From an uncultured Spirochaetia bacterium (lineage in GTDB: Bacteria; Desulfobacterota_D; UBA1144; Nemesobacterales; UBA2774): 64,000 bases of DNA. The stretch is from contig CAZUDM010000004.1 of the NCBI GenBank assembly GCA_964618635.1, positions 10,739 through 74,738 on the forward strand, in the 5' to 3' direction. The translations under genes and the position numbers were made by a program. Of this stretch, positions 1 through 64,000 are shown in pieces. How positions within the stretch are numbered: position 1 is the first letter of the stretch; each line of letters begins with the position of its first letter. The notes below the pieces were generated by a model. It was not told the origin of the DNA, ran no database searches, and was given only the letters and a program-made list of their open reading frames with translations.

Positions 1-545
1 AGTGTCCGTACGTCGAAGAAAGTCTGCACGAGGACAGAGAGCGAGCCGTATTCCTTTCCTCCCGGCGGGGAGGATATCCTCTCCCCTACTTCGAGCTGGA
101 GCATGAGGACGAGGGTGGAAAATATGTCCCTGTTCCGAAGAAGCTTTACTAGGATCGGAGATGAGACGCTGTAGGGCAGGTTCGAGACGACCTTCATCCT
201 TCGGCCTCTGTATAGCGCCGCGAAGTCGACCTCGAGCGCGTCGCCGAATACGAGCTCGACGTTGGGTTTCTGCGTCAGAACCTCTCTCAGCCTTTCGGCG
301 AGCCGCATGTCTTTTTCGACGGCGACGACGCGCGCGGCCTTTTCGGCGAGCGAGAACGTGAGCGCACCGAGCCCGGGGCCTATTTCTAGGACCTCGTCTT
401 CGGACGTTATACCGGCTTCGGATACGATGCGGTCTATCACCCTCTTGTCGGTGATGAAGTTCTGCCCGAGGCTTTTACTCGGCCGTGCGTTCTCGGCAGA
501 GAAATAATCCCTGGGTTTAAATTCGCTTCTTTTTTCTTCGGTCAT
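1..545 (-). CDS. rsmA: 16S rRNA (adenine1518/1519-N6)-dimethyltransferase RsmA/KsgA, 5' part; gene runs off the window start
   Basis: Reverse-strand translation from ATG at 545 gives MTEEKRSEFKPRDYF...SKSLGQNFITDKRVIDRIV...LEIGPGLGALT...LPYSVSSPIL...LQLEVGERI. These are KsgA SAM-binding and LPY motifs. It is absent from the ORF track, presumably because it is truncated by the window edge. Confidence 0.8.
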   Translation of the reverse strand, partial: MTEEKRSEFKPRDYFSAENARPSKSLGQNFITDKRVIDRIVSEAGITSEDEVLEIGPGLGALTFSLAEKAARVVAVEKDMRLAERLREVLTQKPNVELVFGDALEVDFAALYRGRRMKVVSNLPYSVSSPILVKLLRNRDIFSTLVLMLQLEVGERISSPPGGKEYGSLSVLVQTFFDVRT

Positions 546-629
546 TTTTCCTTCGGGGCAATACGCGGACGCGCTCAGCATCCATCAGCGGTGCAGCCCC
601 TGACCGACGACTGGAGCGCCCTTCTCCGC

Positions 630-2765
630 CTAGCTTCCGAGCTCTTTTAAGGGGACGTCCTCGAAATGGGTGACCTTATTCTTACCGTGGTTCTTGGATT
701 CGTAAAGGGCGCGGTCGGCCTTGGCGATGAGGGAGTCCTTGTCTCCCGCGGAGACGGGATAAGTGGATATGCCGATGCTGAGCGAAATTTCGATTTCCCT
801 GTCGTTCGATTTCAGCGGGACCCTGAAGAGGTTGTTCCGTATTTTCTCCGCTACCGCCAGCGCGCCGTCTTTGTCTGTGTTGGGAAGTATGACTGCGAAC
901 TCGTCGCCGCCGTATCTCGCGGGTATGTCGATTTTACGGAGCGAGTTTGCAAGCACGGCTCCGACCGAGCTCAGGACCCTGTCGCCCGCCTGGTGCCCGA
1001 ACGTGTCGTTTATCGTCTTCAGGTTGTCGAGGTCTATAAGGAGAAGCGAGGCGCGTGCGGAGTACCTGTCGGAATGGGATATCGTGTAGGAGAGCATCTC
1101 CTGGAAGTGTCTGTGGTTGTAGAGCCCGGTGAGACCGTCCCTTGTGGCGAGCTCTTTTACCTTCTGGAAGTTGAGCGAGGCCGTCATCGACTTGGCCGAT
1201 TCGTTGCATATGATCTTGGCGAGGCTTATCTCGCCTTCGTTGAACGGACTCCGGGATTTCCGCCCGATGACGACGCAGCCGAGTACCCTGCGCTCCTCCT
1301 CTCCCTGGTCGTGCGCCAGCTCGTGGAACGGGCATATAAGCACGGACTTCAGATTCTTGACGCCGAGGCCGAAGTCGATCTCCTTTCCGAATATGCTCTT
1401 GTACCGGGACCTGGAGGAAAGGTCTTCGAAATGAAACGCCCCGCCGGTACTCGTGACGAGGCCGACGAGTGTGTCGCCGTGGGGGACGTCGAGGTCTTCC
1501 AGGTGCTCCTTCATGCCGTCGCTCGTTCTCCTGAGGCGGCTTACGCCGTTTTCCTTCTCGACGATGGATATCCCGACGAAATCGGATTCGTATATCCTTC
1601 CGAAGGTGTCGACGACGTGGTCGAGTATGACCTCGATGTCGCTCGTGGAGCTCAGCCTCTGTGTGAAATCGTAAAAGGAGTTAAGCTCCTGCGAGCTGAG
1701 GTAAACCTTTTCGGAGAGCTGGAACCTGTCTATCATCTCGACTATTCTGTCTGAAACCAGCGAGACTATCATCTTCTCCTTGTCGCCGAAAACGTCCTGG
1801 TGGAGGCTGTCGATTACGAGGAGGCCGAAGACCTCCTTCCCGGACTCACCGGAATTCTTACCGGCTTTCAGAAGAAGAGGCGTCGCGAGAAGGGACTTCA
1901 CCGGGACGCTTTGATTATAGTAGAGAAGATTTTTCCGGACGTTCTTTATGCTCGTTATGAGGACCTGGGTTTTAGTCTTGAGGACCCAGCCGAGATAGCC
2001 GCCCCTGAAGTTGAGCTTCTGGCCGCTGTCGACATAATCCCCGCTTTTGGAGACGAAGTCGGCGATGCCGAAGAGCCCGTCTTCCATTTTGAGGTAGAGA
2101 ATTATGCTGTGACCGGGCACGAGCTCGCTCAAGATTTTTAGCGAATTCCTTATTTCGTTCCTGAGCTCGAGCATGCCGAGGGAATCGCCGCCGGCTTCTC
2201 TCGCAGGGGCGCCCGAGATAGCTCCCGGAAGTATGATGTCGTCGTTTTTCTTTTTCCTGAGAAATCCCGGGGCGAAACGCTCGCCGCCGCCTTTCAGAAG
2301 GAGCCCGAACACGGCCGCCGAAACGAACAGGAGAAAGAGCTCGACGGGAAGAGACGGGCCGGGACGCTGAACGGCTTGCAGCATGGCGACTGCGAAGAAT
2401 GACAGCATGCCCGCCTCCCATCCGAAATAAAGTATTACGAGAGGCACCATAATATAGGAGAGCGGGAAGAAAGCGTTGCCGAATATTTCGAGGAGCACTT
2501 CGAAAACGAGTGTGAAGAGGAGGGCGAATTCGAGACGGTCCTGAACGGGGATTTCGCTCCGGCCGGAGTTTATGAAATTAATGGTTTTGTAAGCCGCCGC
2601 CGGTATGAGAAGAAGGAATGCGAGGATCGAGAAGGCATTCAGGGACTGGAGACTATTCTTCAGCAGGAGCACGACTATCAGCACCGAGAGGAGCAGCGTG
2701 AATACCTTGCCGAGAAGGTAGTTCGAATACGTTATCTTATTCTTCAAATCGATAGATTTTTTCAC
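630..2765 (-). CDS. Membrane-anchored GAF-GGDEF diguanylate cyclase
   Basis: 711 aa. N-terminal multi-TM region, central GAF-like region, and C-terminal GGDEF domain (LTGLYNHRHF...RYGGDEFAVILP). Confidence 0.85.
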   Translation of the reverse strand: MKKSIDLKNKITYSNYLLGKVFTLLLSVLIVVLLLKNSLQSLNAFSILAFLLLIPAAAYKTINFINSGRSEIPVQDRLEFALLFTLVFEVLLEIFGNAFFPLSYIMVPLVILYFGWEAGMLSFFAVAMLQAVQRPGPSLPVELFLLFVSAAVFGLLLKGGGERFAPGFLRKKKNDDIILPGAISGAPAREAGGDSLGMLELRNEIRNSLKILSELVPGHSIILYLKMEDGLFGIADFVSKSGDYVDSGQKLNFRGGYLGWVLKTKTQVLITSIKNVRKNLLYYNQSVPVKSLLATPLLLKAGKNSGESGKEVFGLLVIDSLHQDVFGDKEKMIVSLVSDRIVEMIDRFQLSEKVYLSSQELNSFYDFTQRLSSTSDIEVILDHVVDTFGRIYESDFVGISIVEKENGVSRLRRTSDGMKEHLEDLDVPHGDTLVGLVTSTGGAFHFEDLSSRSRYKSIFGKEIDFGLGVKNLKSVLICPFHELAHDQGEEERRVLGCVVIGRKSRSPFNEGEISLAKIICNESAKSMTASLNFQKVKELATRDGLTGLYNHRHFQEMLSYTISHSDRYSARASLLLIDLDNLKTINDTFGHQAGDRVLSSVGAVLANSLRKIDIPARYGGDEFAVILPNTDKDGALAVAEKIRNNLFRVPLKSNDREIEISLSIGISTYPVSAGDKDSLIAKADRALYESKNHGKNKVTHFEDVPLKELGS

Positions 2766-3006
2766 CGGTTTTTATCATCCCCAGCTCGTCCCGTATTATT
2801 TTTTCCATGTAAGCCTTGTCCGTTTTTATAAGCTCTATTTTTTTCCTGAGCTCGTCGTTGGTCTTTTGCAATTCCTCGCCCTGCGTTTTTACCCTTTCGT
2901 TTTCCTGGTGAAGCGCGTAGACGTGGGAAACTTCCCTCGCGAAGAGATAGACGACGAGGGAGACCGCGGCCAAAACGAGAATTATCCTGAATGCGTGCTT
3001 TTCCAT
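2737..3006 (-). CDS. ftsB: Septum formation initiator FtsB/DivIC family
   Basis: 89 aa. N-terminal TM helix, coiled coil, and the hallmark C-terminus IRDELGMIKTGEKIYRFEE. Its 3' end overlaps the GGDEF gene start by 29 nt. Confidence 0.75.
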   Translation of the reverse strand: MEKHAFRIILVLAAVSLVVYLFAREVSHVYALHQENERVKTQGEELQKTNDELRKKIELIKTDKAYMEKIIRDELGMIKTGEKIYRFEE

Positions 3007-3007
3007 T

Positions 3008-3655
3008 TCAGAAGAAACTGAACCCTCCGGTGATAAAGGGGTTTGACTTCTTCTCTATTCCTATTGTCGTCGCAGGGCCGTGCCCGGGATAGACCTTGTA
3101 GGAATCGGGGAGCGGCATGAGCTTCGATTTTATCGACCCGACGAGCTCGGCCATCGAGGTGCCGCCTGTAAGGTCGACCCTCCCTACGCTGCCCGCGAAA
3201 AGCGTATCGCCGGAGATCACGACGTCGCCTATGACGAGGCATATGCTGCCCCAAGTGTGCCCCGGTGTGTGCAGGACTTTCGCCCGGAGGCTGCCTATTT
3301 CGACCTCGTCGCCCTCTTCGAAGTAGCCTTCGACCTCGGGGACTTCTACATTGCCGAACTGCGGGAACCTCCTTGCGGCCTCGGGGAGGGCCCTTAAAAC
3401 GGGCACTTCCTCGGGGTGTATATAGAAGCCGACCTCAAGCGCTTTCTTGGCGACTTCGGCGCCGGCGACGTGGTCTATGTGGGTATGTGTATTCACTATT
3501 TTAGTTATTTTCAGCCTCGATTTTTTAACCTCATCGAGTATGTCGTCTATCTGCTCGCCCGGGTCTATGAGTATTCCCTCGTTCGTTTTCTCGTCGCCGA
3601 GTATGTAGCAGTTCGTGAGAAAAATACCGCCCGGTATACATCTTAATATCATATC
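3008..3655 (-). CDS. MBL-fold metallo-hydrolase (glyoxalase II-like)
   Basis: HTHIDH metal-binding motif, plus HTPGHT and GDTLF motifs. The track ORF extends to 3769, but the likely start is MILRCIPGG, so that it does not overlap the upstream acylphosphatase. Confidence 0.75.
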   Translation of the reverse strand, partial: DMILRCIPGGIFLTNCYILGDEKTNEGILIDPGEQIDDILDEVKKSRLKITKIVNTHTHIDHVAGAEVAKKALEVGFYIHPEEVPVLRALPEAARRFPQFGNVEVPEVEGYFEEGDEVEIGSLRAKVLHTPGHTWGSICLVIGDVVISGDTLFAGSVGRVDLTGGTSMAELVGSIKSKLMPLPDSYKVYPGHGPATTIGIEKKSNPFITGGFSFF

Positions 3656-3675
3656 GTTACACTCTTTCTCCGAAG

Positions 3676-3951
3676 TCAGTCTATGGTGAAATGCGTAAAC
3701 TCGCCCGTAGCCCCGGACCTCGATACCTCGACGGCTGCCACCCTCGCCCGGGGCGGCCCTTCGTAGCACCAGCTTACGAATTTTTCGACCATGTCCGTAT
3801 CTCCCTCGGCCACCGCTTCGACGGCGCCGTCGGGGTTGTTCCTCACCCAGCCGGTGAGCCCGAGCTCTTCCGCCTTGCGCCTGGCCTCGGCCCTGAAGAA
3901 TACCCCCTGGACCCTGCCTTTAATGATAACGTGCGCTCTTGCCAATGACAT
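3676..3951 (-). CDS. acyP: Acylphosphatase
   Basis: 91 aa. VQGVFFR...GLTGWVRN...G...EGD acylphosphatase signature. Confidence 0.85.
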   Translation of the reverse strand: MSLARAHVIIKGRVQGVFFRAEARRKAEELGLTGWVRNNPDGAVEAVAEGDTDMVEKFVSWCYEGPPRARVAAVEVSRSGATGEFTHFTID

Positions 3952-4202
3952 GCCTGAGGCTCAGGTTACCAAAACGCCCTCTGGCTGTCAACAACCCACC
4001 CCGGACCGATAAATTTCGACAAACCAGAGACTTAGAATACAAGCCTTAAAGCGTTTCTTTAATAAAAACACAGTACAACACTTTTAAATAAATTTCCAGT
4101 ACCTTTATTAATAAGAGTGGAAAAAATCGGAATGAAAGGGAATCCCCACCCCCTAAAGCTCCTTGTTTGACAGTCAAAAACCGAAGGGGTATTTTGTTAG
4201 CC

Positions 4203-5537
4203 ATGAGTGAATATAGGGCGTGGTTTGCCTGTATAGACGACGAATGCGGCGAAACCTATTCTCTTGACGAGATAATTTACCGCTGCAGGAAGTGCGGAAA
4301 CCTCCTCGAAGTCCAGCACGACATGGAAAAGCTCAAGGAAAAGTCGGCCGGGGAGTGGAAGGAGCTTTTCGACAACCGCTACAGGAAGCAGTCGTGGCCG
4401 CACGGGAGCTCTGTCTGGGGTAAGAAGGAGTGGGTGTGCCCCTACGTCGAGGACGAAAACGTCGTTTCGATGTATGAGGGCGCGACCAACCTTTTCTGGG
4501 CCGAGAGGTTCGGCTCCCAGATAGGCATGGAAGACATCTGGCTCAAGATGTGCGGAAACAGCCATACCGGCTCGTTCAAGGACCTCGGCATGACCGTTCT
4601 CGTCTCCGTCGTAAAGCAGATGATCGCCGACGGGAAGAAGATACCGGCCGTGGCCTGCGCCTCGACCGGGGATACCTCGGCCGCGCTCGCCGCATACTGC
4701 GCCTCCGCCGGGATACCGGCCATCGTGTTCCTGCCTAAGGATAAGGTGTCAGTCGCGCAGCTCGTGCAGCCGATATCGAACGGGGCGCTCGTCCTGTCGC
4801 TCGATACGGACTTCGACGGATGCATGGAGATGGTGCAGAAGGTCTGCACGCGGAACAACATATACCTTGCCAATTCCATAAACTCCCTCAGGATCGAGGG
4901 GCAGAAGACGATAAGCATAGAGCTCTGCCAGCAGTTCGACTGGGAGGTGCCCGACTGGATAGTGATCCCGGGGGGGAACCTCGGGAATATATCGGCCCTC
5001 GGAAAGGGCTACCTCATGATGCGCGAGCTCGGGCTCATAAACAAGCTGCCCCGCCTCGTGTGCGCCCAGGCCGAGCACGCGAACCCGCTTTATCTCAGCT
5101 ATCTTAAAAATTTCGAAGAGTTTCATCCTGTGAAGGCGCAGAAGACCCTCGCCAACGCCATACAGATCGGAAACCCCGTGAGTGTGAACAAGGCCATAAG
5201 GACGCTCAGGGAATTCGACGGGATAGTGGAGCAGGCGAGCGAGCAGGAGCTTGCCGACGCGGCCGCGCTCGTGGATAAGACGGGAACGTTCAACTGCCCC
5301 CACACGGGCGTTGCGCTGGCGGCATTTTTAAAGCTCAAGGAAAGGAAAGTCTTCAAGAATTCGGACCGTGTGGTTATCGTATCCACGGCGCACGGGTTAA
5401 AATTTGTCGAGTTCAAGATCGGCTATCACATGAGCCAGCTCGAAGGGGTTTTCTCGAAGTATGCGAACAGGCCCGTCGAGCTTCCGCCGGATTACGACGC
5501 GATCACCGAGACGATATTCAAATCCATAGAGAAATAA
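4203..5537 (+). CDS. thrC: Threonine synthase (PLP-dependent)
   Basis: [11 protein letters not shown]-lysine motif and overall TS architecture with an N-terminal Cys-rich region (CRKCGN). Start is taken at MSEYRAW; the track ORF begins at 4167. Confidence 0.85.
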
Positions 5538-5580
5538 CCCGATACCTGAGCGGCCGGGTTCGTTTCATTGGGAAGCTTCC

Positions 5581-6468
5581 TCAGCCCCCGAACCTTACCA
5601 CCATATCTACAAGGAAGTCGACGTTGGCGAAGTTGGTGATTTCGCTGCTGCCGAATGGTATCTGGACGCCCGCGCCGAAGCTGAACATCTGGCCGCCTAC
5701 CCTGACGCCGGGGGTGACGTAGGCCCCCGTGACGTTGCTGTCGAACGTCGTCGAAGACGCGAGGAGAAGCTCCAGAAGAAAAGAAGTCGTGAACGGTACG
5801 CCGAAGTCGGGCGTGATGCTGCCCGTCGCCCCGTATTTAAGGATCAGCTCCGTGCTGTCGCCGCCTGTATTGAAGGGACCGCTGTCGGCCTTCTTCGCGT
5901 TGGTCATTATGTCGAAATCGAGGTTGGCCTGAAATGCGAACATGCTCCCGCTCACGGCGAAGACGGCATAGGGGACGAAGGTGTAGGCGTCGTCGGTGAA
6001 ATAGGCGAAGTCGCGGAAGTAGGAGCGCGCGCCGAGCGCCCCGGGGTCGTTGCCTGTCGTCGGGAGTATGGCCTCGAAGCCGACAGTGAAGACGCTGCTC
6101 CCGGAGGCGTGGAGGGCGTACTTGGTTCCGACGCCTATGTTGCCGAAGTCGTAATCGCCGTCGCCGAAGACGCCGCTGGTTACGCCCGCGAAGGGGAATT
6201 TACCGTAAAAACCCCAGTAATTCTCTGATAAGGCAATGTCGAGCCTGAGCTGGTTCATTATGAGCGCGCCGCCGCCGTCAACGGATGCAATTTCGAGATT
6301 GCCCTTCAGGCCCGTCGAGCTGTATGGGTGCTCCAGGAAGAAGGAATATGGGATGTTTCGGACTGTCGCCGCCCCGACCTCTTTTGCCGGAAGCAGGGCC
6401 ACCGAAAAGATTGCGGTCATTATCGAAAGGGCTAGGAGTACCCCGCGGGGGCGGTTTTTCTGTCTCAT
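5581..6468 (-). CDS. Putative outer-membrane beta-barrel protein (MetA/phenol-degradation-like transporter family)
   Basis: Signal peptide (LLALSIMTAIFSVALLPA) and alternating Gly/aromatic-rich beta-strand pattern. It resembles the second OMP at 19286-20329. Confidence 0.5.
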   Translation of the reverse strand: MRQKNRPRGVLLALSIMTAIFSVALLPAKEVGAATVRNIPYSFFLEHPYSSTGLKGNLEIASVDGGGALIMNQLRLDIALSENYWGFYGKFPFAGVTSGVFGDGDYDFGNIGVGTKYALHASGSSVFTVGFEAILPTTGNDPGALGARSYFRDFAYFTDDAYTFVPYAVFAVSGSMFAFQANLDFDIMTNAKKADSGPFNTGGDSTELILKYGATGSITPDFGVPFTTSFLLELLLASSTTFDSNVTGAYVTPGVRVGGQMFSFGAGVQIPFGSSEITNFANVDFLVDMVVRFGG

Positions 6469-6633
6469 CCAGTCGTACCTCCGGCCGTTTTAGGTTTCAT
6501 TTTATAATAACGGTGCAGACATTTCAAGTAATTTCTAAGATTACTCCGCAATGCGCTTTAATTACATAATATATTCTAAATAGTATGTATTTTTACCGGA
6601 TTCCAGCGGATTTTTAAGGAAGTAGGGGAGTAT

Positions 6634-7326
6634 TTGCCCATTCGGACCCGATTGGATAGATTTCTGGGTATGAAAGTCAGAGGCGGGCTCTACATTATTA
6701 CAGACCGGAAGCTTATACCGAGGGAGCGTTTCGCGGAGACTGTCGAGGCGGCAGTCAGGGGCGGCGCGAGCATACTTCAGCTCAGGGAAAAGGACACGCC
6801 GCGGGATGAAATCGTAGAGATCGGCAAAGAGCTTTTAGTTATAACGAGACGTTACGGGATTCCGCTAATTATCAACGATTCCCCCGAGCTTGCAGCCGAG
6901 ATAGGAGCCGACGGGGTGCATCTGGGTGAGGAGGACGCCGGAATCGCGCACGCGCGGAGCGTGCTCGGGGAAGGCGCGATTATAGGGGTGTCGTGCTACG
7001 GGAAGATAGAAAGGGGGCTTGACGCCCTTGCCGGCGGCGCGGATTATGTCGCCTTCGGGACGCCTTATAATACGCCCACGAAGCCCGGAAGAACGCCGAC
7101 ACCCTTTGAGGTTTTGAGGGAGGCCGCGGCCCGGATAAAGGACATCCCGGTATTCGCGATCGGGGGCATAACGGCGGAGAACGCGGCGGACGTTCTCGAA
7201 ACCGGGGTAGACGGCATAGCCGTCATCACGGGCGTTTTCGGCGCGGCCGACCCGGAAAAGTCCGCGCGCGAGCTCGCCGGTATAGCAAATTCCTATCTCG
7301 AAAAGAAAAAGACCGGCCCGATCTAG
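6634..7326 (+). CDS. thiE: Thiamine-phosphate synthase
   Basis: YIITD...LQLREK...GADGVHLG...IGGI motifs. A TTG start at 6634 is preceded by AGGGGAG; the alternative ATG is at 6670. Its stop overlaps the leuS stop. Confidence 0.85.
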
Positions 7327-9809
7327 AGCACTATATTCACGAGCCTCTTCGGAACCACTATGACCTTCCTGGGCTCCTTTCCCGCGAGGAAGCTTTTGAT
7401 TTTCTCGTCGGCGAAAGCGGCCTCTTTCATCTCGTCCTCGCTGGAGTCGGGATTCATAGAAAGCTGGCTCCTGACCTTGCCGTTTACCTGGAGAACTATC
7501 GTTACGGCCGCGCCGGCTACGAGGCTCTCGTCCCACTTGAGCCAGGGCTCGTCGACGAGGGAATCGCCGCAGCCGAGCTCTGCCCAGAGCTCTTCAGTTA
7601 CGTGGGGGGCGATTGGATAGAGAAGCCTTACCATCGCTTCTATAGACTCCCTTAAAACGGAGGTGTCGCCCTCCCCTTCGGGCTCGAAGCGCGACGTGTC
7701 GTTAAGGAGCTCCATCACGGCGGCGATCGCGGTATTGAACTGAAATTTTTCGAGGTCGTCTGTGACCTTTTTTATCGTTTTGTGAACCTTCACGCGTAGC
7801 GCCTTGCCCGGCTCTGAAATGGCGGCGGGGTCGGGCGAGGCTTCGACGTTTTCGATTTTTTCGAACCTGTCGTAAATGAGCCTCCAGAGCCTGCTCAAAA
7901 ATCTGAACGCGCCCTCGATGCCCTCGTCGCTCCAGTCGAGGTCTTTCTGAACAGGGGCCGCGAAGAGCATAAAGACCCTCACAGTATCAGCGCCGAACCT
8001 CGCTATCATGTCGTCCGGGTCGACGACGTTGCCGAGGGACTTCGACATCTTGGCCCCGTCTTTTATGACCATGCCCTGCGTCAGCAGGTTGGAGAAAGGC
8101 TCGTCGAGCCTGCAGAAGCCGAGGTCGCGGAGGGCTTTCGTGAAGAACCTCGCGTAGAGGAGATGAAGTATCGCGTGCTCGATGCCGCCGATGTATTGAT
8201 CGACGGGAAGCCAGTAGTCGACTTCGGACCTGTCGAATATACTCTCGTTGAAATGCGGGGAGGCATACCTCAGAAAATACCACGAGGACTCGACGAAGGT
8301 GTCCATCGTGTCAGTCTCTCGCCGCGCCGCGCCGCCGCACTTCGGGCACGTTGTGTTGACGAAGCTTTCTACCTTCGAAAGCGGCGAGCCGCCCTTACCC
8401 GTGAACTCTATATCGAGAGGGAGCTCGACGGGGAGGTCCTTGTCGGGGACCGGTACGACGCCGCACGTGTCGCAGTAAACCATGGGGATGGGAGCGCCCC
8501 AGTATCTCTGGCGCGAGATGCCCCAGTCTCTCAGCCTGTAATTTATCTGTCTTTTTCCGAAGCCCTTTTCCTCGGCGTATTCGATTATCTTTTGCTTGCC
8601 GTCCTCCGAAGGGAGACCCGTGAACTGTGCGGAGTTGATCATGACGCCCGGCTCTTCGTATGCGGCTGTCATGTCTTCGGCTTTAAGATTCGCCCCTTCG
8701 GGCTCTATGACGGGGACTATGGGTATGCCGTACTCCGCGGCGAACTCGAAATCGCGCTGGTCGTGCGCCGGGACGGACATGATGATGCCTGTACCGTAGG
8801 CGTGGAGGACGAAGTTGGCAATGTAGATCGGCACGCGGGCGCCGTTGAACGGGTTGATTGCGTAGGCACCCGTGAAGACGCCTTCCTTTTTTGCGCCTTC
8901 GGCGATCCTTTCGAGGCTCGTCTGCCGTATGACCCTTTTTATGAATTCCTGCGCCTCTTTTTCCTCTGGCTTACCTTTTATCAGCGCCGCCGCGAGCGGG
9001 TGCTCGGGGGCTATGGCCATGTATGTTACGCCGAAGACGGTGTCGGGGCGCGTCGTAAAAATGCTGAGGCCCTTTTCTCCGCCCGCGGGCTCTTCGAGAG
9101 GGAATTCGATTTCGGCCCCGGTGCTTTTCCCGATCCAGTTCTTCTGCATTGCGAGGACTCTTTCGGGCCAGCCGTCTTTCAGCTTTTCGGCGAATTCCAG
9201 GAGCTCGTCGGAGTATTCCGTGGTTTTAAAGAACCAGCCTTCCATCTCTTTCTGGACGACCTCGGAGCCGCAGCGCCAGCAGTAGCCGTCCTCTACCTGC
9301 TCGTTTGCGAGGACTGTTTCGCACGAGGGGCACCAGTTGACCGTCGTCGATTTCCTGTATGCGAGCCCTTTCTCGTACATGCGCGTGAAGACCATCTGCT
9401 CCCATTTATAGTAGGACGGGTCGCAGGTGGCGATTTCGCGTGTCCAGTCGTAACTGTAGCCGAGCTTTTTGAGCTGTGCCTTCATCTGGGCGATGTTCTC
9501 GTAGGTCCACTTGGCGGGATGGACGCCCCTTTCGATGGCGGCGTTTTCCGCGGGGAGGCCGAATGCGTCCCAGCCGATGGGATGGAGGACGTTGTAGCCC
9601 ATCGTCCTCTTGAAGCGGGCGATGACGTCGCCGATGGTGTAGTTCCGGACGTGGCCCATGTGGATGCGGCCCGAGGGATAGGGGAACATTTCGAGGACGT
9701 AGTACTTGTCCTTCCCCTTTTCGGCGTGGACTTCGTAGAGCCGCTTTTCGGCCCATTCGTCCTGGTGTTTTTTCTCTATTTCGTGTGGCTTATAGCTTTC
9801 TCTCATCAC
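7323..9809 (-). CDS. leuS: Leucine--tRNA ligase
   Basis: 828 aa. HMGH and KMSKS class-I motifs and a LeuS-specific editing domain. Confidence 0.95.
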
Positions 9810-10135
9810 CCGCTCGCTGTCCGGAAGTTCCTATTAGGATAGAATTATTTACCATAATCACAAGCGAAGGACAAAACGATGAGTGATGGGAGGCGGATTC
9901 CGCAATTAGGGCATCCGAAATTGAGAGGGCGGAAATTCAATCTGCATAATGCACAGCGCGACATTTGAATTAAATGTCCCAGCCACATCCGAAAACAGGA
10001 TTTGGTATAGAGTTTCCTGTCGAAGTTTGAGTATGGATTTTTCCCGTCAAACCGTGTTTTATATTAAGGTATCCCCTTTATCCTGTCCTCTACAGCAAGG
10101 CGTGAGAGGGGAATAGAAATCGGGATATATACAGT

Positions 10136-10960
10136 ATGAGCAGAGAGCGCGAATTAAAAGAGATAGCCGGGGATTTGAGGCGGTACTATGAATTCCAGAA
10201 AGATATGGGGGTGAAGAGGGTATTCAGGGAGAGAGGAGAGCGTGCCGCCGAAGAGAATACAGAAAGGAAGTATCCCGGATGGGAGGAAACCATGACGCCG
10301 AAAAAAACAACCGCCAGAGAAGACAGGGGAGCCGCACCGAAAGAGGAGGTAATCAACGTCCCGGAGCAGATGGGGATGTTCGACTCGTCCACGAAGATAA
10401 TGCCGCTCGAAGAGATAAAGAAGGAGCTTCTGGAGAAGATGTCTTCGAGGCTCTTCGAGGGAAGCAGGCAGATCGTTTTCGGCGAGGGGAACCCGAAGGC
10501 GAGGCTCGTATTCGTCGGCGAGGCCCCGGGACGGGACGAAGATATTCAGGGGAGGCCATTCGTCGGAAGGGCCGGGCAGCTCTTAAACAAAATAATCGAA
10601 GCCATGGGGCTTAAGAGGGAGGATGTATATATCTCCAACATCGTGAAGTCGAGGCCGCCCGACAACAGGACTCCTACCCCGGAAGAGATGGCGGAGTGGG
10701 AGCCGTTCCTGTTCCAGGAGTTGAGATCGATAAACCCGGAGGTGGTGGTGTGCCTTGGAAGCACGGCGGCACAGTCGATCCTTAAGACGAAGGCTAGCCT
10801 CGGGAGCCTACGCGGAAAATTTCACCGTTACGGAAAGTTCAAAGTCATGGTAACTTATCATCCAGCCGCGCTTCTCCGGAACCCGAACTTCAAGAAGCCC
10901 CTTTGGGAAGACATGCAGCAGGTCATGAAGGAGCTTGGAATTTCCAGACCGGGCGATTAG
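10136..10960 (+). CDS. udg: Uracil-DNA glycosylase, family 4, with an N-terminal ~90-aa extension
   Basis: GEGNPKARLVFVGEAPG...GRPFVGRAG motifs of family-4 UDG. The stop codon lies inside the tRNA acceptor stem. Confidence 0.85.
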   Translation: MSRERELKEIAGDLRRYYEFQKDMGVKRVFRERGERAAEENTERKYPGWEETMTPKKTTAREDRGAAPKEEVINVPEQMGMFDSSTKIMPLEEIKKELLEKMSSRLFEGSRQIVFGEGNPKARLVFVGEAPGRDEDIQGRPFVGRAGQLLNKIIEAMGLKREDVYISNIVKSRPPDNRTPTPEEMAEWEPFLFQELRSINPEVVVCLGSTAAQSILKTKASLGSLRGKFHRYGKFKVMVTYHPAALLRNPNFKKPLWEDMQQVMKELGISRPGD

Positions 10961-11026
10961 CTCAGTGGATAGAGCGCAGGCCTCCGAAGCCTGAGGTCGG
11001 GGGTTCGAATCCCTCATCGCCCGCCA
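10951..11026 (+). tRNA. tRNA-Arg (anticodon CCG)
   Basis: GGGCGAT acceptor 5' pairing with ATCGCCC; D arm GCTCAGTGGATAGAGC; anticodon stem CAGGC/GCCTG with loop CTCCGAA; T arm GGGGGTTCGAATCCCTC; discriminator G and encoded CCA. Confidence 0.9.
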
Positions 11027-11190
11027 TTGGTATTCAGAGATCTTTTTATCATGCCTATAATCATATTTCAGTATCCTTGTTAACTTTATCTAATCGGCAT
11101 ATAATTAATTTACTTGTTCAATGATGCGCAGTTGGGTACAAGCATTATTGTCCGGCATACATAAATAGCGTTAGATACAGGAGGTTCAAA

Positions 11191-11433
11191 ATGAGCGAAT
11201 TAGTTTCGAAGAAGTACAACAAAGTTCATACAACTTCAGCAATAGTTCAGATATTGGACTTGACTAGAACGGGTAGCTCTATAGAGCTTGAGATGTCTTC
11301 CAAAGGAGAAAAGCTGGGAACGCTGGTTATAGGGCGGGGATCATTTAAATGGTATCCAAAGCACTCGAAAAAGAACCATGTTCGGTTGGATTGGACAACT
11401 TTTGCCGAAATCATGAAAGGATACGGCAAATGA
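11191..11433 (+). CDS. Hypothetical 80-aa protein on the AT-rich island segment
   Basis: Strong RBS ACAGGAGG 7 nt upstream of the ATG. Low-GC codon usage matches the island. No recognisable domain. Confidence 0.4.
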   Translation: MSELVSKKYNKVHTTSAIVQILDLTRTGSSIELEMSSKGEKLGTLVIGRGSFKWYPKHSKKNHVRLDWTTFAEIMKGYGK

Positions 11434-11480
11434 ATGTGAAGCTGTAAAATTCACGAGTGGGTTTTAATGAACCAGCATCA

Positions 11481-11522
11481 AAGCCTGAGGTCGTGGATTC
11501 GAACCCCCATCGCCCGCCATGG
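11481..11522 (+). repeat. att-like imperfect direct repeat of the tRNA-Arg 3' half (copy 2)
   Basis: AAGCCTGAGGTCGTGGATTCGAACCCCCATCGCCCGCCATGG, against tRNA 10986-11029 AAGCCTGAGGTCGGGGGTTCGAATCCCTCATCGCCCGCCATTGG. Confidence 0.8.
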
Positions 11523-11742
11523 TTTAACACCAATTTAGTGTTGATTGGTTGAAATTTTCCATCTTAAACACTATAATGGGCTACACTAGATTCTGTAAAT
11601 TCCTTTTCAATCAAACAGGTTACAACAATTTTGGGAAATCATAGAAATAGATAAAGGAAGTTATTATGAATGCTTATTAGCCAGAACAATTAGACCAAAT
11701 TGACTTAATTAAACGAGTTTTAAGTTGAGCTAAGGAAAAGTC

Positions 11743-14490
11743 ATGAAACTCACCGATAAGCAATGGGAAGCTATCAATCACTCTCGAGGCAATCTTCAGC
11801 TCATTGCATGTGCCGGTTCCGGTAAAACTGAGGTAGTTGCTCGTCGAGTCGTTACCTTGTTGACACCAGCAAATAAACATTCCGTTCTCCCCAGAAACAT
11901 CGTAGCATTCACCTTCACTGAAAAGGCAGCAGCTGAGCTGAAAGAACGGATTTACGAGAGATGCCGTGAAATATTAGGTGATGTGAATGGACTTGCTGAA
12001 ATGTATGTAGGTACCATTCACGGATTCTGCCTGGAACTACTCAAGAGTGAAGTACCCAAATATAGCAAGTTCAATGTGCTTAACGAAGTTCAACAAATAC
12101 TATTTATAAATAGACTATCTTCAAGAAGTGGACTTACTACATCAACAGATTTATCTGGAAAACAACTCAAACGTTATACGGATACAGGTATCTATTCTAG
12201 CGCATTATCAATCCTTCGCGAAGCTTCTGTCGATAACGAAGCTCTCGAGGGATGCTCAGTAATGGAAGGAATGGAAGCATACAGATCCCTTTTAGATGAC
12301 CGCAGCTATCTTGATTATTCTGCTATCCTGGATGAAGCAGTCGAGGCTCTATACTCAGACAATGATCTTAGAAATAGACTAGGTGAACGAGTTAAGCATG
12401 TAATAGTTGATGAATATCAAGATGTAAACCCAATACAAGAGTCAGTTGTCCGTGTTCTGCACGATTTAGGAGCAAATCTTTGCGTTGTAGGTGATGATGA
12501 TCAAGTTCTATACCAGTGGAGAGGAAGCGATGTTCAAAATATTCTTACCTTTGAAGAACGCTATGCACCCGTCAAACAGGTTAAGTTGGAAGGTAACTTT
12601 CGATCAAGCGAGGGTATAGTCGAAACTGCAAGGGCATTTATCGAACAAAATTCAGAGCGTCTCCCCAAACAAATGAAACCAGAGGGTGCTCAGAATTATG
12701 AATCTGGCGATATTGTAGCCCTTGGTTTCGACAATCCGGACGAGGAAGCCCAATATATAGCCCAGACATGTAAATCACTCTTAGGTGTAGCTGTAAAAGA
12801 ATCCGGGGGTAAAGAACGAGGTGTTGCATGGTCGGATATGGCAATTTTGCTTAGGAGCGTCGCACATAATGCGAAACCTATTACGAAAGCACTTGATGTA
12901 GCGAATATCCCATATCTTGTCGTTGGCATGAACGAGTTATTCGCAACACCCGAAGCCGCAGCGGCACGTGAACTATTTCACTTCATGGCTGGGCGCATTG
13001 ACGAAAAATCTGTTTTGAAGGCATGGGAGGCAGCTCAGACAGGTTCGTCACGTTCCGAACTTCGGAAAGCAATTCAAGCGGCGGCAAAAAGTCGAGATGA
13101 TATGGCTAAGGGTGGGGAGCGGTTTTCTATTTATTCTCCCCAGCGTGTATTTCTTGATTTTTTAGAAAATGCAAATATTCGAGAAGAAAAAGTTCCGGGT
13201 GATTCCAGTAAGTGTGAAATACTTTTCTACAACCTAGGCAAGTTCAGCCAAGTAATTTCGGACTTTGAAGCAATACATTTCTTGTCCGAACCTATTGAAA
13301 AATACAAAACATTTGCGAGCTTTCTCGAGCATCATGCCGTGAAATCATACCCAGAAGGGTGGCAGTCTAACCAATACGCTAATCCAAATGCGGTGCGAAT
13401 TATGACAGTGCATCAAGCTAAAGGCATGCAGTGGCCGGTTGTATTTATTCCGGCCCTATTGAAGAATCGGTTTCCATCCAAAAAACATGGTGGACCAAGT
13501 GTTTGGCAACTCATTCCAAAAACGGCAGTTGAGGGCCAAGAGCGTTATGAAGGTAGTCTCGAGGATGAGCGGAGGCTATTCTATGTTGCCATGACTAGGG
13601 CTCAGAAATTTCTGCATATGACATGGGCTCCAGTACTCGATAACCAACTATATAAGAAGGTTTCTGAGTTTTGGGAAAATGTACTCTCTTCAAAATACGT
13701 TAAACGTCGCCAGCAAGATTACTCAAATAGAAAACGGCTTAAAGCCACTCCAAAGGCGGGGATAGCAAATGTAACACTAACTTTCTCAGACATGAAATAC
13801 TTCTTTGAATGTCCGTATCAGTTTAAGTTGCGCATTCTATATGGGTTCAATGCCCCCATACACGAAGCATTGGGTTACGGTAAGTCTTTACATGATGCAC
13901 TGGCAGAGGTACACACAAGGGTAATCAATGGAGAAAAGGTTGACGAATCGAACGTTCCAGAGCTGATAAAAACACATCTGCATACTCCATATGCGTACGC
14001 AAAATTAAAAGAAAAACTTGAGATGGCAGCCAAGAAGGTCGTGACGGACTACATTGTAGACAACAAGAAAGAATTCAACAATATAGAATTCTCAGAAAAA
14101 CTCATCGAAGTTAACATGGGAGATGGTGTATCAGTTGTTGGCCGTATCGATTTGGTACGACGAAAAGATACTGACGAAACCAGCATAGTCGATCTCAAAT
14201 CAACTGATCGGGCACAGGCAGAAGATGTAACCGAAACTCAACTCCACATCTATGCACTTGGTTATAATGAACTCACGGGGCGTAATGCAGACTTTGTCGA
14301 GATATACAATCTTGATGAACGCAAAAGGAAACCACGTTCGGTTGACGAGGGATTCTTGAAGGAAGTGAAGACCAAGGTAAAAGGCGCAGCCGAAACCCTC
14401 CGCAACGGCAAGTTGAACCCATCACCTTCTCTAAAAAAGTGTACAAGTTGCGATTACCAACGTATATGTAGTGCTGCCAAATTAAAATGA
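11743..14490 (+). CDS. UvrD/PcrA-like SF1 helicase fused to a C-terminal Cas4/AddB-type PD-(D/E)XK nuclease with a 4-Cys cluster
   Basis: Helicase motifs: AGSGKT (Walker A), DEYQD, GDDDQ, VHQAKGMQWPVVF, YVAMTRA. C-terminal nuclease motifs: FFECPYQF, GRIDLV, VDLKS, QLHIYALGY, and CTSCDYQRIC (C-X2-C-X5-C). GC is about 45% against ~60% in the flanks. RBS AAGGAAAAG. Confidence 0.85.
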   Translation: MKLTDKQWEAINHSRGNLQLIACAGSGKTEVVARRVVTLLTPANKHSVLPRNIVAFTFTEKAAAELKERIYERCREILGDVNGLAEMYVGTIHGFCLELLKSEVPKYSKFNVLNEVQQILFINRLSSRSGLTTSTDLSGKQLKRYTDTGIYSSALSILREASVDNEALEGCSVMEGMEAYRSLLDDRSYLDYSAILDEAVEALYSDNDLRNRLGERVKHVIVDEYQDVNPIQESVVRVLHDLGANLCVVGDDDQVLYQWRGSDVQNILTFEERYAPVKQVKLEGNFRSSEGIVETARAFIEQNSERLPKQMKPEGAQNYESGDIVALGFDNPDEEAQYIAQTCKSLLGVAVKESGGKERGVAWSDMAILLRSVAHNAKPITKALDVANIPYLVVGMNELFATPEAAAARELFHFMAGRIDEKSVLKAWEAAQTGSSRSELRKAIQAAAKSRDDMAKGGERFSIYSPQRVFLDFLENANIREEKVPGDSSKCEILFYNLGKFSQVISDFEAIHFLSEPIEKYKTFASFLEHHAVKSYPEGWQSNQYANPNAVRIMTVHQAKGMQWPVVFIPALLKNRFPSKKHGGPSVWQLIPKTAVEGQERYEGSLEDERRLFYVAMTRAQKFLHMTWAPVLDNQLYKKVSEFWENVLSSKYVKRRQQDYSNRKRLKATPKAGIANVTLTFSDMKYFFECPYQFKLRILYGFNAPIHEALGYGKSLHDALAEVHTRVINGEKVDESNVPELIKTHLHTPYAYAKLKEKLEMAAKKVVTDYIVDNKKEFNNIEFSEKLIEVNMGDGVSVVGRIDLVRRKDTDETSIVDLKSTDRAQAEDVTETQLHIYALGYNELTGRNADFVEIYNLDERKRKPRSVDEGFLKEVKTKVKGAAETLRNGKLNPSPSLKKCTSCDYQRICSAAKLK

Positions 14491-14758
14491 GGGAGATTTA
14501 TGACGACTAAAAGTAAACCAAAATAATCCGAAATCCGAAAAGAAAGTACACATTCTCTTTAAGAATCGCCAAATCCGTCATATTCCATAGGCCGATTCCT
14601 ATGGCTTAAGCACGCCATATTCTCCATCTAATTGTTTCATGCAGTTTTATGAAGACCCGTTCCGCCCTGGAAATAGGGCAAGCATTACACACTACGGCTG
14701 CTAAAAAGGAATGTGGATATGGAGAGAATGATTTATACTTTATATCAGGGTGAGAACA

Positions 14759-14905
14759 ATGAGTACAAAAAAAGCTTTTCTCACATACGTAGGCAATAGA
14801 AAATGGAGAAAAGTTAGAAGGTCGAAAACTCCCGCCGGAAGAGATTATCTGAGATACGCCGGGAACAGGAAATGGAAAAGAGTCAGCTCTGTCCATGACC
14901 GATAA
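14759..14905 (+). CDS. Putative 48-aa basic micro-protein with internal tandem repeat
   Basis: MSTKKAFLTYVGNRKWRKVRRSKTPAGRDYLRYAGNRKWKRVSSVHDR. Repeat Y(V/A)GNRKW(R/K)(K/R)V occurs twice. GGGTGAG RBS-like element upstream. A 96-aa antisense ORF (14606-14896) is the alternative. Confidence 0.3.
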   Translation: MSTKKAFLTYVGNRKWRKVRRSKTPAGRDYLRYAGNRKWKRVSSVHDR

Positions 14906-15015
14906 GACCGGAGTTTAAACCGGATTTTCAAATACGGCCTTTCGTCGGGATAGCCTGGAAGCGCTGTTTCCATGATTCTAACTCAAACCTCGCCTGACAA
15001 AAGGGGAGAGGTATA

Positions 15016-15040
15016 GGTTCGAATCCCCATCGCCCGCAAT
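15016..15040 (+). repeat. att-like degenerate copy of the tRNA 3' end (copy 3)
   Basis: GGTTCGAATCCCCATCGCCCGCAAT, preceded by GCCTGA. It matches the T-arm and acceptor 3' strand of tRNA-Arg. Confidence 0.6.
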
Positions 15041-15112
15041 TTGTTCACGCCTTTTACCATTCTTATATCAGACGACACGGCTGGAAAATCAACACTGCAG
15101 AAAGAGCAGACG

Positions 15113-15547
15113 TCAGACAATTCCGTGTTCTTTCAAGAGCGTCTGCTCATCGCCCGAGACCCAGCCGAAAACTTTCGGTCCCTCATCCAGCTTCTGCACA
15201 AAGTAGTGAACATCGAAATCTATATTTGTGTCCGGCCGATCCTTCCGAGCATAAGTTGCCGTCCAAGCAACATGGGCGACACAATGATGTTCATCTATCG
15301 ATGAGATACGGACACTACGTATCCGCATCTCTTTAGTTCCAATCGCCCGATAGCGCGCGTATCCCTGCACCATCACCTGCTTGAGTTTATCGTTGTTCTT
15401 CCCCGTCATAACTCCGGCAGGCGAGGCTGCGATGAATTCCGTCGCGTACAGCGAGGCGACTTGATTTATATTCACGTCGCCACCGAGAGACTGGTTGAAT
15501 AAGCGTTCGTATCGCTCGAATAGTTTCCTTACGACAGCATCCATCAT
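15113..15547 (-). CDS. NTF2-like/SnoaL-like small protein
   Basis: 144 aa. Composition and length are typical of ketosteroid-isomerase/NTF2-fold proteins. It lies between att-like copies 3 and 4. Confidence 0.45.
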   Translation of the reverse strand: MMDAVVRKLFERYERLFNQSLGGDVNINQVASLYATEFIAASPAGVMTGKNNDKLKQVMVQGYARYRAIGTKEMRIRSVRISSIDEHHCVAHVAWTATYARKDRPDTNIDFDVHYFVQKLDEGPKVFGWVSGDEQTLLKEHGIV

Positions 15548-15634
15548 TCTCTTTTCCCCGATGTTTCGAAGTATATATTATAGACTAAAGACACGAATTA
15601 TACCGGCTGTTTGCTGTGTAGCCCCGGTAGTGAG

Positions 15635-15668
15635 ACGTGGGGTTCGAATCCCCCCATCGCCCGGCATT
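15635..15668 (+). repeat. att-like imperfect copy of the tRNA-Arg 3' end (copy 4), distal island boundary
   Basis: GACGTGGGGTTCGAATCCCCCCATCGCCCGGCATT, against tRNA GGTCGGGGGTTCGAATCCCTCATCGCCCGCCATT. Confidence 0.75.
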
Positions 15669-15737
15669 ATAACCACCTCTAATTTCTTGGCTTTTTTATA
15701 ATTCTAACTATTAACTGATGCGCCTGCATCCAAATGC

Positions 15738-16088
15738 ATGGTTTGTGTGTCTAACTATCATCAGGAGAGAAGAGTGAAGACAATAATCTCGTTAATATTT
15801 ATCATATTCGCCGCGGCGTCCTTTTCGTTTGCGGAGAGCGGTGACGGGCCGGATTCCGTGATTTTGGCGAAAGCCGATACAGAAATTCCGGCGGTCCGGA
15901 ATGTTATCACTGACAGAGAAGGCCCCGGCGATATTTCTTTATTGACCGGGAGCGGAGAGAATTCCGAGCTGACTTACGAATCACCTTCGCTAAATGTCGA
16001 AGACCTTCCCCTCGTTATGTCAAGCACGGATAGGAAAACCGTGAGTATCGTACTGCCGCCGTTCCTCTATTTCAAACAGCAGTTTTAG
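15738..16088 (+). CDS. Hypothetical secreted protein
   Basis: N-terminal signal peptide (IISLIFIIFAAASFSFA), Ser/Gly/Pro-rich, C-terminal ...YFKQQF. Confidence 0.45.
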   Translation: MVCVSNYHQERRVKTIISLIFIIFAAASFSFAESGDGPDSVILAKADTEIPAVRNVITDREGPGDISLLTGSGENSELTYESPSLNVEDLPLVMSSTDRKTVSIVLPPFLYFKQQF

Positions 16089-16434
16089 CAAACAAGTCTC
16101 ATCTTGTGTATATCGGCTGTGTATTCACATCCTCAGGCGAGGGAAAACCACGCGTCAGGTTAGGGCGCGATTTGTAAATGAGGGCTGGATGAAACCCTTT
16201 ATCCGGCGAGCTGCATCAGCCCGCCCCCCTTACATACCGGCAGTTTAGTCAGGGATCGAAACTCCCTCATACCACCGCCTCTTTTTAAATAATCACGCCT
16301 CTTTGTTTTTAATTTCCAACTGTTTTAGAATATCCGGAGACATATTTTATATACAGGGCCAAGGGGCAGCGGCGCGGGGCTTGTACATGCAAGCGACGCC
16401 GCGAATGGACTTATCAGAGAGAGGGAGGATAGAT

Positions 16435-17385
16435 ATGGAGATCAAGGATCTCGTTAAAAGGGCCCGGAAATTCGCGGAGCCGTTTCGCATTACGAAAGGC
16501 AAGAGCTTCCGGCTTAAGGACATCGATCCCGGGGATACGCTTCATTTACAGTCGGAGGACAAGCCGCGTGCGAAAGAGGTGCTTGCAAACGGCGTGCAGC
16601 TGCTCGCCGAGCTGCAGGATATGCTCTACGCCCAGGACCGCTGGGCGGTGCTCATAATACTCCAAGCGATGGACGCCGCCGGAAAGGACGGCACGATAAA
16701 GCACATAATGTCGGGCGTCAATCCGCAGGGCTGCCAGGTGCATTCCTTCAAGGCTCCGTCGTCGGAAGAGCTCGACCATGACTATCTATGGCGGTGTATG
16801 AAACGCCTGCCGAACCGCGGCAACATGGGCATCTTCAACCGCTCTTATTACGAGGAGACGCTGGTCGTGCGGGTCCACCAGGAATTTCTGGCAAAGCAGA
16901 AATTACCTCCCGAGCTTGTCACGAAGAATATCTGGAACGAGCGCTTTGAAGACATACGCAATTTCGAGAGCTACCTTACGCGGAATGGAATAGTCGTGAG
17001 GAAGTTTTTTCTTCACGTTTCCAAAGAAGAGCAGGAGAAGCGTTTTATCGAACGCATCGAGAACCCGGAAAAGAACTGGAAGTTTTCCGCGAGCGATATA
17101 AAAGAGCGCGCTTACTGGGACGACTACATGAAAGCCTACGAGGACATGATCCGGAACACCGCGACAAGTTACGCTCCGTGGTATGTCGTACCGGCGGACA
17201 ACAAGTGGTTTACGCGCCTGGTGGTCGCCGCGGCGATCATAGACGCGCTGGCCTCTCTCGACCTCCACTATCCGAAGGTGGACAAGCAAAAGCTTGAGGA
17301 ATTAGCCGAGGCCAGAAAGACGCTTTTAAACGAAAAGGGAAACGGGAAGGGCTCAAAGAAAGCTTCTAAAAAGGGAGGCGCATAA
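16435..17385 (+). CDS. ppk2: Polyphosphate kinase 2 (PPK2) family nucleotide phosphotransferase
   Basis: Walker A LQAMDAAGKDGTIK, PPK2 lid (YLWRCMKRLP...GIFNRSYYE), and N-terminal FRLKDIDPGDT motif. Start is taken at MEIK, which has AGGGAGGA-5nt-ATG. The track ORF begins at 16303. Confidence 0.85.
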   Translation: MEIKDLVKRARKFAEPFRITKGKSFRLKDIDPGDTLHLQSEDKPRAKEVLANGVQLLAELQDMLYAQDRWAVLIILQAMDAAGKDGTIKHIMSGVNPQGCQVHSFKAPSSEELDHDYLWRCMKRLPNRGNMGIFNRSYYEETLVVRVHQEFLAKQKLPPELVTKNIWNERFEDIRNFESYLTRNGIVVRKFFLHVSKEEQEKRFIERIENPEKNWKFSASDIKERAYWDDYMKAYEDMIRNTATSYAPWYVVPADNKWFTRLVVAAAIIDALASLDLHYPKVDKQKLEELAEARKTLLNEKGNGKGSKKASKKGGA

Positions 17386-17879
17386 TGTCTGATGATACAG
17401 GGAGTATGGGCTTTCCTGTCGACAGGGAAGCACAGGAAATGAAATCCATAGTCCTGGAGCACAAGGTGTTTTGGGCCACCCTGTCCATAGAGCTGCCCGA
17501 CGAGGAGGGACATCGTGTTAAAGTGGGCATGTCCGTCGCCCTTGTCGGGACGGACCCGGATAAAAATTTCCCCGGGGACGAAGCCGGAAAATCCGCGACA
17601 TTCGAGAGGCTCATGAAGCTGGCTAACTGGCTCACCTCGGAGCCTGCGCCCGGGGTCAGGTTCGACGTGAGAAGGCACGATAACGTCGTCTTCTACCTGC
17701 CTGACGACCTTAGAACGAAGAGGAATAATTATGTTGTCATAATAAGGATACTTCACGGCGAGCAGTTCGATTCACCGATGAACGAGACGCAGCTGCAAAC
17801 GTTTCAGAACATACAAAAGAGGCTGAAAGACATCGGTTCGCCGCAGGAGCACTGGAAAGAACCGAAGACAACGCTATGA
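17385..17879 (+). CDS. Hypothetical protein, translationally coupled to PPK2
   Basis: 164 aa. Its ATG overlaps the PPK2 stop (ATAATG). No recognisable domain. Confidence 0.5.
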   Translation: MSDDTGSMGFPVDREAQEMKSIVLEHKVFWATLSIELPDEEGHRVKVGMSVALVGTDPDKNFPGDEAGKSATFERLMKLANWLTSEPAPGVRFDVRRHDNVVFYLPDDLRTKRNNYVVIIRILHGEQFDSPMNETQLQTFQNIQKRLKDIGSPQEHWKEPKTTL

Positions 17880-18057
17880 CAATTTTCACCGCCACTACTA
17901 ATTCGGCTGACAGCTAACCACCGCTTGACCCCGAAATCTTCGAAAGTATTGCATATGCAAGTCCTTTTATATCCGTACGGCAAAAAGGGTTTGCTTTTTC
18001 CGTCGTATGTTTTATAAAGGTCAATAAGCCACACACAATATCAAAGGAGGTATGCCA

Positions 18058-18432
18058 ATGTCTACTGTAGGCAAAGTACAGATCACTATCGTGTTCATCT
18101 GCCCGCCGGAGCACGTCGCCGAGGGGGAGAGGATATTCGCGAGCCACGCGAAATGGATGGAGGCGACTCATCACAAGTCGGGCGAGCTCGCGATGCTGCG
18201 ATACAACATTATTAAAGGACCGGAGCTCGAAAACCCGTTCGACCCGACGTCGAAGCCGACGGGGAATACGATGTTCGTCCTGGACGAGCTTTACGAGAAC
18301 CAGGCCGGCCTCGACGATCACTGGAAGAGGGCGCCCGTGGAGTGGAGCGACATAGGCGCATTCGTGGAGTGGGGAGGGAAGTGCAAGGTGATCACGGCGC
18401 ACAACGGGGTCGCTATTCAGGGACTCTGGTAA
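18058..18432 (+). CDS. Hypothetical small protein, possibly ABM/Dabb-like alpha+beta barrel
   Basis: 124 aa. RBS AAGGAGG lies 7 nt upstream of the second ATG. Fold assignment is a guess from length and composition. Confidence 0.45.
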   Translation: MSTVGKVQITIVFICPPEHVAEGERIFASHAKWMEATHHKSGELAMLRYNIIKGPELENPFDPTSKPTGNTMFVLDELYENQAGLDDHWKRAPVEWSDIGAFVEWGGKCKVITAHNGVAIQGLW

Positions 18433-19285
18433 TAATCGAAGCACTGCTAGTCCCGGCTTTTCCGATATATGAAGGGCCGGGACAATTTCATCCCGGTATC
18501 GGCACTCTGCGAGTAAAGCGCTCCGATGCCCTGGATTTTAGTCTTCTATAATTACGCATCCAGAGCCGGGTCCGGGACCTGAGCGCGACAGCGATAGTTG
18601 CAGCTACTACTAATTCCGATAGAGCGCTCCAAACGTATCGGACTTGACAACTGCCGCCTGAAATCTAGATTTATACCCTGCCATGCGGCGGAAAGCACAC
18701 CTTATAGCCTGCTCCGTCCTGTTCCTCGCACTGTCGTTGAATCTGGCGCTTTACACCTCTCAGAAGTATGCGCCGCCCAGGGCCGAGTCGCTCTCTTATT
18801 CGGTTATGGACTGTCCCTCGCACCGGGGTCAGGACCATTTATCCGCTATCGCCAGTGTCATTACGGGACGAAACACCAAAGAGGGCGTCGAGAAGCACTG
18901 TTTTTGCTTAAGCTGCTGCAGTCAACGAACGAGCCTGTTCATTCCGGCTGCAGCCTGTTCCATCGTAAGAGAGCAATTTACGGTCTATCTGCCGGCGGCA
19001 GTCGAATTTCATCATTCAGAAGAGTTCTATTCCAGTCTCCCCATCCGTTCTCCTCCCGCAATTTAATCGCGCCGCACGTTTGTGAAAAGTGCGGCGGGTA
19101 TCCAAGCAGCGGAAAGGAGGGGAAACCCTTTTTCCCGACACAGAGGCACAGCTAATCCGGCTTCGGCAGCGGAATAGTGCGCCGGTACGCCTGCCTGCGT
19201 GCCGGCGCCCGCGGCGCCGAAGGTAATCATCGGTCTGTCTGTGCGAGCTCACGCAAAGGTTCAATTATTGGAGGTCGTTATAAAA

Positions 19286-20329
19286 ATGCGAAAGAATTCT
19301 CTCGATAACAGGGTTATATCTTTTAAATATGCGGTCTTGCCGATCCTGATACTGGCTGTGTTTTCCGTAAACGCATACGGCCAGAAATGGAGCGGCGCGA
19401 GGCCGGACGGGCATGCACCCGTAGGCGTAATGGGGGACCACACACACCACGCGGGGAGATTCATGCTTTCTTACCGGTACATGTACATGAGCATGGACGG
19501 CATAAGAACGGGGACGAACAATGTGAGCAGCCGGCAAGTCCTCAAGGACTACATGGTCGCGCCCCTCGAAATGGACATGCAGATGCACATGCTCGGGTTG
19601 ATGTACGCAGCCACGGATTATCTCTCCATCATGGGCATGGTGCCGTACATAAAAAAATCCATGAACCACCTGACAAGGATGGGGGAGCGCTTTAAAACCG
19701 AATCCGAGGGTTTCGGGGACATCAAGCTGACGGGGCTCGTAAAGGTTTTCGACAATTACGCCCAGCGAATACACCTGAGCGCCGGGATGAGCTTCCCGAC
19801 GGGCTCGATCGACGAGAAAGACGATACGCCCATGGGCCCTCATCTGCTTTCCTACCCCATGCAGCTGGGCTCGGGGACATTCGATCTGCTGCCGGGGATT
19901 ACGTACCTCGGCCAGCACAGTAACGTTTCCTGGGGCGCTCAGGTCAGCGGGGTCATAAGACTCGGGGAGAACGACAGGGACTACAGGCTCGGCAACAGGC
20001 TCGACGCGACGGCCTGGGGGGCTTACGACTGGTTTAACTGGGTGAGCACGTCGGCCAGAATGGACTGGCAGTCGTGGGGGAATGTCCACGGGGCCGACCC
20101 TGCGCTCGATCCCGCCATGATGCCCGGCGCCAATCCGCACAATCAGGGCGGCAACCGCCTCGACCTGCTTTTCGGAATGAATTTTTATGTGCCCGAAGGC
20201 CCGAAGCTTATAAAAGGACAGAGACTGGCCGTGGAGTTCGGGTTCCCGATCTATCAGGACCTGGACGGGCCGCAGCTCGAAACCGACTGGGTGCTCTGGC
20301 TCGGATGGCAATACGGCTGGATGTTCTGA
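19286..20329 (+). CDS. Outer-membrane beta-barrel protein (MetA/phenol-degradation-like transporter family), Met/His-rich loops
   Basis: Signal peptide (ILILAVFSVNAYG) and C-terminal ...WQYGWMF aromatic terminus. There are multiple HxxH/M-rich segments (GDHTHHAGRFMLSYRYMYMSMDG, MDMQMHMLGLMY). Confidence 0.6.
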   Translation: MRKNSLDNRVISFKYAVLPILILAVFSVNAYGQKWSGARPDGHAPVGVMGDHTHHAGRFMLSYRYMYMSMDGIRTGTNNVSSRQVLKDYMVAPLEMDMQMHMLGLMYAATDYLSIMGMVPYIKKSMNHLTRMGERFKTESEGFGDIKLTGLVKVFDNYAQRIHLSAGMSFPTGSIDEKDDTPMGPHLLSYPMQLGSGTFDLLPGITYLGQHSNVSWGAQVSGVIRLGENDRDYRLGNRLDATAWGAYDWFNWVSTSARMDWQSWGNVHGADPALDPAMMPGANPHNQGGNRLDLLFGMNFYVPEGPKLIKGQRLAVEFGFPIYQDLDGPQLETDWVLWLGWQYGWMF

Positions 20330-20386
20330 CGGCAGTGAAGTAGCACCGGCCGGCACAATTCGGACTATCGAATTTACCGGCCGGTC

Positions 20387-22966
20387 TCATATCTTCTTTT
20401 TCATCCCGGCCGTTATGGACTGGCGGGTCGTGAAGAAGTCTTTCCAGGGATCCTGCTTCAGGGAAGAAAGTCTCTGCCTCAGGTTTTCGACGTTGTATTT
20501 ATTCGGCGCGAGGCTTGGGGAGAGCTCGTCCCACGTTATCGGAGTGGAGACCGGTGCGCCTTTCCGCGCCCGCGTGGAATATGCGGCGACGGCGGTGGCG
20601 TCGCGGTTGTTCCGGAGGTAATCGATGAATATCTTTCCCTTTCGTTTTGCCTTGCTCATGGTAGCAATATATTTGTCGGGCTCAAGCCTCACCATCTCGT
20701 CGGCGACGGACTTCGAAAACGATTTCATCTCGTCCCAGCCCGAGCGGCGCTCGAGCGGTACGACGACGTGAAGGCCCTTCCCTCCCGAGGTTTTGACGAA
20801 GCTCCGGAGTCCGAGACCGTCGAGTATGTCCCTCAGCTTAAATGCGGCGTCGACGACGCTATCATAGGAAACGCCTTCGCCGGGGTCGAGGTCGAAGACC
20901 ATGCGATCGGGCTTTTCGAGGTTGTCGATGCGGCTCCCCCACGGGTGGATTTCGAGGACGCCTATCTGCACCAACGATATGAGACCTTTCAAATCCTTTA
21001 TGGAGATATAGGTTCTGTCGGTTTCCTTGCCCTCTATGGAGACGCCGTAGATAGCTTCCGGCAGGCCTTCGCCGACGTTCTTCTGATAGAAGCACTGGCT
21101 CTGGCTCCCGCCGGGGCAGCGGACTATAGTCAGCGGGCGGTTTACTACGTGGGGAAGAATCCAGTCGGCGATGTCGGCGTAGAACTGTGCGAGCTCGGCC
21201 TTCGTGAGGCCCTGATCAGGGTATAAAACCCTGTCGGGATTCGTAAGATGAACGCCGGCGACTGTATCGGCGGCGGGGTTTGTTTGCCTGTCATTCTCTT
21301 TCGTCATTGTTTCCTCCCCGAAGCTTCGCTCACGTATTATTTCCCTTGCGGGCTTGTCTTCGCGGAGACCCTTGAAAGAAGGGTGGCGAAGGATATCGTC
21401 GTCTGTCCATTCGGTGAATTCCACCTCGGCGACGAGCTCGGGGCGAACCCAGTGTACGCCGCGCGCGTCGGCCCCGGTGGGCGGATTCACGAACGGCGAA
21501 TTTTTTTGCGGTATGGCGTCGAGCTGTTTTCTAATGCTCTTTAAGGACTTCGAATCGAATCCGGTTCCGACGCCTCCGCAGTAAACGAGCGCGCCGTCGC
21601 CGTCGTGATAGCCGAGGAGGAGCGAGCCGAACCCTGCGCGGGAGGCCTTCGTGCTGAGTTTGTAGCCGCCGATGACGAACTCCTGGCGCTTGTGGCATTT
21701 GACCTTCAGCCAGTCGCGGGTGCGGCGCTGGACGTAGGGCGCTGCCGCGCGCTTGGAGACGATCCCTTCGAGAGACATGCTGCACGCGTTCTCGAATACG
21801 GCGTCGCCTTTGCCGACGATATGGTCGCTGTAACGCAGGGCTCCGGATTTCCCGGAGCCGTTCAGTATTTTTCTGAGAAGGGTTTTGCGGTCGATGAGCG
21901 GCGCGCGCGTCAAATCGAAACCGTCATGGTAAAGGAGGTCGAATACGAAATAGTGGAGCGCGCCCTTCCGGGATTCTTTGAGCGCGTTCTGGAGGGCCTG
22001 AAAGTCGGAGATGCCGTCCTTGTTAAGGACGACCGCCTCGCCGTCGAGAACCGCGTTCTTTACAGGTAGGGTTTTCAGCACGTCGGCGATACCGCCGAAC
22101 CTGGCTGTCCAGTCCTTCCCGTTACGGGTCAGTATCCGGACCTTGCCGCCGTCGAGCACCGAGATGAGGCGGTATCCGTCGAACTTGACCTCGTGGAGCC
22201 AGCCGTCCCCTGAAGGAGGGCTGTCCACGAGGGTTGCGAGCTCGGGGCTAATCTCCTCCGGGAGCTTTGATTTCCGTGCTCCGGTGAGCGCGGCCGGGTC
22301 GGGTAAATCTTTGTCGGGCTCGGGGTCGTTCGGCTTCTCTTTTCCCCGGGGCGATCGAGCGCGTTTGGGTTTATCGCTCTGCCAGACCTTGCCGCCGGCA
22401 GCCGCAATCTCTTTCATCGTGCGCCCGCTCGCGGCGCTCAACGGGTATTCGTCGACGACGCTTTTTCCGCCTCTCCGTGAATAGTCGTCCTTCATTTTAA
22501 TGAGGAGCCAGTTGTTTTTATCCTCGTTTGCGCGCCGGGCCATTCTGACGAGTGCCCATTCCCCCCTGAGCTTCTCCCCGTGAAGATAGAATTCGAGCCT
22601 GCCGTCGCGGAGCCCTTTTCGGGGGTCCTTTAGAGGCTCCCAGGTGCCGCGGTCCCAGAGCATGACCGTTCCTCCGCCGTAGTTCCCTTCAGGGATGATG
22701 CCCTCGAAGGAGCCGTAGCTTACGGGATGGTCCTCGACCTCGACGGCGAGGCGTTTGTCCGCCGGGTCGAGACTCGGCCCTTTGGGCACCGCCCAGCTCT
22801 TGAGAACGCCGCCTAACTCCAAGCGGAAGTCGTAATGAAGCCGGCTCGCGTCGTGCTTCTGGATTATATAGAGATTTCCGGCTCCGGATTTTTTTATCTT
22901 TCCCTCGGGCTCGGGGGTGAGCTCGAATTTCCGCTTCCGTTTATATTCGTTGAGTCCGCCGCTCAT
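20387..22966 (-). CDS. ligD: Multidomain NHEJ DNA ligase D (phosphoesterase + ATP-dependent ligase + polymerase/primase)
   Basis: N-terminal PE domain (FVIQKHDASRLHYDFRLE...), ligase motif I context (EVKFDGYR), and C-terminal LigD polymerase domain. 859 aa. Confidence 0.9.
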   Translation of the reverse strand: MSGGLNEYKRKRKFELTPEPEGKIKKSGAGNLYIIQKHDASRLHYDFRLELGGVLKSWAVPKGPSLDPADKRLAVEVEDHPVSYGSFEGIIPEGNYGGGTVMLWDRGTWEPLKDPRKGLRDGRLEFYLHGEKLRGEWALVRMARRANEDKNNWLLIKMKDDYSRRGGKSVVDEYPLSAASGRTMKEIAAAGGKVWQSDKPKRARSPRGKEKPNDPEPDKDLPDPAALTGARKSKLPEEISPELATLVDSPPSGDGWLHEVKFDGYRLISVLDGGKVRILTRNGKDWTARFGGIADVLKTLPVKNAVLDGEAVVLNKDGISDFQALQNALKESRKGALHYFVFDLLYHDGFDLTRAPLIDRKTLLRKILNGSGKSGALRYSDHIVGKGDAVFENACSMSLEGIVSKRAAAPYVQRRTRDWLKVKCHKRQEFVIGGYKLSTKASRAGFGSLLLGYHDGDGALVYCGGVGTGFDSKSLKSIRKQLDAIPQKNSPFVNPPTGADARGVHWVRPELVAEVEFTEWTDDDILRHPSFKGLREDKPAREIIRERSFGEETMTKENDRQTNPAADTVAGVHLTNPDRVLYPDQGLTKAELAQFYADIADWILPHVVNRPLTIVRCPGGSQSQCFYQKNVGEGLPEAIYGVSIEGKETDRTYISIKDLKGLISLVQIGVLEIHPWGSRIDNLEKPDRMVFDLDPGEGVSYDSVVDAAFKLRDILDGLGLRSFVKTSGGKGLHVVVPLERRSGWDEMKSFSKSVADEMVRLEPDKYIATMSKAKRKGKIFIDYLRNNRDATAVAAYSTRARKGAPVSTPITWDELSPSLAPNKYNVENLRQRLSSLKQDPWKDFFTTRQSITAGMKKKI

Positions 22967-22972
22967 AGTGCA

Positions 22973-23845
22973 TCATCCGGTTTTTTTCCTGGAGCCGGAA
23001 GGTTTTTTCCTCTTCGAGCTCGCCGTTTTTCCGCGGGGCTTGCTGCCGCTGCCCTTGTCCTGGACGCTTTTCTTCAGAAGCTCCATCATGTCTATGACCT
23101 TGCCGCCTTCTTCTTCGGGCTCCTCGGCGCTTTCCGGCGGGACTTCAGCTCCTCCTGACTTCGCCTTCTTTTGAATCCATTCCATGAGCTCGGCGCGGTA
23201 TTCGTCCTTATACTTATCAGGCTGCCATTCCGTGGTCATGGCCTCGACCAGATTTTCAGCAAGGTCGACTTCCTTCTTCGTGACCTTGTAGTCGGAGAGG
23301 CCGCCCTCTGGGAGGTCGAATTCGCCGGGGCTTCGGAGCTCCTGCTGAAAGCGAAGAAGCTCGAGAACGAGGACGTCTTCCATTGCGAAGAGGGCCGACA
23401 GGTACTCCCTCGTATGGATCACGACTTTGGCGATTCCGACCTTGCCCGTGTTCCGGAGGACTTCGCGGAGGAGGACGTAGCCCTTCTGATTTTTCTTGTC
23501 GGGCGCTACGAAATAGGGCTTGTCGAAGTAGACGTAATCAATCGAATCCCGATCGACGAAATCCTCTATCTCTATGGTTCGGGTAGCCTCGACCGCCACT
23601 TTCTTGAATTCCTCGTCGTCGACGATGACGTATTTATCGTCGTCGTATTCGTAGCCTTTGACTATCTGATCCCACGGGACTTCCTCGCCCGTGACTTCGT
23701 TCACACGGGAATAGCGTATTTTAGCCTTGTCCCGGCTGTCGAGGAGCTTGAAGTGGAGGTCGAACCGTTTTTCAGCGGAGTAAAGGGTTATGGGAATGCT
23801 TACGAGACCGAATGAAATGTGACCCTTCCATATTGGACGCGCCAT
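22973..23845 (-). CDS. ku: Ku DNA end-binding protein
   Basis: MARPIWKGHISFGLVSIPITLYSA... is the canonical bacterial Ku N-terminus. Basic Lys-rich C-terminal tail. Confidence 0.9.
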   Translation of the reverse strand: MARPIWKGHISFGLVSIPITLYSAEKRFDLHFKLLDSRDKAKIRYSRVNEVTGEEVPWDQIVKGYEYDDDKYVIVDDEEFKKVAVEATRTIEIEDFVDRDSIDYVYFDKPYFVAPDKKNQKGYVLLREVLRNTGKVGIAKVVIHTREYLSALFAMEDVLVLELLRFQQELRSPGEFDLPEGGLSDYKVTKKEVDLAENLVEAMTTEWQPDKYKDEYRAELMEWIQKKAKSGGAEVPPESAEEPEEEGGKVIDMMELLKKSVQDKGSGSKPRGKTASSKRKKPSGSRKKTG

Positions 23846-23973
23846 TTTAGTCTGCCTCCCGAATGTCGAGGGGCCGGAGACGGGCGGGCGAAAGCCCCGC
23901 GCAGCGGAACTCCGGACCTTATGCCTAATTTTACTTCATATACGAGCCAAACATAACTGAAATCGGAGGCGGA

Positions 23974-23989
23974 GCATGCATATGCATGC
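23974..23989. promoter_or_regulatory. 16-bp perfect palindrome GCATGCATATGCATGC in the Ku/LigD upstream region
   Basis: Exact dyad symmetry 129 bp upstream of the ku start, in the osmC-ku intergenic region. Confidence 0.4.
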
Positions 23990-24119
23990 ATGGGAATGGG
24001 GTGGGAAGCAGCCGTATCCGGCATTTCTCCAGGTATGGGCGCACGGAGACAGCCTGTAATTCCCCCTGACCGGCACGGCGGCTATACGTGTTATAAGCCT
24101 CCCGATGCGGGCATTGCAA

Positions 24120-24545
24120 TCAGCTTTCGAGAGCGGCGTCGAGCGTGATGTCGGCCTTCAAGAGCCTGGAGACGGGGCAGCCCTTTTTCGCGTTGTCCGC
24201 CGCTTTCTGGAACGTCTCGTTGTCGGCGCCGGGAATTTTCGCCCTGAGGTCGAGGTGGACGGCCGTGATAGCGAAACCCTGGTCAGTCTTTTCAAGGCTC
24301 ACGGCAGCCGTCGTTTTAATGCTGTCGGCGATGAGGTTAAAGTTGGCGAGCTCGAGCGAGAGCGCCATGGAGAAGCAGCCCGCGTGGGCAGCCGCTATGA
24401 GCTCCTCGGGATTCGTACCCTTGCCGTCTTCGAAACGGGTCGAAAAAGAATACTGTGTCGAAGAGAGCACACCACTCTCGGTCGATATCGTTCCCTTGCC
24501 GCCTTTCAAATCCCCTTTCCATTCAGCGGATGCCTTTCTTTTCAT
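24120..24545 (-). CDS. osmC: OsmC family peroxiredoxin
   Basis: 141 aa. Two conserved Cys in AAHAGCF and KKGCPVS. Confidence 0.85.
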   Translation of the reverse strand: MKRKASAEWKGDLKGGKGTISTESGVLSSTQYSFSTRFEDGKGTNPEELIAAAHAGCFSMALSLELANFNLIADSIKTTAAVSLEKTDQGFAITAVHLDLRAKIPGADNETFQKAADNAKKGCPVSRLLKADITLDAALES

Positions 24546-24745
24546 GATTCCTCCCGCCAGTGATATTCACCGGGATTTTATAAAGTTTATAATTCTATTA
24601 TACCGAAGCGCCCGGGATTTACCCGCCGGAAAGGCAGGCGTCGTTTTCACGTCCCTGACCGCGATTCGATTCTTCCAGGGGCGGCTTTACAAATCCGGCC
24701 GGGCAAGTATTATAATGAGTGAGTACTCACTCATAGGAGGCGGCA

Positions 24746-25984
24746 TTGAAGAAGATAGGCAGCGAGAACGAGGATACGATATTCGATCCGCCGATGAGAC
24801 CGTTTTTCATCCTGGCGACCGTGGCCGCGATATATTATCTCGTTCTGTGGACCGCTTATTACACGTTCAAAATCAAGCTCAATTTCGTAAGCATGTCGCC
24901 GCTTATGTGGCACGCGCACGAGATGATATTCGGCTACTCGGTAGCCGTGCTGGCCGGGTTCCTGCTGACTATAGAGAGGTACTGGTCGGGCCTCGTCATA
25001 AATAAAAAATCCGTTCTCATTCTTCTGCTATGCCTTTGGATATTGGCGAGGGTGTTTTTGTCGCTTACGCTGGTGACGGACGTTTCCTATAAAATCAGCG
25101 CGGTATTCGACTGCCTCTTTCTAGTGATACTGACATTGAGGGTGCTCTACCCCGTAATCAAATCGCATAACTGGGAAAAAATCGCCCTCGTAGCGCACCT
25201 CGCAATCATAGCGGCGAGCAACGTGATTTTTTATCTCGGAGTGGCGGGCGTGCTGCCGAACGGACAGCGCTGGGGCATTTATTCGGGCCTCTACATGATC
25301 ATATCGATAATAGTTTTGATGGGAAGGAGGATGATCCCGATATTCATCCGGAACGGTCTCAAGTTTACGTTCGAGCCGAAAAATCGAAGGGGAATCGATA
25401 TACTGAGCGTTATCTTCTTCCTCCTCTTCTATTTCCTGGAAGTTTTTTTCGGGAGCGGGAAGCCGGCGTCGATAACCGCCGGGGTGCTTGCGGTTATATA
25501 TGCCGTGAGGCTTTACGGCTGGTATTCGAACGGCATCTGGGGAAAGCCGATGCTGTGGGTTCTCTTCGTGGCGTACGCGTGGATAGTCGTCGGGTTCGGG
25601 CTCAAGTTCCTTTCGCTTTACTTCACCATTCCCCAGATGCCCGCCCTTCACAGCTTCGTTTACGGCGGCATAGGGATAATGACGATCGGTTTCATGGCCC
25701 GCGTTACCCTCGGGCACACGGGGCGAAACGTATTCGAGCCGCCGGGGATAGTGTTCTGGATTTTCTCCATACTGCTGACGGGGGCTATAGTCAGGGTGTT
25801 CTTCCCGATGGCGGACATGGGTCATTACCTCCTATGGATTGCGGTGTCGCAGGTGTTGTGGATCCTGGCGTTCTCCATATTCGCGGTGGTGTTCATACCG
25901 ATGCTGTGGAATCCGCCTCTCAATAGCGGGACGGGGGTATCTCACGCGCACAGCAAGATGCGTGACGAAGTGGCGCGGTCCTAG
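24746..25984 (+). CDS. nnrS: NnrS family membrane protein (NO-response haem-copper protein)
   Basis: 412 aa, about 12 TM helices, conserved WHAHEMIFGY motif. Confidence 0.8.
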   Translation: MKKIGSENEDTIFDPPMRPFFILATVAAIYYLVLWTAYYTFKIKLNFVSMSPLMWHAHEMIFGYSVAVLAGFLLTIERYWSGLVINKKSVLILLLCLWILARVFLSLTLVTDVSYKISAVFDCLFLVILTLRVLYPVIKSHNWEKIALVAHLAIIAASNVIFYLGVAGVLPNGQRWGIYSGLYMIISIIVLMGRRMIPIFIRNGLKFTFEPKNRRGIDILSVIFFLLFYFLEVFFGSGKPASITAGVLAVIYAVRLYGWYSNGIWGKPMLWVLFVAYAWIVVGFGLKFLSLYFTIPQMPALHSFVYGGIGIMTIGFMARVTLGHTGRNVFEPPGIVFWIFSILLTGAIVRVFFPMADMGHYLLWIAVSQVLWILAFSIFAVVFIPMLWNPPLNSGTGVSHAHSKMRDEVARS

Positions 25985-26021
25985 GGGAGCCTGTCGCGCC
26001 CGGATGCCGGAGGGCTACGTT

Positions 26022-27107
26022 TCATGAAATTAACCGCGCCGTGTCGGGTTTCGGATTGGCTCTGCAGTTACGGGATTCGAAATCGAGCAGCCATTTTTTT
26101 CTGAAAAGACCGCCGCCATACCCGGCCAATTGGCCATAGGAGCCAATCACCCTGTGACAGGGAATAACGATTGATATGCGATTCTGGCCGTTTGCCGAAG
26201 CGACGGCCCTGACCGCTTTCGGATTGCCTATCGCCACGGCCTGCTGTTTATAAGACCTTGTCTCTCCGTAAGGTATTTCCCGGAGAACTTTCCAGACCGA
26301 CTGCTGAAAGTCGGTGCCGGGCGTATGCAGAGCGATTGTGAATTGCCGCCTTTTCCCCTCGAAATACTCGGCCAGCTCGGACTGAACCCTGACCAGGTGA
26401 TCGTTTTCCCCCGGCAGGATGACCGCGCAGAGTCTTTTACGCAGGTCTTTGAATTCCGTTTCCAGCATTTTTCTATCCGTAAATTCAAGGAGGCATAAGC
26501 CGTCTTTCGTGGCGCAGGCGAACATGGGACCGAGCGGCGTCGTAAAGCGGACTATATTGATTATCGTCTTGTCCCTGTTTTCGGAAGCGGGGCCGCCGAA
26601 TATAGACCGGTAGCTGTCGTTAAAACCGCTCAGGGACTTGTACCCGTTACCGAACGCCGAATTCGTAATAGTCTCTCCCCCTTTGATCTCGTTGTATGCG
26701 CTGTTGATTCGCAGCATTCGCTGATAAGCATGGAAAGTCATGTTGTGATATTTCTTGAACCATCGCCTGATCTGACTGGGCTCGATGCCCCTCTTTTGTA
26801 AATCGAAGTCCCTGATTCGAAGGTATGGGCTTTCGTTAAGCTCAGCGATGACGGACTTGATATAGGCCGGGGTTTCTTCCATATTCTCCATGGGCTTACA
26901 TATCTTGCAGGGCCTGAACCCGTGCTGCAGCGCTTCCCTGGCCGTATCGAAAAAGACAACGTTTTCGGGTTTCGGCTTTCTCGCGCGGCACGAAGGACGG
27001 CAGAAAATCCCGGTTGTTTTGACGGCCGTAATGAATACGCCTTCGAACAACTTGCTCTGTTTGCCGATGGCGTCGTATTTATCCTGAAATGTCAGCTCGT
27101 TTCTCAT
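26022..27107 (-). CDS. ada: Ada-type bifunctional regulator/methyltransferase (Zn methylphosphotriester domain + AraC HTH + O6-methylguanine-DNA methyltransferase)
   Basis: N-terminal FCRPSCRARKP...CKIC Cys4 zinc site, AraC-type HTH, and C-terminal PCHRVI active-site motif. Confidence 0.85.
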   Translation of the reverse strand: MRNELTFQDKYDAIGKQSKLFEGVFITAVKTTGIFCRPSCRARKPKPENVVFFDTAREALQHGFRPCKICKPMENMEETPAYIKSVIAELNESPYLRIRDFDLQKRGIEPSQIRRWFKKYHNMTFHAYQRMLRINSAYNEIKGGETITNSAFGNGYKSLSGFNDSYRSIFGGPASENRDKTIINIVRFTTPLGPMFACATKDGLCLLEFTDRKMLETEFKDLRKRLCAVILPGENDHLVRVQSELAEYFEGKRRQFTIALHTPGTDFQQSVWKVLREIPYGETRSYKQQAVAIGNPKAVRAVASANGQNRISIVIPCHRVIGSYGQLAGYGGGLFRKKWLLDFESRNCRANPKPDTARLIS

Positions 27108-27186
27108 ATTATAAATATTAAAGGGGGCGGCCCGGTTCGGCTACCGAAAAATCGACAAGTAAATTCCGTATGAGGCGGCGTTTTTT

Positions 27187-28122
27187 CTAGGGGAGCTTGT
27201 CGCGCTCGAGAGCAGCGCGATCCCACTTTGCGAGATCGGCGGCCGCTTCGTATGTGCTCTGAAGGAAGCCGAGAAGCGCGGCGTCGGGGTCTTTAGCGTT
27301 TCTGACCTCGTCGTAGGGCAGGAGGAACTCCCCGAGGTCGCTGCTGTAAAATGCCCCTTTGGGCTTTATTTTATAGTCTTTGAAACCCTCCGGCGCGGGG
27401 TAGGCGTAGGCGTAATAAGCCGGGTAGTCGATTGCTCCGCCGCCGGGCCAGAAGCCGCAGCTCGAGACTTCGTGGGAATAGGCCTCGCGCGCGACGACGT
27501 CGGGCATGTGGGGGACGCCGCCCGGATGCGGCGGGGCCGTGCGGCCGGAAAAGCGCGTGACGGCGAGGTCGAAGCTCCCCCAGAAGAAATGCACGGGGCT
27601 GCACTTGCCTATGAAGTGCGCCCTGAACTCCTTAAAGACCCTGTCGGACTGGACGAGCACGCGCCAGAAGCGGTTGGCATAGTCGGCGTCGTAGGAGGCG
27701 TGAGTCGTATCTTCCTCGAACGGTATCGGATCGGGGATTTCGTTGGGCGTCGTGTGTATGGCGACGTCGATGCCGACGCTCTTCAAGGCGGACATGACTT
27801 CGGCGTAGAAATCAGCCACAGTGCGCGGGCGGAGGTCGATAAGGCGGACGTTGCCGTCGCTGGTTTCGATGACGAGCTTGTGGTCGACGAAGTCGAAATC
27901 TATCTGAAATGTTTTAAGTCCGTATGGCACGGGAGATGTCGTGAGGCCGCGGGACGTGACGTAGAGCGTGACGTGCCAGGAATGATTTACCCACGGGGTT
28001 TGGGAGAGCCTGATCTTGCCGACGATTTGGGTCCACATGTGAAGAGTGGCGCAAGTGTCCTTCCATTCGTCCAGCGGAAGTGTGGGCCAGGGATCGATAT
28101 TGCCGGGGTATACAGGCGTCAT
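27187..28122 (-). CDS. Conserved hypothetical protein (DUF5996-like), upstream of ada
   Basis: 311 aa. No catalytic motif recognised. Family assignment is from memory of a conserved N-terminal W/H-rich segment. Confidence 0.5.
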   Translation of the reverse strand: MTPVYPGNIDPWPTLPLDEWKDTCATLHMWTQIVGKIRLSQTPWVNHSWHVTLYVTSRGLTTSPVPYGLKTFQIDFDFVDHKLVIETSDGNVRLIDLRPRTVADFYAEVMSALKSVGIDVAIHTTPNEIPDPIPFEEDTTHASYDADYANRFWRVLVQSDRVFKEFRAHFIGKCSPVHFFWGSFDLAVTRFSGRTAPPHPGGVPHMPDVVAREAYSHEVSSCGFWPGGGAIDYPAYYAYAYPAPEGFKDYKIKPKGAFYSSDLGEFLLPYDEVRNAKDPDAALLGFLQSTYEAAADLAKWDRAALERDKLP

Positions 28123-28227
28123 GGACGGGCCTCCTGCAAGCTGCTTTATCTCACTACCCTCAATTATAGCACATACCCGGACGGCGGCAGGGATGGATTC
28201 ATCAGAGGAGCCGTTTGCCGGACAGGC

Positions 28228-28692
28228 TTAATTACTGAAGGGGTTTTTCTCGTTTGCGAGGTCCTTGAGGGGGACAGTGACTATCGCGTTCCTCGCGTTT
28301 TCGAACTTGAGAAAGATTTCTATACCGTCGATTTCGCCCAAAGGAGCTTTAATGTCTTCGAGCATTATGTGTGGCCCGCCCGGCTCGAGGCTAACCCTGC
28401 CGCCCGCGGGAACGGTTATGGAGTCCACGACCTCCATCGTCTTTTTGCCGCTGGCGTCGGTTTTGATCGTATGGAGAACGGCCTTCCCGGCTACCGCGCT
28501 CGTTACACCGACCAGCTTTGCGTCTTCCTCACCAGGATTGGTTACTATGAGATACACTGCGACGGAATCTCCTGTCGAGGATACATCGGCTATGCGTATA
28601 TCCTTCACATATACCTTGTTTTGACTATTCTGACTGTATGAGAGGGAGGTCATGATAAAGAGGACGGCCAGGGTATAAATGTACTTTTTCAT
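28228..28692 (-). CDS. Periplasmic copper chaperone PCu(A)C (DUF461)
   Basis: Signal peptide plus H...M motifs (GGPHIML, VLHTIKT, MEV) characteristic of PCuAC. Confidence 0.7.
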   Translation of the reverse strand: MKKYIYTLAVLFIMTSLSYSQNSQNKVYVKDIRIADVSSTGDSVAVYLIVTNPGEEDAKLVGVTSAVAGKAVLHTIKTDASGKKTMEVVDSITVPAGGRVSLEPGGPHIMLEDIKAPLGEIDGIEIFLKFENARNAIVTVPLKDLANEKNPFSN

Positions 28693-28741
28693 CGAATCTC
28701 CTTTTCGCGCCCGGGGCGGCGATATAAAAATATTAGCACAA

Positions 28742-29260
28742 CTATCGGGAAGACCCAGGCTTCGGGTATTTACAGGACAGCCATATGAGGACGAGGCCGG
28801 CTATCGGGATGATTATGTCGGACGGAAGGACGAGGCCGACGTTGCCGGGGGAGTAGTTGTTCGCGGCTATCATCTCGTATATATGTCCGCCGGCTGCGCC
28901 GAGCGAAAAGACGGCAGGAGGGATGAAGGCGGCGAAACGAAACGGCAGGCCGGCGCGGAAAGCGAGCACTCCCGCGATGCCTATACCGAGGCTCGCGAAG
29001 CCGACCTCCCTTTGAAAGGGGCTGTCGGCCCAGCCGATGAACCGCGCCGTCATCTCTCCGAAAAAGACGTGAAAGACGAAATTGATCAGGTTGCTTATCC
29101 CTATGGGAAGAAGCATGTACCAGGAGAGGAACGCTTCGACTTTTATGTTCTTCGTATGGGGTTTGGGTTTCCGCAGGAGCGAAATCCATGCCGCAAGAAG
29201 GCCGAGCACGAATGTCGTGAAAAAGTAGTTTCCAATGACAAAAGCTATTGCATCTCTCAT
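28742..29260 (-). CDS. Hypothetical integral membrane protein
   Basis: 172 aa, about 5 predicted TM segments. Confidence 0.5.
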   Translation of the reverse strand: MRDAIAFVIGNYFFTTFVLGLLAAWISLLRKPKPHTKNIKVEAFLSWYMLLPIGISNLINFVFHVFFGEMTARFIGWADSPFQREVGFASLGIGIAGVLAFRAGLPFRFAAFIPPAVFSLGAAGGHIYEMIAANNYSPGNVGLVLPSDIIIPIAGLVLIWLSCKYPKPGSSR

Positions 29261-29324
29261 TGCGATTGTCGGCGGCTGAATTTATACAATTATGATGCGC
29301 GCACGAGGGATATTCAACGGCCGC

Positions 29325-29936
29325 TCACGCGGTCTTGCGCCATTCGAGAAGCCTGTTGTTGACGGGCATTTCGTGGTCTTTTACGAGCGTGAATCCCGCG
29401 CGCTCGGCCAGCGAATTCACCCATTCGAAGTCCCTTATGCCGCTCTCCGGGTCCTTGGACTTGAGCCATTCGTCGAATTCCGCGTTACTCTCGCTCGTAT
29501 ACGCGCCGCCGTAGTTAAAGGGCCCGTATATGCAGAGCGTGCCGCCCCCTCTCATGACGACCTCTACGCCGTCGAAGAGGCACCCTATGCGCGACTTGCT
29601 CATAATGTGGAGCGTGTTCGCAGTGAAAACGGCGTCGGCCTTTTCGACGGGCCAGAGAGCGTCGGCGACGTTGAGGGCTATCGGGTCTTTAAGGTTCGGG
29701 AGCCCGGCCTCGTTTACCCATGTTCTGATGCCGGGGAGATTTTCGGGGAGGTCGGAGGGCTGCCAGACGAGGTTGGGGAGACTCTGCGCGAAGAATGCCG
29801 CGTGCTGGCCGGTGCCGCTCCCGATTTCCAGCACGAACGACGCATCCTTAAACGCCTCTTTAAGGACGGCGAGTATAGGCTCTTTATTGTTTTCGCTGGA
29901 TTGACTGTAAGGCTTTTCCATTATGCTGCCCGTCAC
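29325..29936 (-). CDS. DUF938-type class I SAM-dependent methyltransferase-like protein
   Basis: [10 protein letters not shown] glycine-rich SAM motif. The overall ~200-aa length matches the DUF938 family. Confidence 0.65.
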
Positions 29937-31762
29937 TGGTTATATTTCTTTTCCCTCTTTATCTCTATCTCGCGCTTGGTCGAGCTGAGCTCGAATTTAC
30001 GGAGCCTCTGGCTCGAAGGGGTTATCTCGACTAGCTCGTCCTCGGCCATGAACTCTATCGCCTGGTCGAGCGAAAGGGGCCTCGGCGGCCTTAGGACGAC
30101 AGTCGTTTCGGCTGTCGAGCTACGCATGTTGGTGAGCTTTTTTTCTTTCGTGATGTTGACGTTGAGGTCGCCGTTGCGGTTACGCTCGCCGACTATCATG
30201 CCCTCGTAAACTTCCGTGCCTACGTCGACGAAGAGCTCGCCCCTGTCGGCCATGGAGAGGCATGCGTAGGCAGTGACCTTGCCGTGCCTGTCCGAAACGA
30301 GCGCGCCCGTCGACCTCTGGGGAATGGGGCCGTACCAGGGCTCGTACCCCTCGAAGAGTGTGTTGATCACGCCCGAGCCCTTTGTGATTATCTGGAACTG
30401 GCTCCTGAATCCGATGAGCGCGCGGGACGGGATCAGGAATTCTATATCGACCCTGCCGTTGCCGTTGTTGCGGAGATTTTCCATGCGCCCTTTTCGGGAC
30501 GATATGGCCTCCGTGACTGCGCCGACGTAGGCCTCGGGGACGTCGACGAATATGCGCTCCACGGGCTCCGTGACCTTGCCGTTTTCCTGGCGCGTGAGGA
30601 CTCTCGGCTTCGAGACCATGAACTCGTATCCCTCGCGGCGCATCATTTCTATGAGGACAACCATCTGGAGCTCGCCGCGGCCGGAGACTTCGTAGGCATC
30701 GGCCCTGTCCGTCTCCTTGACGTCTATCGCGACGTTGCCGAGCTTTTCACGGAGCAGCCTGTCGCGTATGTGCCGGGATGTGAGAAACTTCCCCTCCTTT
30801 CCAGCGAAGGGGCCGTTGTTCACGTAGAAGATCATCGAGATCGTCGGCTCGTCGACCTTTATACGCGCGAGGGGAACCGGGTTTTCAAGGTCGGAAACCG
30901 TGTCGCCTATCTTGACGTTATCTTCGCCGGCTATGGCCGCTATGTCGCCCGCCTCCAGTTTATCTACCTGGGTTTTCCGGAGGCCGTCGAAAGTGTATAG
31001 CACCGAAATCTTTATGGGCGTATTCGCGCCTGACTCGCCGCAGAGTGTGTAGGAGCGGTTGGCTTCGAGCACGCCGTTAGTGAGCCTGCCGATCGCAATT
31101 CGGCCGACGTAGTTGTCGTAGTCGAGGTTCGTGATGAGGAACTGCGTTACGCCTCCGTCTCCCACTTCCGGGCCGGGGATCGAGGATATTATCGTTTCGA
31201 AGAGGGGGACGAGATTGGGCGACGATTCCGTGAGGCTCGTCTGCGCCGTGCCGGCCTTGGCGTTCGTGTATATGATCGGGAACTCTATCTGCTCCTCGTT
31301 CGCGTCGAGCTCTATGAAGAGGTCGTAGACTTCGTTTATGACTTCTTCGGGACGGGCGTCGCTCCTGTCGATTTTATTGATGACCAAGATTATCGGGAGC
31401 CGCTGCTGAAGCGCCTTTTTGACGACGAAGCGCGTCTGCGGGAGCGGGCCCTCGCTCGCGTCCACGAGGAGGAGCGCGCCGTCTACCATGTTGAGGCTCC
31501 GCTCGACCTCTCCCCCGAAATCGGCGTGGCCCGGGGTATCAACAATGTTGATCTTGATGCCTTTATACTGAACCGCGGTGTTCTTCGCCATGATGGTGAT
31601 CCCGCGCTCCCTTTCGAGGTCCATCGAGTCCATTACCCTTTCCTCGACTACCTGGTGCTCGCGGAACACCCCGCTCTGCCTGAGCATGGCGTCGACGAGG
31701 GTTGTCTTCCCGTGGTCGACGTGAGCGATGATCGCGATGTTTCTTATGTCGTCTCTTCTCAT
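29933..31762 (-). CDS. typA: Translational GTPase TypA/BipA
   Basis: [30 protein letters not shown]-domain motifs and EF-G-like domain order. Start is taken at MRRDDIRN; the track ORF extends to 31810. Confidence 0.9.
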
Positions 31763-32003
31763 ATAAATACGTTCTACCCCTTTGGAATCGGATGGACCGG
31801 GCGCTTTCACCCCCGGCAGGTATTAAATATACACTACCGGCCTGGGGGCGACAGAAGGCGGGTGTATATTCACGGCCGGGGGGTTCCGGAGGCCGGGCGG
31901 GCGGCCCCGGAAAACCCATATTCGGAGGCTATGAATTTAGCCGAAAGTCTTAAAGGATATACGGACTAAAGTCTAATTGTAAGGAGCTATTTTTTCGTAT
32001 ATT

Positions 32004-32432
32004 TTGTTAATTATGAAAAATGGGAGCTCCACGAAAAACGAGCTGAATTTAGGTGAGATAGCCGAGGGCAAGGGCGACACGATAAGGGTTCTCCGGCGCT
32101 CGACGAGGGTTCCCTATTACAAGAAGCTGAAGTACGGTCTCCTGAACGGCCGCAGCCCGGACGGGGGCGATAATCTCAAGTTCAGCGGATTCACGTTTAA
32201 CCTGTCCGAGCACGGTATAGGGCTCGAAGGAAACAAGGGTTTCCCTCCCAATTTCAGAATCCATGCGACACTCTTTACCGGTGAAAAGACGGTCAAATTC
32301 GAAGGGACCATAAGGTGGCTCTACCACACTCACTCCGAGAAGTGGTTCATGGGAATAGAGATCACGAGCCACACCGACGAATTGAAAAAGATTTATTCCC
32401 TTCTTTCCAATACCCGCGGCGCGGGCCTTTAG
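32004..32432 (+). CDS. PilZ domain protein (c-di-GMP binding)
   Basis: RRSTRVP (RxxxR) and NLSEHGIGL (D/NxSxGG) PilZ signature. Confidence 0.6.
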   Translation: MLIMKNGSSTKNELNLGEIAEGKGDTIRVLRRSTRVPYYKKLKYGLLNGRSPDGGDNLKFSGFTFNLSEHGIGLEGNKGFPPNFRIHATLFTGEKTVKFEGTIRWLYHTHSEKWFMGIEITSHTDELKKIYSLLSNTRGAGL

Positions 32433-32483
32433 TTACCCGGGGAGCTCGGGGCTTCGTTCGGAATCATCCCCGGCTCTCACAAG

Positions 32484-34190
32484 CTAACTCACGCTTTTGT
32501 TAATCTCTTCGAGCTTCGTCTTCAGCTCGCCAATGCGCGAGCGGGAGGTCGTCAGTTTTTCCCTTTCCATTTTATAGAAATTCTTGAGCGGGAGGAGTGA
32601 ATCCATGGCCTGAAGCCTTATGCCGTCGAAGTCCCTTTCGAGCTGGGAGTGGACTGAGGATATCATCTCTTCTATAAGGGCATCAACTTTCTGGCTGAAC
32701 TCCTTCATGGCGTCCCTTCTCTTTTTGGGGAGTATCATGAACGCCGTGGCGACGACCGCTATGGTGGCGAGTATTCCCGTTATATCGACGAGAAGCGACG
32801 AGAAAGCCGTGACGACCGCGGCGCCCAAGGCAAGCCCCCCCACCTGGACCCCGAGGACCGAGGCGACGGCCGCACGTGCGGAATCGACGAGATTCCCGCC
32901 GAGGGACCCCGGGTCTATCGCCCTCCTCTTTGTTTCGAGCTCGGAGCGGACGGTATCGAGAAGGCGTGTTCTGTCGTACATGAAGCCTGTCGTGCTGGAG
33001 GAGGAGTCGGGCCTTATGGATTTGTTGTAGAAATCGACTGTGGAGTCGAGAAGCCCTCTCGCCGATTTTTCTGTCCAGGCGACCATAGCGTCGAGGTCTT
33101 TTTCGAGCTCGTTTACGGTTTGCCGGGAGACCTTGTATTCGAACTCCTTCGCTATCTTCTGCTTGCTCATGAGCTTGGGGATGTTCCCGAACCTCATGAG
33201 CTCGTCGATGAATTCTATGCCGCGGGCTTTGAATTCGAGGAGCCTACTTCTTATTCTTTCCGTGAACTGCGCCGAGTTCTGGAGTATCTCGGCTTCGAGG
33301 GATTCGAGCTTCCTTTCGAAATCGCCGAGCCTCTCGACGTCGTCCGCTATTTTTTTCATGTCGTCGTCGAGCGCCCTTTCGGCCTCGTTCGCGAGGCTGA
33401 GCGCAAGGCCCGTCGTGCTCCGTATCTTCATCCTCACGCGCTCTTCTTCGCTGAGCGTCCGGAAGATGTATTCTTCGAGCTTCCCGAAGCCGCTTTTTTC
33501 CGAGAGTGAGGCGTTGCCCGAGAGCCGTGCGTCTCTCGCGAGACGGGCGGAGACGGGAATTATGTGGGGCTTTATGCCGAACGCCCTCTCGAGCTCGCGC
33601 GACGTGTGCTGAAGGAGCTTCTCGAGCTCGGCGTCGTCCCGCGCGATGTCGATTTTATTGAGAAGGAAGACTATGTTTTTAAGCCATTCGTCCTTTACGA
33701 ACTGAATGAGCCTGGCCTCGCTGCCTGTTACGGCGCGCTCGGCCCCGATGACGAAAAAGACTATGTCGGCTTTCGGTATGAATTCGCGTGTGATCTTTTC
33801 GTGCTGTTCTATCGTTACGTTCGTCCCGGGTGTATCGACGATGAAAATTCCCTTGAGCCTGTCCTGCGGGACGGATATGTAACGCAGACCGTTTTCGATG
33901 CTGACGCCGCCTGTGTCGCCGTGGCGTATGATCGTGATGTCGTCGGTCGTCGGCGTTATGCCTTCGGGAAGGACATCCTCTCCGAGGAGGGCGTTTATCA
34001 CGGAGGACTTACCCGTGCTGAACTCGCCTATGAAAACGAGTGAAAAGAGGTTGTCGAGGAGAGCCTCGACGGACCGGAGCCTTTCTATAAGCTCCCTGCC
34101 CGAAACTTCGCTTATCTCTCCGAGAAGGGATTTTAACAAGAGCTTCTCTTCGAGGATTATTTTCGAGTACTTGTCGTCGAGTATCTGCAT
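32484..34190 (-). CDS. Bacterial dynamin-like GTPase with C-terminal membrane segment
   Basis: G1 GEFSTGKSS, DTPG and NKID G-domain motifs; long coiled-coil stalk; hydrophobic segment near the C-terminus. Start is taken at MQILDD. Confidence 0.8.
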   Translation of the reverse strand: MQILDDKYSKIILEEKLLLKSLLGEISEVSGRELIERLRSVEALLDNLFSLVFIGEFSTGKSSVINALLGEDVLPEGITPTTDDITIIRHGDTGGVSIENGLRYISVPQDRLKGIFIVDTPGTNVTIEQHEKITREFIPKADIVFFVIGAERAVTGSEARLIQFVKDEWLKNIVFLLNKIDIARDDAELEKLLQHTSRELERAFGIKPHIIPVSARLARDARLSGNASLSEKSGFGKLEEYIFRTLSEEERVRMKIRSTTGLALSLANEAERALDDDMKKIADDVERLGDFERKLESLEAEILQNSAQFTERIRSRLLEFKARGIEFIDELMRFGNIPKLMSKQKIAKEFEYKVSRQTVNELEKDLDAMVAWTEKSARGLLDSTVDFYNKSIRPDSSSSTTGFMYDRTRLLDTVRSELETKRRAIDPGSLGGNLVDSARAAVASVLGVQVGGLALGAAVVTAFSSLLVDITGILATIAVVATAFMILPKKRRDAMKEFSQKVDALIEEMISSVHSQLERDFDGIRLQAMDSLLPLKNFYKMEREKLTTSRSRIGELKTKLEEINKSVS

Positions 34191-34423
34191 ATGGAAAAGT
34201 ACCTCAATTATAACCAAGAAAAGGCCGGGTGAGTATCCGGCGACGCAGCGCAATGATTCGGGGGCGGGGGGAGGAATAAACGCTTGGTAAAGCGGGTGCC
34301 GGTATGTAAACTCAACTTATACGAGCGGCCGGCGTCAGGCGGGAGGCTGGAATGACCGCTCTCCCGAATATCCCTGGCGCCGAGGCTGTGATCCGCGCCC
34401 CCGTTCGCATATAATCCACTCAA

Positions 34424-36511
34424 ATGACGAAACAAAACAGGCTGGCAAACGAAAAGAGCCCCTACCTCCTTCAGCATGCCGGAAACCCCGTGGACTGGTA
34501 TCCGTGGGGAGAGGAGGCGTTTGAGAAGGCCGCCAGGGAAGATAAACCGATACTGCTTTCGATAGGGTATTCGACGTGCCACTGGTGCCATGTGATGGAG
34601 CACGAATCGTTCGAGGACCCGGACGTCGCTCGGCTCATGAACGAGGCGTTCGTGTCCATCAAGGTCGACCGCGAGGAAAGGCCCGACATAGACGCCATAT
34701 ACATGACAGTGTGCCAGATCCTATCAAAGGGCGGGTGCGGGTGGCCTTTGAATATAGTCATGACGCCCGACAGGAAGCCCTTTTTCGCGGCGACATACAT
34801 ACCGAAGGAGGCCCGCTTCGGGAGGGCGGGCATGGTCGACCTCGTGCCGAAGATTAAGGAGATATGGGACACGCAGAGGGACGAGGTGGTAAAGTCGGCG
34901 GAGAGCATAACCGCGGCGATGAGAAAGGCTGCACACACCCAGGTCGAGGCGGGCGGGGGCGCCCCGGGTATGAGCGCGTTGACGACGGGATTCAACCAGC
35001 TTCACGAGAGGTTCGACGAGGTGCACGGAGGGTTCGGCACGAGACCGAAGTTCCCGACGCCGCACAATCTCGTATTTTTACTCCGGTACTGGAAGCGGAG
35101 CGGGGACGAGGAAGCGCTTTACATGGTGGAGAAGACGCTCACGGAAATGAGGCTCGGTGGGATATACGATCACGTCGGGTTCGGGTTTCACAGGTATTCG
35201 ACAGACCCCGAGTGGCTCCTGCCGCATTTCGAGAAAATGCTCTACGACCAGGCGCTTCTGGTCATGGCGTATACAGAGGCATACCAGGCGACCGGAAAAG
35301 GAGACTATAAAAAAACCGCGCAGGAAATAATCACTTACGTGCTCAGGGACATGACTTCGCCCGAGGGGGGTTTCTATTCGGCGGAGGATGCCGACAGCGA
35401 GGGGGTCGAGGGAAAGTTTTACGTCTGGACGACGGAGGAGCTGGAAGCCGTTCTGGGAGAGGAGGACGGCGGGCTGATCGCGAGGCTCTATAACGCGCTT
35501 CCCGGAGGGAATTTCAGCGACGAGGCGTCGGGAGAAAGCTCGGGAGAGAACATACTTTATTTAAGGAGCCTGCTAAACGAAATTGCCGCGTCGTTCGGCA
35601 CTGATTCTGGCGGGATTCTGGAGAGGGTCGAAAGGGCAAGAGAGAAGCTGTTCGAGGCGCGCGAGAAGCGTGTACATCCATACAAGGACGACAAGATTCT
35701 CACAGACTGGAACGGGCTCATGATTGCGGCGCTCTCGAAAGCAGCGTCGGCATTCGGGGAGCCCGCATACGCCGAAGCCGCAAAAAAGGCGGCGGGTTTC
35801 CTGCTGACAACGATGCGCGGAAAGGACGGAAGGCTCCTTCACCGCTACAGGACCGGAGAGGCCGGCATAACCGCGCATGCGGACGACTACGCGTTTTTGA
35901 TCTGGGGGCTCCTGGAGCTTTACGAGGCGACGTTCGAGACGGAATTTTTAAAGACGGCGATAGCTCTTCAGAAGGATATGAACGAGCACTATCTCGACTC
36001 GGAAAGGGGAGGATATTACTTCACAGCCAACGACGCCGAAGAGATGATAATAAGGCACAAAGAGGTTTACGACGGCGCGGTGCCGTCGGCGAATTCCACT
36101 GCGCTGCTCAATCTACTCAGGATAGGGAGGATTACCGGCGACGCCTCTTACGAAGAGACCGCGGAGAATCTCGCGAAGGCGTTTTCGGCTCACGTGGAGC
36201 AGGCGCCGAGCGCGTATACGCAGCTGCTGCAAGGCCTCGATTTCGGCGTCGGGCCTTCGTACGAGGTCGTGATTTCCGGAGAGCGCGGAAGGGAAGATAC
36301 GGAGAGAATGATCGAGGCTCTGAGAGAAGTTTACGCGCCGAACAAGATCGTGCTCCTGAGAGATTCCGGCTCGGACATAACTAACATCGCCCCATTCACG
36401 AAGGAGCAGGGAACGATAGGCGGAATGGCTGCAGCATACGTATGTATGAATTACGAATGCGAGCTTCCCGTTACAGACCTTGAAAAAGTTCGCGAGCTCC
36501 TGTCGAAATAA
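34424..36511 (+). CDS. Thioredoxin-domain protein of the YyaL/SSP411 (DUF255 + six-hairpin glycosidase-like) family
   Basis: N-terminal [10 protein letters not shown]...[18 protein letters not shown] thioredoxin-like motif and a 695-aa two-domain architecture. Confidence 0.85.
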
Positions 36512-36732
36512 GGAACATGTGCGAACGTCACCTAAAATGAGAGCGAAGCCATTTTTCCATACTTCGGGCGGCTGATTATCGTCGGAAAAATGATGGTTGC
36601 TTTTCGCCGGACGGACCTTATACTTCATCAACTTTAAAGTTTCCGGAGTGCGCCGGAAGCAGAATAAGAAGTCTGTGTTATAGTATTAATTTAGATTGCC
36701 GTGCGGGATTAGGCGGCATGGAGGAAAGGCTT

Positions 36733-36894
36733 ATGAACAAGAGAGGAAAGAAGAAAATAAAAGACCTCGTTGACATGCTCGAAGACCCGGAGAATTCGGG
36801 CTATATAGGCGGAGATTACGAGGACATGATGGAGCTTTTGGAGCAGGAGCTGGCGGAATCCGAGGAAGAGGAAGATCAGGAAGAAGCCGAGTGA
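36733..36894 (+). CDS. Putative 53-aa acidic micro-protein
   Basis: GGAGGAAAGG RBS, then MNKRGKKKIKDLVDMLEDPENSGYIGGDYEDMMELLEQELAESEEEEDQEEAE. It overlaps the mnmG 3' end by 19 nt (convergent). Confidence 0.25.
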   Translation: MNKRGKKKIKDLVDMLEDPENSGYIGGDYEDMMELLEQELAESEEEEDQEEAE

Positions 36895-38789
36895 TCGGCG
36901 CCCCCACTTTCCATATCACCCCGTTTTAAATAAACCATAAGAACAGAGATTGCAGCCGGCGTTATGCCGGAAATTCTGCTCGCCTGGCCGAGTGATCCGG
37001 GGCGTACGCGCGAGAGCTTCTGCACTATTTCTTTCGAGAGGCCGGGGATGTCGTCGTAGGAGAAATCTTCCGGTATGCCGAGGTTTTCCACCTTCCTGAA
37101 CTTTTCGATCTGCTCGATCTGCCTCTTGATGTAGCCCTCGTATTTGATCTCCATTTCGATCTGCGTGAGAACGTCTTCCATAAGCTCCGGAGCGGAATCC
37201 CCGCCGGGGAGGAGGGAGAGCGCGGAGTACGAAATCTCGGGGCGGCGAAGTATTTCTTTTAGAGACTGCGGCTTTTTTATCGTCGACGAGCCGAGCGAAA
37301 GGAGTATTTCGTTCACGCGTGGGTCGGGAGTTATTTTTATGCTTTCGAGCCTCCGGAGCTCCTCTTCGGCTGCCTGCTTTTTAGCCCTTACCTTTTCGTA
37401 ACGCTCTTCGGATAGAAGCCCGATAGCGTAACCCTTTTCGGAAAGTCTCATGTCGGCGTTGTCTTCCCTGAGCAGGAGCCTGTATTCGGCCCTGGACGTG
37501 AACATCCTGTAGGGCTCGTCTACGCCCTTGGTTACGAGGTCGTCGATGAGTATGCCGAGATAGGCCTCCGAGCGGTCGAGCACGAAGGGGGATTCGCCCT
37601 TGACTCGAAGCGCCGCGTTGATGCCCGCCATGAGACCCTGGCTCCCGGCTTCTTCGTATCCCGTAGTGCCGTTTACCTGCCCGGCGAAGTAGAGATTGTC
37701 GACGAGCTTGGTTTCGAGAGTGGGCCTTAACTGTGTCGGGTCGACGTAGTCGTATTCGACCGCATAGCCCGGTCTCATTATCTCGACGTTCGAAAGACCG
37801 TCTATCGTCCTGACCAACTCATATTGCACTTCCAGAGGAAGACTCGTAGATATGCCGTTCGGATAAATTTCGTACGTCGAGAGGCCTTCGGGCTCGAGGA
37901 AGATTTGGTGCCTTTCCTTGTCCCTGAACTTAACGACCTTGTCTTCGATGGAAGGGCAGTAGCGCGGGCCGACGCCTTTTATCTCGCCCGAATAAAGAGG
38001 GGATTTGTGGAGGTTATCGGTTATGACCTTGTGCGTCTTTTCGTTTGTGTATGTGATATAGCAGGGAAGCTGCTCGCGCTCGATGGAGCCAGTCCAGAAG
38101 GAAAACGGCTTCGGGTTTTCGTCACCGGGCTGGGGCTCGAGGATGCTCCAGTCTATGGTTCTGCCGTCGAACCTCGGCGGCGTGCCGGTTTTAAGCCTCC
38201 CCATTTTAAAGCCGAGGCTGCCGAAGGAATCCGATATGCCTATTGCCGCCGCCTCACCCGCCCTGCCGGATGATATCTTAGTCTGCCCGATGTGTATGAG
38301 GCCGTTGGGGAATGTGCCCGGCGTGACCACGACCGCGCCTGAATAGAAATGCTCGCCGAGTGTCGTCTTCACGCCGCATACGGCCCCGCCCTTTACTAAA
38401 AGGCCCTCGGCCATGCGCTGCTTTATGTCGAGGCTCTTCTGCGCTTCGAGGGTGGACTTCATGTAAGACCTGTAGAGCTGCCTGTCGGCCTGTATGCGTG
38501 TCGCCTGTACGGCCGCGCCCTTACGGGTATTGAGCCTTCGGAACTGGATTGCTGAATGGTCGGCCGCCAGGCCCATCTCGCCGCCGAGGGCGTCGATCTC
38601 CTTGACGAGGTGGCCCTTGCCGACTCCGCCCACGGAGGGATTGCATGACATGAGACCGATGGTGTCGATATTAGCCGTGAGGACGAGCGTCTTGCACCCC
38701 ATGCGCGCGCACGCGAGCGCCGCCTCGCAGCCGGCGTGACCGGCCCCGATGACTATGACGTCGTAATTACGCGGATATTCGATGCTCAA
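36876..38789 (-). CDS. mnmG: tRNA uridine-5-carboxymethylaminomethyl synthesis enzyme MnmG (GidA)
   Basis: YDVIVIGAGHAGCEAA FAD motif and full MnmG architecture. The track ORF runs to 39158, but the conserved N-terminus implies a TTG start (LSIEYPRNYDVIV). Confidence 0.9.
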   Translation of the reverse strand: MSIEYPRNYDVIVIGAGHAGCEAALACARMGCKTLVLTANIDTIGLMSCNPSVGGVGKGHLVKEIDALGGEMGLAADHSAIQFRRLNTRKGAAVQATRIQADRQLYRSYMKSTLEAQKSLDIKQRMAEGLLVKGGAVCGVKTTLGEHFYSGAVVVTPGTFPNGLIHIGQTKISSGRAGEAAAIGISDSFGSLGFKMGRLKTGTPPRFDGRTIDWSILEPQPGDENPKPFSFWTGSIEREQLPCYITYTNEKTHKVITDNLHKSPLYSGEIKGVGPRYCPSIEDKVVKFRDKERHQIFLEPEGLSTYEIYPNGISTSLPLEVQYELVRTIDGLSNVEIMRPGYAVEYDYVDPTQLRPTLETKLVDNLYFAGQVNGTTGYEEAGSQGLMAGINAALRVKGESPFVLDRSEAYLGILIDDLVTKGVDEPYRMFTSRAEYRLLLREDNADMRLSEKGYAIGLLSEERYEKVRAKKQAAEEELRRLESIKITPDPRVNEILLSLGSSTIKKPQSLKEILRRPEISYSALSLLPGGDSAPELMEDVLTQIEMEIKYEGYIKRQIEQIEKFRKVENLGIPEDFSYDDIPGLSKEIVQKLSRVRPGSLGQASRISGITPAAISVLMVYLKRGDMESGGADHSASS

Positions 38790-39580
38790 TTCCTGCGCTC
38801 CCAGAAAAAAAAGAACCGGACAAAAGGAAGAAGTGTAAATAGTGAGGGGGCGGGCGTCAATTATGGGGGGGGAGGAAGGGGAAAGAGAAAGACGGGATTG
38901 CCGCGGTCGCGCGGGGCGCTCCCTCGCAATGACAGGGTAGGCAGAGTAACGGGTATGAAGGATTTTGCCTATGCTCGAATTAACAGGAATAAGGCACCCC
39001 TCACCCTGTCCCTCTCTCCTTGGGGGAGAGGGGACTTGTTGGATGGATAGCGGACGCTGTTCGCAGATCCTGAATCGAGCTCCCGGCTTCGCTTCGGACT
39101 CCGCTGAAGCTCCGACCGACAAGAAAGCTTCCGACTTCGCCAAGGCTACGTTGGACAAGATGCCGGGCAGGTAGGATGACTGATTGAAAAAGTGGATTCC
39201 CGATCCGGGCTTCGCCGCGACAGGTAAAAGCGTTCGGGAGTGACAAAAAGGTTAAATCCCCCCGTACCCCCCTTTTTCTAAGGGGGGATGAAAGACAAAA
39301 GCGAAGAATGAAAAGAATGGATTCCCGATACAAGCATTCGGGAATGACAGATAATTAGATATCGCTGGGAATGAGATTAATTCGTCAGACGCGCATAATC
39401 CGATTATGCGATGAGGGTGCTACGTCGTTTGCCAGCGGACGCTGTCCGAAAATCCCCCAATCCGTTAAATACGCCGGTCGCACGATGGCAGCTAACTGCA
39501 CAGCGCCAAACTACGTCGGTTGTCGGCGCACACTGTGCGTGTGTGGTAGAATGCTAGTCCATTCCAAAAGGAGAGCGCGA

Positions 39581-39910
39581 TTGTCGAGAACGAGAGAGAT
39601 ATTCGGGAAAGTGGACAGGAGGCTAAAGGAAAGGGGGGACGAGTATAAGGACGTTGGAGCGCTCTATAAAATCGTTCTCGAAGGCGCAGACGGGGGAACA
39701 TGGCTCATAGATTTCAGGGAGGGATCGATGGGAGTAAGGGAAGAGGGAGGCGAGGCGGACTGCACCATAGAGACCAAGGACGAGCACTTCGTGAACCTCT
39801 TCGACGGCAAGCTCTCCCCGGAGAATGCGCTCCTCACGGGAAAGGTAAAGATTGAAGGCAACATGCTTTTAGCGCTGAGGTTCGGCGAGCTTTTAAAGAA
39901 GAGCAGATAA
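39581..39910 (+). CDS. SCP2 sterol-binding domain protein
   Basis: SCP2 fold motif (LYKIVLEGADGGTWLIDF...LLTGKVKIEGNMLLALRFGELL). TTG start preceded by AAAGGAGAG. The track ORF starts at 39371 with an implausible Cys-rich leader. Confidence 0.7.
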   Translation: MSRTREIFGKVDRRLKERGDEYKDVGALYKIVLEGADGGTWLIDFREGSMGVREEGGEADCTIETKDEHFVNLFDGKLSPENALLTGKVKIEGNMLLALRFGELLKKSR

Positions 39911-39930
39911 ACGCCCGGCGGTATAAAGAC

Positions 39931-40800
39931 TTAGTAGCCGTAGATCTTGAGCCTGTCCGATATCCGAGCCGAATATTCCTTTAGCTCGGGGTCCTTCAGG
40001 AACGCGAGTCGCCGCGATTCGTTTACGTCGCCGGCGGCTTTTTCTATCGAGGCTTGCGATGGATAGAGCCCGCAGAAGTCGGACAGCACCTTTAGAACCG
40101 GGACGGGGGTCTCGAGGAAATCCTCGTACCTGATTTCGACAGCCCTCTCCCCGAGGCTGGAGACGTGCTTCCGCGCTTCGGCCATGTATTCCTCCCACAT
40201 GAGGAGCCCCTCTTCGAGGGAGGCTCCTCTCAGGTCAGTGAAGACCTTTCCGGTGCCGATGTGGCGGCGCACGAGAAGGTACCTGTAGAGCGTTCCGGAA
40301 AGCCCGCCCTTTTCTTTCAGCCTCGAAAGCCCTTTTTTCCGCCTGGTCCTGAGGCTGCTTACGATGTCGAGCGGGTGCCTGTATATGTGTATTACCTTCG
40401 CACCGGGGAATATGTCGAGCCATACGGGCAGAGTGAAGGTATTTCGGGGGTCTTTCCACCCCCAGGGCACGTCGAGCGCGGCCGGGGTGCGATATTTGAG
40501 ATAATCGCCGAGGCCGAGAAACGAAATCGCCTTCGGGGTTTTCATCGTGAACTTGACGAACCCTGCGTATAAATCCCTCGCTTCCGGGTCTTCGAGGAGG
40601 TATCTGATTACGCCCGGATTTTCGAGCCCGCCGCTGCACTGCGTTAAGAGCCAGTCGTTTATTTTTCTGAAGAAGACGGCTTCGTGGTTGTTGGTGAGTT
40701 TTTTGCCCGCGTAAAGGCCGAGCTCGTCGAGCATCCTCGTGAGCATGGTCGTTCCGGACCGGCTCATTCCGATTACTATGACAGGGGCCACGGGTTTCAT
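39931..40800 (-). CDS. Sulfotransferase family protein
   Basis: 5'-PSB loop GMSRSGTTML and 3'-PB WKDPR motifs. Confidence 0.75.
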   Translation of the reverse strand: MKPVAPVIVIGMSRSGTTMLTRMLDELGLYAGKKLTNNHEAVFFRKINDWLLTQCSGGLENPGVIRYLLEDPEARDLYAGFVKFTMKTPKAISFLGLGDYLKYRTPAALDVPWGWKDPRNTFTLPVWLDIFPGAKVIHIYRHPLDIVSSLRTRRKKGLSRLKEKGGLSGTLYRYLLVRRHIGTGKVFTDLRGASLEEGLLMWEEYMAEARKHVSSLGERAVEIRYEDFLETPVPVLKVLSDFCGLYPSQASIEKAAGDVNESRRLAFLKDPELKEYSARISDRLKIYGY

Positions 40801-40924
40801 TCCTACAGGGAAATTACACTAAACGGCGCGCAAACACAATCCTTCCCGGGCGGGTTTCCAGCGCCCGCGGAGATTCACATTCCGAGCTTTTACCGTGTAA
40901 CGATACGGCGCTGCCGCGGCGGCT

Positions 40925-42127
40925 TCAGCGCGCGAGAAAGCTTCTGAGTATCTCGCCCATTTCGGACGTGGCCAGCTTTTCGAGCGCCCTCTTTTCGATC
41001 TGCCTGATGCGCTCCCTCGTGAGGTCGAACCTTCTGCCTATCTCGTCGAGGGTGTAGGTACAGTCCTGATCGATGCCAAACCTGAGCCTGATTATCTCTT
41101 CTTCCCTGGGCGTCAGGATGTTGAGCGCGTCCCTGATCTCGTGGGTGAGCGCGGTGCTCGCCATTATGGAATCAGGTGCGGGCGATTTGTCGTCCGATAT
41201 GAAATCGAGAAGGGTCGTCTTCTCGCCGTCGAGTATGGGGGTATCGAGCCTGGCGGCGTCGTTCGTGGATTCGAGAATCCTCTTTACGCCCTCGACCGAT
41301 ATTCCCGCTACCTCGGCCACCTCTTCGGGCAGGGGCTTTCTTCCCATTTCCTTATGGAGCATGGAGCTTATCCTGTAGACCTTGCTTGCCTGCTCCAGGA
41401 CGTAAACGGGGACCCTGATGGTTCTCGTCTGGTCGAGAAGGGCTCTCGAAATCGCCTGGTGTATCCACCACGAAGCGTATGTGGAGAACTTGTATCCCTT
41501 GGTGTGGTCGAACCTTTCGACTGCGCGCATGAGGCCGACGTTGCCCTCCTGTATGAGGTCGGTGAGGGGAAGACCCCTTCCCATGTACCTCTTGGAGATG
41601 CTGACGACCAGCCTGAGGTTGGCCTTGACGAACCTTTCCTTGAGCTCGATAGCACGCTCGGAGTAGACCTTTACGAAGGCCATGAGGCTCTCGATGCGCT
41701 TCGTGAGATCGCTTTCGCCGACCGCACCCTTGACGGGTTTCCTGGAAGTAAGAGCCGTCCTCTTTTTATGGAGCTTTTCGATGTTGAGGGCGAGCTCTTT
41801 CGTTTTGGCTTCGCACTTTTTAATCTGAGCGGAAACTTCTATTTCTTCCTTGGCGGTGAGAAGGGATTCGACGGCCATGTCCTTGAAGTAGACATAAAGT
41901 AGCCTGAACTGCTCGTCGGGCGTCCACTCGTCTTCCTGGTCTTCTACTGCGGAGCTGTCCTCCACCTCGAAGCTAAAGTCCGAGTCGTCGCCTTCCATGA
42001 GGTCGTTGTCACCGAATCCCAGTGACGCATATGATTCTTCTTCCTGCTCGTTGAAGTCGCCCATGCTGTCCATTTCGGACGCACCATGCTCAACCTCTCT
42101 GAATTTAGCCGATTTCATCTCACACAC
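40925..42127 (-). CDS. rpoD: RNA polymerase sigma-70 family factor (RpoD/RpoS-like, group 1/2)
   Basis: Region 1.2, 2.1-2.4 (LIQEGNVGLMRAVERFD, YASWWIHQAI), 3 and 4.2 (LDEIGRRFDLTRERIRQIE). Acidic N-terminus. 400 aa. Confidence 0.85.
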   Translation of the reverse strand: MCEMKSAKFREVEHGASEMDSMGDFNEQEEESYASLGFGDNDLMEGDDSDFSFEVEDSSAVEDQEDEWTPDEQFRLLYVYFKDMAVESLLTAKEEIEVSAQIKKCEAKTKELALNIEKLHKKRTALTSRKPVKGAVGESDLTKRIESLMAFVKVYSERAIELKERFVKANLRLVVSISKRYMGRGLPLTDLIQEGNVGLMRAVERFDHTKGYKFSTYASWWIHQAISRALLDQTRTIRVPVYVLEQASKVYRISSMLHKEMGRKPLPEEVAEVAGISVEGVKRILESTNDAARLDTPILDGEKTTLLDFISDDKSPAPDSIMASTALTHEIRDALNILTPREEEIIRLRFGIDQDCTYTLDEIGRRFDLTRERIRQIEKRALEKLATSEMGEILRSFLAR

Positions 42128-42320
42128 CTTCTGCTGTGGTTTTAGTTTGAGTCGTACAAAACTATCCGGAGCCCAACTATATAACTATAAGTTTAGCATA
42201 TATGCTTGTCAAGTTATTTTCTTCGCAAACGCAAAAAAATCTATATGCAAGCAATTATTTAATGATTGGAGTCGATAACGAGGGATATTGTAAGTGCATA
42301 TAAGCGAAATTCGGGGGGTT

Positions 42321-43169
42321 TTAGTTTGCATTTCGCGTACCGGGCTCCTTATCGGAACCGGGTGATTTTCCCCAGGATTCGTTGACCGCCGTCTTCTGGC
42401 CGAGCGCCTCCACGTAGGCTTCCTTCCCTTCACTCTTCCTGAACGCGGCCGCCTGGCTCCATGCCTGTTCTATGCTTCCGTATCTGCCGATTTTAACCAG
42501 CGTCCACTTCTCTCCCCGGGAATTTTCCACTTCGACCGTGTATGCGTTATACCCCTTCGCTCTGTATTGGGCAACCGCTTTCCTGCCATCCTCGGGTGTG
42601 GCGAAGGCCGCGACCTGAAGCGTGTAACTCTCCCCGGTCTGAGGCTTTTTGGCGGCTTCGGAAGGGGCGCTCCCCTCGGGCGCCGCCGTATCGGGCGAAA
42701 GTATGGTTACTTCATCCGCGCCGCCTGTACCCCCTGTACCCGTGGAAAGACTCTCGGGGTTTATGGAAGTGAGCCCGATTTCCGCAGAGTCGCCGGCATC
42801 TCCTTCAACGCCTGATCCGGCGCCCGTTTCCTGCGCCGCCTCGGTGCTCCGGCCGTCCTCCACAATCGTGACCGTTTCGTAAGGGCTGGTCTCTTGACCG
42901 CCCGAAGAAGCGGATACGCTGCCGCTAAAGGCAGGGGACACATTAACTGCTTCGGCCGCATGCCGAGAGGCCCTTTCCGGGGCTTCGGTGACTGCCGCAA
43001 CGGGCGCGGCGGCTTCCTTCTCGCCCCAGAGCCCGACGTCGTCGAGCTTCGTGCCGACGTATACACCGGCGGCGAACACTATGAGCAGCATGAACAGGGA
43101 CCCCCCGCCCGAACCGCGTCTTCTCCTGCTCGAATCGGAAAGGATAAGTTTTGGCCTGACCTCTCCCAT
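42321..43169 (-). CDS. SPOR domain protein with N-terminal TM anchor and long low-complexity linker
   Basis: C-terminal SPOR signature (YTLQVAAFATPEDGRKAVAQYRAKGYNAYTVEV...WTLVKIGRYGS). Confidence 0.7.
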   Translation of the reverse strand: MGEVRPKLILSDSSRRRRGSGGGSLFMLLIVFAAGVYVGTKLDDVGLWGEKEAAAPVAAVTEAPERASRHAAEAVNVSPAFSGSVSASSGGQETSPYETVTIVEDGRSTEAAQETGAGSGVEGDAGDSAEIGLTSINPESLSTGTGGTGGADEVTILSPDTAAPEGSAPSEAAKKPQTGESYTLQVAAFATPEDGRKAVAQYRAKGYNAYTVEVENSRGEKWTLVKIGRYGSIEQAWSQAAAFRKSEGKEAYVEALGQKTAVNESWGKSPGSDKEPGTRNAN

Positions 43170-43189
43170 AGTCGCCTTCCGCTACGGTC

Positions 43190-43274
43190 TGCCGAAGGGG
43201 GGATTTGAACCCCCACGAGCTTGCACCCACTGGATCCTGAATCCAGCGCGTCTACCAAGTTCCGCCACTTCGGC
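43190..43274 (-). tRNA. tRNA-Leu (anticodon CAG), long variable arm
   Basis: Reverse complement GCCGAAGTGGCGGAACTTGGTAGACGCGCTGGATTCAGGATCCAGTGGGTGCAAGCTCGTGGGGGTTCAAATCCCCCCTTCGGCA. Anticodon loop TTCAGGA, 85 nt, no encoded CCA. Confidence 0.9.
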
Positions 43275-43432
43275 TTTATAGCTGTGATGTATTTAAAAAT
43301 AAAAACCCAGACGGTTTAATATTATCACACATCTACGGGGCCTTCCATAGCCCCCAGAGAAATACATAGCCCGAAATATGCGGAAAGGGCGCGCGAAACA
43401 AACGGCCTGTCATGAGAGAGCCGGCGTCTGAA

Positions 43433-43867
43433 TCAGGGGTTTCCCCAGGATATTATGCGGACGGGCGTTATGCGGATCACGGGAAGGCCGGCTTCTTCGA
43501 GGCCCATTTGCCTGTATTGCGGGTATTTCGAGGAAAGCGCGCGAAGGGACTCCGCGTATTCACCGCCCCCCGACAGAATCTCGGCGCGGCCGTTTACTAT
43601 GACGTAACGGAGCTTTCGCCAGTCTTCGGAATATTCGTCTATAACGAGCGATGCGAAGGGATTCCCGGAGATGTTTTTCACGCGCCTGAGGCCTTTCCAC
43701 GAGGCTTTCTTGGGCTTTTTATCTATCGGTGTGTAAATGTATGGCTCGGCGTAGACGAAACATACCGGGACGACCAGAGGCTCTCCCGAAGGGGACGCTG
43801 TCGCCATCCTGGCGACCCTGGCCGAGTGAAGTATTTTTTTTTCCGAAGCCGAGGGTGTTACATGCAA
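43433..43867 (-). CDS. Pyridoxamine 5'-phosphate oxidase-like FMN-binding protein
   Basis: ARVARMATASPSGEPLVVPVCFVY split-barrel motif. 144 aa. Confidence 0.65.
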   Translation of the reverse strand: MHVTPSASEKKILHSARVARMATASPSGEPLVVPVCFVYAEPYIYTPIDKKPKKASWKGLRRVKNISGNPFASLVIDEYSEDWRKLRYVIVNGRAEILSGGGEYAESLRALSSKYPQYRQMGLEEAGLPVIRITPVRIISWGNP

Positions 43868-43954
43868 TTTAAACTTGAATTCTCCCCGTTCTATTTTATA
43901 ATACCTTGTTTTTTGGTCGGAAGACTACGCTCTTTTAGTTTCAAGCGAGCTCAA

Positions 43955-44896
43955 ATGGACAATGCAAAGATTTTTTGCGGGACTTCTAACGTACCCCTGG
44001 CGAAGGCTGTCTGCGAATACCTGAACGTTCCTCTCGGACAGGCTGAGCTGAGGAGATTCAGCGACGGCGAGATATTCGCCGAGATATCGGAAAGCGTGAG
44101 GGGCTCCCACGTATTCGTCATACAATCGACGTGCCCGCCCGTAAACGAGCACATAATGGAGCTCCTTATAATAACGGACGCACTCAAGAGGGCCTCGGCG
44201 CGGGCTATAACGGCTGTCATACCCTATTATGGCTACGCGCGCCAGGACAGGAAGGTGCAGCCCAGGGCGCCGATATCGGCCAAGCTGGTCGCCGACCTTA
44301 TAACGACGGCCGGCATCAGCAGGGTAGTGACGGTTGACGTTCACGCGGGGCAGATACAGGGTTTCTTCAATATCCCCGTCGACCACATATTCGCCGCGCC
44401 TATATTTATAAAGTATATGAGGGAGAAGTACGCGGGCGAGGATATTGTCATCGTGTCTCCCGACGCGGGGGGCATGGAAAGGGCGAGGTCCTACGCCAAG
44501 GTGCTCGATTCCGCACTGGCAATGACGGACAAGAGGCGTCCGAACCCGAACGTCGCCGAGATCATGAACGTTATCGGGGACGTAGAAGGCAAGACGGCGA
44601 TACTCGTCGACGACCTCGTGGACACCGCCGGGACGGCCATACAGGCGGGGAAGGCGCTTCTCAGGGAGGGGGCCAGGCGCGTAACTCTCTGCAGCACGCA
44701 CGGCGTACTTTCGGGCAACGCTATACAGAGGATCACGGAATCCTCGCTCGAGGAAATAATACTGACAGATACGATTCCACAAACGCAGCACGCTGCCGAT
44801 TGTGATAAAATCAGGGTAATAAGCATTGCGAATCTCCTGGGGGAGGCTATAAAGAGAATAGCCACCGGGGAATCGATAAGCAGTCTCTTTAACTAA
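43955..44896 (+). CDS. prs: Ribose-phosphate pyrophosphokinase
   Basis: MDNAKIFCG... N-terminus, PRPP-binding loop VDDLVDTAGT, 314 aa. The track ORF has a spurious N-terminal extension from 43412. Confidence 0.9.
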   Translation: MDNAKIFCGTSNVPLAKAVCEYLNVPLGQAELRRFSDGEIFAEISESVRGSHVFVIQSTCPPVNEHIMELLIITDALKRASARAITAVIPYYGYARQDRKVQPRAPISAKLVADLITTAGISRVVTVDVHAGQIQGFFNIPVDHIFAAPIFIKYMREKYAGEDIVIVSPDAGGMERARSYAKVLDSALAMTDKRRPNPNVAEIMNVIGDVEGKTAILVDDLVDTAGTAIQAGKALLREGARRVTLCSTHGVLSGNAIQRITESSLEEIILTDTIPQTQHAADCDKIRVISIANLLGEAIKRIATGESISSLFN

Positions 44897-44918
44897 AGAA
44901 CCGGAGGGGTGCTAAGAC

Positions 44919-45557
44919 ATGGCACAGAGTACATTAGAGGTAACGCTGAGAGGAAAGGCCGGCAAGAGCGGCGCGAGGAAAACCAGAAACGAGGACAACG
45001 TGCCCGGAGTGCTTTACGGAAAGGGACTTGAGCCCGTATCGATTTCAGTTAACCCGACCGCGCTGAAACAGGCGCTTTCGACCGAAGCGGGCGAGAACAC
45101 TCTTCTCGACGTGAACTATAAGGACGGCGACAAGACAGTTTCCAGGCTGTCGATCCTGAGCGCTACGCAGTTTGACTTCCTCACGAATAAGCCGCTTCAC
45201 TTCGACTTTCATGCCCTGGACGTTACCAAGAAAATAACCGTCAACGTGCCGGTGAAGATAACGGGGAAGGCGAAGGGCGTTAAGGAAGGGGGAATACTCG
45301 AAGAAATATTAAGGGAAATACCTGTCGAGTGCCTGCCGAAAGACATACCGAACTCGTTCGAGGTGGACGTTACCGACCTCGAAATCGGGCACTCCATACA
45401 CGTCGAGGTATTGAAGACTTCCGACGACATCACGCTCCTTAAAGACGACTCGGAAGCCATCGTCACTATTCTCGCTCCGAAGCTCGGCGCCGCTGAAGAA
45501 GGCGAAGAAGCAGCCGAAGAAGCCAAGGAAGAGGGCGGCGAAGGCCAGTCGGCATAA
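44919..45557 (+). CDS. rplY: 50S ribosomal protein L25 / general stress protein Ctc
   Basis: L25 N-terminal domain plus Ctc-type C-terminal acidic extension. Confidence 0.9.
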   Translation: MAQSTLEVTLRGKAGKSGARKTRNEDNVPGVLYGKGLEPVSISVNPTALKQALSTEAGENTLLDVNYKDGDKTVSRLSILSATQFDFLTNKPLHFDFHALDVTKKITVNVPVKITGKAKGVKEGGILEEILREIPVECLPKDIPNSFEVDVTDLEIGHSIHVEVLKTSDDITLLKDDSEAIVTILAPKLGAAEEGEEAAEEAKEEGGEGQSA

Positions 45558-46133
45558 ATGAAATTAGTTGCAGGCCTCGGCAACCCTGGGAAAGAATACG
45601 CTTCCACAAAGCACAACCTCGGTTTCCTGGCTATCGACGAAATCGCCCGAAGGGCGGGCATCGACCTTACGAAAAAGAAGTTCAGGGGCGTTTACGGAGA
45701 AGGCTTTTTATCCGGCGAGAAGCTGATTCTCTTAAAGCCGGAAACCTACATGAACCGGAGCGGCGAGTCGGTTTCGGAAGCCGCGGTTTTCTACAATATT
45801 TCTCCCACTGACATTATAATAATTCACGACGAAATGGACCTTCCGGCCGGCACCCTCAGGGTGAAGGCCGGGGGCGGAAGCGCCGGGCACAACGGCATAA
45901 GGTCTATAATAGACAGAATAGGGAGCCCGGAATTCATCAGGATACGAATAGGGATAGGCAAGCCGGGCGGGAAATCCAAGGGGGCGGCTCACGTCCTTTC
46001 GCGGTTCGGGAGCGGCGAGGAGGACGCCGTGAAGGCCTCTGTGGAAAGAGCTGCCGACGCCGTGCTGGAACTGATCGAGAACGGACTCGAAAGAACTATG
46101 AACAAGTTCAACGTCAGGTCCCCCGAAAACTAG
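45558..46133 (+). CDS. pth: Peptidyl-tRNA hydrolase
   Basis: MKLVAGLGNPG...HNLGF...HNG motifs. Confidence 0.9.
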   Translation: MKLVAGLGNPGKEYASTKHNLGFLAIDEIARRAGIDLTKKKFRGVYGEGFLSGEKLILLKPETYMNRSGESVSEAAVFYNISPTDIIIIHDEMDLPAGTLRVKAGGGSAGHNGIRSIIDRIGSPEFIRIRIGIGKPGGKSKGAAHVLSRFGSGEEDAVKASVERAADAVLELIENGLERTMNKFNVRSPEN

Positions 46134-46182
46134 ACGCTGAATTAAACGCTTGAAGTAAAATCCTGTTATTTCGATAAAGGAG

Positions 46183-48231
46183 GTGTCATCGATGGGAGAA
46201 GTCATAGCGGCATATTTCGGCACCATACTCGGCCTGGCCGTCCTGGTGTATGCATTCATGGTTTACAGGGAGATCACGCTCCTTCCCGAAGGAAGCGACA
46301 AGATGAAGGACATCGCCTCGGCTATTCACGAGGGGGCGATGGTTTTTCTGAAGAGGGAGTACAGGATAATCGGCATATTCGTAGCGGTGGTATTCGTGCT
46401 TCTGGGATTATTCATAAGCTGGGACGCGGGAATAGCATACGTAGCCGGCGCATTTTCATCCATGATAGCCGGCTTCTTCGGCATGAAGGCGGCGACAAAG
46501 GCGAACGTGAGGACAGCGCACGCGGCCTCGAGCGAAGGACAGGGGAAAGCCCTTACGGTCGCTTTCAAGGGCGGAAACGTCATGGGGCTTTCGGTCGCGG
46601 GCATCGGGCTGCTCGGCCTTTCGGTAGCGTTCCTCCTCGGCATAGGGCTTCCTGAAAACCCGGCCGATGCAGAGGGGCTCGCCGCTTTCGCGGGGAGGTT
46701 CGGCGACGTGCTGGGCGGGTTCGCGATGGGCGCGAGCTCTGTCGCGCTGTTCGCAAGGATCGGAGGCGGCATTTACACGAAAGGGGCCGACGTCGGGGCC
46801 GACCTCGTGGGCAAGGTGGAGGCCGGAATACCGGAAGACGACCCGAGGAACCCGGCGACTATAGCCGACAACGTAGGCGATAACGTGGGCGACGTGGCCG
46901 GTATGGGGGCCGACCTTTTCGAGTCTTACGTCGGCGCGGTCGTAGCGACGATAGTGATCGCTGCTTCGGGCGGCCATAACGAAATTGCACTCATGGCCAT
47001 TCCTATAATATTAATCGCCATCGGCAGCCTCGCATCCGTCGTCGGCTCGAAGAGCGTCGAGTGGATGAAGGACCTCGAGCCCCAGCTGGTGCTCAGAAGG
47101 GCGACGTTCTACGCAGGCGGCATATACCTGGCGGCGTCTCTGGTCGTGATGCTTGCAGTGGGGCTTATAGACGGCGTGCAGAACATACTCTGGATATGGC
47201 TCGCGTCGGTGCTCGGGCTCCTCGCGGGCATTGCGATAGGGCTTCTGACGGAATACTACACGTCGAGCACGCCTGTCAGAAAGATAGCGGAAGCGTCACA
47301 AACCGGGGTCGCCACCAATATTATCCAGGGCCTCGCGGTCGGCATGGTAAGCACGACGCTCCCGGTCATCACAGTCGCCATCGCTATAGGGCTCTCGTAT
47401 TACTTCGCGGGACTCTACGGTATAGGCATCGCATCCGTCAGCATGCTCGCGACTATAGGCATAACGATGTCGGTCGACGCCTACGGGCCCGTGGCCGACA
47501 ACGCGGGCGGCATATCGGAGATGTCGGGGCTCGGGCCGGAGACGAGAAAGATAACGGACAAGCTGGACTCGCTCGGGAATACCACCGCCGCCATAGGAAA
47601 GGGATTCGCCATAGGCTCGGCGGCTCTTGCGGCGCTCGCTCTCTTCGCGGCGTACACGAAGGCTGTCGGGCTCGACTCTATAGACCTCACGAGGAGTAAT
47701 GTCGTGACGGGCCTTCTCATCGGCGGCACTGTGCCGTTCCTTCTCGGGGCGCTCACGATGGGGGCTGTCGGCAGGACGGCGCAGAAGATGGTCGAGGAGG
47801 TGAGGCGGCAGTTCAGGGAAATCACCGGGCTTCTGGAAGGAAACGCGAAGCCCGACTATGCCTCATGCGTCGGCATAAGCACAGACGCCGCGCTCCGGGA
47901 GATGGTCGTTCCGGGCGTAATTGCGATCGTAGCGCCGATAGTGATCGGGCTCATACTCGGGGCGGAGGGCCTCGGCGGATTCCTCGCGGGGGCGATCGTG
48001 ACGGGCGTCATGCTCGCGCTGATGATGGCGAATGCGGGCGGGGCGTGGGATAACGCCAAAAAATACATAGAAGAGGGACATCTCGGCGGCAAGGGCTCCG
48101 ACGCTCACAAGGCGGCTGTCGTCGGCGACACGATAGGCGACCCGTTCAAGGATACTTCCGGACCGGCGATGAACATATTGATAAAGCTCATGTCTATAGT
48201 AGCCGTCGTTATAGCGCCGCTCTTAATATGA
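46183..48231 (+). CDS. hppA: Membrane-bound H+/Na+-translocating pyrophosphatase
   Basis: [26 protein letters not shown], and [14 protein letters not shown] signature motifs. 682 aa, about 16 TM helices. Confidence 0.9.
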
Positions 48232-48239
48232 TAAAAACG

Positions 48240-48278
48240 GGGGCGGAAAGCTCCTGGCGGCTTCACGCCCTTTTTCAC
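48240..48278 (+). terminator. Putative rho-independent terminator after hppA
   Basis: GGGCG...CGCCC stem followed by TTTTT. The loop is long, so confidence is moderate. Confidence 0.35.
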
Positions 48279-48289
48279 AGGGTGTTAAC

Positions 48290-48320
48290 AAATTATTATT
48301 TCCGGGTAGAATAGACGGGA
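48290..48320 (+). promoter_or_regulatory. Putative sigma-70 promoter of the rpsF-rpsR-rplI operon
   Basis: TTAACA-16 nt-TAGAAT, about 70 nt upstream of rpsF. Confidence 0.3.
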
Positions 48321-48389
48321 TTAGGTTTTATCTGTCGCTCCGCAGATTTCGTGCGGGACCGCAAAGACCAAGACAGGAGGTTTTAAACT

Positions 48390-48854
48390 ATGGCCGCAAA
48401 GCCGCGGTATTACGAGACTTTATATATTATCAGGCCCGACATTAAGGAAGAGGACCTCGCAAAGATACAGCAGAGGCTCCGCGACGCCATCTCCGCCAAC
48501 GAAGGGGAGATAATAAAGTTCGACAAATGGGCTCAGAGAGAGCTCGCTTACGAGATACAGAACTACAGCCGGGGCGTTTACTACATCATTATCTTCAAGT
48601 CGCTCCCCGGAGCCGTAGCCGAGCTCGAAAGACATCTCCGCTTTTACAACACCGACGTGCTGAGATTCATAACCGTCTCCATAACGGAAGCGGCGGCCAA
48701 CAAGGAAAGGGCCGTCCAGGAGAGTAAGGAAGCGGAGGAGAGCGCTGCCCCTGCGGAGAGCCAGGCGGAAGCCGCCGGCCAGCCCGAGCAGCAGGAAACC
48801 AAGACAGAAAACGAGCCGGCAACGGCCGAGCCGACGGAAGGAGGAACTAACTAA
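48390..48854 (+). CDS. rpsF: 30S ribosomal protein S6 with acidic C-terminal tail
   Basis: [10 protein letters not shown]...[10 protein letters not shown]6 signature. Confidence 0.9.
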
Positions 48855-49090
48855 TGGAATCACCGAGAGACAGGAAATATTTCGCTAAAAAGAAGGTTTG
48901 CAGATTCTGCACCGAGTCGATAGAGATGAATTACAAGAACATCGATATACTGTCGAGATATATAACCGACAGAAAGAAGATCGTTCCCAAGAGAAACTCC
49001 GGGCTTTGCGCACGCTGTCAGAGGCAGCTCGCGACGGAAATAAAGAGGGCACGCTTCATGGCGCTCCTTCCCTACACCGTGCTTCATTGA
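48854..49090 (+). CDS. rpsR: 30S ribosomal protein S18
   Basis: KKVCRFC...[15 protein letters not shown]18 signature. Its start overlaps the rpsF stop. Confidence 0.9.
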
Positions 49091-49152
49091 GCGGCGGGTG
49101 CGGGTTTCCGCGCAGACGTTAACGTAGAAAAATTCCGGAGGTTATAACGACG

Positions 49153-49599
49153 ATGAAGGTCATACTGATTTCAGATGTCGAATCGATAGGCAAGAGGGGC
49201 GATTTGATGGACGTTAAGGACGGGCTCGCCACGAACTATCTCATACCGAGAAAGCTCGCCGTCAAGGCCACGCCGGGGAACCTAAAGGCGTGGGAGCAGA
49301 AGAGCGCGTCTATTAAGAAAAAAGAGGATAAGGCCAAGTCCGACGCGGAGGCGCACGCATCCAGGCTCGATGGGACCAAGGTGACTATAGCGGTGAAGGT
49401 GGGCGAGGAAGAGAAGATATTCGGCTCGGTCACGTCCCAGAGCATATCCGACGCGCTCAAGGAAAAGGGCTTCGAGATATCGAGAAAGCAGATCGAGCTC
49501 GACACCCCTATTAAAACGCTGGGCACCCACGAAGTCCCGGTAAAGATTTATCACGAAGTGACGGCCGTTGTGAGCGTCGAAGTAGTGGAAGAAAGCTGA
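49153..49599 (+). CDS. rplI: 50S ribosomal protein L9
   Basis: MKVILISDVESIGKRGDLMDVKDGLATNYLIPRKLA L9 N-terminus. Confidence 0.9.
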   Translation: MKVILISDVESIGKRGDLMDVKDGLATNYLIPRKLAVKATPGNLKAWEQKSASIKKKEDKAKSDAEAHASRLDGTKVTIAVKVGEEEKIFGSVTSQSISDALKEKGFEISRKQIELDTPIKTLGTHEVPVKIYHEVTAVVSVEVVEES

Positions 49600-49619
49600 G
49601 ACTGAAAACCGACAACCAC

Positions 49620-49660
49620 GCATAGGCCCGTTACCTCCGGGCCTGTGCGCTTTCCTTTTA
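49620..49660. terminator. Putative bidirectional terminator hairpin between convergent rplI and the DUF4412-like gene
   Basis: AGGCCCG-ttacctc-CGGGCCT 7-bp stem followed by a T-rich tract (CTTTCCTTTT). Confidence 0.4.
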
Positions 49661-49677
49661 ATCTCCAGTTAGAGTAA

Positions 49678-50430
49678 TTACTGCTGGTTCAGAATATCCT
49701 GGTAGGTGATTTTTTCGTAGCCCGACGGCGGAAGGAATTCCGCGGCGGGTATATCCTGTTTTTTCACGGAAATTATCTCTTCCGTTACGGAGCCCGCGCC
49801 TTCAGGGGCGTAGTAGACGGTTTTCATAGGGTAGCCCTCTTCGTAGATCTCCTGGATGATCTCGTATTCGTTGTCGGAGATGGAAGCCGAGCCGCCGATG
49901 TTCTGGCTTATCCTCTTTACCTCGTTCATCAGCTTCGACATCTTGTCGAGGTCTATTTCGTCGGCGAAGCCGGGCTCCTTACTGACCCAGTATTCCGTCT
50001 GAAGCTTGCCGTTGTCGTATATTTCCAGCTTCTTCGAAGCGTAGCCGGCGAAATTCCCCGTTTCGCCCGTTTTCTTGAGGGAGACATTCCTCTTTTCCTG
50101 CGGCGTGCCCTTGTTTTCGGACATGAAGGACTCTATGTATTTCAGGTACTCGTCCCTGTTGAGCGTTATGTAGAGCTTCTTTTCGTTGTTTACGAAGACG
50201 ATGTTTCCGGAATTGAGATCGAAGATTACGGCCGGGGAAAACTGGCCGGCGTCTTCGACCTGTTTCAGCTTGTTGTCCTGAATGTAGAGCGTGACCTTTT
50301 GTCTCGAAGGAGAGCCTTCCTCGTAGACGACCTGCTCCATGACGATCCCCGGGTACGCCCTTTCGGAAAGCACCCCGAGGGCGATCACCGCCGCCAGGAA
50401 ATAGGTGAAAAAGCTTGCACGACGAAGCAT
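49678..50430 (-). CDS. Hypothetical secreted protein (DUF4412-like)
   Basis: Signal peptide (FFTYFLAAVIALGVLS). 250 aa. Family guess only. Confidence 0.5.
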   Translation of the reverse strand: MLRRASFFTYFLAAVIALGVLSERAYPGIVMEQVVYEEGSPSRQKVTLYIQDNKLKQVEDAGQFSPAVIFDLNSGNIVFVNNEKKLYITLNRDEYLKYIESFMSENKGTPQEKRNVSLKKTGETGNFAGYASKKLEIYDNGKLQTEYWVSKEPGFADEIDLDKMSKLMNEVKRISQNIGGSASISDNEYEIIQEIYEEGYPMKTVYYAPEGAGSVTEEIISVKKQDIPAAEFLPPSGYEKITYQDILNQQ

Positions 50431-50641
50431 GTATGTTACCTCCGTAAGTTTCAGATTAGAGCTGCCAGGGGCAGATTGTAAGATAACCTATAATCGCACG
50501 CGCCGCCATAGAGAAGAGGGGCCTGAGGGGGCCCCGGACGGGCCTATCGTGTATAATAGTTTCTATTGACGCTAACCCATTCTGTGATAGATTAAACGGG
50601 TTAATCAAGCGACCGCAATATTCAGGGAGGGAGACAATTTT

Positions 50642-51457
50642 ATGTCCGATTTTAAGGTCAAGTTCGCGCCGGTAGGAGAGAAAGAAGTTACAAAAGCCAT
50701 AGTAGAGGGCTTTGCCAACGAATTTAACGAATATATAACCAGCGACGTTATAGTCGTAGGGGCGGGGCCGAGCGGTCTCGTGGCTGCAAAGGACATAGCC
50801 AAGCAGAAATACAAGGTTCTCCTCGTGGAGAGGATGAACTATCTCGGGGGCGGTTTCTGGATAGGCGGTTATCTCATGAATAAAGTCACCGTGAGGGAGC
50901 CGGGGAACGAGGTGCTCGACGAGATAGAGGTTCCTTACGAAGAGGTGGACAAAGGCCTTTACGTCGCCGACGGACCCTACGCGTGCTCGAAGCTCATCGC
51001 GATGACCTGCGAGGCGGGGGCGAGGATAAGGAACATGACTATGTTCGACGACCTCGTGTACAGGGAGAACGGCAGGGTGGCAGGGATAGTCATAAACTGG
51101 ACCCCTATCGCGAACATGCCGAAGGAGATCACCTGCCTCGATCCTATAGCTATAGAGTCGAAGCTCGTAATCGACGCCACGGGACACGATGCTTATTGCG
51201 TATCCAGGCTCTCGCAGCAGGGGCTTTACAAGAAGCTCCCGGGCCACGGCTCGATGTGGGTCGAGAAATCCGAGGAGGCGCTCGTCGAGTACACGGGCGA
51301 GGTTCATCCGGGGCTCATAGCTTGCGGCATGTCCGTAAACAGCGTATACGGGCTTCCGAGGATGGGACCGACCTTCGGCGGAATGCTCCTTTCCGGCAAA
51401 AAGGCAGCCAAGGTTGCAATAGACATTCTCGAAAAGCAGGAGCAGGCAAGGGCCTGA
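50642..51457 (+). CDS. thi4: Thi4-family thiazole synthase (sulfide-dependent, archaeal/eukaryal-type)
   Basis: VIVVGAGPSGLVAA dinucleotide motif and Thi4 core (GMSVNSVYGLPRMGPTFGGMLLSGKKAA). Strong RBS AGGGAGGGAGA. Confidence 0.85.
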   Translation: MSDFKVKFAPVGEKEVTKAIVEGFANEFNEYITSDVIVVGAGPSGLVAAKDIAKQKYKVLLVERMNYLGGGFWIGGYLMNKVTVREPGNEVLDEIEVPYEEVDKGLYVADGPYACSKLIAMTCEAGARIRNMTMFDDLVYRENGRVAGIVINWTPIANMPKEITCLDPIAIESKLVIDATGHDAYCVSRLSQQGLYKKLPGHGSMWVEKSEEALVEYTGEVHPGLIACGMSVNSVYGLPRMGPTFGGMLLSGKKAAKVAIDILEKQEQARA

Positions 51458-51528
51458 TTTAAGCTGAAATCAATTAACGGGGGAAGGCCGCCGGCCCTCC
51501 CCCTTCCTTTTTTCTTCCGTTTTATTCC

Positions 51529-52317
51529 CTATCGATTTTCAAGAATTTCTAGGCACCGCGCGCAGGGCTTTCCTTCACACTGTACCCTGAGGACGTCTTC
51601 CTGCCAGTGAGAGTTGAAGAGGCAGCACTCGGGGTTCTCACAGAACGCCACGCCGGAGAGCTCGTAAAAGAGGGCCTGAAGGGCGTAGGATGATATTGCG
51701 GAGGTCGTCTTCGGGTCGTCGTATTCGATGAACCTTCCCCTGTACATTTCGTCGAGCTCCCGTGTGTCCCTTCCGCTCTGTATCAGCCCGCCCTTTATGA
51801 AGTAGTATTCGCGCGGGCGCGCGGGGGCTTCAACGAGACCGGAAGTGGAGATTATCGCCGGGCTCCCGAGAAGGACGACCCGGGCGTGGTTGCGCCGGCC
51901 TTCGAATGTCGCGACGAGACGGCCGGTGAATACGATATGAAGGAAATTGTTCCCGAATTCTTCGGGCAGCGAATCGTAGATGAGCTTTCTGAGGACCCTC
52001 TGGACCCAGAGGCCATCGTAGAGGGAGAGGACACCCCTCCCCTTTTCTTCCCCTGTAAGGACTCTCATCTCCGAAGCGACATCCGACTGACCTGCGGGAC
52101 GGATTTCGTCGAGGGGCGATTCGATGTCGGAGACACGGGCCGAAGCGAGCCGGAGGGCGGCTTCGTTGAGGGCTTCGCCGTTTACACCCAGGTATTCGAA
52201 GAGGTTCCCGCGGTTTTCCGTGCGGACGCCGTACCCGGTGAGCGAGGCGGCTACCGCTTTTACGTCGAGCGATTCCGACGGGTGATCGGTATAAAGGCAG
52301 ACTGTCGGCCGGGGCAT
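51529..52317 (-). CDS. Hypothetical protein with C-terminal Cys cluster (degenerate archaemetzincin-like?)
   Basis: C-terminus ...FYELSGVAFCENPECCLFNSHW...CEGKPCARC. It resembles the Amz HEXXHXXGXXHCXXXXCXM...CXXC region but lacks the catalytic His residues. Confidence 0.4.
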   Translation of the reverse strand: MPRPTVCLYTDHPSESLDVKAVAASLTGYGVRTENRGNLFEYLGVNGEALNEAALRLASARVSDIESPLDEIRPAGQSDVASEMRVLTGEEKGRGVLSLYDGLWVQRVLRKLIYDSLPEEFGNNFLHIVFTGRLVATFEGRRNHARVVLLGSPAIISTSGLVEAPARPREYYFIKGGLIQSGRDTRELDEMYRGRFIEYDDPKTTSAISSYALQALFYELSGVAFCENPECCLFNSHWQEDVLRVQCEGKPCARCLEILENR

Positions 52318-52359
52318 GGGAAGAATTAGTTTACCGGAACTTATCCCCGCGCCCCACGG

Positions 52360-52818
52360 TCATAATATCTCGGCCACGATCTCCACCTCGACCGGGGCGT
52401 TTAACGGCAGCTCGGCGACTCCTACCGCCGCGCGCGCGTGGCGGCCCTCCTCGCCGAATACGTCGAAAAATAGATTGGACGCGCCGTTGAGCACGCCCGC
52501 CTGGCCCGTAAAGCCGGGGGCGGACGCGACGTAGCCAGTAACCTTCACTATTTTCTTAACGTTGTCGAGGGTGCCGAGCTCCTTTTTCACCGCAGCGAGG
52601 ACGTTTATGGCCGACTGCCTCGCCGCCAGCGCGGCGTCTTCAGGGGAGACGTCGGCCCCGACCTTGCCTTCGAAGACGAGCTTTCCGCCGGAGAGCGGGA
52701 GCTGGCCGGATACGAAGAGGAGGCTGCCCGTGACGCACGCGGGCTTGTATGAGCCCAGGGGCGCCGTAACGTCAGGTATCTCTATGCCGAGCTCGGCTAG
52801 CCTCTCAGCCCTTGTCAT
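52360..52818 (-). CDS. ridA: RidA/YjgF family reactive-intermediate deaminase
   Basis: 152 aa YjgF fold (GSLLFVSGQ..., VEIVAEI). Confidence 0.8.
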   Translation of the reverse strand: MTRAERLAELGIEIPDVTAPLGSYKPACVTGSLLFVSGQLPLSGGKLVFEGKVGADVSPEDAALAARQSAINVLAAVKKELGTLDNVKKIVKVTGYVASAPGFTGQAGVLNGASNLFFDVFGEEGRHARAAVGVAELPLNAPVEVEIVAEIL

Positions 52819-54259
52819 TCTTCCCCTCCGGCTTTAAGGCGACGTAAATGGTGTTCGAGCCCCGCTGAACGAGGAAGAGTATATTCTGACCGGGCTTGGC
52901 GGAATCCATGGACTTGCCGTAACCGTCGAGGTTGGAGATTTTCTTCTTGTTTATTTCGAGGATCACGTCGCCGGGCGCAAGTCCGGAATTGGCCGCGACG
53001 CTTCCGGGCTGGACATTGGTAATCACGACGCCCTCGGACCTCCCCGTGCCGAACGTGCTCTGGACTTCGGGGGTTATCTCCTGGACGACGAGCCCGAGGT
53101 CCTCCTCTACCGCCTTGCCCCTTACCCTTCTCGACTCCTGGGCGACCTCTTCAGGGAGCTGGCCGAGCTCTATGTTGAGGGTCTTCACCTGGCCGTTCCT
53201 GATTACCTTCATTTCCGACTTCGTTCCGGGGCGGTTCGCCGCGACGGATTTCGGGAGCTCGGGCATGTTTTGTATGCTGCTGCCGTTAAACTCCACTATG
53301 ACGTCCCCTCTCTGAAGCCCGGCCTTGTCCGCCGGGCCGTCAGGGGCGACGTCCGCGACGAGCGCGCCTTTGGGCTCCTTTAAATTTATGCTTTCGGCTA
53401 TCTCGGGGGTGACCTCCTGAACGTAGACCCCAATCCAGCCCCTGACAACCTTGCCGCTGCTGCGAAGCTGTGCGATGACGTCTTTGGCCATGTTGACCGG
53501 TATGGCAAAGCCTATGCCCTGGCCCCCCGCTATGATCGCGGTGTTTACGCCGATGACCTCGCCCTGGAAATTAAAGAGAGGGCCTCCGCTGTTGCCCGGG
53601 TTGATCGCGGCGTCCGTCTGTATGAAGTCGTCGTAGGAGCCGAGGCCGAGGGACCTGCCCTTTGCGCTGATTATTCCGGCCGTGACCGTATGCCCGAGCC
53701 CGAAGGGGTTACCTATCGCGAGCACCCAGTCGCCTATTTCGAGATTGCCGGAATTGCCGAACTTGACGGCAGGAAGCTTCTCCTTGGGTTCTATCTTCAG
53801 GAGGGCCAGGTCCGTTTTAGGGTCGGTGCCTATGACTTCCGCGCTGTAGATGTCGCCGTTCTGGAGAATCACTTTTATGTCGGTGGCCTTTTCGACGACG
53901 TGGTTGTTCGTGATTATGTATCCGTCCTCGCTGAATATGAATCCAGAGCCGAGGCCCCTACCCCTGAATTCCCTTTCGGGTTGTTCTCCGAAAAATTTAT
54001 CGAAAAATTCGTTGAAGGGATCGTTCTCGCGGCCCTTGAACGGGGATTCGTAGGAAAAGGTTCTTCCCCTGGAGACGTTCGTGGTGCTAATGTTGACTAC
54101 GGAAGGACTCAGCTTTTTGACGAGCGGGGAGAGCGAATTGAACCCCATCTCCTGCGCGCCGGCTTGCATAGCCTGGCCCATAAAGATTAAAGAGAAGACG
54201 AGGGATAAAACGAATATTCTTGCCAGCCTGGACATGGCCTGGATACCTCCGGTTTTCAT
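52805..54259 (-). CDS. degP: Periplasmic serine endoprotease DegP/DegQ (trypsin domain + 2 PDZ)
   Basis: HVV, DLALLK and GNSGGPL catalytic-triad contexts and two PDZ domains. Signal peptide. Start possibly at the internal MSRLARIF. Confidence 0.9.
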   Translation of the reverse strand: MKTGGIQAMSRLARIFVLSLVFSLIFMGQAMQAGAQEMGFNSLSPLVKKLSPSVVNISTTNVSRGRTFSYESPFKGRENDPFNEFFDKFFGEQPEREFRGRGLGSGFIFSEDGYIITNNHVVEKATDIKVILQNGDIYSAEVIGTDPKTDLALLKIEPKEKLPAVKFGNSGNLEIGDWVLAIGNPFGLGHTVTAGIISAKGRSLGLGSYDDFIQTDAAINPGNSGGPLFNFQGEVIGVNTAIIAGGQGIGFAIPVNMAKDVIAQLRSSGKVVRGWIGVYVQEVTPEIAESINLKEPKGALVADVAPDGPADKAGLQRGDVIVEFNGSSIQNMPELPKSVAANRPGTKSEMKVIRNGQVKTLNIELGQLPEEVAQESRRVRGKAVEEDLGLVVQEITPEVQSTFGTGRSEGVVITNVQPGSVAANSGLAPGDVILEINKKKISNLDGYGKSMDSAKPGQNILFLVQRGSNTIYVALKPEGKNDKG

Positions 54260-54465
54260 ATTCGATTGTTAAAAATAGCCGGGAGCACACCGCGCCGTCC
54301 GTGATAATCGCTTGAAGACGCGCCTTCGTGCCCGATCCGCGTATGGATTAAAAGTATACTCATTGGACCCTGAATGCCATTAGAAATTATAACTGACGAA
54401 TTACTTTTCCGCGTTTCAGAACAATGTCGGCAGTGGAGAAGAAGGGGAGAAAATCCGGCGCCTTG

Positions 54466-55602
54466 CTATATGGGTTCCTTGAGGAGATCGTCCCAGTATT
54501 TGAGATGGAGGCGGCTCGAGTAAAAACGCATTACTAAATTTCTCAGGACCGATAAGACGCGGCTGTCGGCGAAGGCAACCTTGCCCATCATACGCGACTG
54601 GTCCTGCACCTTGTTGACGCGGGGGCGACGCCTGGAAACGTAGCCTTCGAGCGCCTGCGAGATATATTTGGAATCCGCCCTCGTGAGCTCGTCCGCCAGG
54701 ACCGCGGCCGACTCTATGGCCATCGCCACCCCGCCCCCGGCGGTCGGAAGCACGGCGTGGGCGGAATCGCCGACGAGGACGACGCGCCCCTTGTACCATT
54801 CGTCCATGCGGAGGTCGCAGTACTCGTCGTGGAATATTTCCGTCGGGTCTTCGAGCCCGGCGAGTATTTCGGGAACGACGCCGCCGAAGTCGCTGAAATG
54901 CTTCCTTATGCGCTCCAGGCGGCTTTCGACAGGGTCGGGCGTGCCCTTGGGACTTCTTATGCTCGTGAACACGGACAGCCTGTTTCTCGTCGGCCAGATA
55001 CCGAGGAATTTTCCGGTGCCCCAGTACTCGGCTATGTGAGCCGATTTCGCGATCCCGGACTTGAGCCAGAAGCTCCAGCCTGTCATCCCGCTGTAGGAAA
55101 GGGGGACGTCGCCGAATACGAGGCTCCTCGTTCTGGAGCGGACGCCGTCGCACCCTACGACGAGGTCGAAGGATTCCTGTGTCCCGTCGCTGAACGTGAC
55201 TATGGCTTCGTCCGGCGTTTGATGAATCTTCTCGACGCTGAGGCCCATCGTGATGTTTTCGGGATTTATGTTTTTCCTGAGAATGTTTATAAGCTCGGAC
55301 CTGTATATGCTTATCATGGGCCCGTATTTTTCGGATACTTCGTCGACGGAGTAGGACTTCAGCATCTCGCCCTTTTCGTCCCAGACGTTGTAGGTTGAAA
55401 AGGGAAGGCCCGTTTCGACAAGGTCTCTGTAAAGGCCGAGCCCTTTGAGGACGCGGCTCCCGGACGGCCAGAGGACTATGATGTAGCCGACCTTGCCGTA
55501 TTCCGGTATCCGCTCGACGATGCGCGGCTTAAACCCCCTCTGCTGGAGGAGCCCGGCGAGTGTGAGCCCCGCTATGCCGCCGCCTATTATGAGGATGCGC
55601 AT
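54466..55602 (-). CDS. FAD-dependent aromatic-ring monooxygenase (UbiH/salicylate hydroxylase-like)
   Basis: MRILIIGGGIAGLTLAGLL dinucleotide motif, DG motif, and GDSAH C-terminal FAD motif. The track ORF extends to 55686. Confidence 0.75.
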   Translation of the reverse strand: MRILIIGGGIAGLTLAGLLQQRGFKPRIVERIPEYGKVGYIIVLWPSGSRVLKGLGLYRDLVETGLPFSTYNVWDEKGEMLKSYSVDEVSEKYGPMISIYRSELINILRKNINPENITMGLSVEKIHQTPDEAIVTFSDGTQESFDLVVGCDGVRSRTRSLVFGDVPLSYSGMTGWSFWLKSGIAKSAHIAEYWGTGKFLGIWPTRNRLSVFTSIRSPKGTPDPVESRLERIRKHFSDFGGVVPEILAGLEDPTEIFHDEYCDLRMDEWYKGRVVLVGDSAHAVLPTAGGGVAMAIESAAVLADELTRADSKYISQALEGYVSRRRPRVNKVQDQSRMMGKVAFADSRVLSVLRNLVMRFYSSRLHLKYWDDLLKEPI

Positions 55603-55765
55603 TTCCGGCCCGAACCTTACGGGCAGAGCATAGCTCTCTATTTCGGCGCTTCGTTTGTCGAGCTTCTTTCTCTTTAAAATAGACATTTTCAGTTTATTAC
55701 CGAGAGATTAATAATTATTTTACATGGGTTAAGTATATACTGCAAAACCTTTCTTCCGGGTAATT

Positions 55766-56191
55766 TTAATACTGCGGCACCTCATTGGGTGCAGACGCGC
55801 ATATCTCCAGCTCAAGGCCGTCCGGGTCGAGAAAGTGATATGCCGTCGGCTTCCCGTCAGGGCCGGTTTTCTCTTCGATGAAGGCGATTCCGGCATCTTT
55901 TAACCTTTGGGCTACGGCCGGAACGTAGTCCACCCTGAACGCGATGTGGTTGACGGGCCCTCCGTCGGAGCGGTTTTTATCTTCCGTCACCGCGAGGAAT
56001 ACGCTGCCTTTGCTTCCGAGAAAGGTTTTCTTTTCGCCGCCTTCGGGGCGGCCGTCCCGTATAATTTCGAGACCGAGAACGCCGGAATAAAATCCGAGGG
56101 CCCTGTCCATGTCGGTAACTATTATGGCCACGTGGTCTATGCCGCCAACGTTGCCCTTTTCACCACCAAGTATGTTTCGGAGCCACTTCAT
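55766..56191 (-). CDS. VOC/glyoxalase family protein
   Basis: IDHVAIIVTDMDRALGFY...HIAFRV...GLELE paired beta-alpha-beta-beta-beta motifs. Confidence 0.75.
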   Translation of the reverse strand: MKWLRNILGGEKGNVGGIDHVAIIVTDMDRALGFYSGVLGLEIIRDGRPEGGEKKTFLGSKGSVFLAVTEDKNRSDGGPVNHIAFRVDYVPAVAQRLKDAGIAFIEEKTGPDGKPTAYHFLDPDGLELEICASAPNEVPQY

Positions 56192-56210
56192 CTCCCCTCC
56201 TCCCCGCGCG

Positions 56211-57425
56211 TCAGCCGAGCCTGAGCTTTTTTATCAATATCCAGCCCACGACGGCGACGGCTATTACGATTGTCACGGCCATCAGGAGGTAGCTCTTCGA
56301 GAGCGAGTGAAAGAAGCTGGGCTTTACCTGAACGACCTTTTCGAAAACCGGGTATTCCGTCAGCACTTCCGTGAAGTGCTCGTCTTCCACTGCCACCTCG
56401 ACGGTAAGGAGAAGGGTCTGAAATCCGCTCTTTTCGGGTTTTACGCTCCATTCCCAGCTTGCGGTGCTGTCTTCCTCTATGACCTTCGTGTCTTCGGAGT
56501 CGTCGATGGGGAATTCCTGCTCCGCCCCTGTCGCGGAATCCGCTACGGGAGAGATGTCGAAGCCGTTTCCTTTGAGGTGGAGCGTGATGTTGTCGCCGAG
56601 CCTGAGGTTCCCGTTCTCGCCGCCCGCTGCGCCGAGGCTCCGGGAGAGGTCTTTCAGGAATTTATGGGTGACGGCCGCCTCTATGGGATAGGACTCCCCG
56701 ACGCTCATTTCTCTCGGGGTGTCGAACACTATCCTGCCGGCCGCCAGACGCCGCATGTTTGTCCCTATAATCTCGGAGACCGCCGGGCTGATGACGCCGG
56801 GCTCGGATACGGTTTCAGAAAGGGTCTCGGGGGCGGGAGAAGGTTCGGAGACGGGCTCCGTTTCTTCTACAGTTATTGCGTCTATTATCTCTTCGCTCGG
56901 GGCGGATTCCGGCCCGGGCTCGGGCGGGGGAGCCGGTGCCGCGGCGGCGGGGGCAGGCGCGGGAGCGGACTGAGGCGCGGAGCCGGATTCGAGCTTTATA
57001 GTAACCCTCCTGTTAAGCCTGAGAGAGCTTTCGTCGTCGCCCGACGCGAACCTGTCCGTTTTTCCCTTGCCGCTTACCGTTATTCGTCCCGGCTCCACGC
57101 CCTGCGATACGTAGAATTGCCTCACGGCCTCGGCCCGCCGCCGGGAGAGGTTGAGGTTGTACTCGTCGTCGCCTGTAACGTCGGAGTAGCCTTCGATTAC
57201 GAGAACCGTTCCCGGATTATTCTTCAGGTTCGCGGCTATCTCTTTCAAGGCGTTTTCTTCGCCGGGGCCGAAGGCGAATTCGTTAAGCCTGAAGAAGACG
57301 TCGGCCTTGCCCGGGGCGGTCTGCGCGAACGCCCGGGGCGAGGCGGGGTGTAAACCGGGGACGAAGAAATACGAGAGCGCCAGAAAAAGCGCGAGTATAA
57401 GCGGCGCGGATACGTGTTTACACAT
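56211..57425 (-). CDS. OmpA-domain protein with unusual reversed topology (signal peptide, OmpA-like domain, Pro/Ala linker, unknown domain, C-terminal TM anchor)
   Basis: OmpA_C motifs (GYSDVTGDDEYNLNLSRRRAEAV...RVTIKL), PAPAPAAAAPAPPPEPGPE linker, C-terminal LLMAVTIVIAVAVVGWILI. Confidence 0.7.
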   Translation of the reverse strand: MCKHVSAPLILALFLALSYFFVPGLHPASPRAFAQTAPGKADVFFRLNEFAFGPGEENALKEIAANLKNNPGTVLVIEGYSDVTGDDEYNLNLSRRRAEAVRQFYVSQGVEPGRITVSGKGKTDRFASGDDESSLRLNRRVTIKLESGSAPQSAPAPAPAAAAPAPPPEPGPESAPSEEIIDAITVEETEPVSEPSPAPETLSETVSEPGVISPAVSEIIGTNMRRLAAGRIVFDTPREMSVGESYPIEAAVTHKFLKDLSRSLGAAGGENGNLRLGDNITLHLKGNGFDISPVADSATGAEQEFPIDDSEDTKVIEEDSTASWEWSVKPEKSGFQTLLLTVEVAVEDEHFTEVLTEYPVFEKVVQVKPSFFHSLSKSYLLMAVTIVIAVAVVGWILIKKLRLG

Positions 57426-57610
57426 CTTCGGCCTCGAAAAGGAACTTTTAACGCGGATGATTACCATTATCCCACCTTCGGTCTTCCCTTGTCAATAAGT
57501 GCGTGAGGCGTGAGAGTGTCTTCGCCGGGCCTTATTTCCGAGCGTGGGGCGCCGCAGGTGCTATACTAATTTTGTTCGGGAAATCACCCTTGAGCAAAGC
57601 GGACAAATGT

Positions 57611-58765
57611 ATGGAGAGAGAGTACACGCTTTCGGTATACGATTCTATTTCAGCCCTCGACAGGGAGGAGTATAATGCGCTCATCGACAGGGAGAACCCG
57701 TTCCTCGAATACGAGTTTCTGGAATCGATGGAGATTTCGGGATGCGTCGGGCCGCACACGACCTGGATACCGAGATACCTGGTTTTGAGGGACGGGGATA
57801 GGGTGGCGGGCGCGGTAGCCGCTTACATAAGACTCGACTCCTACGGCGAGTACATATTCGACTGGGAATGGGCGAGGGCGTTCGAGAACGCGCGCCTGAG
57901 ATACTATCCCAAGCTCGTCGCCGCGATTCCCTTTACCCCGGCTACGGGCACGCGTATATCGGTTCATCCCGAATACCCGTTCGAGGAGTGTGCCGGTATC
58001 CTGGCGAGGGGGCTCGTGGAGCTTTCAGTAAGAGAGAAGTGCTCATCTGTGCATGTGCTTTTTCTGACGGAAAGGGAGTGCTCGCTTTTGGAGAGGCTCG
58101 GGTTCCTTATGCGGCTTACGCATCAATACCACTGGAAAAACAGAGGCTACGGGAGCTTCGACGATTTTCTTTCGGACCTTCGCTCGGCAAGGAGAAAGCA
58201 GATAAAAAAGGAGAGGAGGTCTCTCGAAGAAGCCGGCCTCGAAATAAGGATCGTCGAGAAGGACGACATAAAGGAAGAGCATATCGATGCGATATGGGAC
58301 TTTTACATGGACACTCATTCGAGGAAATGGGGGAGCGCGTATCTCAACAGGGAGTTTTTCGATCTAATGCTTGAGAAGTACAGGCACCGACTGGTACTGG
58401 TGATGGCAAGGGGCGGCGGAAGGTGGGTAGGCGGGAGCTTCAACGTGGTCAAGAACAACAGGCTTTTCGGGCGCTACTGGGGAACTGTCGAGCCCTACAG
58501 CAACCTCCATTTCGAGTGTTGTTTCTACAGCTTGATAGATTATTCTATAAATAACGGAATCGACATTTTCGAGGCCGGTGCTCAAGGTGAGCACAAGTTC
58601 CTCCGGGGCTTCGGGGCAGTTCCCACGTATAGCTCGCACCTGATTCTGAACGAAGCCGCCGGCCGCGCAATCGGTAAGTTCCTCGACCGTGAGCGCGGAT
58701 ATACGGAAGGCCTCATCGAGCAGTACAATCAGCAGTCGCCGCTAAAATATTTACACGGGGAGTAG
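57611..58765 (+). CDS. FemAB-like/GNAT-fold protein (COG3146, peptidogalycan bridge-formation-like N-acyltransferase family)
   Basis: 384 aa. Conserved YHWKNRGY and FEAGAQGEHK motifs as recalled for the family. The track ORF begins at 57503; start taken at MEREYT. Confidence 0.6.
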   Translation: MEREYTLSVYDSISALDREEYNALIDRENPFLEYEFLESMEISGCVGPHTTWIPRYLVLRDGDRVAGAVAAYIRLDSYGEYIFDWEWARAFENARLRYYPKLVAAIPFTPATGTRISVHPEYPFEECAGILARGLVELSVREKCSSVHVLFLTERECSLLERLGFLMRLTHQYHWKNRGYGSFDDFLSDLRSARRKQIKKERRSLEEAGLEIRIVEKDDIKEEHIDAIWDFYMDTHSRKWGSAYLNREFFDLMLEKYRHRLVLVMARGGGRWVGGSFNVVKNNRLFGRYWGTVEPYSNLHFECCFYSLIDYSINNGIDIFEAGAQGEHKFLRGFGAVPTYSSHLILNEAAGRAIGKFLDRERGYTEGLIEQYNQQSPLKYLHGE

Positions 58766-58835
58766 AAAAGCGAAGACGGGATGATTAAATTTTTCAGAAG
58801 ATACGGCTCCGCGATGCGAGAAGTGGCGGGAGCAT

Positions 58836-59204
58836 TTGAAAACGCGCCGGCGAGAGACGGACGAAATGGCTGAAAGGAATATCAAACGAAGCGACCGCGA
58901 GGGGGAGCTTCTTACAGAAAGACGGGCGAAGCTCAAACGGCCCGACATGTACAGGATAGTGCTCCTAAACGACGATTATACGCCGAGGGAGTTTGTGGTG
59001 TGGGTGCTAATGAGGATTTTCTACAAGGGACAGGAGGAATCGACGAGAATAATGCTCGAAGCGCATACTTCGGGCAGAAGCACGGTGGGCGTTTATACTT
59101 ATGACGTGGCTACCACCAAGATAGCGCAGGTGGACAAGCTGGCGAAGGAGTACGAGCACCCGTTAAAATGTATATTGGAAGTGGAAGGCGGAGGCGAATA
59201 TTAA
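58836..59204 (+). CDS. clpS: ATP-dependent Clp protease adaptor ClpS
   Basis: [20 protein letters not shown] ClpS core. Its stop overlaps the clpA ATG (TAATG). Confidence 0.9.
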
Positions 59205-61441
59205 TGACACTTTCCAGGGAGCTTCAGGAAACACTTAAAAGGTCTTACGAGCAGGCGAAGGAAAGGCGGCACGAATTCATCACGCTCGAGCATATACTGC
59301 TGGAGCTGACATACGACCACGACGCTGCGGAGGTTCTTACGGGATGCGGGGTTGACCTCGAGCGGCTGAGAACGAGCCTCGAGGACTTTATCGACGAGAA
59401 CATGCCCCCGGTAGATTCCGAATATCTCCCGGAGCCCCAGTATTCCGCGGGGAGCCATTACGTCCTCAGGCTCGCCGCCATGCACGCCGAGTCCGCCGAC
59501 AAGCAGCAGATAGACGGGGGGAATATACTCGTCGCCATGTTCAGGGTGGACGAGTCTCACGCCGTGTATCTTCTGAACGAGCAGGGCGTGAACAGGTACG
59601 ACCTCGTGAGATACATCTCGCACGGCGGGACGGGGCACAGCCCGCAGGAAAAATCGACCAGCATAGCGAAGACGGACACGCAGGCGCAGGAAGGGGCGAA
59701 GGACCCGCTTTCGGAATTCTGCACTAACCTCGTAAAAAAGGCGCGCGACGGGAAGCTCGACCCTCTCATCGGCCGCGAGTCGGAGATAGACCGGACGATA
59801 CACATACTCGCCCGGAGGCGTAAGAATAACCCTATATTCGTCGGCGACGCCGGTGTCGGGAAGACGGCCATAGCCGAGGGGCTTGCCCTCCGAATCGCCA
59901 GAAATGAAGTACCGAAGGCGCTCGAAAACACCGCCATATACGCCCTCGACATGGGCTCGCTCACTGCCGGGACCCGCTACAGGGGGGATTTCGAGGAGAG
60001 GCTGAAGTCCATAATAGACAGCGTGAAGGGGGACGATAAGAAAGTCCTCTTCATAGACGAAATACATACCGTAATAGGAGCAGGCGCCGTTTCCGGGGGG
60101 ACGCTCGACGCGTCGAACATGCTCAAGCCCGCGCTCTCTAACGGCGAGATAAGGTGCATCGGGACGACGACGCTCAAGGAATACAGGAGCGTTTTCGAGA
60201 AGGACCACGCCCTCGCACGGAGGTTCCAGAGGATAGACGTTTACGAGCCGAGCGAAGAGGAATGCGTCAAGATCCTTCACGGGCTGAAAAAGCATTACGA
60301 GGAGTTTCACGGCGTGAGGTATTCGACGCCTGCGTTAAAGGCGGCAGTCGAGCTTTCGGCGAAGTACATGAACGACAGGAGGCTCCCGGACAAGGCTATC
60401 GACCTCATAGACGAGGCCGGGGCGGCTGTGAAGCTAAGGAGCTACGACACGGGCGTTAAGCAGGTTACGGTGAAGGACATAGAGGCGCTCGTATCGAAGA
60501 TAGCGAAGGTGCCGAGCCGGACGGTGAAGGTGGACGACAGGCACAGGCTCATGACGCTGGCTTCGGACCTGAAGAAGGTTATATTCGGGCAGGACGAGGC
60601 GGTGGAGAAGCTCGTGACGGCGATACAGATGTCGCGCTCGGGCCTCAGCGAGCCGGACAAGCCTGTCGGCAATTTCATGTTCGCGGGGCCGACCGGCGTC
60701 GGAAAGACGGAGCTCGCAAAGCAGCTCGCCGAGGCGCTCGGCATCGGGTTCATACGGTTCGACATGAGCGAATACATGGAGAAGCATACTGTGTCGAGGC
60801 TCATAGGGTCGCCCCCGGGATACGTCGGATACGACGAGGGCGGGCAGCTCACCGAGGCCGTTCACAAGAACCCGCATGCTGTCCTTCTCCTCGACGAGAT
60901 AGAGAAGGCGCACGAGGATATATATAATGTGCTGCTCCAGGTTATGGACCACGCGACTCTCACGGATTCCAACGGAAGGAAGGTCGATTTCAGACAGATT
61001 GTGCTGATACTGACGACGAACACGGGCTCACGGGAGAGCAGCCAGAGGACCCTCGGCTTCGAGAAGGACGAGTTCGAAGACAAGAGCGTCCAGGCCATAG
61101 AGAGGTATTTCAGCCCCGAGTTCAGGAACAGGCTGAACGCCGTTCTCCATTTCAGCTCGCTCAGCAGAGAAGTCGTCGAGAAGATAGTCGACAAGATGGT
61201 AGGGCAGCTCGCCGATAGGCTGAAGGTCAAGAAGGTGTCAGTCGAGCTTACGCCGGAAGCAAGGGCCTTTATAGCAGAGAAGGGCTACGACAAGCTCCTG
61301 GGGGCGAGGCCGATACAGAGGTTCATCGACAACGAGATAACGCAGAAGCTGACGCAGGAGATTCTTTTCGGGAAGCTGGCGTCGGGCGGGAGCGTGAGGA
61401 TAACCGCGAAGGACGACGGGCTCGGATTCGAGTTCGAGTAA
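59204..61441 (+). CDS. clpA: ATP-dependent Clp protease ATP-binding subunit ClpA
   Basis: Two AAA+ modules (GDAGVGKT, GPTGVGKT) and N-terminal Clp_N repeats. 745 aa. Confidence 0.95.
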   Translation: MTLSRELQETLKRSYEQAKERRHEFITLEHILLELTYDHDAAEVLTGCGVDLERLRTSLEDFIDENMPPVDSEYLPEPQYSAGSHYVLRLAAMHAESADKQQIDGGNILVAMFRVDESHAVYLLNEQGVNRYDLVRYISHGGTGHSPQEKSTSIAKTDTQAQEGAKDPLSEFCTNLVKKARDGKLDPLIGRESEIDRTIHILARRRKNNPIFVGDAGVGKTAIAEGLALRIARNEVPKALENTAIYALDMGSLTAGTRYRGDFEERLKSIIDSVKGDDKKVLFIDEIHTVIGAGAVSGGTLDASNMLKPALSNGEIRCIGTTTLKEYRSVFEKDHALARRFQRIDVYEPSEEECVKILHGLKKHYEEFHGVRYSTPALKAAVELSAKYMNDRRLPDKAIDLIDEAGAAVKLRSYDTGVKQVTVKDIEALVSKIAKVPSRTVKVDDRHRLMTLASDLKKVIFGQDEAVEKLVTAIQMSRSGLSEPDKPVGNFMFAGPTGVGKTELAKQLAEALGIGFIRFDMSEYMEKHTVSRLIGSPPGYVGYDEGGQLTEAVHKNPHAVLLLDEIEKAHEDIYNVLLQVMDHATLTDSNGRKVDFRQIVLILTTNTGSRESSQRTLGFEKDEFEDKSVQAIERYFSPEFRNRLNAVLHFSSLSREVVEKIVDKMVGQLADRLKVKKVSVELTPEARAFIAEKGYDKLLGARPIQRFIDNEITQKLTQEILFGKLASGGSVRITAKDDGLGFEFE

Positions 61442-61524
61442 AAGAAACCCCTCGGCGGCCGGCAATTTCTGGAATATAATTAAGGTCGGAAGCATCCCAA
61501 ACATGACGACAGAGGTTCACCCAT

Positions 61525-61887
61525 ATGCCGCGATTAGATAATTTGCTCCGGAGGCCGCTATTTCTCTCCTTTGTGCTCGGAATGGTAATGACTATATTCT
61601 CCCTGAGCTCCTTTGCGGGAGACGCGCCGATAGTAGTCGCCCAGGGGTCGAAATCGAGCGGGAACGAGGTCATGAAATCTATAGAAGCCGGGAAGGACTA
61701 CAAGGGCATGTCGAAGGAAGAGGTCGTTGCCGAGATAGGCGAGCCCTGGCGGAAGGATACTACGCCCGTCAAGGCGCGCTACGATGAGAAGTGGATCTAC
61801 AGCTGCCAGGCGAAGGACGGCCTCACGTACGACTGCGTGTTCCTCTATTTCATGGGTAGCCGTGTCGTAAACGTCGAAGTACTCTGA
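61525..61887 (+). CDS. Hypothetical small periplasmic protein
   Basis: Signal peptide. 120 aa. No catalytic motifs. Confidence 0.45.
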   Translation: MPRLDNLLRRPLFLSFVLGMVMTIFSLSSFAGDAPIVVAQGSKSSGNEVMKSIEAGKDYKGMSKEEVVAEIGEPWRKDTTPVKARYDEKWIYSCQAKDGLTYDCVFLYFMGSRVVNVEVL

Positions 61888-61904
61888 GTTCAAGGAGATT
61901 AGCC

Positions 61905-62453
61905 GTGAAAAAATGTCCAAGGTGCGGTGCTGAGCTTAAGACGAAGGTGCTCGGGTCGATAGAAGTCGACGAGTGCGGGTCGTGTAAGGGCGTATGGCTC
62001 GAAAGGGGAGAGCTCGAAGAGGCGAAGGAAGAGGCGGACCCCAACCTCAACTGGCTCGATTTCGAGATATGGAAACACCCGGAAAAATTCAGGTCGAACA
62101 GGGAGGGCGTCGATTGCCCCACATGCGGCACCGCAACCGCGAGCCTCGAATACGGGGATACGGGAGTAGAGATAAATTACTGCCGCACCTGTCACGGCGT
62201 ATGGCTCGACAGGGACGAGCTCCCGAAGATAATAGAATCCCTCGAAGACGAGATGGCCCGGAAGACGCTTTCCGACTATTTCCACGAGAGCATAAAGGAA
62301 GCGAAGGAGCTCGTCACCGGAGACGAATCCTTCATGTCGGAATGGAAGGATTTATCGTCCGTCCTGAAGCTGATGCAGTACAGGCTCTTCGTCGAAAAGC
62401 CGAAGCTCGTAGAAACCCTGACAGAGCTGAACACTTTAAATCCATTTAAATAG
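61905..62453 (+). CDS. Tandem zinc-ribbon (zf-TFIIB-like) domain protein
   Basis: Two CPxCG...CxxCxGVWL modules (CPRCG...CGSCKGVWL; CPTCG...CRTCHGVWLD). Confidence 0.65.
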   Translation: MKKCPRCGAELKTKVLGSIEVDECGSCKGVWLERGELEEAKEEADPNLNWLDFEIWKHPEKFRSNREGVDCPTCGTATASLEYGDTGVEINYCRTCHGVWLDRDELPKIIESLEDEMARKTLSDYFHESIKEAKELVTGDESFMSEWKDLSSVLKLMQYRLFVEKPKLVETLTELNTLNPFK

Positions 62454-62465
62454 CACGCAGCCCCG

Positions 62466-62795
62466 TCACAGACCGATTTCCAGAGAATTTATGCGGCCGT
62501 CGCCGTCAAGACCGAAACGGAAGGTGAGATCGACCGGGCTTCCGGGGAAATTGCCAGAGACGCGCGCGACGACTATAGCCCGGCCGTTTTCCAAGCGGTA
62601 TTCGAGCGGCTCAGCCGTCGCCCCGTATTTGGCGCTGGTTCTTTCTATCCAGGCACATATGGCAGCATGGCCCGTGATGTTTTCTCCCTCGTCCCTGACC
62701 GTGGCGTTCGGAGCGAAGCGGGAGAGGAGCCGGTCCGCATCGTGCGCGTTATGCGCCGCGAAAAATTCGTCGAGATTAGCCGGTAAATTGATCAT
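62466..62795 (-). CDS. NTF2-like (SnoaL-like) protein
   Basis: 109 aa, typical NTF2-fold length and pattern. Confidence 0.5.
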   Translation of the reverse strand: MINLPANLDEFFAAHNAHDADRLLSRFAPNATVRDEGENITGHAAICAWIERTSAKYGATAEPLEYRLENGRAIVVARVSGNFPGSPVDLTFRFGLDGDGRINSLEIGL

Positions 62796-62856
62796 TTGTG
62801 TCCCCTTTAAATTGCTTTGAGCTGGGATAATTTTGATGGTAGCTTAAACTATCGAA

Positions 62857-63225
62857 ATGGCAAGAACTGACAGAAAAGTAGGGTACTCACCCACAGGTAA
62901 GCTTGAAGACGTTACTCCCGACATGGCCGCGAGCGGCGTAGAGGGGGCGCTCCGCCTTCTCGAGGGCCGCTGGAAGATGGTGATCATATTTCACCTGTTC
63001 GCGAGAGGGGTGCTCCGATTCTCGGAGCTCGAGCGTGCTATTCCTGCCGTTTCGCAGAAGATGCTCATACAGCAGCTCCGCGAGCTGGAGCGTGACGGCA
63101 TAGTGTCACGCACTGTCTATCCGCAGGTGCCGCCGAAGGTCGAATACAGGCTGACGGAATGGGGACAGGCCCTTTGCCCCGCGCTCGACGCGCTCCTCGA
63201 ATGGGCAGCCCTCAAAAAGAAATGA
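62857..63225 (+). CDS. HxlR-family winged-helix transcriptional regulator
   Basis: GRWKMVIIFHL...RFSELERAIPAVSQKMLIQQLRELERDGIV HxlR signature. Confidence 0.85.
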   Translation: MARTDRKVGYSPTGKLEDVTPDMAASGVEGALRLLEGRWKMVIIFHLFARGVLRFSELERAIPAVSQKMLIQQLRELERDGIVSRTVYPQVPPKVEYRLTEWGQALCPALDALLEWAALKKK

Positions 63226-63392
63226 GGACGGGGCCATCTATTCCAGTCCATCCGTTTCTGTTATACGTTCCGGGTCTACATGCTGCAAGAAAAACCTCCG
63301 GCTCGTTAAAACATGGGCATAGAGGGAAAAAATCACGGTTATAATTAATCAATACAATTCTTTACCACCAAAGTGTCCGGAGGAACTCATCA

Positions 63393-64000
63393 ATGAACAA
63401 GAAAACCATATCGAAATTCCCGTATATGATCCTTTTACTGATTTTCGCGTGCGGATTCGCGCTTGCATGCGACGGGGAGAACGTGCTGACGGGACCGGAA
63501 GCTCCAGGGCCTGAAGAGCCCGGCCCTGAAGAGCCGGGACCGGAGGAGCCGGGGGACAACGAATTTAACGCCGAGACCGCCGCCGAGCTTATGTATCTGA
63601 GTCTCCAGGCATACCAGATGCTGATAGACAATAACAACGGGCAGTCCTTCACGCTCCCCGCGCCCTATGAGCTGCATCAGATACTCCTCACGCCCGAAGG
63701 CTTCCTCGGGGAGTCGCTGCCCGTGGAGGTGCCTATAGCGTTCGTCGCGACGAGCGGCTCCAACATTTACATGGTATTCAGGGGGACCAAGACGATAGAC
63801 GAGTGGATAAGCGACGCCGATTACCCGCTCGTGGACTACACATACGGCGGGAAGACGGAAAAGGGATTTACCGACATATATAACACGCTGTCAGTTACCG
63901 AGGCGATTTCCAGCGCAGCCGAGTCGGGAAATTACAATAACGTTTATGTGACGGGCCACAGCCTCGGGGCGGCGCTGGCCGTCCTGGCGATACCTGACAT
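63393..64000 (+). CDS. Class-3 lipase family protein (secreted/lipoprotein), 3' end beyond the window
   Basis: Signal/lipobox (LLLIFACGFALAC), PEEPG-repeat linker, nucleophile elbow GHSLG. Confidence 0.75.
   Translation, partial: MNKKTISKFPYMILLLIFACGFALACDGENVLTGPEAPGPEEPGPEEPGPEEPGDNEFNAETAAELMYLSLQAYQMLIDNNNGQSFTLPAPYELHQILLTPEGFLGESLPVEVPIAFVATSGSNIYMVFRGTKTIDEWISDADYPLVDYTYGGKTEKGFTDIYNTLSVTEAISSAAESGNYNNVYVTGHSLGAALAVLAIPD

Follow-up and report, generated by a model that had tools for sequence, protein, structure and literature searches.

A tRNA-Arg(CCG) hotspot with a probable tandem array of decayed, integrase-less integrative-element remnants

The window, by which we mean the whole 64-kb stretch of DNA analysed here, carries an intact tRNA-Arg(CCG) gene on the plus strand at 10951-11026; ARAGORN and Rfam (tRNA model, 73 bits, E = 5.5e-15) agree with the preliminary description on this point, and a permissive-threshold Rfam search from 9.5 to 17 kb gave no other match. 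Its conserved left flank is a family-4 uracil-DNA glycosylase (UDG) gene (10136-10960, plus strand; Pfam UDG, 8.8e-41), the 3'-terminal 10 nt of which overlap the 5' end of the tRNA gene, an arrangement kept in the relatives L001-L004 and L088-L097. The tRNA is identical to that of L001 and L002 but for a single C>T change in the T stem. Since the window reads CCCTC where the relatives and all of the downstream copies read CCCCC, replacement of the tRNA 3' part by attP-derived sequence was considered and set aside; L098, which has the same island at 99.7% identity, reads CCCCC, and because it has C at that position the change is a strain single-nucleotide polymorphism.

Downstream of the gene, and on the same strand, lie three partial copies of its 3' part, placed by local alignment to the tRNA plus 10 nt. 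Copy 1 (about 11480-11523) is a 40-nt imperfect copy running from the AA of the anticodon loop to the CCA, plus TGG; its alignment covers tRNA positions 37-81, through CCA and TGGT, with 3 mismatches and 2 single-base gaps, and includes two runs free of any difference, 13 nt (AAGCCTGAGGTCG) and 12 nt (CATCGCCCGCCA) long. Copy 2 (15016-15039) comprises 24 nt from the T arm to the tRNA 3' end; aligned over 15016-15044 it corresponds to tRNA positions 52-81, with 2 mismatches and 1 gap, and a degenerate 5' extension is possible. Copy 3 (15621-15668) is the displaced tRNA 3' fragment lying farthest out; it aligns solidly over a core at 15638-15666 and more weakly, with 3 gaps, back to 15621 (tRNA position 30, in the anticodon region). 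The earlier statement that the repeats begin just 3' of the anticodon applies clearly to copy 1 and not clearly to the other two. A division into two integrase classes, an anticodon-loop type for copy 1 and a T-loop type for copies 2 and 3, is weakened by the gapped alignment of copy 3 to the anticodon region and by the possible extension of copy 2.

That these are genuine copies, as first described, is borne out by their alignment and by their rarity. A search of both strands with the 25-nt core GGTTCGAATCCCCCATCGCCCGCCA, allowing up to 4 edits, found 4 matches in 64 kb, namely the tRNA gene and its three copies, all on the plus strand and within 4.7 kb, against a mean of 0.03 in block-wise shuffles (n = 30); exact matches to CCATCGCCCG number 3 where 0.30 would be expected. 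Every copy contains the acceptor 3' strand ATCGCCCG of tRNA-Arg(CCG), and because all of them have it they are not pseudogenes of a different isotype; it was such pseudogenes that the preliminary description had named as counting against its reading. The tRNA 5' half is absent from every copy, and each ends at or beside the CCA, where content switches between genomes. The tRNA-Arg(CCG) gene is the integration target, attB in origin and now attL of the array.

The copies bound segments of about 0.45, 3.5, and 0.6 kb, the sizes originally given; these hold four modules and not the three first proposed, as the 3.5-kb segment consists of a helicase cassette and a minicassette, C'. Module A (11027-11479, plus strand) has a GC content of 0.38 and contains an 80-aa ORF at 11191-11433. 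Module B (11523-14547, plus strand; GC content, 0.417) contains a helicase-nuclease gene at 11743-14490, recognised by Pfam. The 0.47-kb C' (14548-15015, plus strand; GC content, 0.432), defined by comparison with relatives, encodes a very basic 48-aa protein (14759-14905) whose reading frame is conserved; it also has a candidate structured leader at about 14615-14755, proposed on covariation evidence. Module D (15040-15620; GC content, 0.485) carries an NTF2-like gene of the DUF6841 family (15113-15547, minus strand; Pfam, 2.4e-6), which lies on the strand opposite to the other genes, and the array genes are accordingly not co-oriented. The upstream core has a GC content of 0.556 and the downstream flank one of 0.56; the reported GC content markedly below that of the flanks holds for the first 3.9 kb, whereas the drop in the NTF2 segment is only moderate and the flanks are at about 56%, not ~60%. 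The conserved right flank is a gene for a signal-peptide protein (15738-16088, plus strand); L002, L004, L097, and L102 each have a homologue likewise placed behind their last att copy. The GC content of this gene past copy 3 is also low (0.475).

The cargo assignments of the preliminary description stand. Searches of Pfam, NCBIfam, and PADLOC gave no match to the 80-aa ORF; its product has 178 representative homologues at E<=1e-3, nearly all of them small (under about 200 aa), and belongs to a family of small standalone proteins without known function. One 45%-identical homologue, P0126, is surrounded by ordinary metabolic genes. The 80-aa and 48-aa proteins were modelled with AlphaFold at pLDDT values of 65 and 71, and Foldseek searches with both against the PDB gave no match below E 0.1. 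The helicase-nuclease is a 915-aa UvrD-type SF1 helicase (UvrD-helicase and UvrD_C) fused to a Cas4-like PD-(D/E)XK nuclease (PDDEXK_1/Cas4), encoded by a gene that stands alone within the island. A housekeeping identity as AddA, RecB, PcrA, or UvrD can be set aside; PcrA, the best match, scored 280 bits against a 911-bit NCBIfam equivalog cut-off, and AddA and RecB were also far below theirs. In Gabija, the UvrD-like helicase GajB is encoded beside GajA, an OLD-family ATPase-TOPRIM nuclease. PADLOC matches to the GajB and DRT models reflect only the generic UvrD domain, and an assignment to Gabija or DRT was rejected; the GajB models match the UvrD part only, no GajA-like neighbour is present, and the protein has a PD-(D/E)XK domain of its own. 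Homologues of 65-80% identity number in the thousands and occur across phyla inside defence or mobile islands; the protein is absent from phage records and has 3 plasmid matches, all distant. Judged by the neighbourhoods of its homologues, it is probably an anti-phage or anti-MGE gene. Those outside this locus were seen in unrelated island types.

The window has no integrase, as originally reported: the best tblastn match to the clade's own integrase or to XerD anywhere in the 64 kb had an E value of 0.75, and Pfam searches of the ORFs between 17.9 and 30 kb found no recombinase. Integrase-bearing elements are present at the same tRNA gene in relatives. L088, a related metagenome contig with a UDG 89% identical to that of the window, has an intact 9.5-kb element with a tyrosine integrase (PF00589, 1.4e-30) that ends 10 nt from the tRNA, an excisionase-type HTH protein (HTH_17), a DnaB_N+AAA_25 replication gene, a Type ISP methylase, and a DUF1883-TIR protein; its distal end, 9.5 kb from the tRNA, is a perfect 48-52-nt tRNA-end repeat (attR). 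In L090, a 75%-identical integrase occupies the same place, and a perfect tRNA-3' repeat marks the boundary of this element, too. Among IMG/VR viral contigs the L088 integrase has no relatives, and it scores 50 bits against a 265-bit cut-off for integron integrases. L004, L093, L095, and L097 hold other cargo within perfect or near-perfect tRNA-3' repeats, and the cargo at this tRNA in relatives is of defence type, including Upx (5e-178), TIR, Type ISP, HNH, and ParB-like proteins.

Comparison within the species separates the inner from the outer part of the array. L102, L103, and L104, which belong to the species of the window (96-99% nucleotide identity), have integrase codons 351-377, a 27-codon stub, right behind the tRNA (92.6% identity, E = 5e-10). 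In L102 the stub is followed by a ParB-like gene, an HNH gene, and an allele of module A that is 86% identical to that of the window at the nucleotide level; slot B holds an unrelated 283-aa gene exactly in place of the helicase. Window and L102 differ only between the tRNA and the 80-aa ORF and from copy 1 through slot B to C', with breakpoints at 11029, 11524, and 14548, and both slot-B versions occur in a single run, SRR26809238 (the helicase in L098 versus the 283-aa gene in L104). Copy 1 has an equivalent in L102 (10304-10331) that has decayed independently. At the B|C' junction of the window (about 14520-14547) we found no recognisable att copy, only a non-significant CCGAAATCC resemblance, and the helicase module is for this reason not cleanly att-bounded; in L102 this junction is marked by a truncated att (GTGTTCGAATCCCCTCCA). 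From C' through copy 2 and the NTF2 module to copy 3, L102 is syntenic with the window at 98.9% identity, and module D itself is 98.6% identical in L102 and L103.

C' and copy 2 are common to several species, and C' is 78-85% identical at the nucleotide level across lineages, about as are LeuRS and UDG. It begins right behind the tRNA CCA in L094, is separated from the tRNA by about 60 nt of unrelated sequence in L002, and is att-flanked on both sides in L097 and L108-L110; orthologues of copy 2, variously decayed, are found in L002, L094, L097, L102, and L108. The slot of module D is filled by 8.6 kb of other genes in L002 and by a 1.6-kb ion-channel-like gene in L097, and the position of copy 3, before the secreted-protein gene, has a perfect copy in L004 (12637-12679) and L097 (6290-6317). 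Variation in content thus falls at repeat boundaries (window compared with L102, L002, L094, L097, L004, and L088), where identical content and uniform GC in relatives had been named as grounds for abandoning the initial proposal; an "empty" site, with the tRNA followed directly by the secreted-protein gene, was not found among the relatives compared. Sequence identity and synteny indicate long-standing vertical inheritance of C', copy 2, the NTF2 module, and copy 3; only the tRNA-proximal modules A and B, which differ between co-occurring strains, are recent.

Our results make it highly likely that the locus is a tRNA-Arg(CCG) hotspot at which four decayed remnants of site-specific integrative elements, none with an integrase, lie in tandem. 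The absence of an integrase from the window, taken together with the comparative data from relatives, leads to this reading of a stack of decayed elements at a strain-variable, defence-rich hotspot, and the initial proposal of stacked remnants of successive integrations gains support from the intact elements of L088 and L090, the stub in L102, and the variation at repeat boundaries. Elements of the L088 type, with tyrosine integrase, excisionase-type HTH, replication gene, and cargo, would use the 3' part of the tRNA gene as the recombination partner of their attP; the incoming element would provide a new 3' end, so that the tRNA stays intact, and the old end would come to lie beyond the element as a direct repeat (attR). 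Every new arrival at the intact tRNA would shift earlier elements outward, while deletions would strip the integrase and replication modules, useless to the host, sparing small cargo cassettes and leaving internal att copies to drift. The order of events, and the loss of integrases by deletion in the window strain, are what we infer from these comparisons. Module A probably represents what is left, on the attR-proximal side, of an element that had an integrase; the 80-aa gene was sought as part of the L088 element and is not contained there. Instead of separate integrations, homologous recombination within the conserved sequences on either side (tRNA and C') could account for the differences in A and B between strains; that the A alleles are 86% identical and the flanks 96-99% is compatible with both. 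As it stands, the array cannot move by itself.

This arrangement has close counterparts. In the tDNA islands catalogued by Islander, an element with a tyrosine integrase splits and regenerates a tRNA gene, and the displaced 3' fragment marks the distal end (PMC4383910). The intact tRNA-Arg(CCG) gene and the same-strand 3' fragments at module ends correspond to this, as does the variable content at att sites, and L088, with its integrase beside the tRNA, is the complete version; the window differs in that its modules contain no integrase, are 0.45-3 kb long with one gene each, and are marked by decayed fragments, with one junction lacking a fragment altogether. CIMEs and tandem accretion begin with an integration, after which the genes for integration and transfer are lost but the att sites kept; a further element then integrates at the regenerated site, yielding tandem arrays (Pavlovic 2004; Bellanger 2011; reviewed in PMC5704250). 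This three-step history matches our locus, the 27-codon stub of L102 being the deletion step caught, and the window likewise has neither integration nor transfer genes. However, the L088 element shows no conjugation or mobilisation genes, and the attL/attR copies in the window are present but imperfect, one junction having none; the imperfect sites make mobilisation of the array in cis doubtful. The ssrA islands of Dehalococcoides are tandem, low in GC, strain specific, and situated downstream of a single-copy small-RNA gene with direct repeats of its 3' end, with an integration module at the gene-proximal edge in some and absent in others (PMC3146451). Our locus shares the tandem low-GC modules, the 3'-end repeats, the strain-specific content, and an integration module in some members only, but involves a tRNA and not a tmRNA, a tyrosine and not a serine (CcrB-like) recombinase, much smaller modules, and defence-type genes and not rdhA. 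Tycheposons and the Prochlorococcus tRNA islands combine integrase, replication, and cargo genes, with older elements pushed inward, partial tRNAs, broken integrases, and heterogeneous populations (bioRxiv 10.1101/2020.12.28.424599). In gene layout, L088 and L102 match this architecture, in a host phylum other than that of Prochlorococcus.

A row of mostly single-gene cassettes between recombination sites, with nothing else, also recalls an integron. Integrons have IntI, attI, and Pc, and co-oriented cassettes that end in attC imperfect palindromes. The window has no IntI or any other tyrosine recombinase and no attI or Pc; its sites are direct fragments copying the tRNA 3' end and not attC hairpins, and the NTF2-like gene is inverted relative to its neighbours.

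It is conceivable, though unlikely, that the cassettes are still mobile, as parts of a working CIME-like or loosely integron-like platform with the integrase supplied in trans, or in cis from an L088-type element. The co-occurrence of the two slot-B fillings in one sequencing run would fit this, as would the agreement of the window/L102 breakpoints with att boundaries, the uninterrupted identical stretches still shared by the tRNA and copy 1, the active-looking integrase and Xis elements in close relatives, and the att sites on both sides of C' in several lineages; mobilisation of CIMEs by accretion is documented elsewhere (PMC5704250). Against it, the internal copies have decayed (copy 1 with its mismatches and gaps, copy 2 reduced to 24 nt), the B|C' junction has no att, and the genes are not co-oriented. 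The identity and synteny of C', copy 2, D, and copy 3 in L102, together with the fixed place of C' across species, argue for vertical inheritance and not shuffling. Circular junctions and cassettes at other loci were not seen, and the helicase homologues lie in unrelated island types. We give similarly little credence to the att copies being a working integron-like platform, and not mere scars, at which one-gene defence cassettes and C' would be captured, swapped, and retained by L088-type integrases in trans; if this were true, C' would have been domesticated and might act in the control of recombination or the regulation of defence.

It is very improbable that the repeats are pseudogenes left by tRNA duplication and decay, or chance similarities, in ordinary strain-variable AT-rich DNA. 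Their imperfection and the lack of an adjoining integrase in the window would suit such an origin, but the missing 5' half, the ends at the CCA exactly where the content of genomes changes, the 0.03 matches expected by chance, and the perfect attL/attR pairs that, in relatives, enclose an element with an integrase at this gene do not, and L088, L090, and L102 already contradict it. A chimera of assembly or binning, in which a foreign contig of low GC was fused to a Dadabacteria-like core through a repeated piece of the tRNA, has a negligible probability; several assemblies do break at or inside the tRNA (L096 stops 10 nt past it, and the first bases of L081 and L098 fall within its 3' half), but independent Logan contigs from different runs span the tRNA 3' half, A, copy 1, the helicase, and C' (L081 at 100%, L098 at 99.7%), and L102 and L103, which run from LeuRS to Ku, each cover the complete array and share its outer modules.

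The decayed, integrase-less array that we favour leaves current concepts unchanged and belongs to a well-known kind of hotspot. It offers practical openings: the UDG-tRNA junction and the att copies are convenient anchors when accessory and defence genes are to be retrieved from the clade's metagenomes, and the helicase-nuclease, with its widespread homologues and no specific PADLOC v2 defence family, is a reasonable candidate for defence assays. Our combined results indicate that a single site in this uncultured, little-studied Dadabacteria/Thermodesulfobacteriota lineage of metagenome-assembled genomes displays the full life cycle of a tRNA island, from intact element (L088) through stub (L102) to integrase-less cassettes (the window), and that its tRNA-Arg(CCG) gene is a strain-variable hotspot stocked with defence-type genes, among them the helicase-nuclease, Upx, TIR, Type ISP, and HNH/ParB-like genes.

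The tRNA-Arg(CCG) gene at 10951-11026 on the forward strand (ARAGORN; Rfam, 73 bits) is followed on the same strand by three partial copies of its 3' part. Copy 1 (11481-11523) begins at the anticodon-loop AA and continues three bases beyond CCA, with 3 mismatches and 2 gaps of one base each; copy 2 (15016-15044) spans the T-stem to the tRNA end; in copy 3, the alignment is solid at the core (15638-15666) and weaker, with gaps, back to 15621. When the 25-nt core was searched on both strands with up to 4 edits, these four places were the only matches in the 64-kb window, against a mean of 0.03 in shuffles, which bears out the tRNA and three direct repeats of the preliminary description. The acceptor strand of the tRNA, ATCGCCCG, is present in every copy, so that the copies being pseudogene relics of a tRNA of a different isotype is ruled out. 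At 11014, a C>T substitution in the T-stem gives the tRNA of the window a G.U pair; the base is C in L098, a metagenome locus otherwise 99.7% identical, and in all relatives, making this a strain-level SNP. The adjoining gene for a family-4 uracil-DNA glycosylase (UDG; 10136-10960; Pfam UDG, 8.8e-41) shares its final 10 nt with the tRNA 5' end (10951-10960). This overlap is kept in 14 of 14 related loci examined, and the junction provides a highly specific DNA anchor for retrieving the locus from metagenomes.

GC content between the copies is low (0.38 at 11027-11479, 0.417 at 11520-14547, 0.432 at 14548-15015, and 0.485 at 15040-15637) compared with 0.556 to 0.56 in the core on both sides, as originally proposed. 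The cargo is also as first described: an 80-aa open reading frame (ORF) without a family match (module A; 11191-11433), a 915-aa UvrD-type helicase fused to a Cas4-like PD-(D/E)XK nuclease (module B; 11743-14490), and an NTF2-like DUF6841 protein encoded on the minus strand (module D). In line with the preliminary description, searches of the window detected no integrase: the best tblastn E value was 0.75, with an integrase of this clade and Escherichia coli XerD (validated by its matches on the related loci L088 and L090) as queries, and Pfam searches of ORFs from 17.9 to 30 kb returned LigD, Ku, NnrS, Ada, and DUF938 only, with no recombinase. Translations from 30 to 64 kb were recognized by eye as what we take to be housekeeping proteins (TypA, MnmG, RpoD, Prs, L25, Pth, H+-PPase, S6/S18/L9, HtrA, and ClpS/ClpA).

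The nearest genomes by UDG protein anchor are Candidatus Dadabacteria/Thermodesulfobacteriota MAGs, with UDG identities to the window of 90% (L001), 89% (L002), and 66 to 67% (L003 and L004); the UDG-tRNA overlap is common to all four. Ten further metagenome loci (L088 to L097) were retrieved with a DNA pattern across the UDG-tRNA junction, and three (L102, L103, and L104) by look-ups of the homolog of the 80-aa protein. The last three match the window at 95.9% nucleotide identity over 2807-11029 and 98.9% over 14548-23441, and this identity places them in the window's own species.

L088 carries an intact integrative element at the same tRNA site. Its 377-aa tyrosine integrase (PF00589, 1.4e-30) lies on the opposite strand with the stop codon 10 nt past the tRNA, followed by an excisionase-type HTH_17 protein, a DnaB_N+AAA_25 replication protein, a 266-aa protein without a family match, a Type ISP-like methyltransferase, and a DUF1883-TIR protein. 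The element spans 9.5 kb (1204-10749; GC, 35 to 48%) and ends in a perfect 48- to 52-nt tRNA repeat that starts in the anticodon loop and stops shortly after CCA. Past this attR (10750-11214), low GC continues and a Cys-rich, restriction-enzyme-like ORF begins before the locus is truncated, suggesting that a second island follows in tandem. An integrase with 75% identity occupies the same position in L090, L089 has the same integrase-proximal sequence up to the contig end, and in L002 some 20 nt of this element end remain. In L102, L103, and L104, the last 27 integrase codons (92.6% identity, E 5e-10) stand directly after the tRNA. Beyond this stub lie genes for a 337-aa ParB-like protein and a 103-aa HNH protein, then an allele of the 80-aa ORF with 81% identity and copy 1 in decayed form.

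The window and L102 differ by only two nonhomologous stretches: window 11030-11178 versus 1.76 kb in L102, and window 11525-14547 (the helicase) versus 1.0 kb with an unrelated 283-aa gene. The preliminary description had treated the helicase segment as a single unit; it comprises two modules, a strain-variable helicase cassette and the adjacent 0.47-kb minicassette C' (14548-15015). L102 has a truncated att copy, GTGTTCGAATCCCCTCCA, at the right slot edge immediately before C', and no recognizable copy occurs at the helicase-C' junction of the window. Module A is 86% identical between window and L102, versus 96 to 99% in the flanks, and a single run (SRR26809238) holds both configurations (L098, window type; L104, L102 type). 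The variation is slot-wise and coincides with att boundaries. Alternatively, homologous recombination in the tRNA and C', the conserved flanks, may have swapped A and B between strains; its breakpoints would be identical.

Downstream of copy 2, the slot is filled by the NTF2-like gene in the window and L102, by other genes spanning 8.6 kb in L002, and in L097 by a 1.6-kb ion-channel-like gene that L002 shares; it is followed by the last att copy and a conserved secreted-protein gene (15738-16088). In L004, the tRNA is followed by 1.8 kb, a perfect 43-nt repeat, and the secreted-protein gene; in L093, perfect repeats enclose 0.55 kb with a 153-aa ORF; L001 has an AraC/cupin/SDR block at this site, and L003 lacks the array altogether. 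The 3.85-kb filling of L095 is Upx (PADLOC, 5e-178), apparently split into 193-aa and 1,048-aa ORFs and the sole cargo between the tRNA and its 3' repeat (500-4212), with no integrase-sized ORF seen among the listed ORFs. Past the array, L102 shares the PPK2 to LigD-Ku (NHEJ) block found at window 16303-23845, and L002 shares at least the beginning of it. The L003/L004 lineage lacks this block and has a standalone LigD phosphoesterase-domain gene in its place; the att-marked array may therefore be only part of the variable region past the tRNA.

Full-length homologs of the helicase-nuclease number in the thousands, at 65 to 80% identity and across very different phyla (hosts include Caballeronia, Sorangium, Gemmatimonadota, Tectomicrobia, and Thermoanaerobaculia); the protein is rare on plasmids and absent from phage records. 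Sampled neighborhoods are mobile or defense islands, with a SACS/NOV_C giant protein, SLFN-like helicase, type I R-M genes, and a resolvase in L082, DUF932 and NUDIX genes in L083 and L084, and a TrwC/TraG/ArdC conjugative region in L085 to L087. The 75% identical homolog of Caballeronia terrestris (Betaproteobacteria) adjoins a TrwC relaxase, TraG coupling protein, and ArdC. This match, and the 65 to 80% identities across phyla, indicate that a single-gene module has spread widely by horizontal transfer. From its genomic context we infer an anti-phage or anti-MGE role. PADLOC v2 assigned the protein to no specific defense family; scores for PcrA, UvrD, Rep, RecB, and AddA were far under cutoffs, and Gabija was rejected because GajA is absent and the protein has its own nuclease domain.

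C' directly follows the tRNA CCA in L094, nearly so in L002, and is bordered on both sides by att-like copies in L097 and L108 to L110; copy 2 is found in all C'-bearing lineages compared, decayed to differing extents. Because its identity across these lineages (78 to 85%) is about the same as that of LeuRS and UDG, C' is old, vertically inherited, and probably under selection. Its ORF (14759-14905) encodes a very basic 48-aa protein with the repeat Y-x-G-N-R-K-W-[RK]-[KR]-V occurring twice, its frame conserved via compensating indels; the family is small (6 clusters), and C' has no Rfam or Pfam match. The leader (about 14615-14755; ~140 nt) is predicted to fold into a closing helix, three internal hairpins, and a final hairpin pairing the Shine-Dalgarno sequence AGGGUGAG. 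Across seven sequences, 93% of cells were paired versus 42 to 54% with partners slid, 10 pairs had double changes versus 1 to 4 in slid controls, and 0 of 500 shuffles reached the observed score; since the structure was derived from the alignment on which it was scored and the sample is small, the putative Shine-Dalgarno-occluding fold is only a lead. In a more distant genome (L115; also L114), a homologous small-gene cassette lies between 48-nt direct repeats (1-48 and 479-526; 83% identical, 478 nt apart) that match the C' 3' end (CTGACAAAWGGGGAG...), not the tRNA; tandem copies of the cassette or another att could account for them. The family of the 80-aa ORF consists of small standalone proteins without annotation (178 representative clusters, E ≤ 1e-3) and has the conserved motif KLGTL-IG-GS; the low-confidence AlphaFold model of the 80-aa protein (four to five strands and a C-terminal helix) gave no structural match.

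The array data fit the standard model of tDNA islands, in which repeated integration at the regenerated tRNA would push earlier elements outward and decaying integration modules would leave att-flanked remnants, known as cis-mobilizable elements (CIMEs) or accretion arrays (PMC5704250). The intact L088 element, the integrase stub in L102 to L104, and the breakpoints at att boundaries support the stacked remnants initially proposed, and the window is an integrase-less end state. The likely order of arrival, oldest and outermost first, would be D with copy 3, C' with copy 2, B, and A with copy 1. A was probably brought by an element of the L088/L102 kind, which would later have lost the integrase and everything beyond it almost as far as the 80-aa ORF. 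An incoming integrase might still be able to use the remaining att sites: identical stretches of 13 and 12 nt are common to the tRNA and copy 1, but the copies have decayed, and inheritance of the outer array is stable.

Close parallels to this stack of remnants are the tandem ssrA islands of Dehalococcoides, in which the integration module is present in some and absent in others (PMC3146451), and the Prochlorococcus islands, where tycheposons left partial tRNAs and fragmented integrases (bioRxiv 10.1101/2020.12.28.424599). The locus is a tRNA-anchored, defense-rich island hotspot, and an instructive, if conceptually ordinary, example of this known class.

Follow-up and report, generated by a model that had tools for sequence, protein, structure and literature searches.

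An intact orphan UvrD-Cas4 helicase-nuclease gene beside a tRNA-Arg, and the ties of its family to type III restriction-modification

The gene at 11743..14490 of the window, by which we mean the whole 64-kb stretch of DNA that was analysed, is an intact representative of the UvrD-Cas4 helicase-nucleases, a family that has already been described, and not a new kind of protein. Its product joins, in one chain, an active-looking SF1A motor to a Cas4/AddB-type nuclease with four cysteines. We consider it rather likely that this protein works in association with restriction, degrading cleaved foreign DNA processively in the manner of RecB or Cas3, and that in the window it was left solo by truncation.

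The UvrD-Cas4 fusion was described computationally by Hudaiberdiev et al. (2017, BMC Evol Biol 17:232; PMC5704561) as a monophyletic family forming the largest branch of pfam12705, with type III Mod/Res as its commonest neighbours, with a Dcm/Vsr context and stand-alone copies also listed, and with a proposed redundancy with RecB. The novelty implied by an initial annotation of this DNA, made from the sequence alone, is thus not upheld: the fusion, its monophyly, the type III R-M and Dcm/Vsr contexts and the stand-alone copies were all published in that paper. We found no experimental characterisation of any family member; our literature searches for such work brought up only the 2017 phylogenomics paper and studies of analogues.

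An SF1A motor and a Cas4-type nuclease in one chain

The gene and the two domains that it encodes are as follows.
11743..14490, + strand: UvrD-Cas4 helicase-nuclease gene, 915 aa, ATG start
11749..13629, + strand: SF1A motor (UvrD/PcrA/Rep-like), aa 3-629; Pfam PF00580 and PF13361, conservation, Foldseek
13777..14469, + strand: Cas4-type PD-(D/E)XK nuclease domain, aa 679-909; PF12705, PF01930, PADLOC Cas4, conservation

All the helicase and nuclease motifs that the initial annotation had quoted for the 915-aa ORF were recovered. In the motor, these are AGSGKT (24-29), DEYQD (223-227), GDDDQ (250-254), VHQAKG (556-561) and YVAMTRA (614-620). The nuclease contributes D803 (GRIDLV), D817 and K819 (VDLKS), and Q833 and Y837 (QLHIYALGY) as catalytic residues, together with C690 (FFECPYQF) and C900, C903 and C909 (CTSCDYQRIC) as putative Fe-S ligands. 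The postulated fusion of a UvrD-like helicase to a Cas4/AddB-type nuclease was confirmed by profile searches with UvrD_C, PDDEXK_1 and Cas4, all of which matched. In Pfam, the motor matches UvrD-helicase (PF00580, aa 3-274, 4.7e-57) and UvrD_C (PF13361, 1.6e-40), while the nuclease matches PDDEXK_1 (PF12705, aa 679-909, 3.1e-25) and Cas_Cas4 (PF01930, aa 789-910, 1.1e-7, with a score of 32.5 against a gathering score of 22.7). The NCBIfam cas4 model TIGR00372 scores 43.7, with a cutoff of 65. When the C-terminal 265 aa were searched alone, PADLOC Cas4 models matched down to 1.2e-15, one of them being covered from 3 to 159 of its 161 positions.

All full-length relatives (72/72) have the same motif residues and the same four cysteines, a conservation far beyond chance. 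This holds in the motor for the Walker A K28, DEYQD, GDDDQ, FRS, HQAKG and YVAxTR, and in the nuclease for the D/D-x-K/Q-x3-Y residues and the C...CxxCx5C cysteines, so the catalytic D/D-x-K on which the initial annotation had staked its reading is indeed present. The predicted full-length structure (pLDDT 84.9, pTM 0.85) has UvrD and PcrA as its best Foldseek matches (E ~1e-29), and AddA, RecB, AdnA and AdnB match along its entire length. By homology to UvrD, PcrA, RecB and AddA, the motor would move 3'-to-5' on single-stranded DNA. For the nuclease domain alone, a sequence search of the PDB gave no match at E <= 1, whereas the structure-based search found ACE1, the AdnA nuclease, Cas4, AddB, Exo5 and Dna2 as best matches to a model with a pLDDT of 68, whose cysteine regions are of low confidence. 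These closest structural neighbours all belong to the Cas4/AddB/Dna2/Exo5 group of iron-sulfur nucleases, and the four-cysteine site of the window protein is predicted to hold a Fe-S cluster.

How does this protein compare with known systems? At the protein level, the window copy does not differ from the UvrD-Cas4 family: the two-domain architecture is identical, with an N-terminal UvrD-like SF1 helicase with complete motifs and a C-terminal pfam12705 nuclease with four cysteines. Cas4 and ACE1 share with its nuclease the fold, the catalytic motifs and the C...CxxCx5C pattern, ACE1 being the best structural match, but they are stand-alone nucleases of ~200-270 aa without a motor. The UvrD-like SF1A anti-phage motor GajB of Gabija is similar to the other half, and PADLOC GajB models match it, but solved GajB chains align to the motor region only (residues 214-307) and, with ~490-500 aa, are too short to carry the 265-aa nuclease domain; moreover, the window holds no OLD/GajA-like gene. 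Bad, a DNA2-like helicase-nuclease from Geobacillus, has its nuclease at the N-terminus, the opposite domain order, and its motor, being DNA2-like, is of the SF1B 5'-3' type, so we regard it as an independent, convergent fusion rather than an architectural homologue. It too combines a Fe-S Cas4/DNA2-type nuclease and an SF1 helicase in one polypeptide, and its gene adjoins a type III Mod-like methyltransferase, its authors having proposed a DNA-unwinding, DNA-degrading restriction enzyme (PMC7430649). When PADLOC was run on the whole protein, the best 25 of 64 matches were all to GajB or RT-helicase models and covered the motor only, with no full-length match to single-gene nuclease-helicase defences such as Nhi or Hna among them; with the nuclease part, only Cas4, DruK and Aga-Cas4-like models matched. 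We detected no CRISPR array, cas genes or Rfam CRISPR repeats in the window.

Gene neighbourhoods of the family

The best 120 homologues share the two-domain architecture at 65-80% identity, and 80 genome loci of the family come from at least 12 phyla. A search of 1.84 billion cluster representatives with the nuclease domain gave 134 matches at E <= 1e-30 and 643 at E <= 1e-10. In ~51 of 83 loci (48 identified by tblastn and three by ORF clustering), a type III Mod and/or Res gene adjoins the helicase-nuclease gene in the same orientation. ORF clustering of the neighbours yielded a Mod-like and a Res-like gene on the same strand as the helicase-nuclease, annotated as MTase_III (up to 875 bits) and as ResIII with an endonuclease domain, respectively. 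As a rule, the helicase-nuclease gene opens or closes a tightly spaced, co-oriented operon with Mod and Res, and the association is present in two clades with opposite gene orders. Spacing is tight: in locus L090, mod starts 8 nt downstream of the helicase-nuclease gene, and in L003 the gene that follows, DruA, overlaps it by 4 nt. Since the Res neighbour retains its own motor and nuclease motifs (Walker A, DEAH, SAT, QxxGRGLRR and PD...ExK), the helicase-nuclease is an added component. The window protein is 62-80% identical over its full length to the Mod/Res-linked proteins and is nested among them in a neighbour-joining tree. A single-gene module, as proposed in the initial annotation, is thus not the normal state of the family, and the copy in the window has the appearance of a truncated leftover from an operon of this kind.

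The operons often contain inserts of OLD-, Mokosh- or DruA/NurA/HerA-like genes. The presence within the operon of an OLD/GajA-like gene, of a Mokosh-like helicase-PLD gene and of a DruA-NurA-HerA trio was not stressed in the 2017 paper, and neither was the S24 peptidase that is fused to Res in some operons. The OLD/GajA-like gene lies immediately upstream of the helicase-nuclease in an actinobacterial clade, the only one with such a neighbour. Distant relatives on plasmids adjoin Dcm and a type II restriction enzyme, with Vsr close by on one of them.

Could the protein be a defence in its own right, recognising and degrading phage or plasmid DNA alone (for instance through free ends or replication intermediates), with the restriction-modification genes as mere co-residents of defence islands? 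Of ~70 informative loci with full flanks, 18-19 lack Mod/Res within 6.5-10 kb. They come from scattered parts of the tree, which argues for usefulness alone or with other partners. The subclade of the window protein (L005, P0003, P0004 and P0007) is mostly solo, in conjugative-element or defence cargo; stand-alone copies were already noted in 2017 (PMC5704561), and the constraint on the window orphan is not relaxed (see below). However, a linkage to Mod/Res that is on the same strand, nearly gapless or overlapping, and repeated in two clades with opposite orders is too tight and recurrent for mere co-residence, the window copy itself is followed by a probable mod vestige, and the PADLOC matches described above include no validated single-gene system at full length. 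We therefore regard this explanation as rather unlikely, though it is the strongest of the three rivals weighed here.

The defence-island context suggested by the initial annotation is borne out, as every family neighbourhood that we inspected has a defence or mobile-element setting. The family is distributed patchily and by horizontal transfer: its members lie on islands, plasmids and conjugative elements and not in core genomes. A phage-encoded origin was considered and rejected: no INPHARED phage covers at least 80% of the protein. Among 2.9 million viral contigs, there are only about six full-length relatives, the best of which also bears a Mod/Res operon.

We also considered whether the protein might serve repair or self-protection, resecting for recombination the chromosomal breaks made by the linked restriction enzyme through autoimmunity or lost methylation, as AddAB, AdnAB and RecBCD do. 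These enzymes likewise combine an SF1A UvrD-like motor and a C-terminal RecB-family nuclease on one chain, the window protein resembles AddA, RecB and AdnAB over its full length, and its nuclease is most like the Fe-S domains of AdnA and AddB. The Dcm/Vsr context ties the family to repair-type functions, and the 2017 authors suggested redundancy with RecB (PMC5704561). Against this, no AddB-, AdnA-, RecC- or RecD-kind partner, addAB-like paired paralogue, second motor or accessory subunit recurs in the 83 loci or is found in the window, which agrees with the claim of the initial annotation that there is no partner subunit, and which led us to reject a core-repair operon context. NCBIfam gave no equivalog above its cutoff (recB 152.7 against 696, addA 149.5 against 708, others lower), the spread is patchy and horizontal, two sister genomes lack the gene at the syntenic site, and no Chi-recognition apparatus is evident. 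AddAB, AdnAB and RecBCD are heteromeric enzymes whose Fe-S nuclease is carried by the subunit with an inactive or subsidiary motor (AddB, AdnA), whereas in the window protein the Fe-S-type nuclease sits on a motor with every catalytic motif intact. Of these resection enzymes, it is AddB and AdnA that contain the Fe-S cluster and not AdnB, which the initial annotation had named as an analogue. We consider a repair role improbable.

A constrained orphan inserted at a tRNA-Arg

The features of the insertion site are listed below; those without a strand are marked as unstranded.
10951..11026, + strand: tRNA-Arg (CCG), the integration target; ARAGORN, and Rfam tRNA with 73 bits
11029..11520, unstranded: islet A, first part of the insertion, GC 0.40, absent from the sister genomes, with repeat families D1-D3
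11191-11433, + strand: 80-aa ORF in islet A, without Pfam or PADLOC match
11481-11520, unstranded: degenerate 40-nt copy of the tRNA 3' end, closing islet A; repeat analysis
11521..14550, unstranded: helicase-nuclease segment of the insertion, 3030 bp, GC 0.417
11549..11577, + strand: promoter-like site TTGAAA-17-TATAAT, consensus match only (11/12), 165 nt upstream of the ATG
14491..14528, + strand: sequence suggestive of a type III mod start vestige, with a GGGAG ribosome-binding site and ATG ACG ACT AAA AGT AAA CCA AAA TAA (MTTKSKPK*)
14551..15041, unstranded: segment X, an older islet common to all three genomes, 83-85% nucleotide identity to the post-tRNA sequence of L095/L096
14759-14905, + strand: basic, conserved 48-aa ORF in segment X; ORF conservation
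15016-15041, unstranded: degenerate, att-like tRNA-like repeat ending segment X, shared with L095 and L096
15042..15668, unstranded: islet C, with a DUF6841 gene and a degenerate tRNA 3' copy
15113-15547, - strand: DUF6841 NTF2-like gene in islet C; profile annotation
15640-15668, unstranded: degenerate tRNA 3' copy in islet C; repeat analysis

A lineage-specific insertion spanning 11029-14550 sits precisely at the 3' end of the tRNA-Arg; sister genomes L095 and L096 have the same tRNA but lack the insertion. Its edges were set by blastn against the two sister loci, whose post-tRNA sequence resumes at window position 14551. With a GC content of 0.40-0.43 across 11001-15000, compared to ~0.55 elsewhere, and a GC3 of 36.5% in the helicase-nuclease gene, the data support a foreign, tRNA-adjacent gene, as the initial annotation had stated. 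Its further claim that the segment is bounded by att sites stands on the left, where the 40-nt tRNA copy was found, but not on the right, where the edge at 14550 has no repeat and the repeat at 15016-15041 belongs to the older shared segment. The gene's neighbours in the window are leuS, UDG, the tRNA and PPK2. There is no integrase at the locus, the adjoining islets are also integrase-less and decayed, and PADLOC gave no named system for any of the three small island ORFs. A tRNA-targeted islet is not a family trait, since the tRNA-adjacent relatives L009, L027, L028 and L043 have no tRNA 3'-end att-type duplications within 10 kb.

The window copy is a genuine orphan at this tRNA-Arg site: the Mod/Res context that is typical of the family, if not obligatory, is absent around it, and no Mod or Res of the family's type was found within the 64-kb window. 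The cooperation proposed below therefore cannot work locally. In L090, the nearest relative, the helicase-nuclease is 80% identical, and the beginning of its mod gene (MATKGKGKKPK...), ribosome-binding site included, aligns with 14491..14528, immediately downstream of the window gene; blastn homology extends to 14547, and the ~8 mod-like codons abut the insertion edge at 14550. This is suggestive of a mod vestige, and the element was likely truncated ~50 nt into mod, leaving the helicase-nuclease as an orphan, which is short of proof because the vestige is short and A-rich, with an in-frame identity past the first codons of only ~50%, as judged by eye.

Has the orphan lost its function with its partners? 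The gene shows no decay. Its 915-codon frame is intact, it deviates at one of 211 conserved columns when the family median is two, and its pN is 0.125 against a saturated pS. The upstream promoter-like site is near consensus, which is weak evidence since such sites are no more frequent in the region than in shuffles; a promoter/terminator scan of the region found no terminator. These features, together with the many solo copies that persist in unrelated genomes and point to retained utility, speak against an inert relic, that is, a remnant without function, left by a deleted R-M island and so far free of disabling mutations. Such a relic would fit the loss of probable operon partners, the missing integrase and the decayed, integrase-less islets on its flanks, and a very recent deletion is compatible with the data, since the measured constraint predates such an event. 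We judge it very improbable, slightly more so than a repair role.

A proposed executioner of restricted DNA

The mechanism that we favour builds on homology and gene neighbourhood, from which the substrate and the cooperation with Res are deduced. Mod would mark self DNA, and Mod-guided Res would break unmodified invading DNA. The helicase-nuclease would then load at the break or nick, unwind the DNA and feed a strand to its own nuclease, leading to processive destruction. It would thus be a dedicated RecB- or Cas3-like executioner, independent of host RecBCD, an enzyme that phages often inhibit. RecBCD is known to degrade DNA that has been restricted, an activity that phage Gam blocks (PMC12707154). 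The window gene came in on a low-GC element that inserted at the 3' end of the tRNA-Arg, and as an orphan it may still act on ends made by other nucleases or on linear incoming DNA.

Two comparisons are relevant. In type I CRISPR-Cas, Cas3 couples an SF2 helicase to an HD nuclease; it is recruited after target recognition and shreds DNA processively, and is a functional analogue only, not a homologue of UvrD-Cas4. ACE1, an Argonaute-associated Cas4 enzyme, is a precedent for a Cas4-family nuclease that boosts another defence nuclease.

A broader version is conceivable, if doubtful, in which UvrD-Cas4 is a portable executioner indifferent to its partner. It would load on any break made by a restriction or defence nuclease of the cell (type III, type II with Dcm, OLD, Mokosh-like or HerA/NurA), or on linear incoming ends, and shred the DNA independently of RecBCD, intact orphans then being functional stand-alone immunity genes rather than debris. 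More speculatively, where Res bears a LexA/UmuD-type S24 domain, single-stranded DNA made by the helicase-nuclease could switch Res on or off via RecA.

Taken together, these findings depict a widespread and strongly conserved family, firmly integrated into type III restriction-modification operons. The window locus adds little to this beyond a clean natural example, a constrained orphan with insertion boundaries at base resolution, which makes it a suitable case in which to ask whether the protein can function by itself. If UvrD-Cas4 is a processive degrader, type III restriction would gain an unrecognised three-component form in which cleavage goes hand in hand with a dedicated destruction of the target, a conceptual parallel to Cas3 in CRISPR and to the Argonaute-boosting ACE1. 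It would also account for the continued efficacy of restriction against RecBCD-disabling phages.

Architecture of the helicase–nuclease

The ORF at 11743..14490 (+ strand, ATG start), whose position in the initial annotation was exact, encodes a 915-aa helicase–nuclease, hereafter HEL. In Pfam, HEL matches UvrD-helicase (aa 3-274, 4.7e-57), UvrD_C (1.6e-40), PDDEXK_1 (aa 679-909, 3.1e-25), and Cas_Cas4 (aa 789-910, 1.1e-7, which exceeds the gathering score), so that the UvrD_C, PDDEXK_1, and Cas4 profiles anticipated by the first reading all find it. When the C-terminal 265 aa were searched alone, PADLOC Cas4 models matched down to 1.2e-15, with one model covered end to end. Against the pcrA, uvrD, rep, recB, and addA equivalogs of NCBIfam, HEL reaches only a fraction of the cutoffs.

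We aligned the window HEL with 71 full-length relatives from genomes (n = 72). The helicase motifs, i.e., Walker A (AGSGKT, K28), DEYQD, GDDDQ, FRS, HQAKG, and YVAxTR, are invariant in 72/72 proteins, and so are nuclease residues D803, D817, K819, Q833, and Y837, the catalytic triad included, as well as four cysteines (C690, C900, C903, and C909) spaced C-x209-C-x2-C-x5-C. HEL is therefore an SF1A motor with all its catalytic motifs joined to a Cas4-type nuclease with all its catalytic residues and four invariant cysteines, in a motor-then-nuclease order that is RecB/AddA-like.

An AlphaFold2 model of whole HEL is confident (pLDDT 84.9, pTM 0.85), and its best PDB matches in Foldseek are UvrD and PcrA (E ~1e-29), with full-length matches to AddA, RecB, and AdnA/AdnB. 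The model of the nuclease domain only is weaker (pLDDT 68) and low around the cysteines, as expected given that the cofactor is absent. Its best matches are ACE1 (an Argonaute-associated Cas4 enzyme), the AdnA nuclease domain, Cas4 (8D3L, 4IC1), AddB, Exo5, and Dna2, all of them iron-sulfur RecB-family nucleases of the Cas4/AddB/Dna2/Exo5 group. By homology with the helicases and nucleases named above, HEL would translocate 3'-to-5' on ssDNA, carry an Fe-S cluster in its nuclease, and make single-strand cuts in the strand leaving the motor. The Fe-S cluster of AdnAB is located in AdnA rather than AdnB (PMC8789073), a correction to the initial annotation.

A family linked to type III restriction-modification

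The top 120 protein-database matches share the architecture of HEL (910-930 aa, 65-80% identity), come from widely differing phyla, and are labeled in generic terms only (e.g., "ATP-dependent helicase"). When one genome per species was scanned, 80 loci in two clades were obtained: clade 1, at 55-75% identity, spans Pseudomonadota, Acidobacteriota, Gemmatimonadota, Chloroflexota, Planctomycetota, Myxococcota, and others, and clade 2, at ~46%, is mostly Actinomycetota. Among 1.84 billion cluster representatives, the nuclease domain has 134 matches at E <= 1e-30 and 643 at E <= 1e-10. Every complete protein that contains it is ~900-1000 aa long and has it at the C terminus. We also considered carriage of the fusion by phages, which was rejected, since no INPHARED phage record covers >=80% of HEL, and 2.9 million viral contigs hold only ~6 full-length relatives, the best of which also has Mod and Res (the type III partners described next).

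Clustering of all ORFs flanking HEL loci revealed two recurrent neighbors, both on the HEL strand. One, of ~860-1000 aa, is a type III methyltransferase (Mod; PF01555; PADLOC MTase_III, 363-875 bits), and the other, of ~930-1110 aa, combines ResIII and a restriction-endonuclease domain (Res). In clade 1, HEL is followed by Mod and then Res, and the clade 2 arrangement starts with Res and Mod, continues with an OLD-like gene where present, and ends with HEL. Packing is tight: the gap to mod is 8 nt in L090, the nearest relative, and HEL overlaps the next gene by 4 nt in locus L003. Mod and/or Res were found at 48 loci by tblastn, clustering added 3 loci with a divergent Mod, and both are absent at 18-19 loci having >=6.5 kb on each side; at the remaining loci the flanks are too short to score. 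The conserved operon of the family includes a complete type III Mod/Res pair. Since Res keeps its Walker A, DEAH, SAT, and QxxGRGLRR motifs and its own PD...ExK, it looks self-sufficient, with HEL as a third, added component. About 15 of 36 Res-like partners, 1103-1113 aa long, end in a Peptidase_S24 domain (LexA/UmuD-type, autoproteolytic), e.g., at aa 964-1098 (5e-11) of the L006 partner (15297-18614), which hints that restriction in such operons might be regulated through RecA-ssDNA. At one locus (L054, 7755-8336), Mod is internally deleted, leaving a 193-aa ORF that corresponds to approximately residues 1-140 and 783-841 of a normal Mod, beside an intact 1104-aa Res.

In some lineages, other modules are inserted in the operon or adjoin HEL.

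Modules found beside HEL in surveyed loci
L074 8232-9992 (also L075, L078, L079, L081): OLD/GajA-like ABC ATPase-nuclease between Mod and HEL in the actinobacterial clade; PADLOC Old, 2.4e-35
L023 12721-15903 (also L033, L063): Mokosh-like protein, 1060 aa, between HEL and Mod; MkoA/MkoC matches
L034 9844-14000 and L003 12757-16852: trio of DruA (DUF4338, 2e-109), NurA-like, and HerA-like (DUF87) genes directly after HEL
L085 3046-9605 (equivalents in L086, L087): SACS/NOV_C plus SLFN-like helicase pair

The OLD-like protein and HEL form a Gabija-like pair inside a type III R-M operon. The Mokosh-like insert combines an SF1 helicase, a PLD nuclease, and a Top1-type zinc ribbon. Downstream of the DruA-NurA-HerA trio, Mod/Res follow further on in L003, and none is present in L034. 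More distant, plasmid-borne relatives (28-36% identity) have Dcm and a type II restriction enzyme as neighbors, and at one such locus Vsr is also close by, a few genes off.

In a neighbor-joining tree, solo copies of HEL are interspersed among the Mod/Res-linked ones. The defense-island setting suggested by the initial annotation was borne out by these copies, which, where examined, all sit in defense or mobile cargo: a Sorangium copy near STAND, HerA, and EAD1-trypsin genes; a Caballeronia copy within a conjugative element; a setting of SACS/NOV_C and SLFN-like helicase genes, type I R-M, and DUF4238; and another of GmrSD, Zeta/RelB, a relaxase, and a transposase. In the solo relatives closest to the window copy, the co-oriented genes immediately upstream encode a 1617-aa SACS/NOV_C protein and a 570-aa SLFN-like/UvrD-like helicase, and a related SLFN-like helicase also precedes HEL in L003 and L004. 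No addAB-like paired paralogue recurs in any surveyed neighborhood.

The window locus: insertion and probable truncation

Features at and around the insertion (window coordinates)
7323-9809, - strand: leuS, housekeeping flank
10136-10960: UDG-family gene, housekeeping flank
10951-11026: tRNA-Arg(CCG)
11191-11433, + strand: 80-aa ORF filling the 492-bp islet A; no Pfam/PADLOC match
11481-11520, 15016-15041, and 15640-15668: degenerate copies of the tRNA 3' end
14759-14905, + strand: 48-aa very basic ORF in segment X (14551..15041), with two copies of an internal repeat, Y-x-GNRKW-[RK]-[KR]-V
15113-15547, - strand: DUF6841 NTF2-like gene (GC 0.49), on its own in islet C and flanked on either side by a degenerate tRNA-end copy
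16303-17385: PPK2, housekeeping flank

The longest UDG-family ORF extends 10 nt into the tRNA gene. The window LeuRS shares 82% identity with MAG proteins of Candidatus Dadabacteria / Thermodesulfobacteriota and 90-91% with its counterparts in two sister genomes (L095, L096), which have the leuS-UDG-tRNA-Arg...PPK2 backbone in common with the window. In both sisters, the sequence right after the tRNA (...CGCCCGCCA) is 83-85% homologous to window 14551-15037, so that 11029-14550 represents an insertion specific to the window lineage, placed precisely at the tRNA 3' end. This insertion measures 3522 bp (GC 0.40-0.42) and comprises the 492-bp islet bounded by a tRNA copy, followed by the 3030-bp HEL segment, with no repeat at the right edge of that segment (14550). 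The description of the segment as att-bounded holds on the left side, at the tRNA 3' copy of 11481-11520; the repeat at 15016-15041, probably what was taken as the right att site, lies in an older segment common to the three genomes.

Overall, 10951-15668 contains three integrase-less islets with degenerate tRNA 3' copies between them, no integrase being found among the ORFs between these copies. At this position the sisters have additional copies of the tRNA end, and the rest of their interval holds DUF1003, pentameric ligand-gated channel homologue, CBAH, SDR, cupin, and beta-lactamase genes; this unrelated cargo marks the tRNA-Arg(CCG) 3' flank as an integration hot spot. The only other place where the 80-aa ORF was found is a short metagenome contig of identical sequence (L001), and the 48-aa ORF has 81-91% protein identity in the two sisters, where the gene is uncalled.

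In L090 (80% aa identity to HEL), Mod, itself 62-68% identical to the Mod cluster, starts 8 nt past the HEL stop. DNA homology between the two loci extends ~57 nt beyond the window HEL stop codon, where GGGAG and a 5-nt spacer precede ATG ACG ACT AAA AGT AAA CCA AAA TAA (MTTKSKPK*), the counterpart of MATKGKGKKPK... in L090. Past this putative vestige, similarity to the L090 mod fades and the insertion ends at 14550; elsewhere in the 64-kb window, neither Mod nor Res nor any accessory module has left a trace. Judging from this alignment, the window element was likely cut ~50 nt into mod, which is likely rather than proven because the vestige is short and A-rich. The motor–nuclease architecture and the defense or mobile context proposed at first are supported, and the reading as a single-gene module is not: the family usually travels with Mod/Res (48 + 3 loci), and the window copy is likely the remnant of a truncated operon. 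Autonomous single-gene defense was considered as a less likely alternative, the solo copies in defense cargo being in keeping with it.

That the window HEL might be an inert, silent relic is less likely. Among 211 highly conserved columns the protein shows a single deviation, where the family has a median of 2 and a maximum of 13, and pN relative to L090 is 0.125 with synonymous sites saturated; the gene is not decaying. The gene is preceded, at a distance of 165 nt, by a promoter-like site close to the consensus, of a kind that is unenriched in the region.

A proposed shredding role beside restriction

HEL belongs to a family already known by computation and is not a new kind. Hudaiberdiev et al. 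(2017, PMC5704561) described the fusion of a Cas4-like nuclease with a UvrD-like helicase as the largest pfam12705 branch, monophyletic, most commonly next to type III Mod/Res (at times with WYL/HTH regulators and Schlafen-like ATPases), with Dcm/Vsr as a second context and with stand-alone copies, and considered it probably ancillary in several defense systems. Our survey independently reproduces this description. We found no experimental follow-up on the family in the literature, and a 2025 restriction-modification review (PMC12707154) mentions neither UvrD nor Cas4. A convergent analogue is the biochemically characterized Geobacillus Bad, in which an SF1 helicase is joined to an Fe-S DNA2-like nuclease. 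The bad gene, like those of HEL relatives, adjoins a type III Mod-like methyltransferase, and the authors of that study proposed that Bad acts as a restriction enzyme, unwinding and degrading DNA (PMC7430649).

We propose that Res, guided by Mod, would break unmodified DNA, and that HEL would load at the break and shred the molecule, making restriction irreversible and independent of RecBCD. Restricted DNA is normally degraded by RecBCD, which phages, lambda among them, block with Gam (PMC12707154). Both the precedent of ACE1, which boosts Argonaute, and the Bad hypothesis (PMC7430649) fit this proposal. A resection or repair role, shielding the host from self-restriction, was also considered and is unlikely; the RecB/AddA-like layout of HEL is compatible with it, and the lack of a recurrent addAB-like paralogue at the surveyed loci counts against it. 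The window orphan is likeliest an active end-degrading enzyme, working alone or with unlinked nucleases, and the UvrD-Cas4 family is a worthwhile target for experiment.

Follow-up and report, generated by a model that had tools for sequence, protein, structure and literature searches.

The NIMEs of Neisseria meningitidis and the enterobacterial BIMEs are intergenic arrays of short palindromic units, with variable segments of tens of bp between them. Experiments show that the NTS/dRS3 hairpins, or 'Ssn-related motifs' (SRM), are bound as single-stranded DNA by the Ssn proteins; these are small nucleases of the GIY-YIG type, and their nick lies upstream of the SRM hairpin, at a distance of a few nucleotides. 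In Neisseria, the NTS/dRS3 hairpin reads CGTC-ATTCCCGCG..CGCGGGAAT-C; the positions reported to matter most for cleavage and binding are the GTC that precedes the palindrome and the C that directly follows it (Nat Commun 2025, PMC11893778).

The region considered here (positions 38790-39580 of the window, i.e., of the whole 64-kb stretch of DNA that was analysed) is the 790-bp gap between mnmG and a gene with an SCP2 domain. For its greater part, it is probably mobile DNA of recent acquisition, in the form of a patchwork of short hairpin repeats. The best explanation, and a likely one, is that two back-to-back core promoters (those of mnmG and SCP2) have been pushed ~650 bp apart by a lineage-specific mosaic of palindromic units. 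This hairpin-repeat mosaic is NIME/BIME-like, i.e., it belongs to an already known sort of element and is not a new kind. Its features are collected in Table 1.

MnmG of the window has homologues 73-77% identical in Dadabacteria/Thermodesulfobacteriota MAGs. An exact look-up of the protein gave no record, and its orthologue in L208, a 97.6% identical strain, has a Pfam GIDA match. The host of the region is a Dadabacteria-related uncultivated lineage. When all the ORFs of the region are submitted to Pfam, only SCP2 itself is found (E 9e-21). The start of this gene had been placed at the TTG in 39581 by the earlier note, and this holds: a RBS precedes it and the N-terminus aligns with the ATG starts of the relatives. 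The gap had also been described as free of protein genes. It is indeed non-coding: its ORFs have no Pfam match, and a search of 5.8 billion proteins with the 110-aa minus-strand ORF yielded no homologue.

Table 1. Features of the mnmG-SCP2 gap and of its borders (positions in the window).
Feature	Coordinates	Strand	Sequence and remarks
mnmG CDS	36876..38789	-	TTG start 38789-38787, preceded by RBS GGAG; delimits the region on the left; from ORF and translation
mnmG core promoter	38832..38860	-	TTGACG 38860-38855, 17 nt, TACACT 38837-38832; from promoter scan
Polypurine tract with G8 (38865-38872)	38861..38893		directly upstream of mnmG -35
U1, NTS-like hairpin, 'TGC' class	38894..38935	-	cTGTC-ATTGCGAGGG...CCGCGGCAAT-CCC
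'GEG' hairpin unit	38997..39035		CCCCTCACCCTGTCCCTCTCTCC-TTG-GGGGAGAGGGGAC; stem 39010-39019 / 39023-39032; z -3.7
R1a, first R1 palindromic copy	39049..39070	+	GCGGAC-GCT-GTTCGC
U2, 'ATCCTGAA' class hairpin	39065..39180	-	AGATCCTGAATCGAG...GGCAGGTAGGATGAC
R2a, NTS-like hairpin	39193..39245	-	tGTC-ACTCCCGA-(30 nt)-TCGGGAAT-CCa; loop with insert
'KGG' unit	39250..39297	-	GGTTAAATCCCCCC-GTA-CCCCCCTTTTTCTAAGGGGGGATGAAAGACA; hairpin 39267-39287
R2b, best-preserved NTS-like hairpin	39318..39350	-	cTGTC-ATTCCCGA-atgcttgta-TCGGGAAT-CCa; perfect 8-bp stem
Remnant of another unit (3' arm, flank)	39364..39376	-	GCTGGGAATGAGA; weak, from sequence only
Perfect 8-bp hairpin	39391..39415	-	CGCATAAT-ccg-ATTATGCG; z -3.1; then ATGA flank common to other units
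R1b (D1 copy 2)	39420..39455	+	CTACGTCGTTTGCCA-GCGGAC-GCT-GTCCG-AAAATCC
D1 copy 3	39511..39539	+	CTACGTCGGTTGTCG-GCGCAC-ACT-GTGCG; dyad 39527-39539 just upstream of SCP2 -10
SCP2 extended -10	39544..39552	+	TGgTAGAAT; identical in five closer relatives
RBS and SCP2-domain gene	39568..39910	+	RBS AAGGAGAG 39568-39575, gene from TTG 39581 to 39910; right border

The two core promoters are localized at opposite ends of the gap and are conserved in the relatives, while the modules between them are patchy and vary by lineage. The mnmG promoter block (38806-38870) is 91-98% conserved in the closer relatives. By eye, L002 and L003 have TTGACG-N17-TACAAT/TACACT at the position equivalent to the mnmG promoter, and carry TGGTAAAAT and TGGTAATAT at that of the SCP2 extended -10. 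The G-run upstream of the mnmG -35 varies by strain (G8 in the window, G7 in L208, G6 in L210). A hairpin upstream of mnmG in L043 was discarded, being actually inside a coding sequence.

The gap measures ~110 bp in L216, 136-147 bp in L002/L003, ~170 bp in L211, 291 bp in L210, ~390 bp in L212, ~560 bp in L215 and 791 bp in the window and L208, i.e., about 110-175 bp in four relatives and 291-560 bp in three others. The modules are patchily common: (i) U1 is shared only with L215, at the same site (87%), and is absent from L210, L211 and L212; when compared with L210 (SCP2 94% identical), U1 stands as a clean insertion of 41 nt; (ii) KGG is shared only with L212, whose intergenic region contains a 92.5% identical unit; (iii) GEG is shared with L210, L211 and L215; (iv) R2a, R2b and U2 are carried by none of the relatives' mnmG-SCP2 gaps. 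Single units can be traced at one locus across seven lineages of relatives, as they are gained, lost and reshuffled.

All the features that had been listed for this region are present in the sequence, some of their coordinates being slightly off. For the R2 pair, TGGATTCCCGAT is exact at 39193 and 39318 and the partner arm TTCGGGARTGACA is found at 39233 and 39337. Both copies are, as claimed, the 5' arms of hairpins, with a perfect 8-bp stem for R2b and a 7/8 stem for R2a. The G8 homopolymer and the CCCTCTCTCC/GGGGAGAGGG hairpin (39010-39032) are where they were said to be. R1 does occur in two copies, the second of which lies at 39434-39455 and not at ~39425; in the same manner, the C6-T5CTAA-G6 hairpin exists, at 39267-39287 instead of 39249-39275. 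A second C6 run is found at 39258-39263. Features not listed before are: (i) a third NTS-like hairpin (38894-38935, i.e., U1); (ii) a perfect 8-bp hairpin (39392-39410); (iii) a 36-nt tandem pair (39091-39124 / 39127-39160), contained in an insert of ~95 nt in the loop of U2.

The region contains 7 perfect hairpin matches (4 distinct, with stems of at least 7 bp) in 791 bp, the highest count among all the 791-nt windows of the 64 kb. Dinucleotide shuffles of the region have a mean of 0.63, and 0 out of 300 reach 7. A loose 'AT-arm...AT-GAC' hairpin detector shows no excess over shuffles and is uninformative. Folded as DNA, R2b reaches -6.9 kcal/mol (z -3.7) with a loop of 9 nt, while the stability of R2a, with its 30-nt insert, is not significant (z -0.2) and the fold of U1 is weak (z -0.6). 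U1 and R2a fold no better than shuffles, so that dead copies may be present among the units, and several of them at that.

In the core of the mosaic (38887-39361), at least 6 units are arrayed in a single orientation, spaced 50-125 bp apart. On the minus strand, the core units have a common grammar: 5'-GTC(A), a palindrome initiated by AT, then ATC(C)-3'. Besides R2, at least 5 more units have the same flank grammar and orientation.

The R2 copies and U1 share with the NTS/dRS3 hairpin of Neisseria its arms and/or its asymmetric flanks. The minus strand of R2, GTC-ATTCCCGA...TCGGGAAT-CC, combines both with a longer loop. Between R2b (tGTCATTCCCGAatgcttgtaTCGGGAATCCa) and NTS (CGTCATTCCCGCGMAVGCGGGAATCYRG), 10 + 9 nt are common, including the upstream GTC and the trailing C; GTCATTCCCG and CGGGAATCC are carried by both. 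The NTS/SRM flanks (GTC 5' of a palindrome initiated by AT, C 3') are recognizable in the region: they are perfect in R2b, are accompanied by one stem mismatch in R2a, and surround another stem in U1 (GTC-ATTGC..GCAAT-C); in KGG, both flank bases are missing. Like the NTS/SRM repeats, the units of the window are oriented, intergenic and clustered. The loops differ, with 9 nt in R2b and 30 nt in R2a versus ~3-6 nt in NTS/SRM. The published SRM pattern, HGTCWYN(0-2)YYVSBRHN(0-5)WNVSBRGN(0-2)RNCYNB, recovers canonical NTS but matches no unit in 38790-39580, the loop of R2 being longer than it allows; in the whole window it has 2 matches only, at 5689 and 26259. Both R2 copies also depart from the strict dRS3 spacing (ATTCCC-N8-GGGAAT), R2b having ATTCCC-N13-GGGAAT and the arms of R2a being farther apart. 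The host is also different, i.e., Neisseria for NTS/SRM and a Dadabacteria-related uncultivated lineage here, to which NTS/SRM-like hairpin arrays are now extended.

No GIY-YIG gene was found in the 64-kb window, and none of the single-domain cd10448 type (ssn) in the window, the loci of the relatives or the phage contig described below (tblastn, small HMM). The tblastn matches obtained in other loci were confirmed with Pfam. Two regex screens for GIY-YIG gave nothing; the second also missed ssn genes that tblastn detected in those loci, hence they are uninformative. In viral contigs, the hairpin-ssn-hairpin architecture is reproduced for the R2/NTS-like hairpin class. Among the loci selected by hairpin that have a GIY-YIG gene (Pfam PF01541), this gene is 9-40 nt from the hairpin in 3 out of 4. 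Among the Ssn-like genes found by protein, 10 out of 27 are accompanied, at no more than 1.5 kb, by perfect GTCA[TC]-palindrome hairpins, typically at ~-60 and ~+290 and in inverted orientation. There are ~27 GTCA[TC] hairpins in ~83 kb around Ssn-like genes versus 10 in 937 kb of control loci. Contrary to NTS/SRM, the TGC, ATCCTGAA, C6/G6 and GEG unit classes have no Ssn link in this analysis.

With NIMEs, the resemblance is one of organisation only: the array architecture is present in the window, and the presence of its palindromic units varies from one close relative to another by gain and loss, as in a NIME/BIME-like element. Unlike NIMEs and BIMEs, the array (i) mixes several unrelated stem classes; (ii) has all its units in one orientation; (iii) is localized between divergent promoters and not downstream of genes. 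The units are also short extragenic palindromes with asymmetric flanks, like REP/REPIN (RAYT, IS200/IS605-like), but the enzyme tied to the R2 hairpin class by the literature and the viral loci is a GIY-YIG nuclease and not RAYT. As regards REPINs and MITEs, the window contains neither inverted doublets nor terminal inverted repeats flanking the block. At other metagenome loci, the R2-type hairpin occurs as head-to-head doublets ~20 nt apart; at six metagenome loci it is included in a MITE-like unit of ~150 bp with terminal inverted repeats CCTATCCGAAAACC. A literature search for the literal repeat sequences gave irrelevant matches only.

The same units are found in the phage contig IMGVR_UViG_3300028845_000195 (29.8 kb), which comes from the same sample as L208, a metagenome of the species of the window. 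This contig has a gene for a tail tube protein and a GC content of 46% (55% for the window). Its matches with the 64-kb window are restricted to 38887-39361 (21 HSPs, all in one orientation) and include an identical 36-mer of R2b (36/36). Its perfect GTCAT..ATC hairpins, 21 in number, are confined to one strand, and it also contains at least 8 R2-type units, 9 copies of the uninterrupted form of U2 (GTCATCCTGAAC-N-TTCAGGATCT), 5-6 copies of the KGG unit and, twice, the canonical short form GTCATTCC(T)GCGCAGGC(A)GGAATCC. Since these units fill the intergenic regions of the phage contig, the patch was probably seeded or extended by exchange with mobile DNA of phage. No other strict unit is found in the rest of the 64-kb window or in ~125 kb from the relatives, and the host may be a mere recipient.

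The matches with phage loci are close for several units. The copy of U1 in the phage locus L237 differs by 5 loop bases only, and the insert of U2 has 89-90% identity with L237 over 36-50 nt. Homologues of R2a with a long loop are found in L317 (3666 and 7298) and L237 (2663), and the copies of R2b in the phage locus L317 are 36/36 and 34/34 identical. Two short-read Logan contigs of the same species begin at 39323, within R2b, as expected if the 36-mer of R2b is multi-copy in those samples.

More widely, GGATTCCCG-N(4-34)-CGGGAATGAC is found in at least 120 viral contigs, R2b matching a distinct 30-nt subclass of this family; the U1 class (GGATTGCCNCG..CTCGCAATGAC) and the GEG class are likewise found in at least 120 viral contigs each. 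R2 and the hairpins had been proposed as parts of a multi-operator region, with the reservation, in the earlier note itself, that R1 and R2 in dozens of genomic copies, with no transcript from the region, would speak against it. With such a viral spread and at least 8 copies in one phage contig of the same sample, R2 belongs to a family of dispersed hairpin repeats, and this claim is given up for R2 and the hairpins. The shared repeat units tie the host chromosome to a co-occurring phage and could serve for host assignment, and also for enquiries into the role of Ssn-type nucleases in organisms other than Neisseria.

A mechanism can be proposed, in which the units would act on DNA rather than on RNA. 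Whenever the minus strand becomes single-stranded (during replication, or in incoming phage or transforming DNA), the palindromes would fold into hairpins. These would be recognised by a cognate enzyme specific for hairpins, with its gene in another part of the genome or in a phage, the best candidate being a nuclease of the Ssn type. Nicking, repair and recombination at the hairpin sites could then add, delete, duplicate and shuffle units. The array would build up without disrupting mnmG or SCP2; it would accumulate harmlessly because this DNA sits upstream of both promoters.

It is unlikely that the patch is instead the scar of one integration or recombination event, by which a phage intergenic block (~39065-39361) would have entered the chromosome at an R1 site, with the imperfect 22-bp R1a and R1b flanking it like attL/attR and no autonomous activity in the host. 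R1a and R1b (19/22 identical) do bracket exactly the modules absent from the relatives' gaps, except KGG (also in L212), and every bracketed module is multi-copy in the phage contig. L210, with a single R1 core and no block, resembles an 'empty site', and strict hairpin units, dense in the phage (21 in 29.8 kb), are otherwise absent from ~190 kb of host-lineage DNA. However, no single contiguous phage segment corresponds to the block, whose matches are spread over many phage loci, in pieces of 33-126 nt with an identity of 70-100%. Moreover, U1 and GEG are outside the R1 bracket and are older, because they are common to L215, L211 and L210; R1 is not found in the phage contig; and there is no integrase nearby.

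Besides exchange of units with phage, the array might be the chromosomal footprint of a hairpin 'code' common to this phage and its Dadabacteria-related host, which appears quite doubtful. Nearly all the intergenic regions of the phage are filled with the same oriented units, of which the host has a patch with an identical 36-mer. The hairpins would serve either (a) as marks recognised by a ssDNA nuclease of the Ssn type in a phage-host conflict, or (b) as recombination handles for patches of phage DNA entering or leaving the chromosome. If true, one enzyme system would handle several stem classes (CCCG, TGC, ATCCTGAA, C6/G6).

The R1/D1 units must be considered apart from the mosaic, whose model leaves them unexplained. 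R1, i.e., AGCGGACGCTGTYCGMARATCC, has only two matches in 64 kb at ≤3 mismatches (0.01 expected, for a pattern itself derived from these two copies); a binomial estimate gives ~0.003 for an identity of 19/22 within 800 bp. The third R1/D1 copy (39511-39539), which has diverged further, is 79% identical over 29 nt to 39420-39448. R1/D1 is a palindromic element that has been triplicated locally, separately from the mosaic and close beside the SCP2 promoter, and one of its units overlaps the spacer of this promoter. R1 was also tried as a dispersed family and rejected, its 5 viral matches being all within coding sequence and unrelated.

An operator role of the R1/D1 part is possible. The full form of this reading, in which the dyads CGGAC-N3-GTCCG (39436), CGCAC-N3-GTGCG (39527) and a weaker one (39051) would be transcription factor sites controlling the SCP2 promoter, perhaps by looping, is rather improbable. 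In its favour, there are three copies of one unit, the third of which lies just upstream of the extended -10. Its dyad is preserved in spite of G to C and C to G changes with reference to copy 2. Dyads are also found at the analogous promoter-proximal place in L210 (GCGCACgtgGTGCGC) and L212 (GCACGCgtgGCGTGC), and the core of R1b, CGGACGCTGTCCG, is identical in L210, directly upstream of the SCP2 -10. On the contrary, (i) the sequence of the dyad varies by lineage (GCGCAC, GCACGC, CGCACA), the symmetry alone being kept, which is unusual for the operators of one factor; (ii) L211, L215 and L216 have the same promoter without such a dyad; (iii) there is no other dyad site in 64 kb, and no obvious regulator gene adjoins the locus in the gene lists; (iv) the viral matches of the R1 pattern are coincidences in coding sequence; (v) at most ~100 of the 790 bp are accounted for.

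Finally, small RNA genes, suggested for the region by the earlier note, or cis-regulatory RNAs with the hairpins as RNA structures, are highly improbable: several hairpins are stable, a weak promoter-like site exists on the + strand (39371-39399) and the stem of R1a is kept via a G-T pair that would be a G-U pair on the + strand only, but (i) Rfam covariance models give no match in the region, at gathering cut-offs or even at E≤10 (best chance-level scores of 12-15 bits versus cut-offs of 44-64); (ii) as RNA, the block taken in full shows no unusual structure (z -1.5 and -0.4 for the two strands, versus shuffles); (iii) there is no convincing promoter/terminator pair, and no terminator after any hairpin; (iv) the block lies between the conserved divergent core promoters, upstream of both, and is absent or different in close relatives, including those with a 94% identical SCP2; (v) the units are dispersed repeats present in phage too. 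A long hairpin-rich gap which resembles a small RNA locus or a complex operator is here, probably, mainly mobile repeat DNA; this is a warning against annotating such regions, or their spurious ORFs, as functional genes.

It must be noticed that the GEG hairpin is kept at one place in four lineages (L208, L210, L211 and L215), with some two-sided changes. This conservation hints at selection on structure, something that would not be expected under pure neutrality.

Mining the interval between the divergent gene pair mnmG and SCP2 yields no protein gene and no known RNA. The SCP2-domain gene (109 aa; Pfam SCP2, E 9e-21) begins at the TTG proposed in the earlier note, which is supported by AAGGAGAG upstream; mnmG likewise starts at a TTG, with GGAG ahead of it. 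Within 38790-39580, ORFs have no Pfam match and the longest one has no homologue among 5.8 billion proteins, so that the earlier statement that no protein gene lies here holds. The suggestion of small RNA gene(s) is largely unsupported: the Rfam scan gave no match at gathering nor at E<=10, and the RNA fold of the 660-nt core is no better than shuffles on both strands (z -1.5 and -0.4). In the species-representative genome set, the nearest MnmG sequences (73-77% identity) are those of Candidatus Dadabacteria / Thermodesulfobacteriota MAGs. The JGI contig L208 (sample 3300028845, 141 kb) is 97.6% identical to the window across 20 kb and thus belongs to the same species. A very acidic 58-aa ORF, convergent with mnmG, is conserved (tblastn, 59-79% identity over 26-29 residues in L002-L004) and is also gene-called, with 58 aa, in L208, L211, L212 and L216; no Pfam family is on record for it.

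All the repeats and hairpins described earlier are present, with slightly shifted coordinates, and four more features were found (see the table). The 791 nt contain 7 perfect hairpin hits (4 distinct) for a shuffle mean of 0.63; none of 300 shuffles reaches 7, and this count is the highest among all 791-nt windows in the 64 kb. DNA folds are individually significant for three or four local hairpins only, i.e., GEG, R2b and 39392 (z ~-3 to -3.7), and not significant for the U1, R2a and R1 stems.

Coordinates of the features of the mnmG-SCP2 interval, its bordering genes and other stretches of the window
Feature	Coordinates	Strand	Remark
tRNA-Arg(CCG)	10951-11026		
Small ORF	11191-11433		in AT-rich DNA
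Repeat of tRNA-Arg(CCG) 3' part	11482-11519		direct
58-aa ORF	36718-36894	+	19-nt overlap with mnmG 3' end
mnmG	36876-38789	-	
mnmG-side conserved block	38806-38870		promoter TTGACG-17-TACACT
G8 run	38865-38872		
U1, third R2-kind hairpin	38894-38935	-	new; compared as 38889-38933
GEG hairpin, CCCTCTCTCC/GGGGAGAGGG	39010-39032		
R1/D1 copy 1	39049-39070		R1 at 39049
U2	39065-39180	-	
Tandem pair, 36 nt	39091-39160		new
R2a	39193-39245	-	exact R2 at 39193, partner arm 39233
C6/G6 hairpin (KGG unit)	39267-39287		unit compared as 39254-39293
R2b	39318-39350	-	exact R2 at 39318, partner arm 39337
Perfect 8-bp hairpin	39392-39410		new
R1/D1 copy 2	39420-39455		R1 at 39434
R1/D1 copy 3	39511-39539		new; diverged
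SCP2-side conserved block	39541-39600		
Extended -10, TGGTAGAAT	39544-39552		in SCP2-side block
SCP2-domain gene	from 39581	+	

The mnmG-SCP2 junctions of relatives were gathered via SCP2 homologues and via MnmG. The intergenic length is ~110 bp in L216 (SCP2 66% identical to that of the window), 136-147 bp in L002 and L003 (51% and 44%), ~170 bp in L211 (82%), 291 bp in L210 (94%), ~390 bp in L212 and L213 (86%), ~560 bp in L215 (83%) and 791 bp in the window and L208. Two end blocks, each carrying a promoter, are conserved; both motifs are recognisable by eye in L002 and L003 too, and in the simplest relatives the two promoters stand back to back. Between the blocks there is a patchwork: U1 is found in L215 only, the KGG unit in L212 only and the R1 core in L210 only, the GEG hairpin is common to L215, L211 and L210, and R2a, R2b and U2 occur in none of the compared junctions. 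U1 is a clean 41-nt indel in the alignment with L210. Since the ends are conserved, the units patchily shared and U1 cleanly inserted or deleted, these alignments indicate that ~650 bp were added between the two promoters one unit at a time, differently in each lineage. The GEG hairpin is retained in four lineages with a few two-sided changes; given the small number of sequences and their low complexity, this merely hints at constraint. The G-run directly upstream of the mnmG -35 comprises eight residues in the window, seven in L208 (within 9231-10060) and six in L210 (within 1988-2310), i.e., a slippage-type polymorphism between close strains.

The units resemble the Neisseria NTS, CGTCATTCCCGCGMAVGCGGGAATCYRG, which includes the dRS3 repeat ATTCCC-N8-GGGAAT (PMC11893778). 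SsnA, a 94-aa GIY-YIG nuclease, binds the NTS ssDNA hairpin and cuts a few nt upstream; cleavage depends most on the three bases that precede the palindrome, binding on the C directly 3' of it, and ssn genes across phyla are flanked by NTS-like «Ssn-related motifs» (SRM) (PMC11893778). On the minus strand R2b reads tGTC-ATTCCCGA-atgcttgta-TCGGGAAT-CCa and shares with NTS both flank features and 19 identical arm/flank positions. In R2a one stem position is mismatched and the loop carries a 30-nt insert; in U1 the flanks of R2b enclose a different stem (ATTGC/GCAAT); U2 is a AGATCCTGAAT...AGGATGAC unit with the 36-nt tandem repeats filling its loop. A terminal ATGA flank is common to the KGG unit and the 39392 hairpin. 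All hairpin units of the region have the same orientation. The published degenerate SRM pattern matched none of them because their loops are too long; from their sequences, they are best described as NTS-like variants.

One viral contig, IMGVR_UViG_3300028845_000195, shares its metagenome of origin with L208. Its loci L180, L237 and L317 sum to 29.8 kb, like the contig; it carries a gene for a phage tail tube protein and has a GC content of 46% (vs. 55% for the window). Its similarity to the 64 kb is confined to 38887-39361 (21 HSPs, single orientation), with R2b 36/36 and 34/34 identical, the U2 insert 90% identical over 50 nt, several KGG and R2a copies, and a U1 copy differing at five loop bases only. 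It contains 21 perfect GTCAT...ATC hairpins, all on one strand, in many intergenic regions and of at least five stem classes, including R2-type, long-loop R2a-type, nine ATCCTGAA-type and two canonical NTS-like units. Strict units are absent from ~125 kb of DNA of the host lineage's relatives and from the rest of the window. The window's organism may be the host of this phage or carry it in integrated form. L001 and L209, independent short-read contigs of this species from Logan (ERR2586217, SRR10823755), both begin at 39323, inside R2b, as would be expected if the assembly graph branches at a multi-copy 36-mer.

The alternative of dispersed REP-like elements, raised in the earlier note, holds for R2: GGATTCCCG-N(4-34)-CGGGAATGAC has matches in at least 120 viral contigs and more (among the 161 matches listed, 126 in the 25-nt NTS-like form and 17 in the 30-nt form of R2b), as have the U1 (TGC) and GEG classes apiece. 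R1 has its sole matches in 64 kb, at <=3 mismatches, at 39049 and 39434. A stringent R2b-type pattern retrieved 17 JGI metagenome contigs, the hairpin being mostly one half of a head-to-head doublet and lying, in six, within a ~150-bp unit with terminal inverted repeats. In L219, L226, L230, L231, L232 and L235 the R2-type hairpin and an inverted GTCATTCCCGC..GCGGGAATCC hairpin form the head-to-head doublet, and the inverted repeats CCTATCCGAAAACC / GGTTTTCGGATAGG delimit the ~150-bp MITE-like unit that contains it; L224, L227, L228 and L234 have another doublet type, GTCATTCCGG..CCGGAATCC plus R2-type.

The hairpin-Ssn association is reproduced in viral contigs for R2-type/GTCA[TC]-palindrome hairpins: (i) a GIY-YIG gene (PF01541) lies 9-40 nt from the hairpin in three of the four hairpin-selected loci having such a gene; (ii) perfect GTCA[TC]-palindrome hairpins occur within 1.5 kb of 10 of the 27 Ssn-like genes that protein-based searching retrieved, for a background of 10 hits per 937 kb. 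Typically one hairpin is at ~-60 and one, inverted, directly after the gene. No Ssn gene association was seen for the TGC and GEG classes. In the viral contigs L472-L488 the palindrome varies with the Ssn-like gene (ATTCCCGCG, ATCCCCGCG, ACCCCGGAC/ACCCCGGGC, ATGCTCGCC) in a constant GTCA..TCC frame, a pattern that fits co-variation of enzyme and hairpin.

In its core, the region is probably a mosaic in the manner of NIMEs and BIMEs, built of oriented NTS/SRM-like DNA hairpin units that accumulated in non-transcribed DNA between divergent promoters; judging from the matches, its units are common to the co-occurring phage, which possibly feeds it. By analogy with NTS, the palindromes would most likely fold once the DNA is single-stranded and be recognised by a small GIY-YIG nuclease, and nick-dependent repair and recombination would spread and shuffle the units. 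No ssn gene was found within the 64 kb and several units look decayed in the DNA folds; the host may be a recipient only. It would also be reasonable that the part 39065-39361, flanked by R1a and R1b (copies 1 and 2), entered by a single integration; however, no contiguous phage segment matches it and R1 is absent from the phage contig. The mosaic is a further case of an already known type of element, its interest being raised somewhat by units common to phage and host.

The R1/D1 family, in three copies, is distinct from the other units. Its dyads CGGAC-N3-GTCCG and CGCAC-N3-GTGCG have no further occurrence in the window, and copy 3 is directly upstream of the SCP2 -10. Analogous dyads of different spelling are at the equivalent place in L210 and L212, and there is none in L211, L215 and L216. 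Because symmetry is kept without sequence conservation, R1/D1 resembles a further palindromic repeat more than it does an operator; the multi-operator region suggested earlier is largely unsupported, though R1/D1 itself could still have an operator role. In L212 (3600-4060; SCP2 86% identical), and also in L213 and L214, the SCP2-promoter-proximal unit, with a GAGGATGATAAAGGCAATTAC..CTACGTCRAATTCCTGC dyad, is tandemly duplicated ~110 bp apart, independently of the window's triplication.

Elsewhere in the window, tRNA-Arg(CCG) is followed by ~450 bp of AT-rich DNA and a direct repeat of its 3' part; the stretch 10951-11519 looks like the attL/attR of a small integrated-element remnant.
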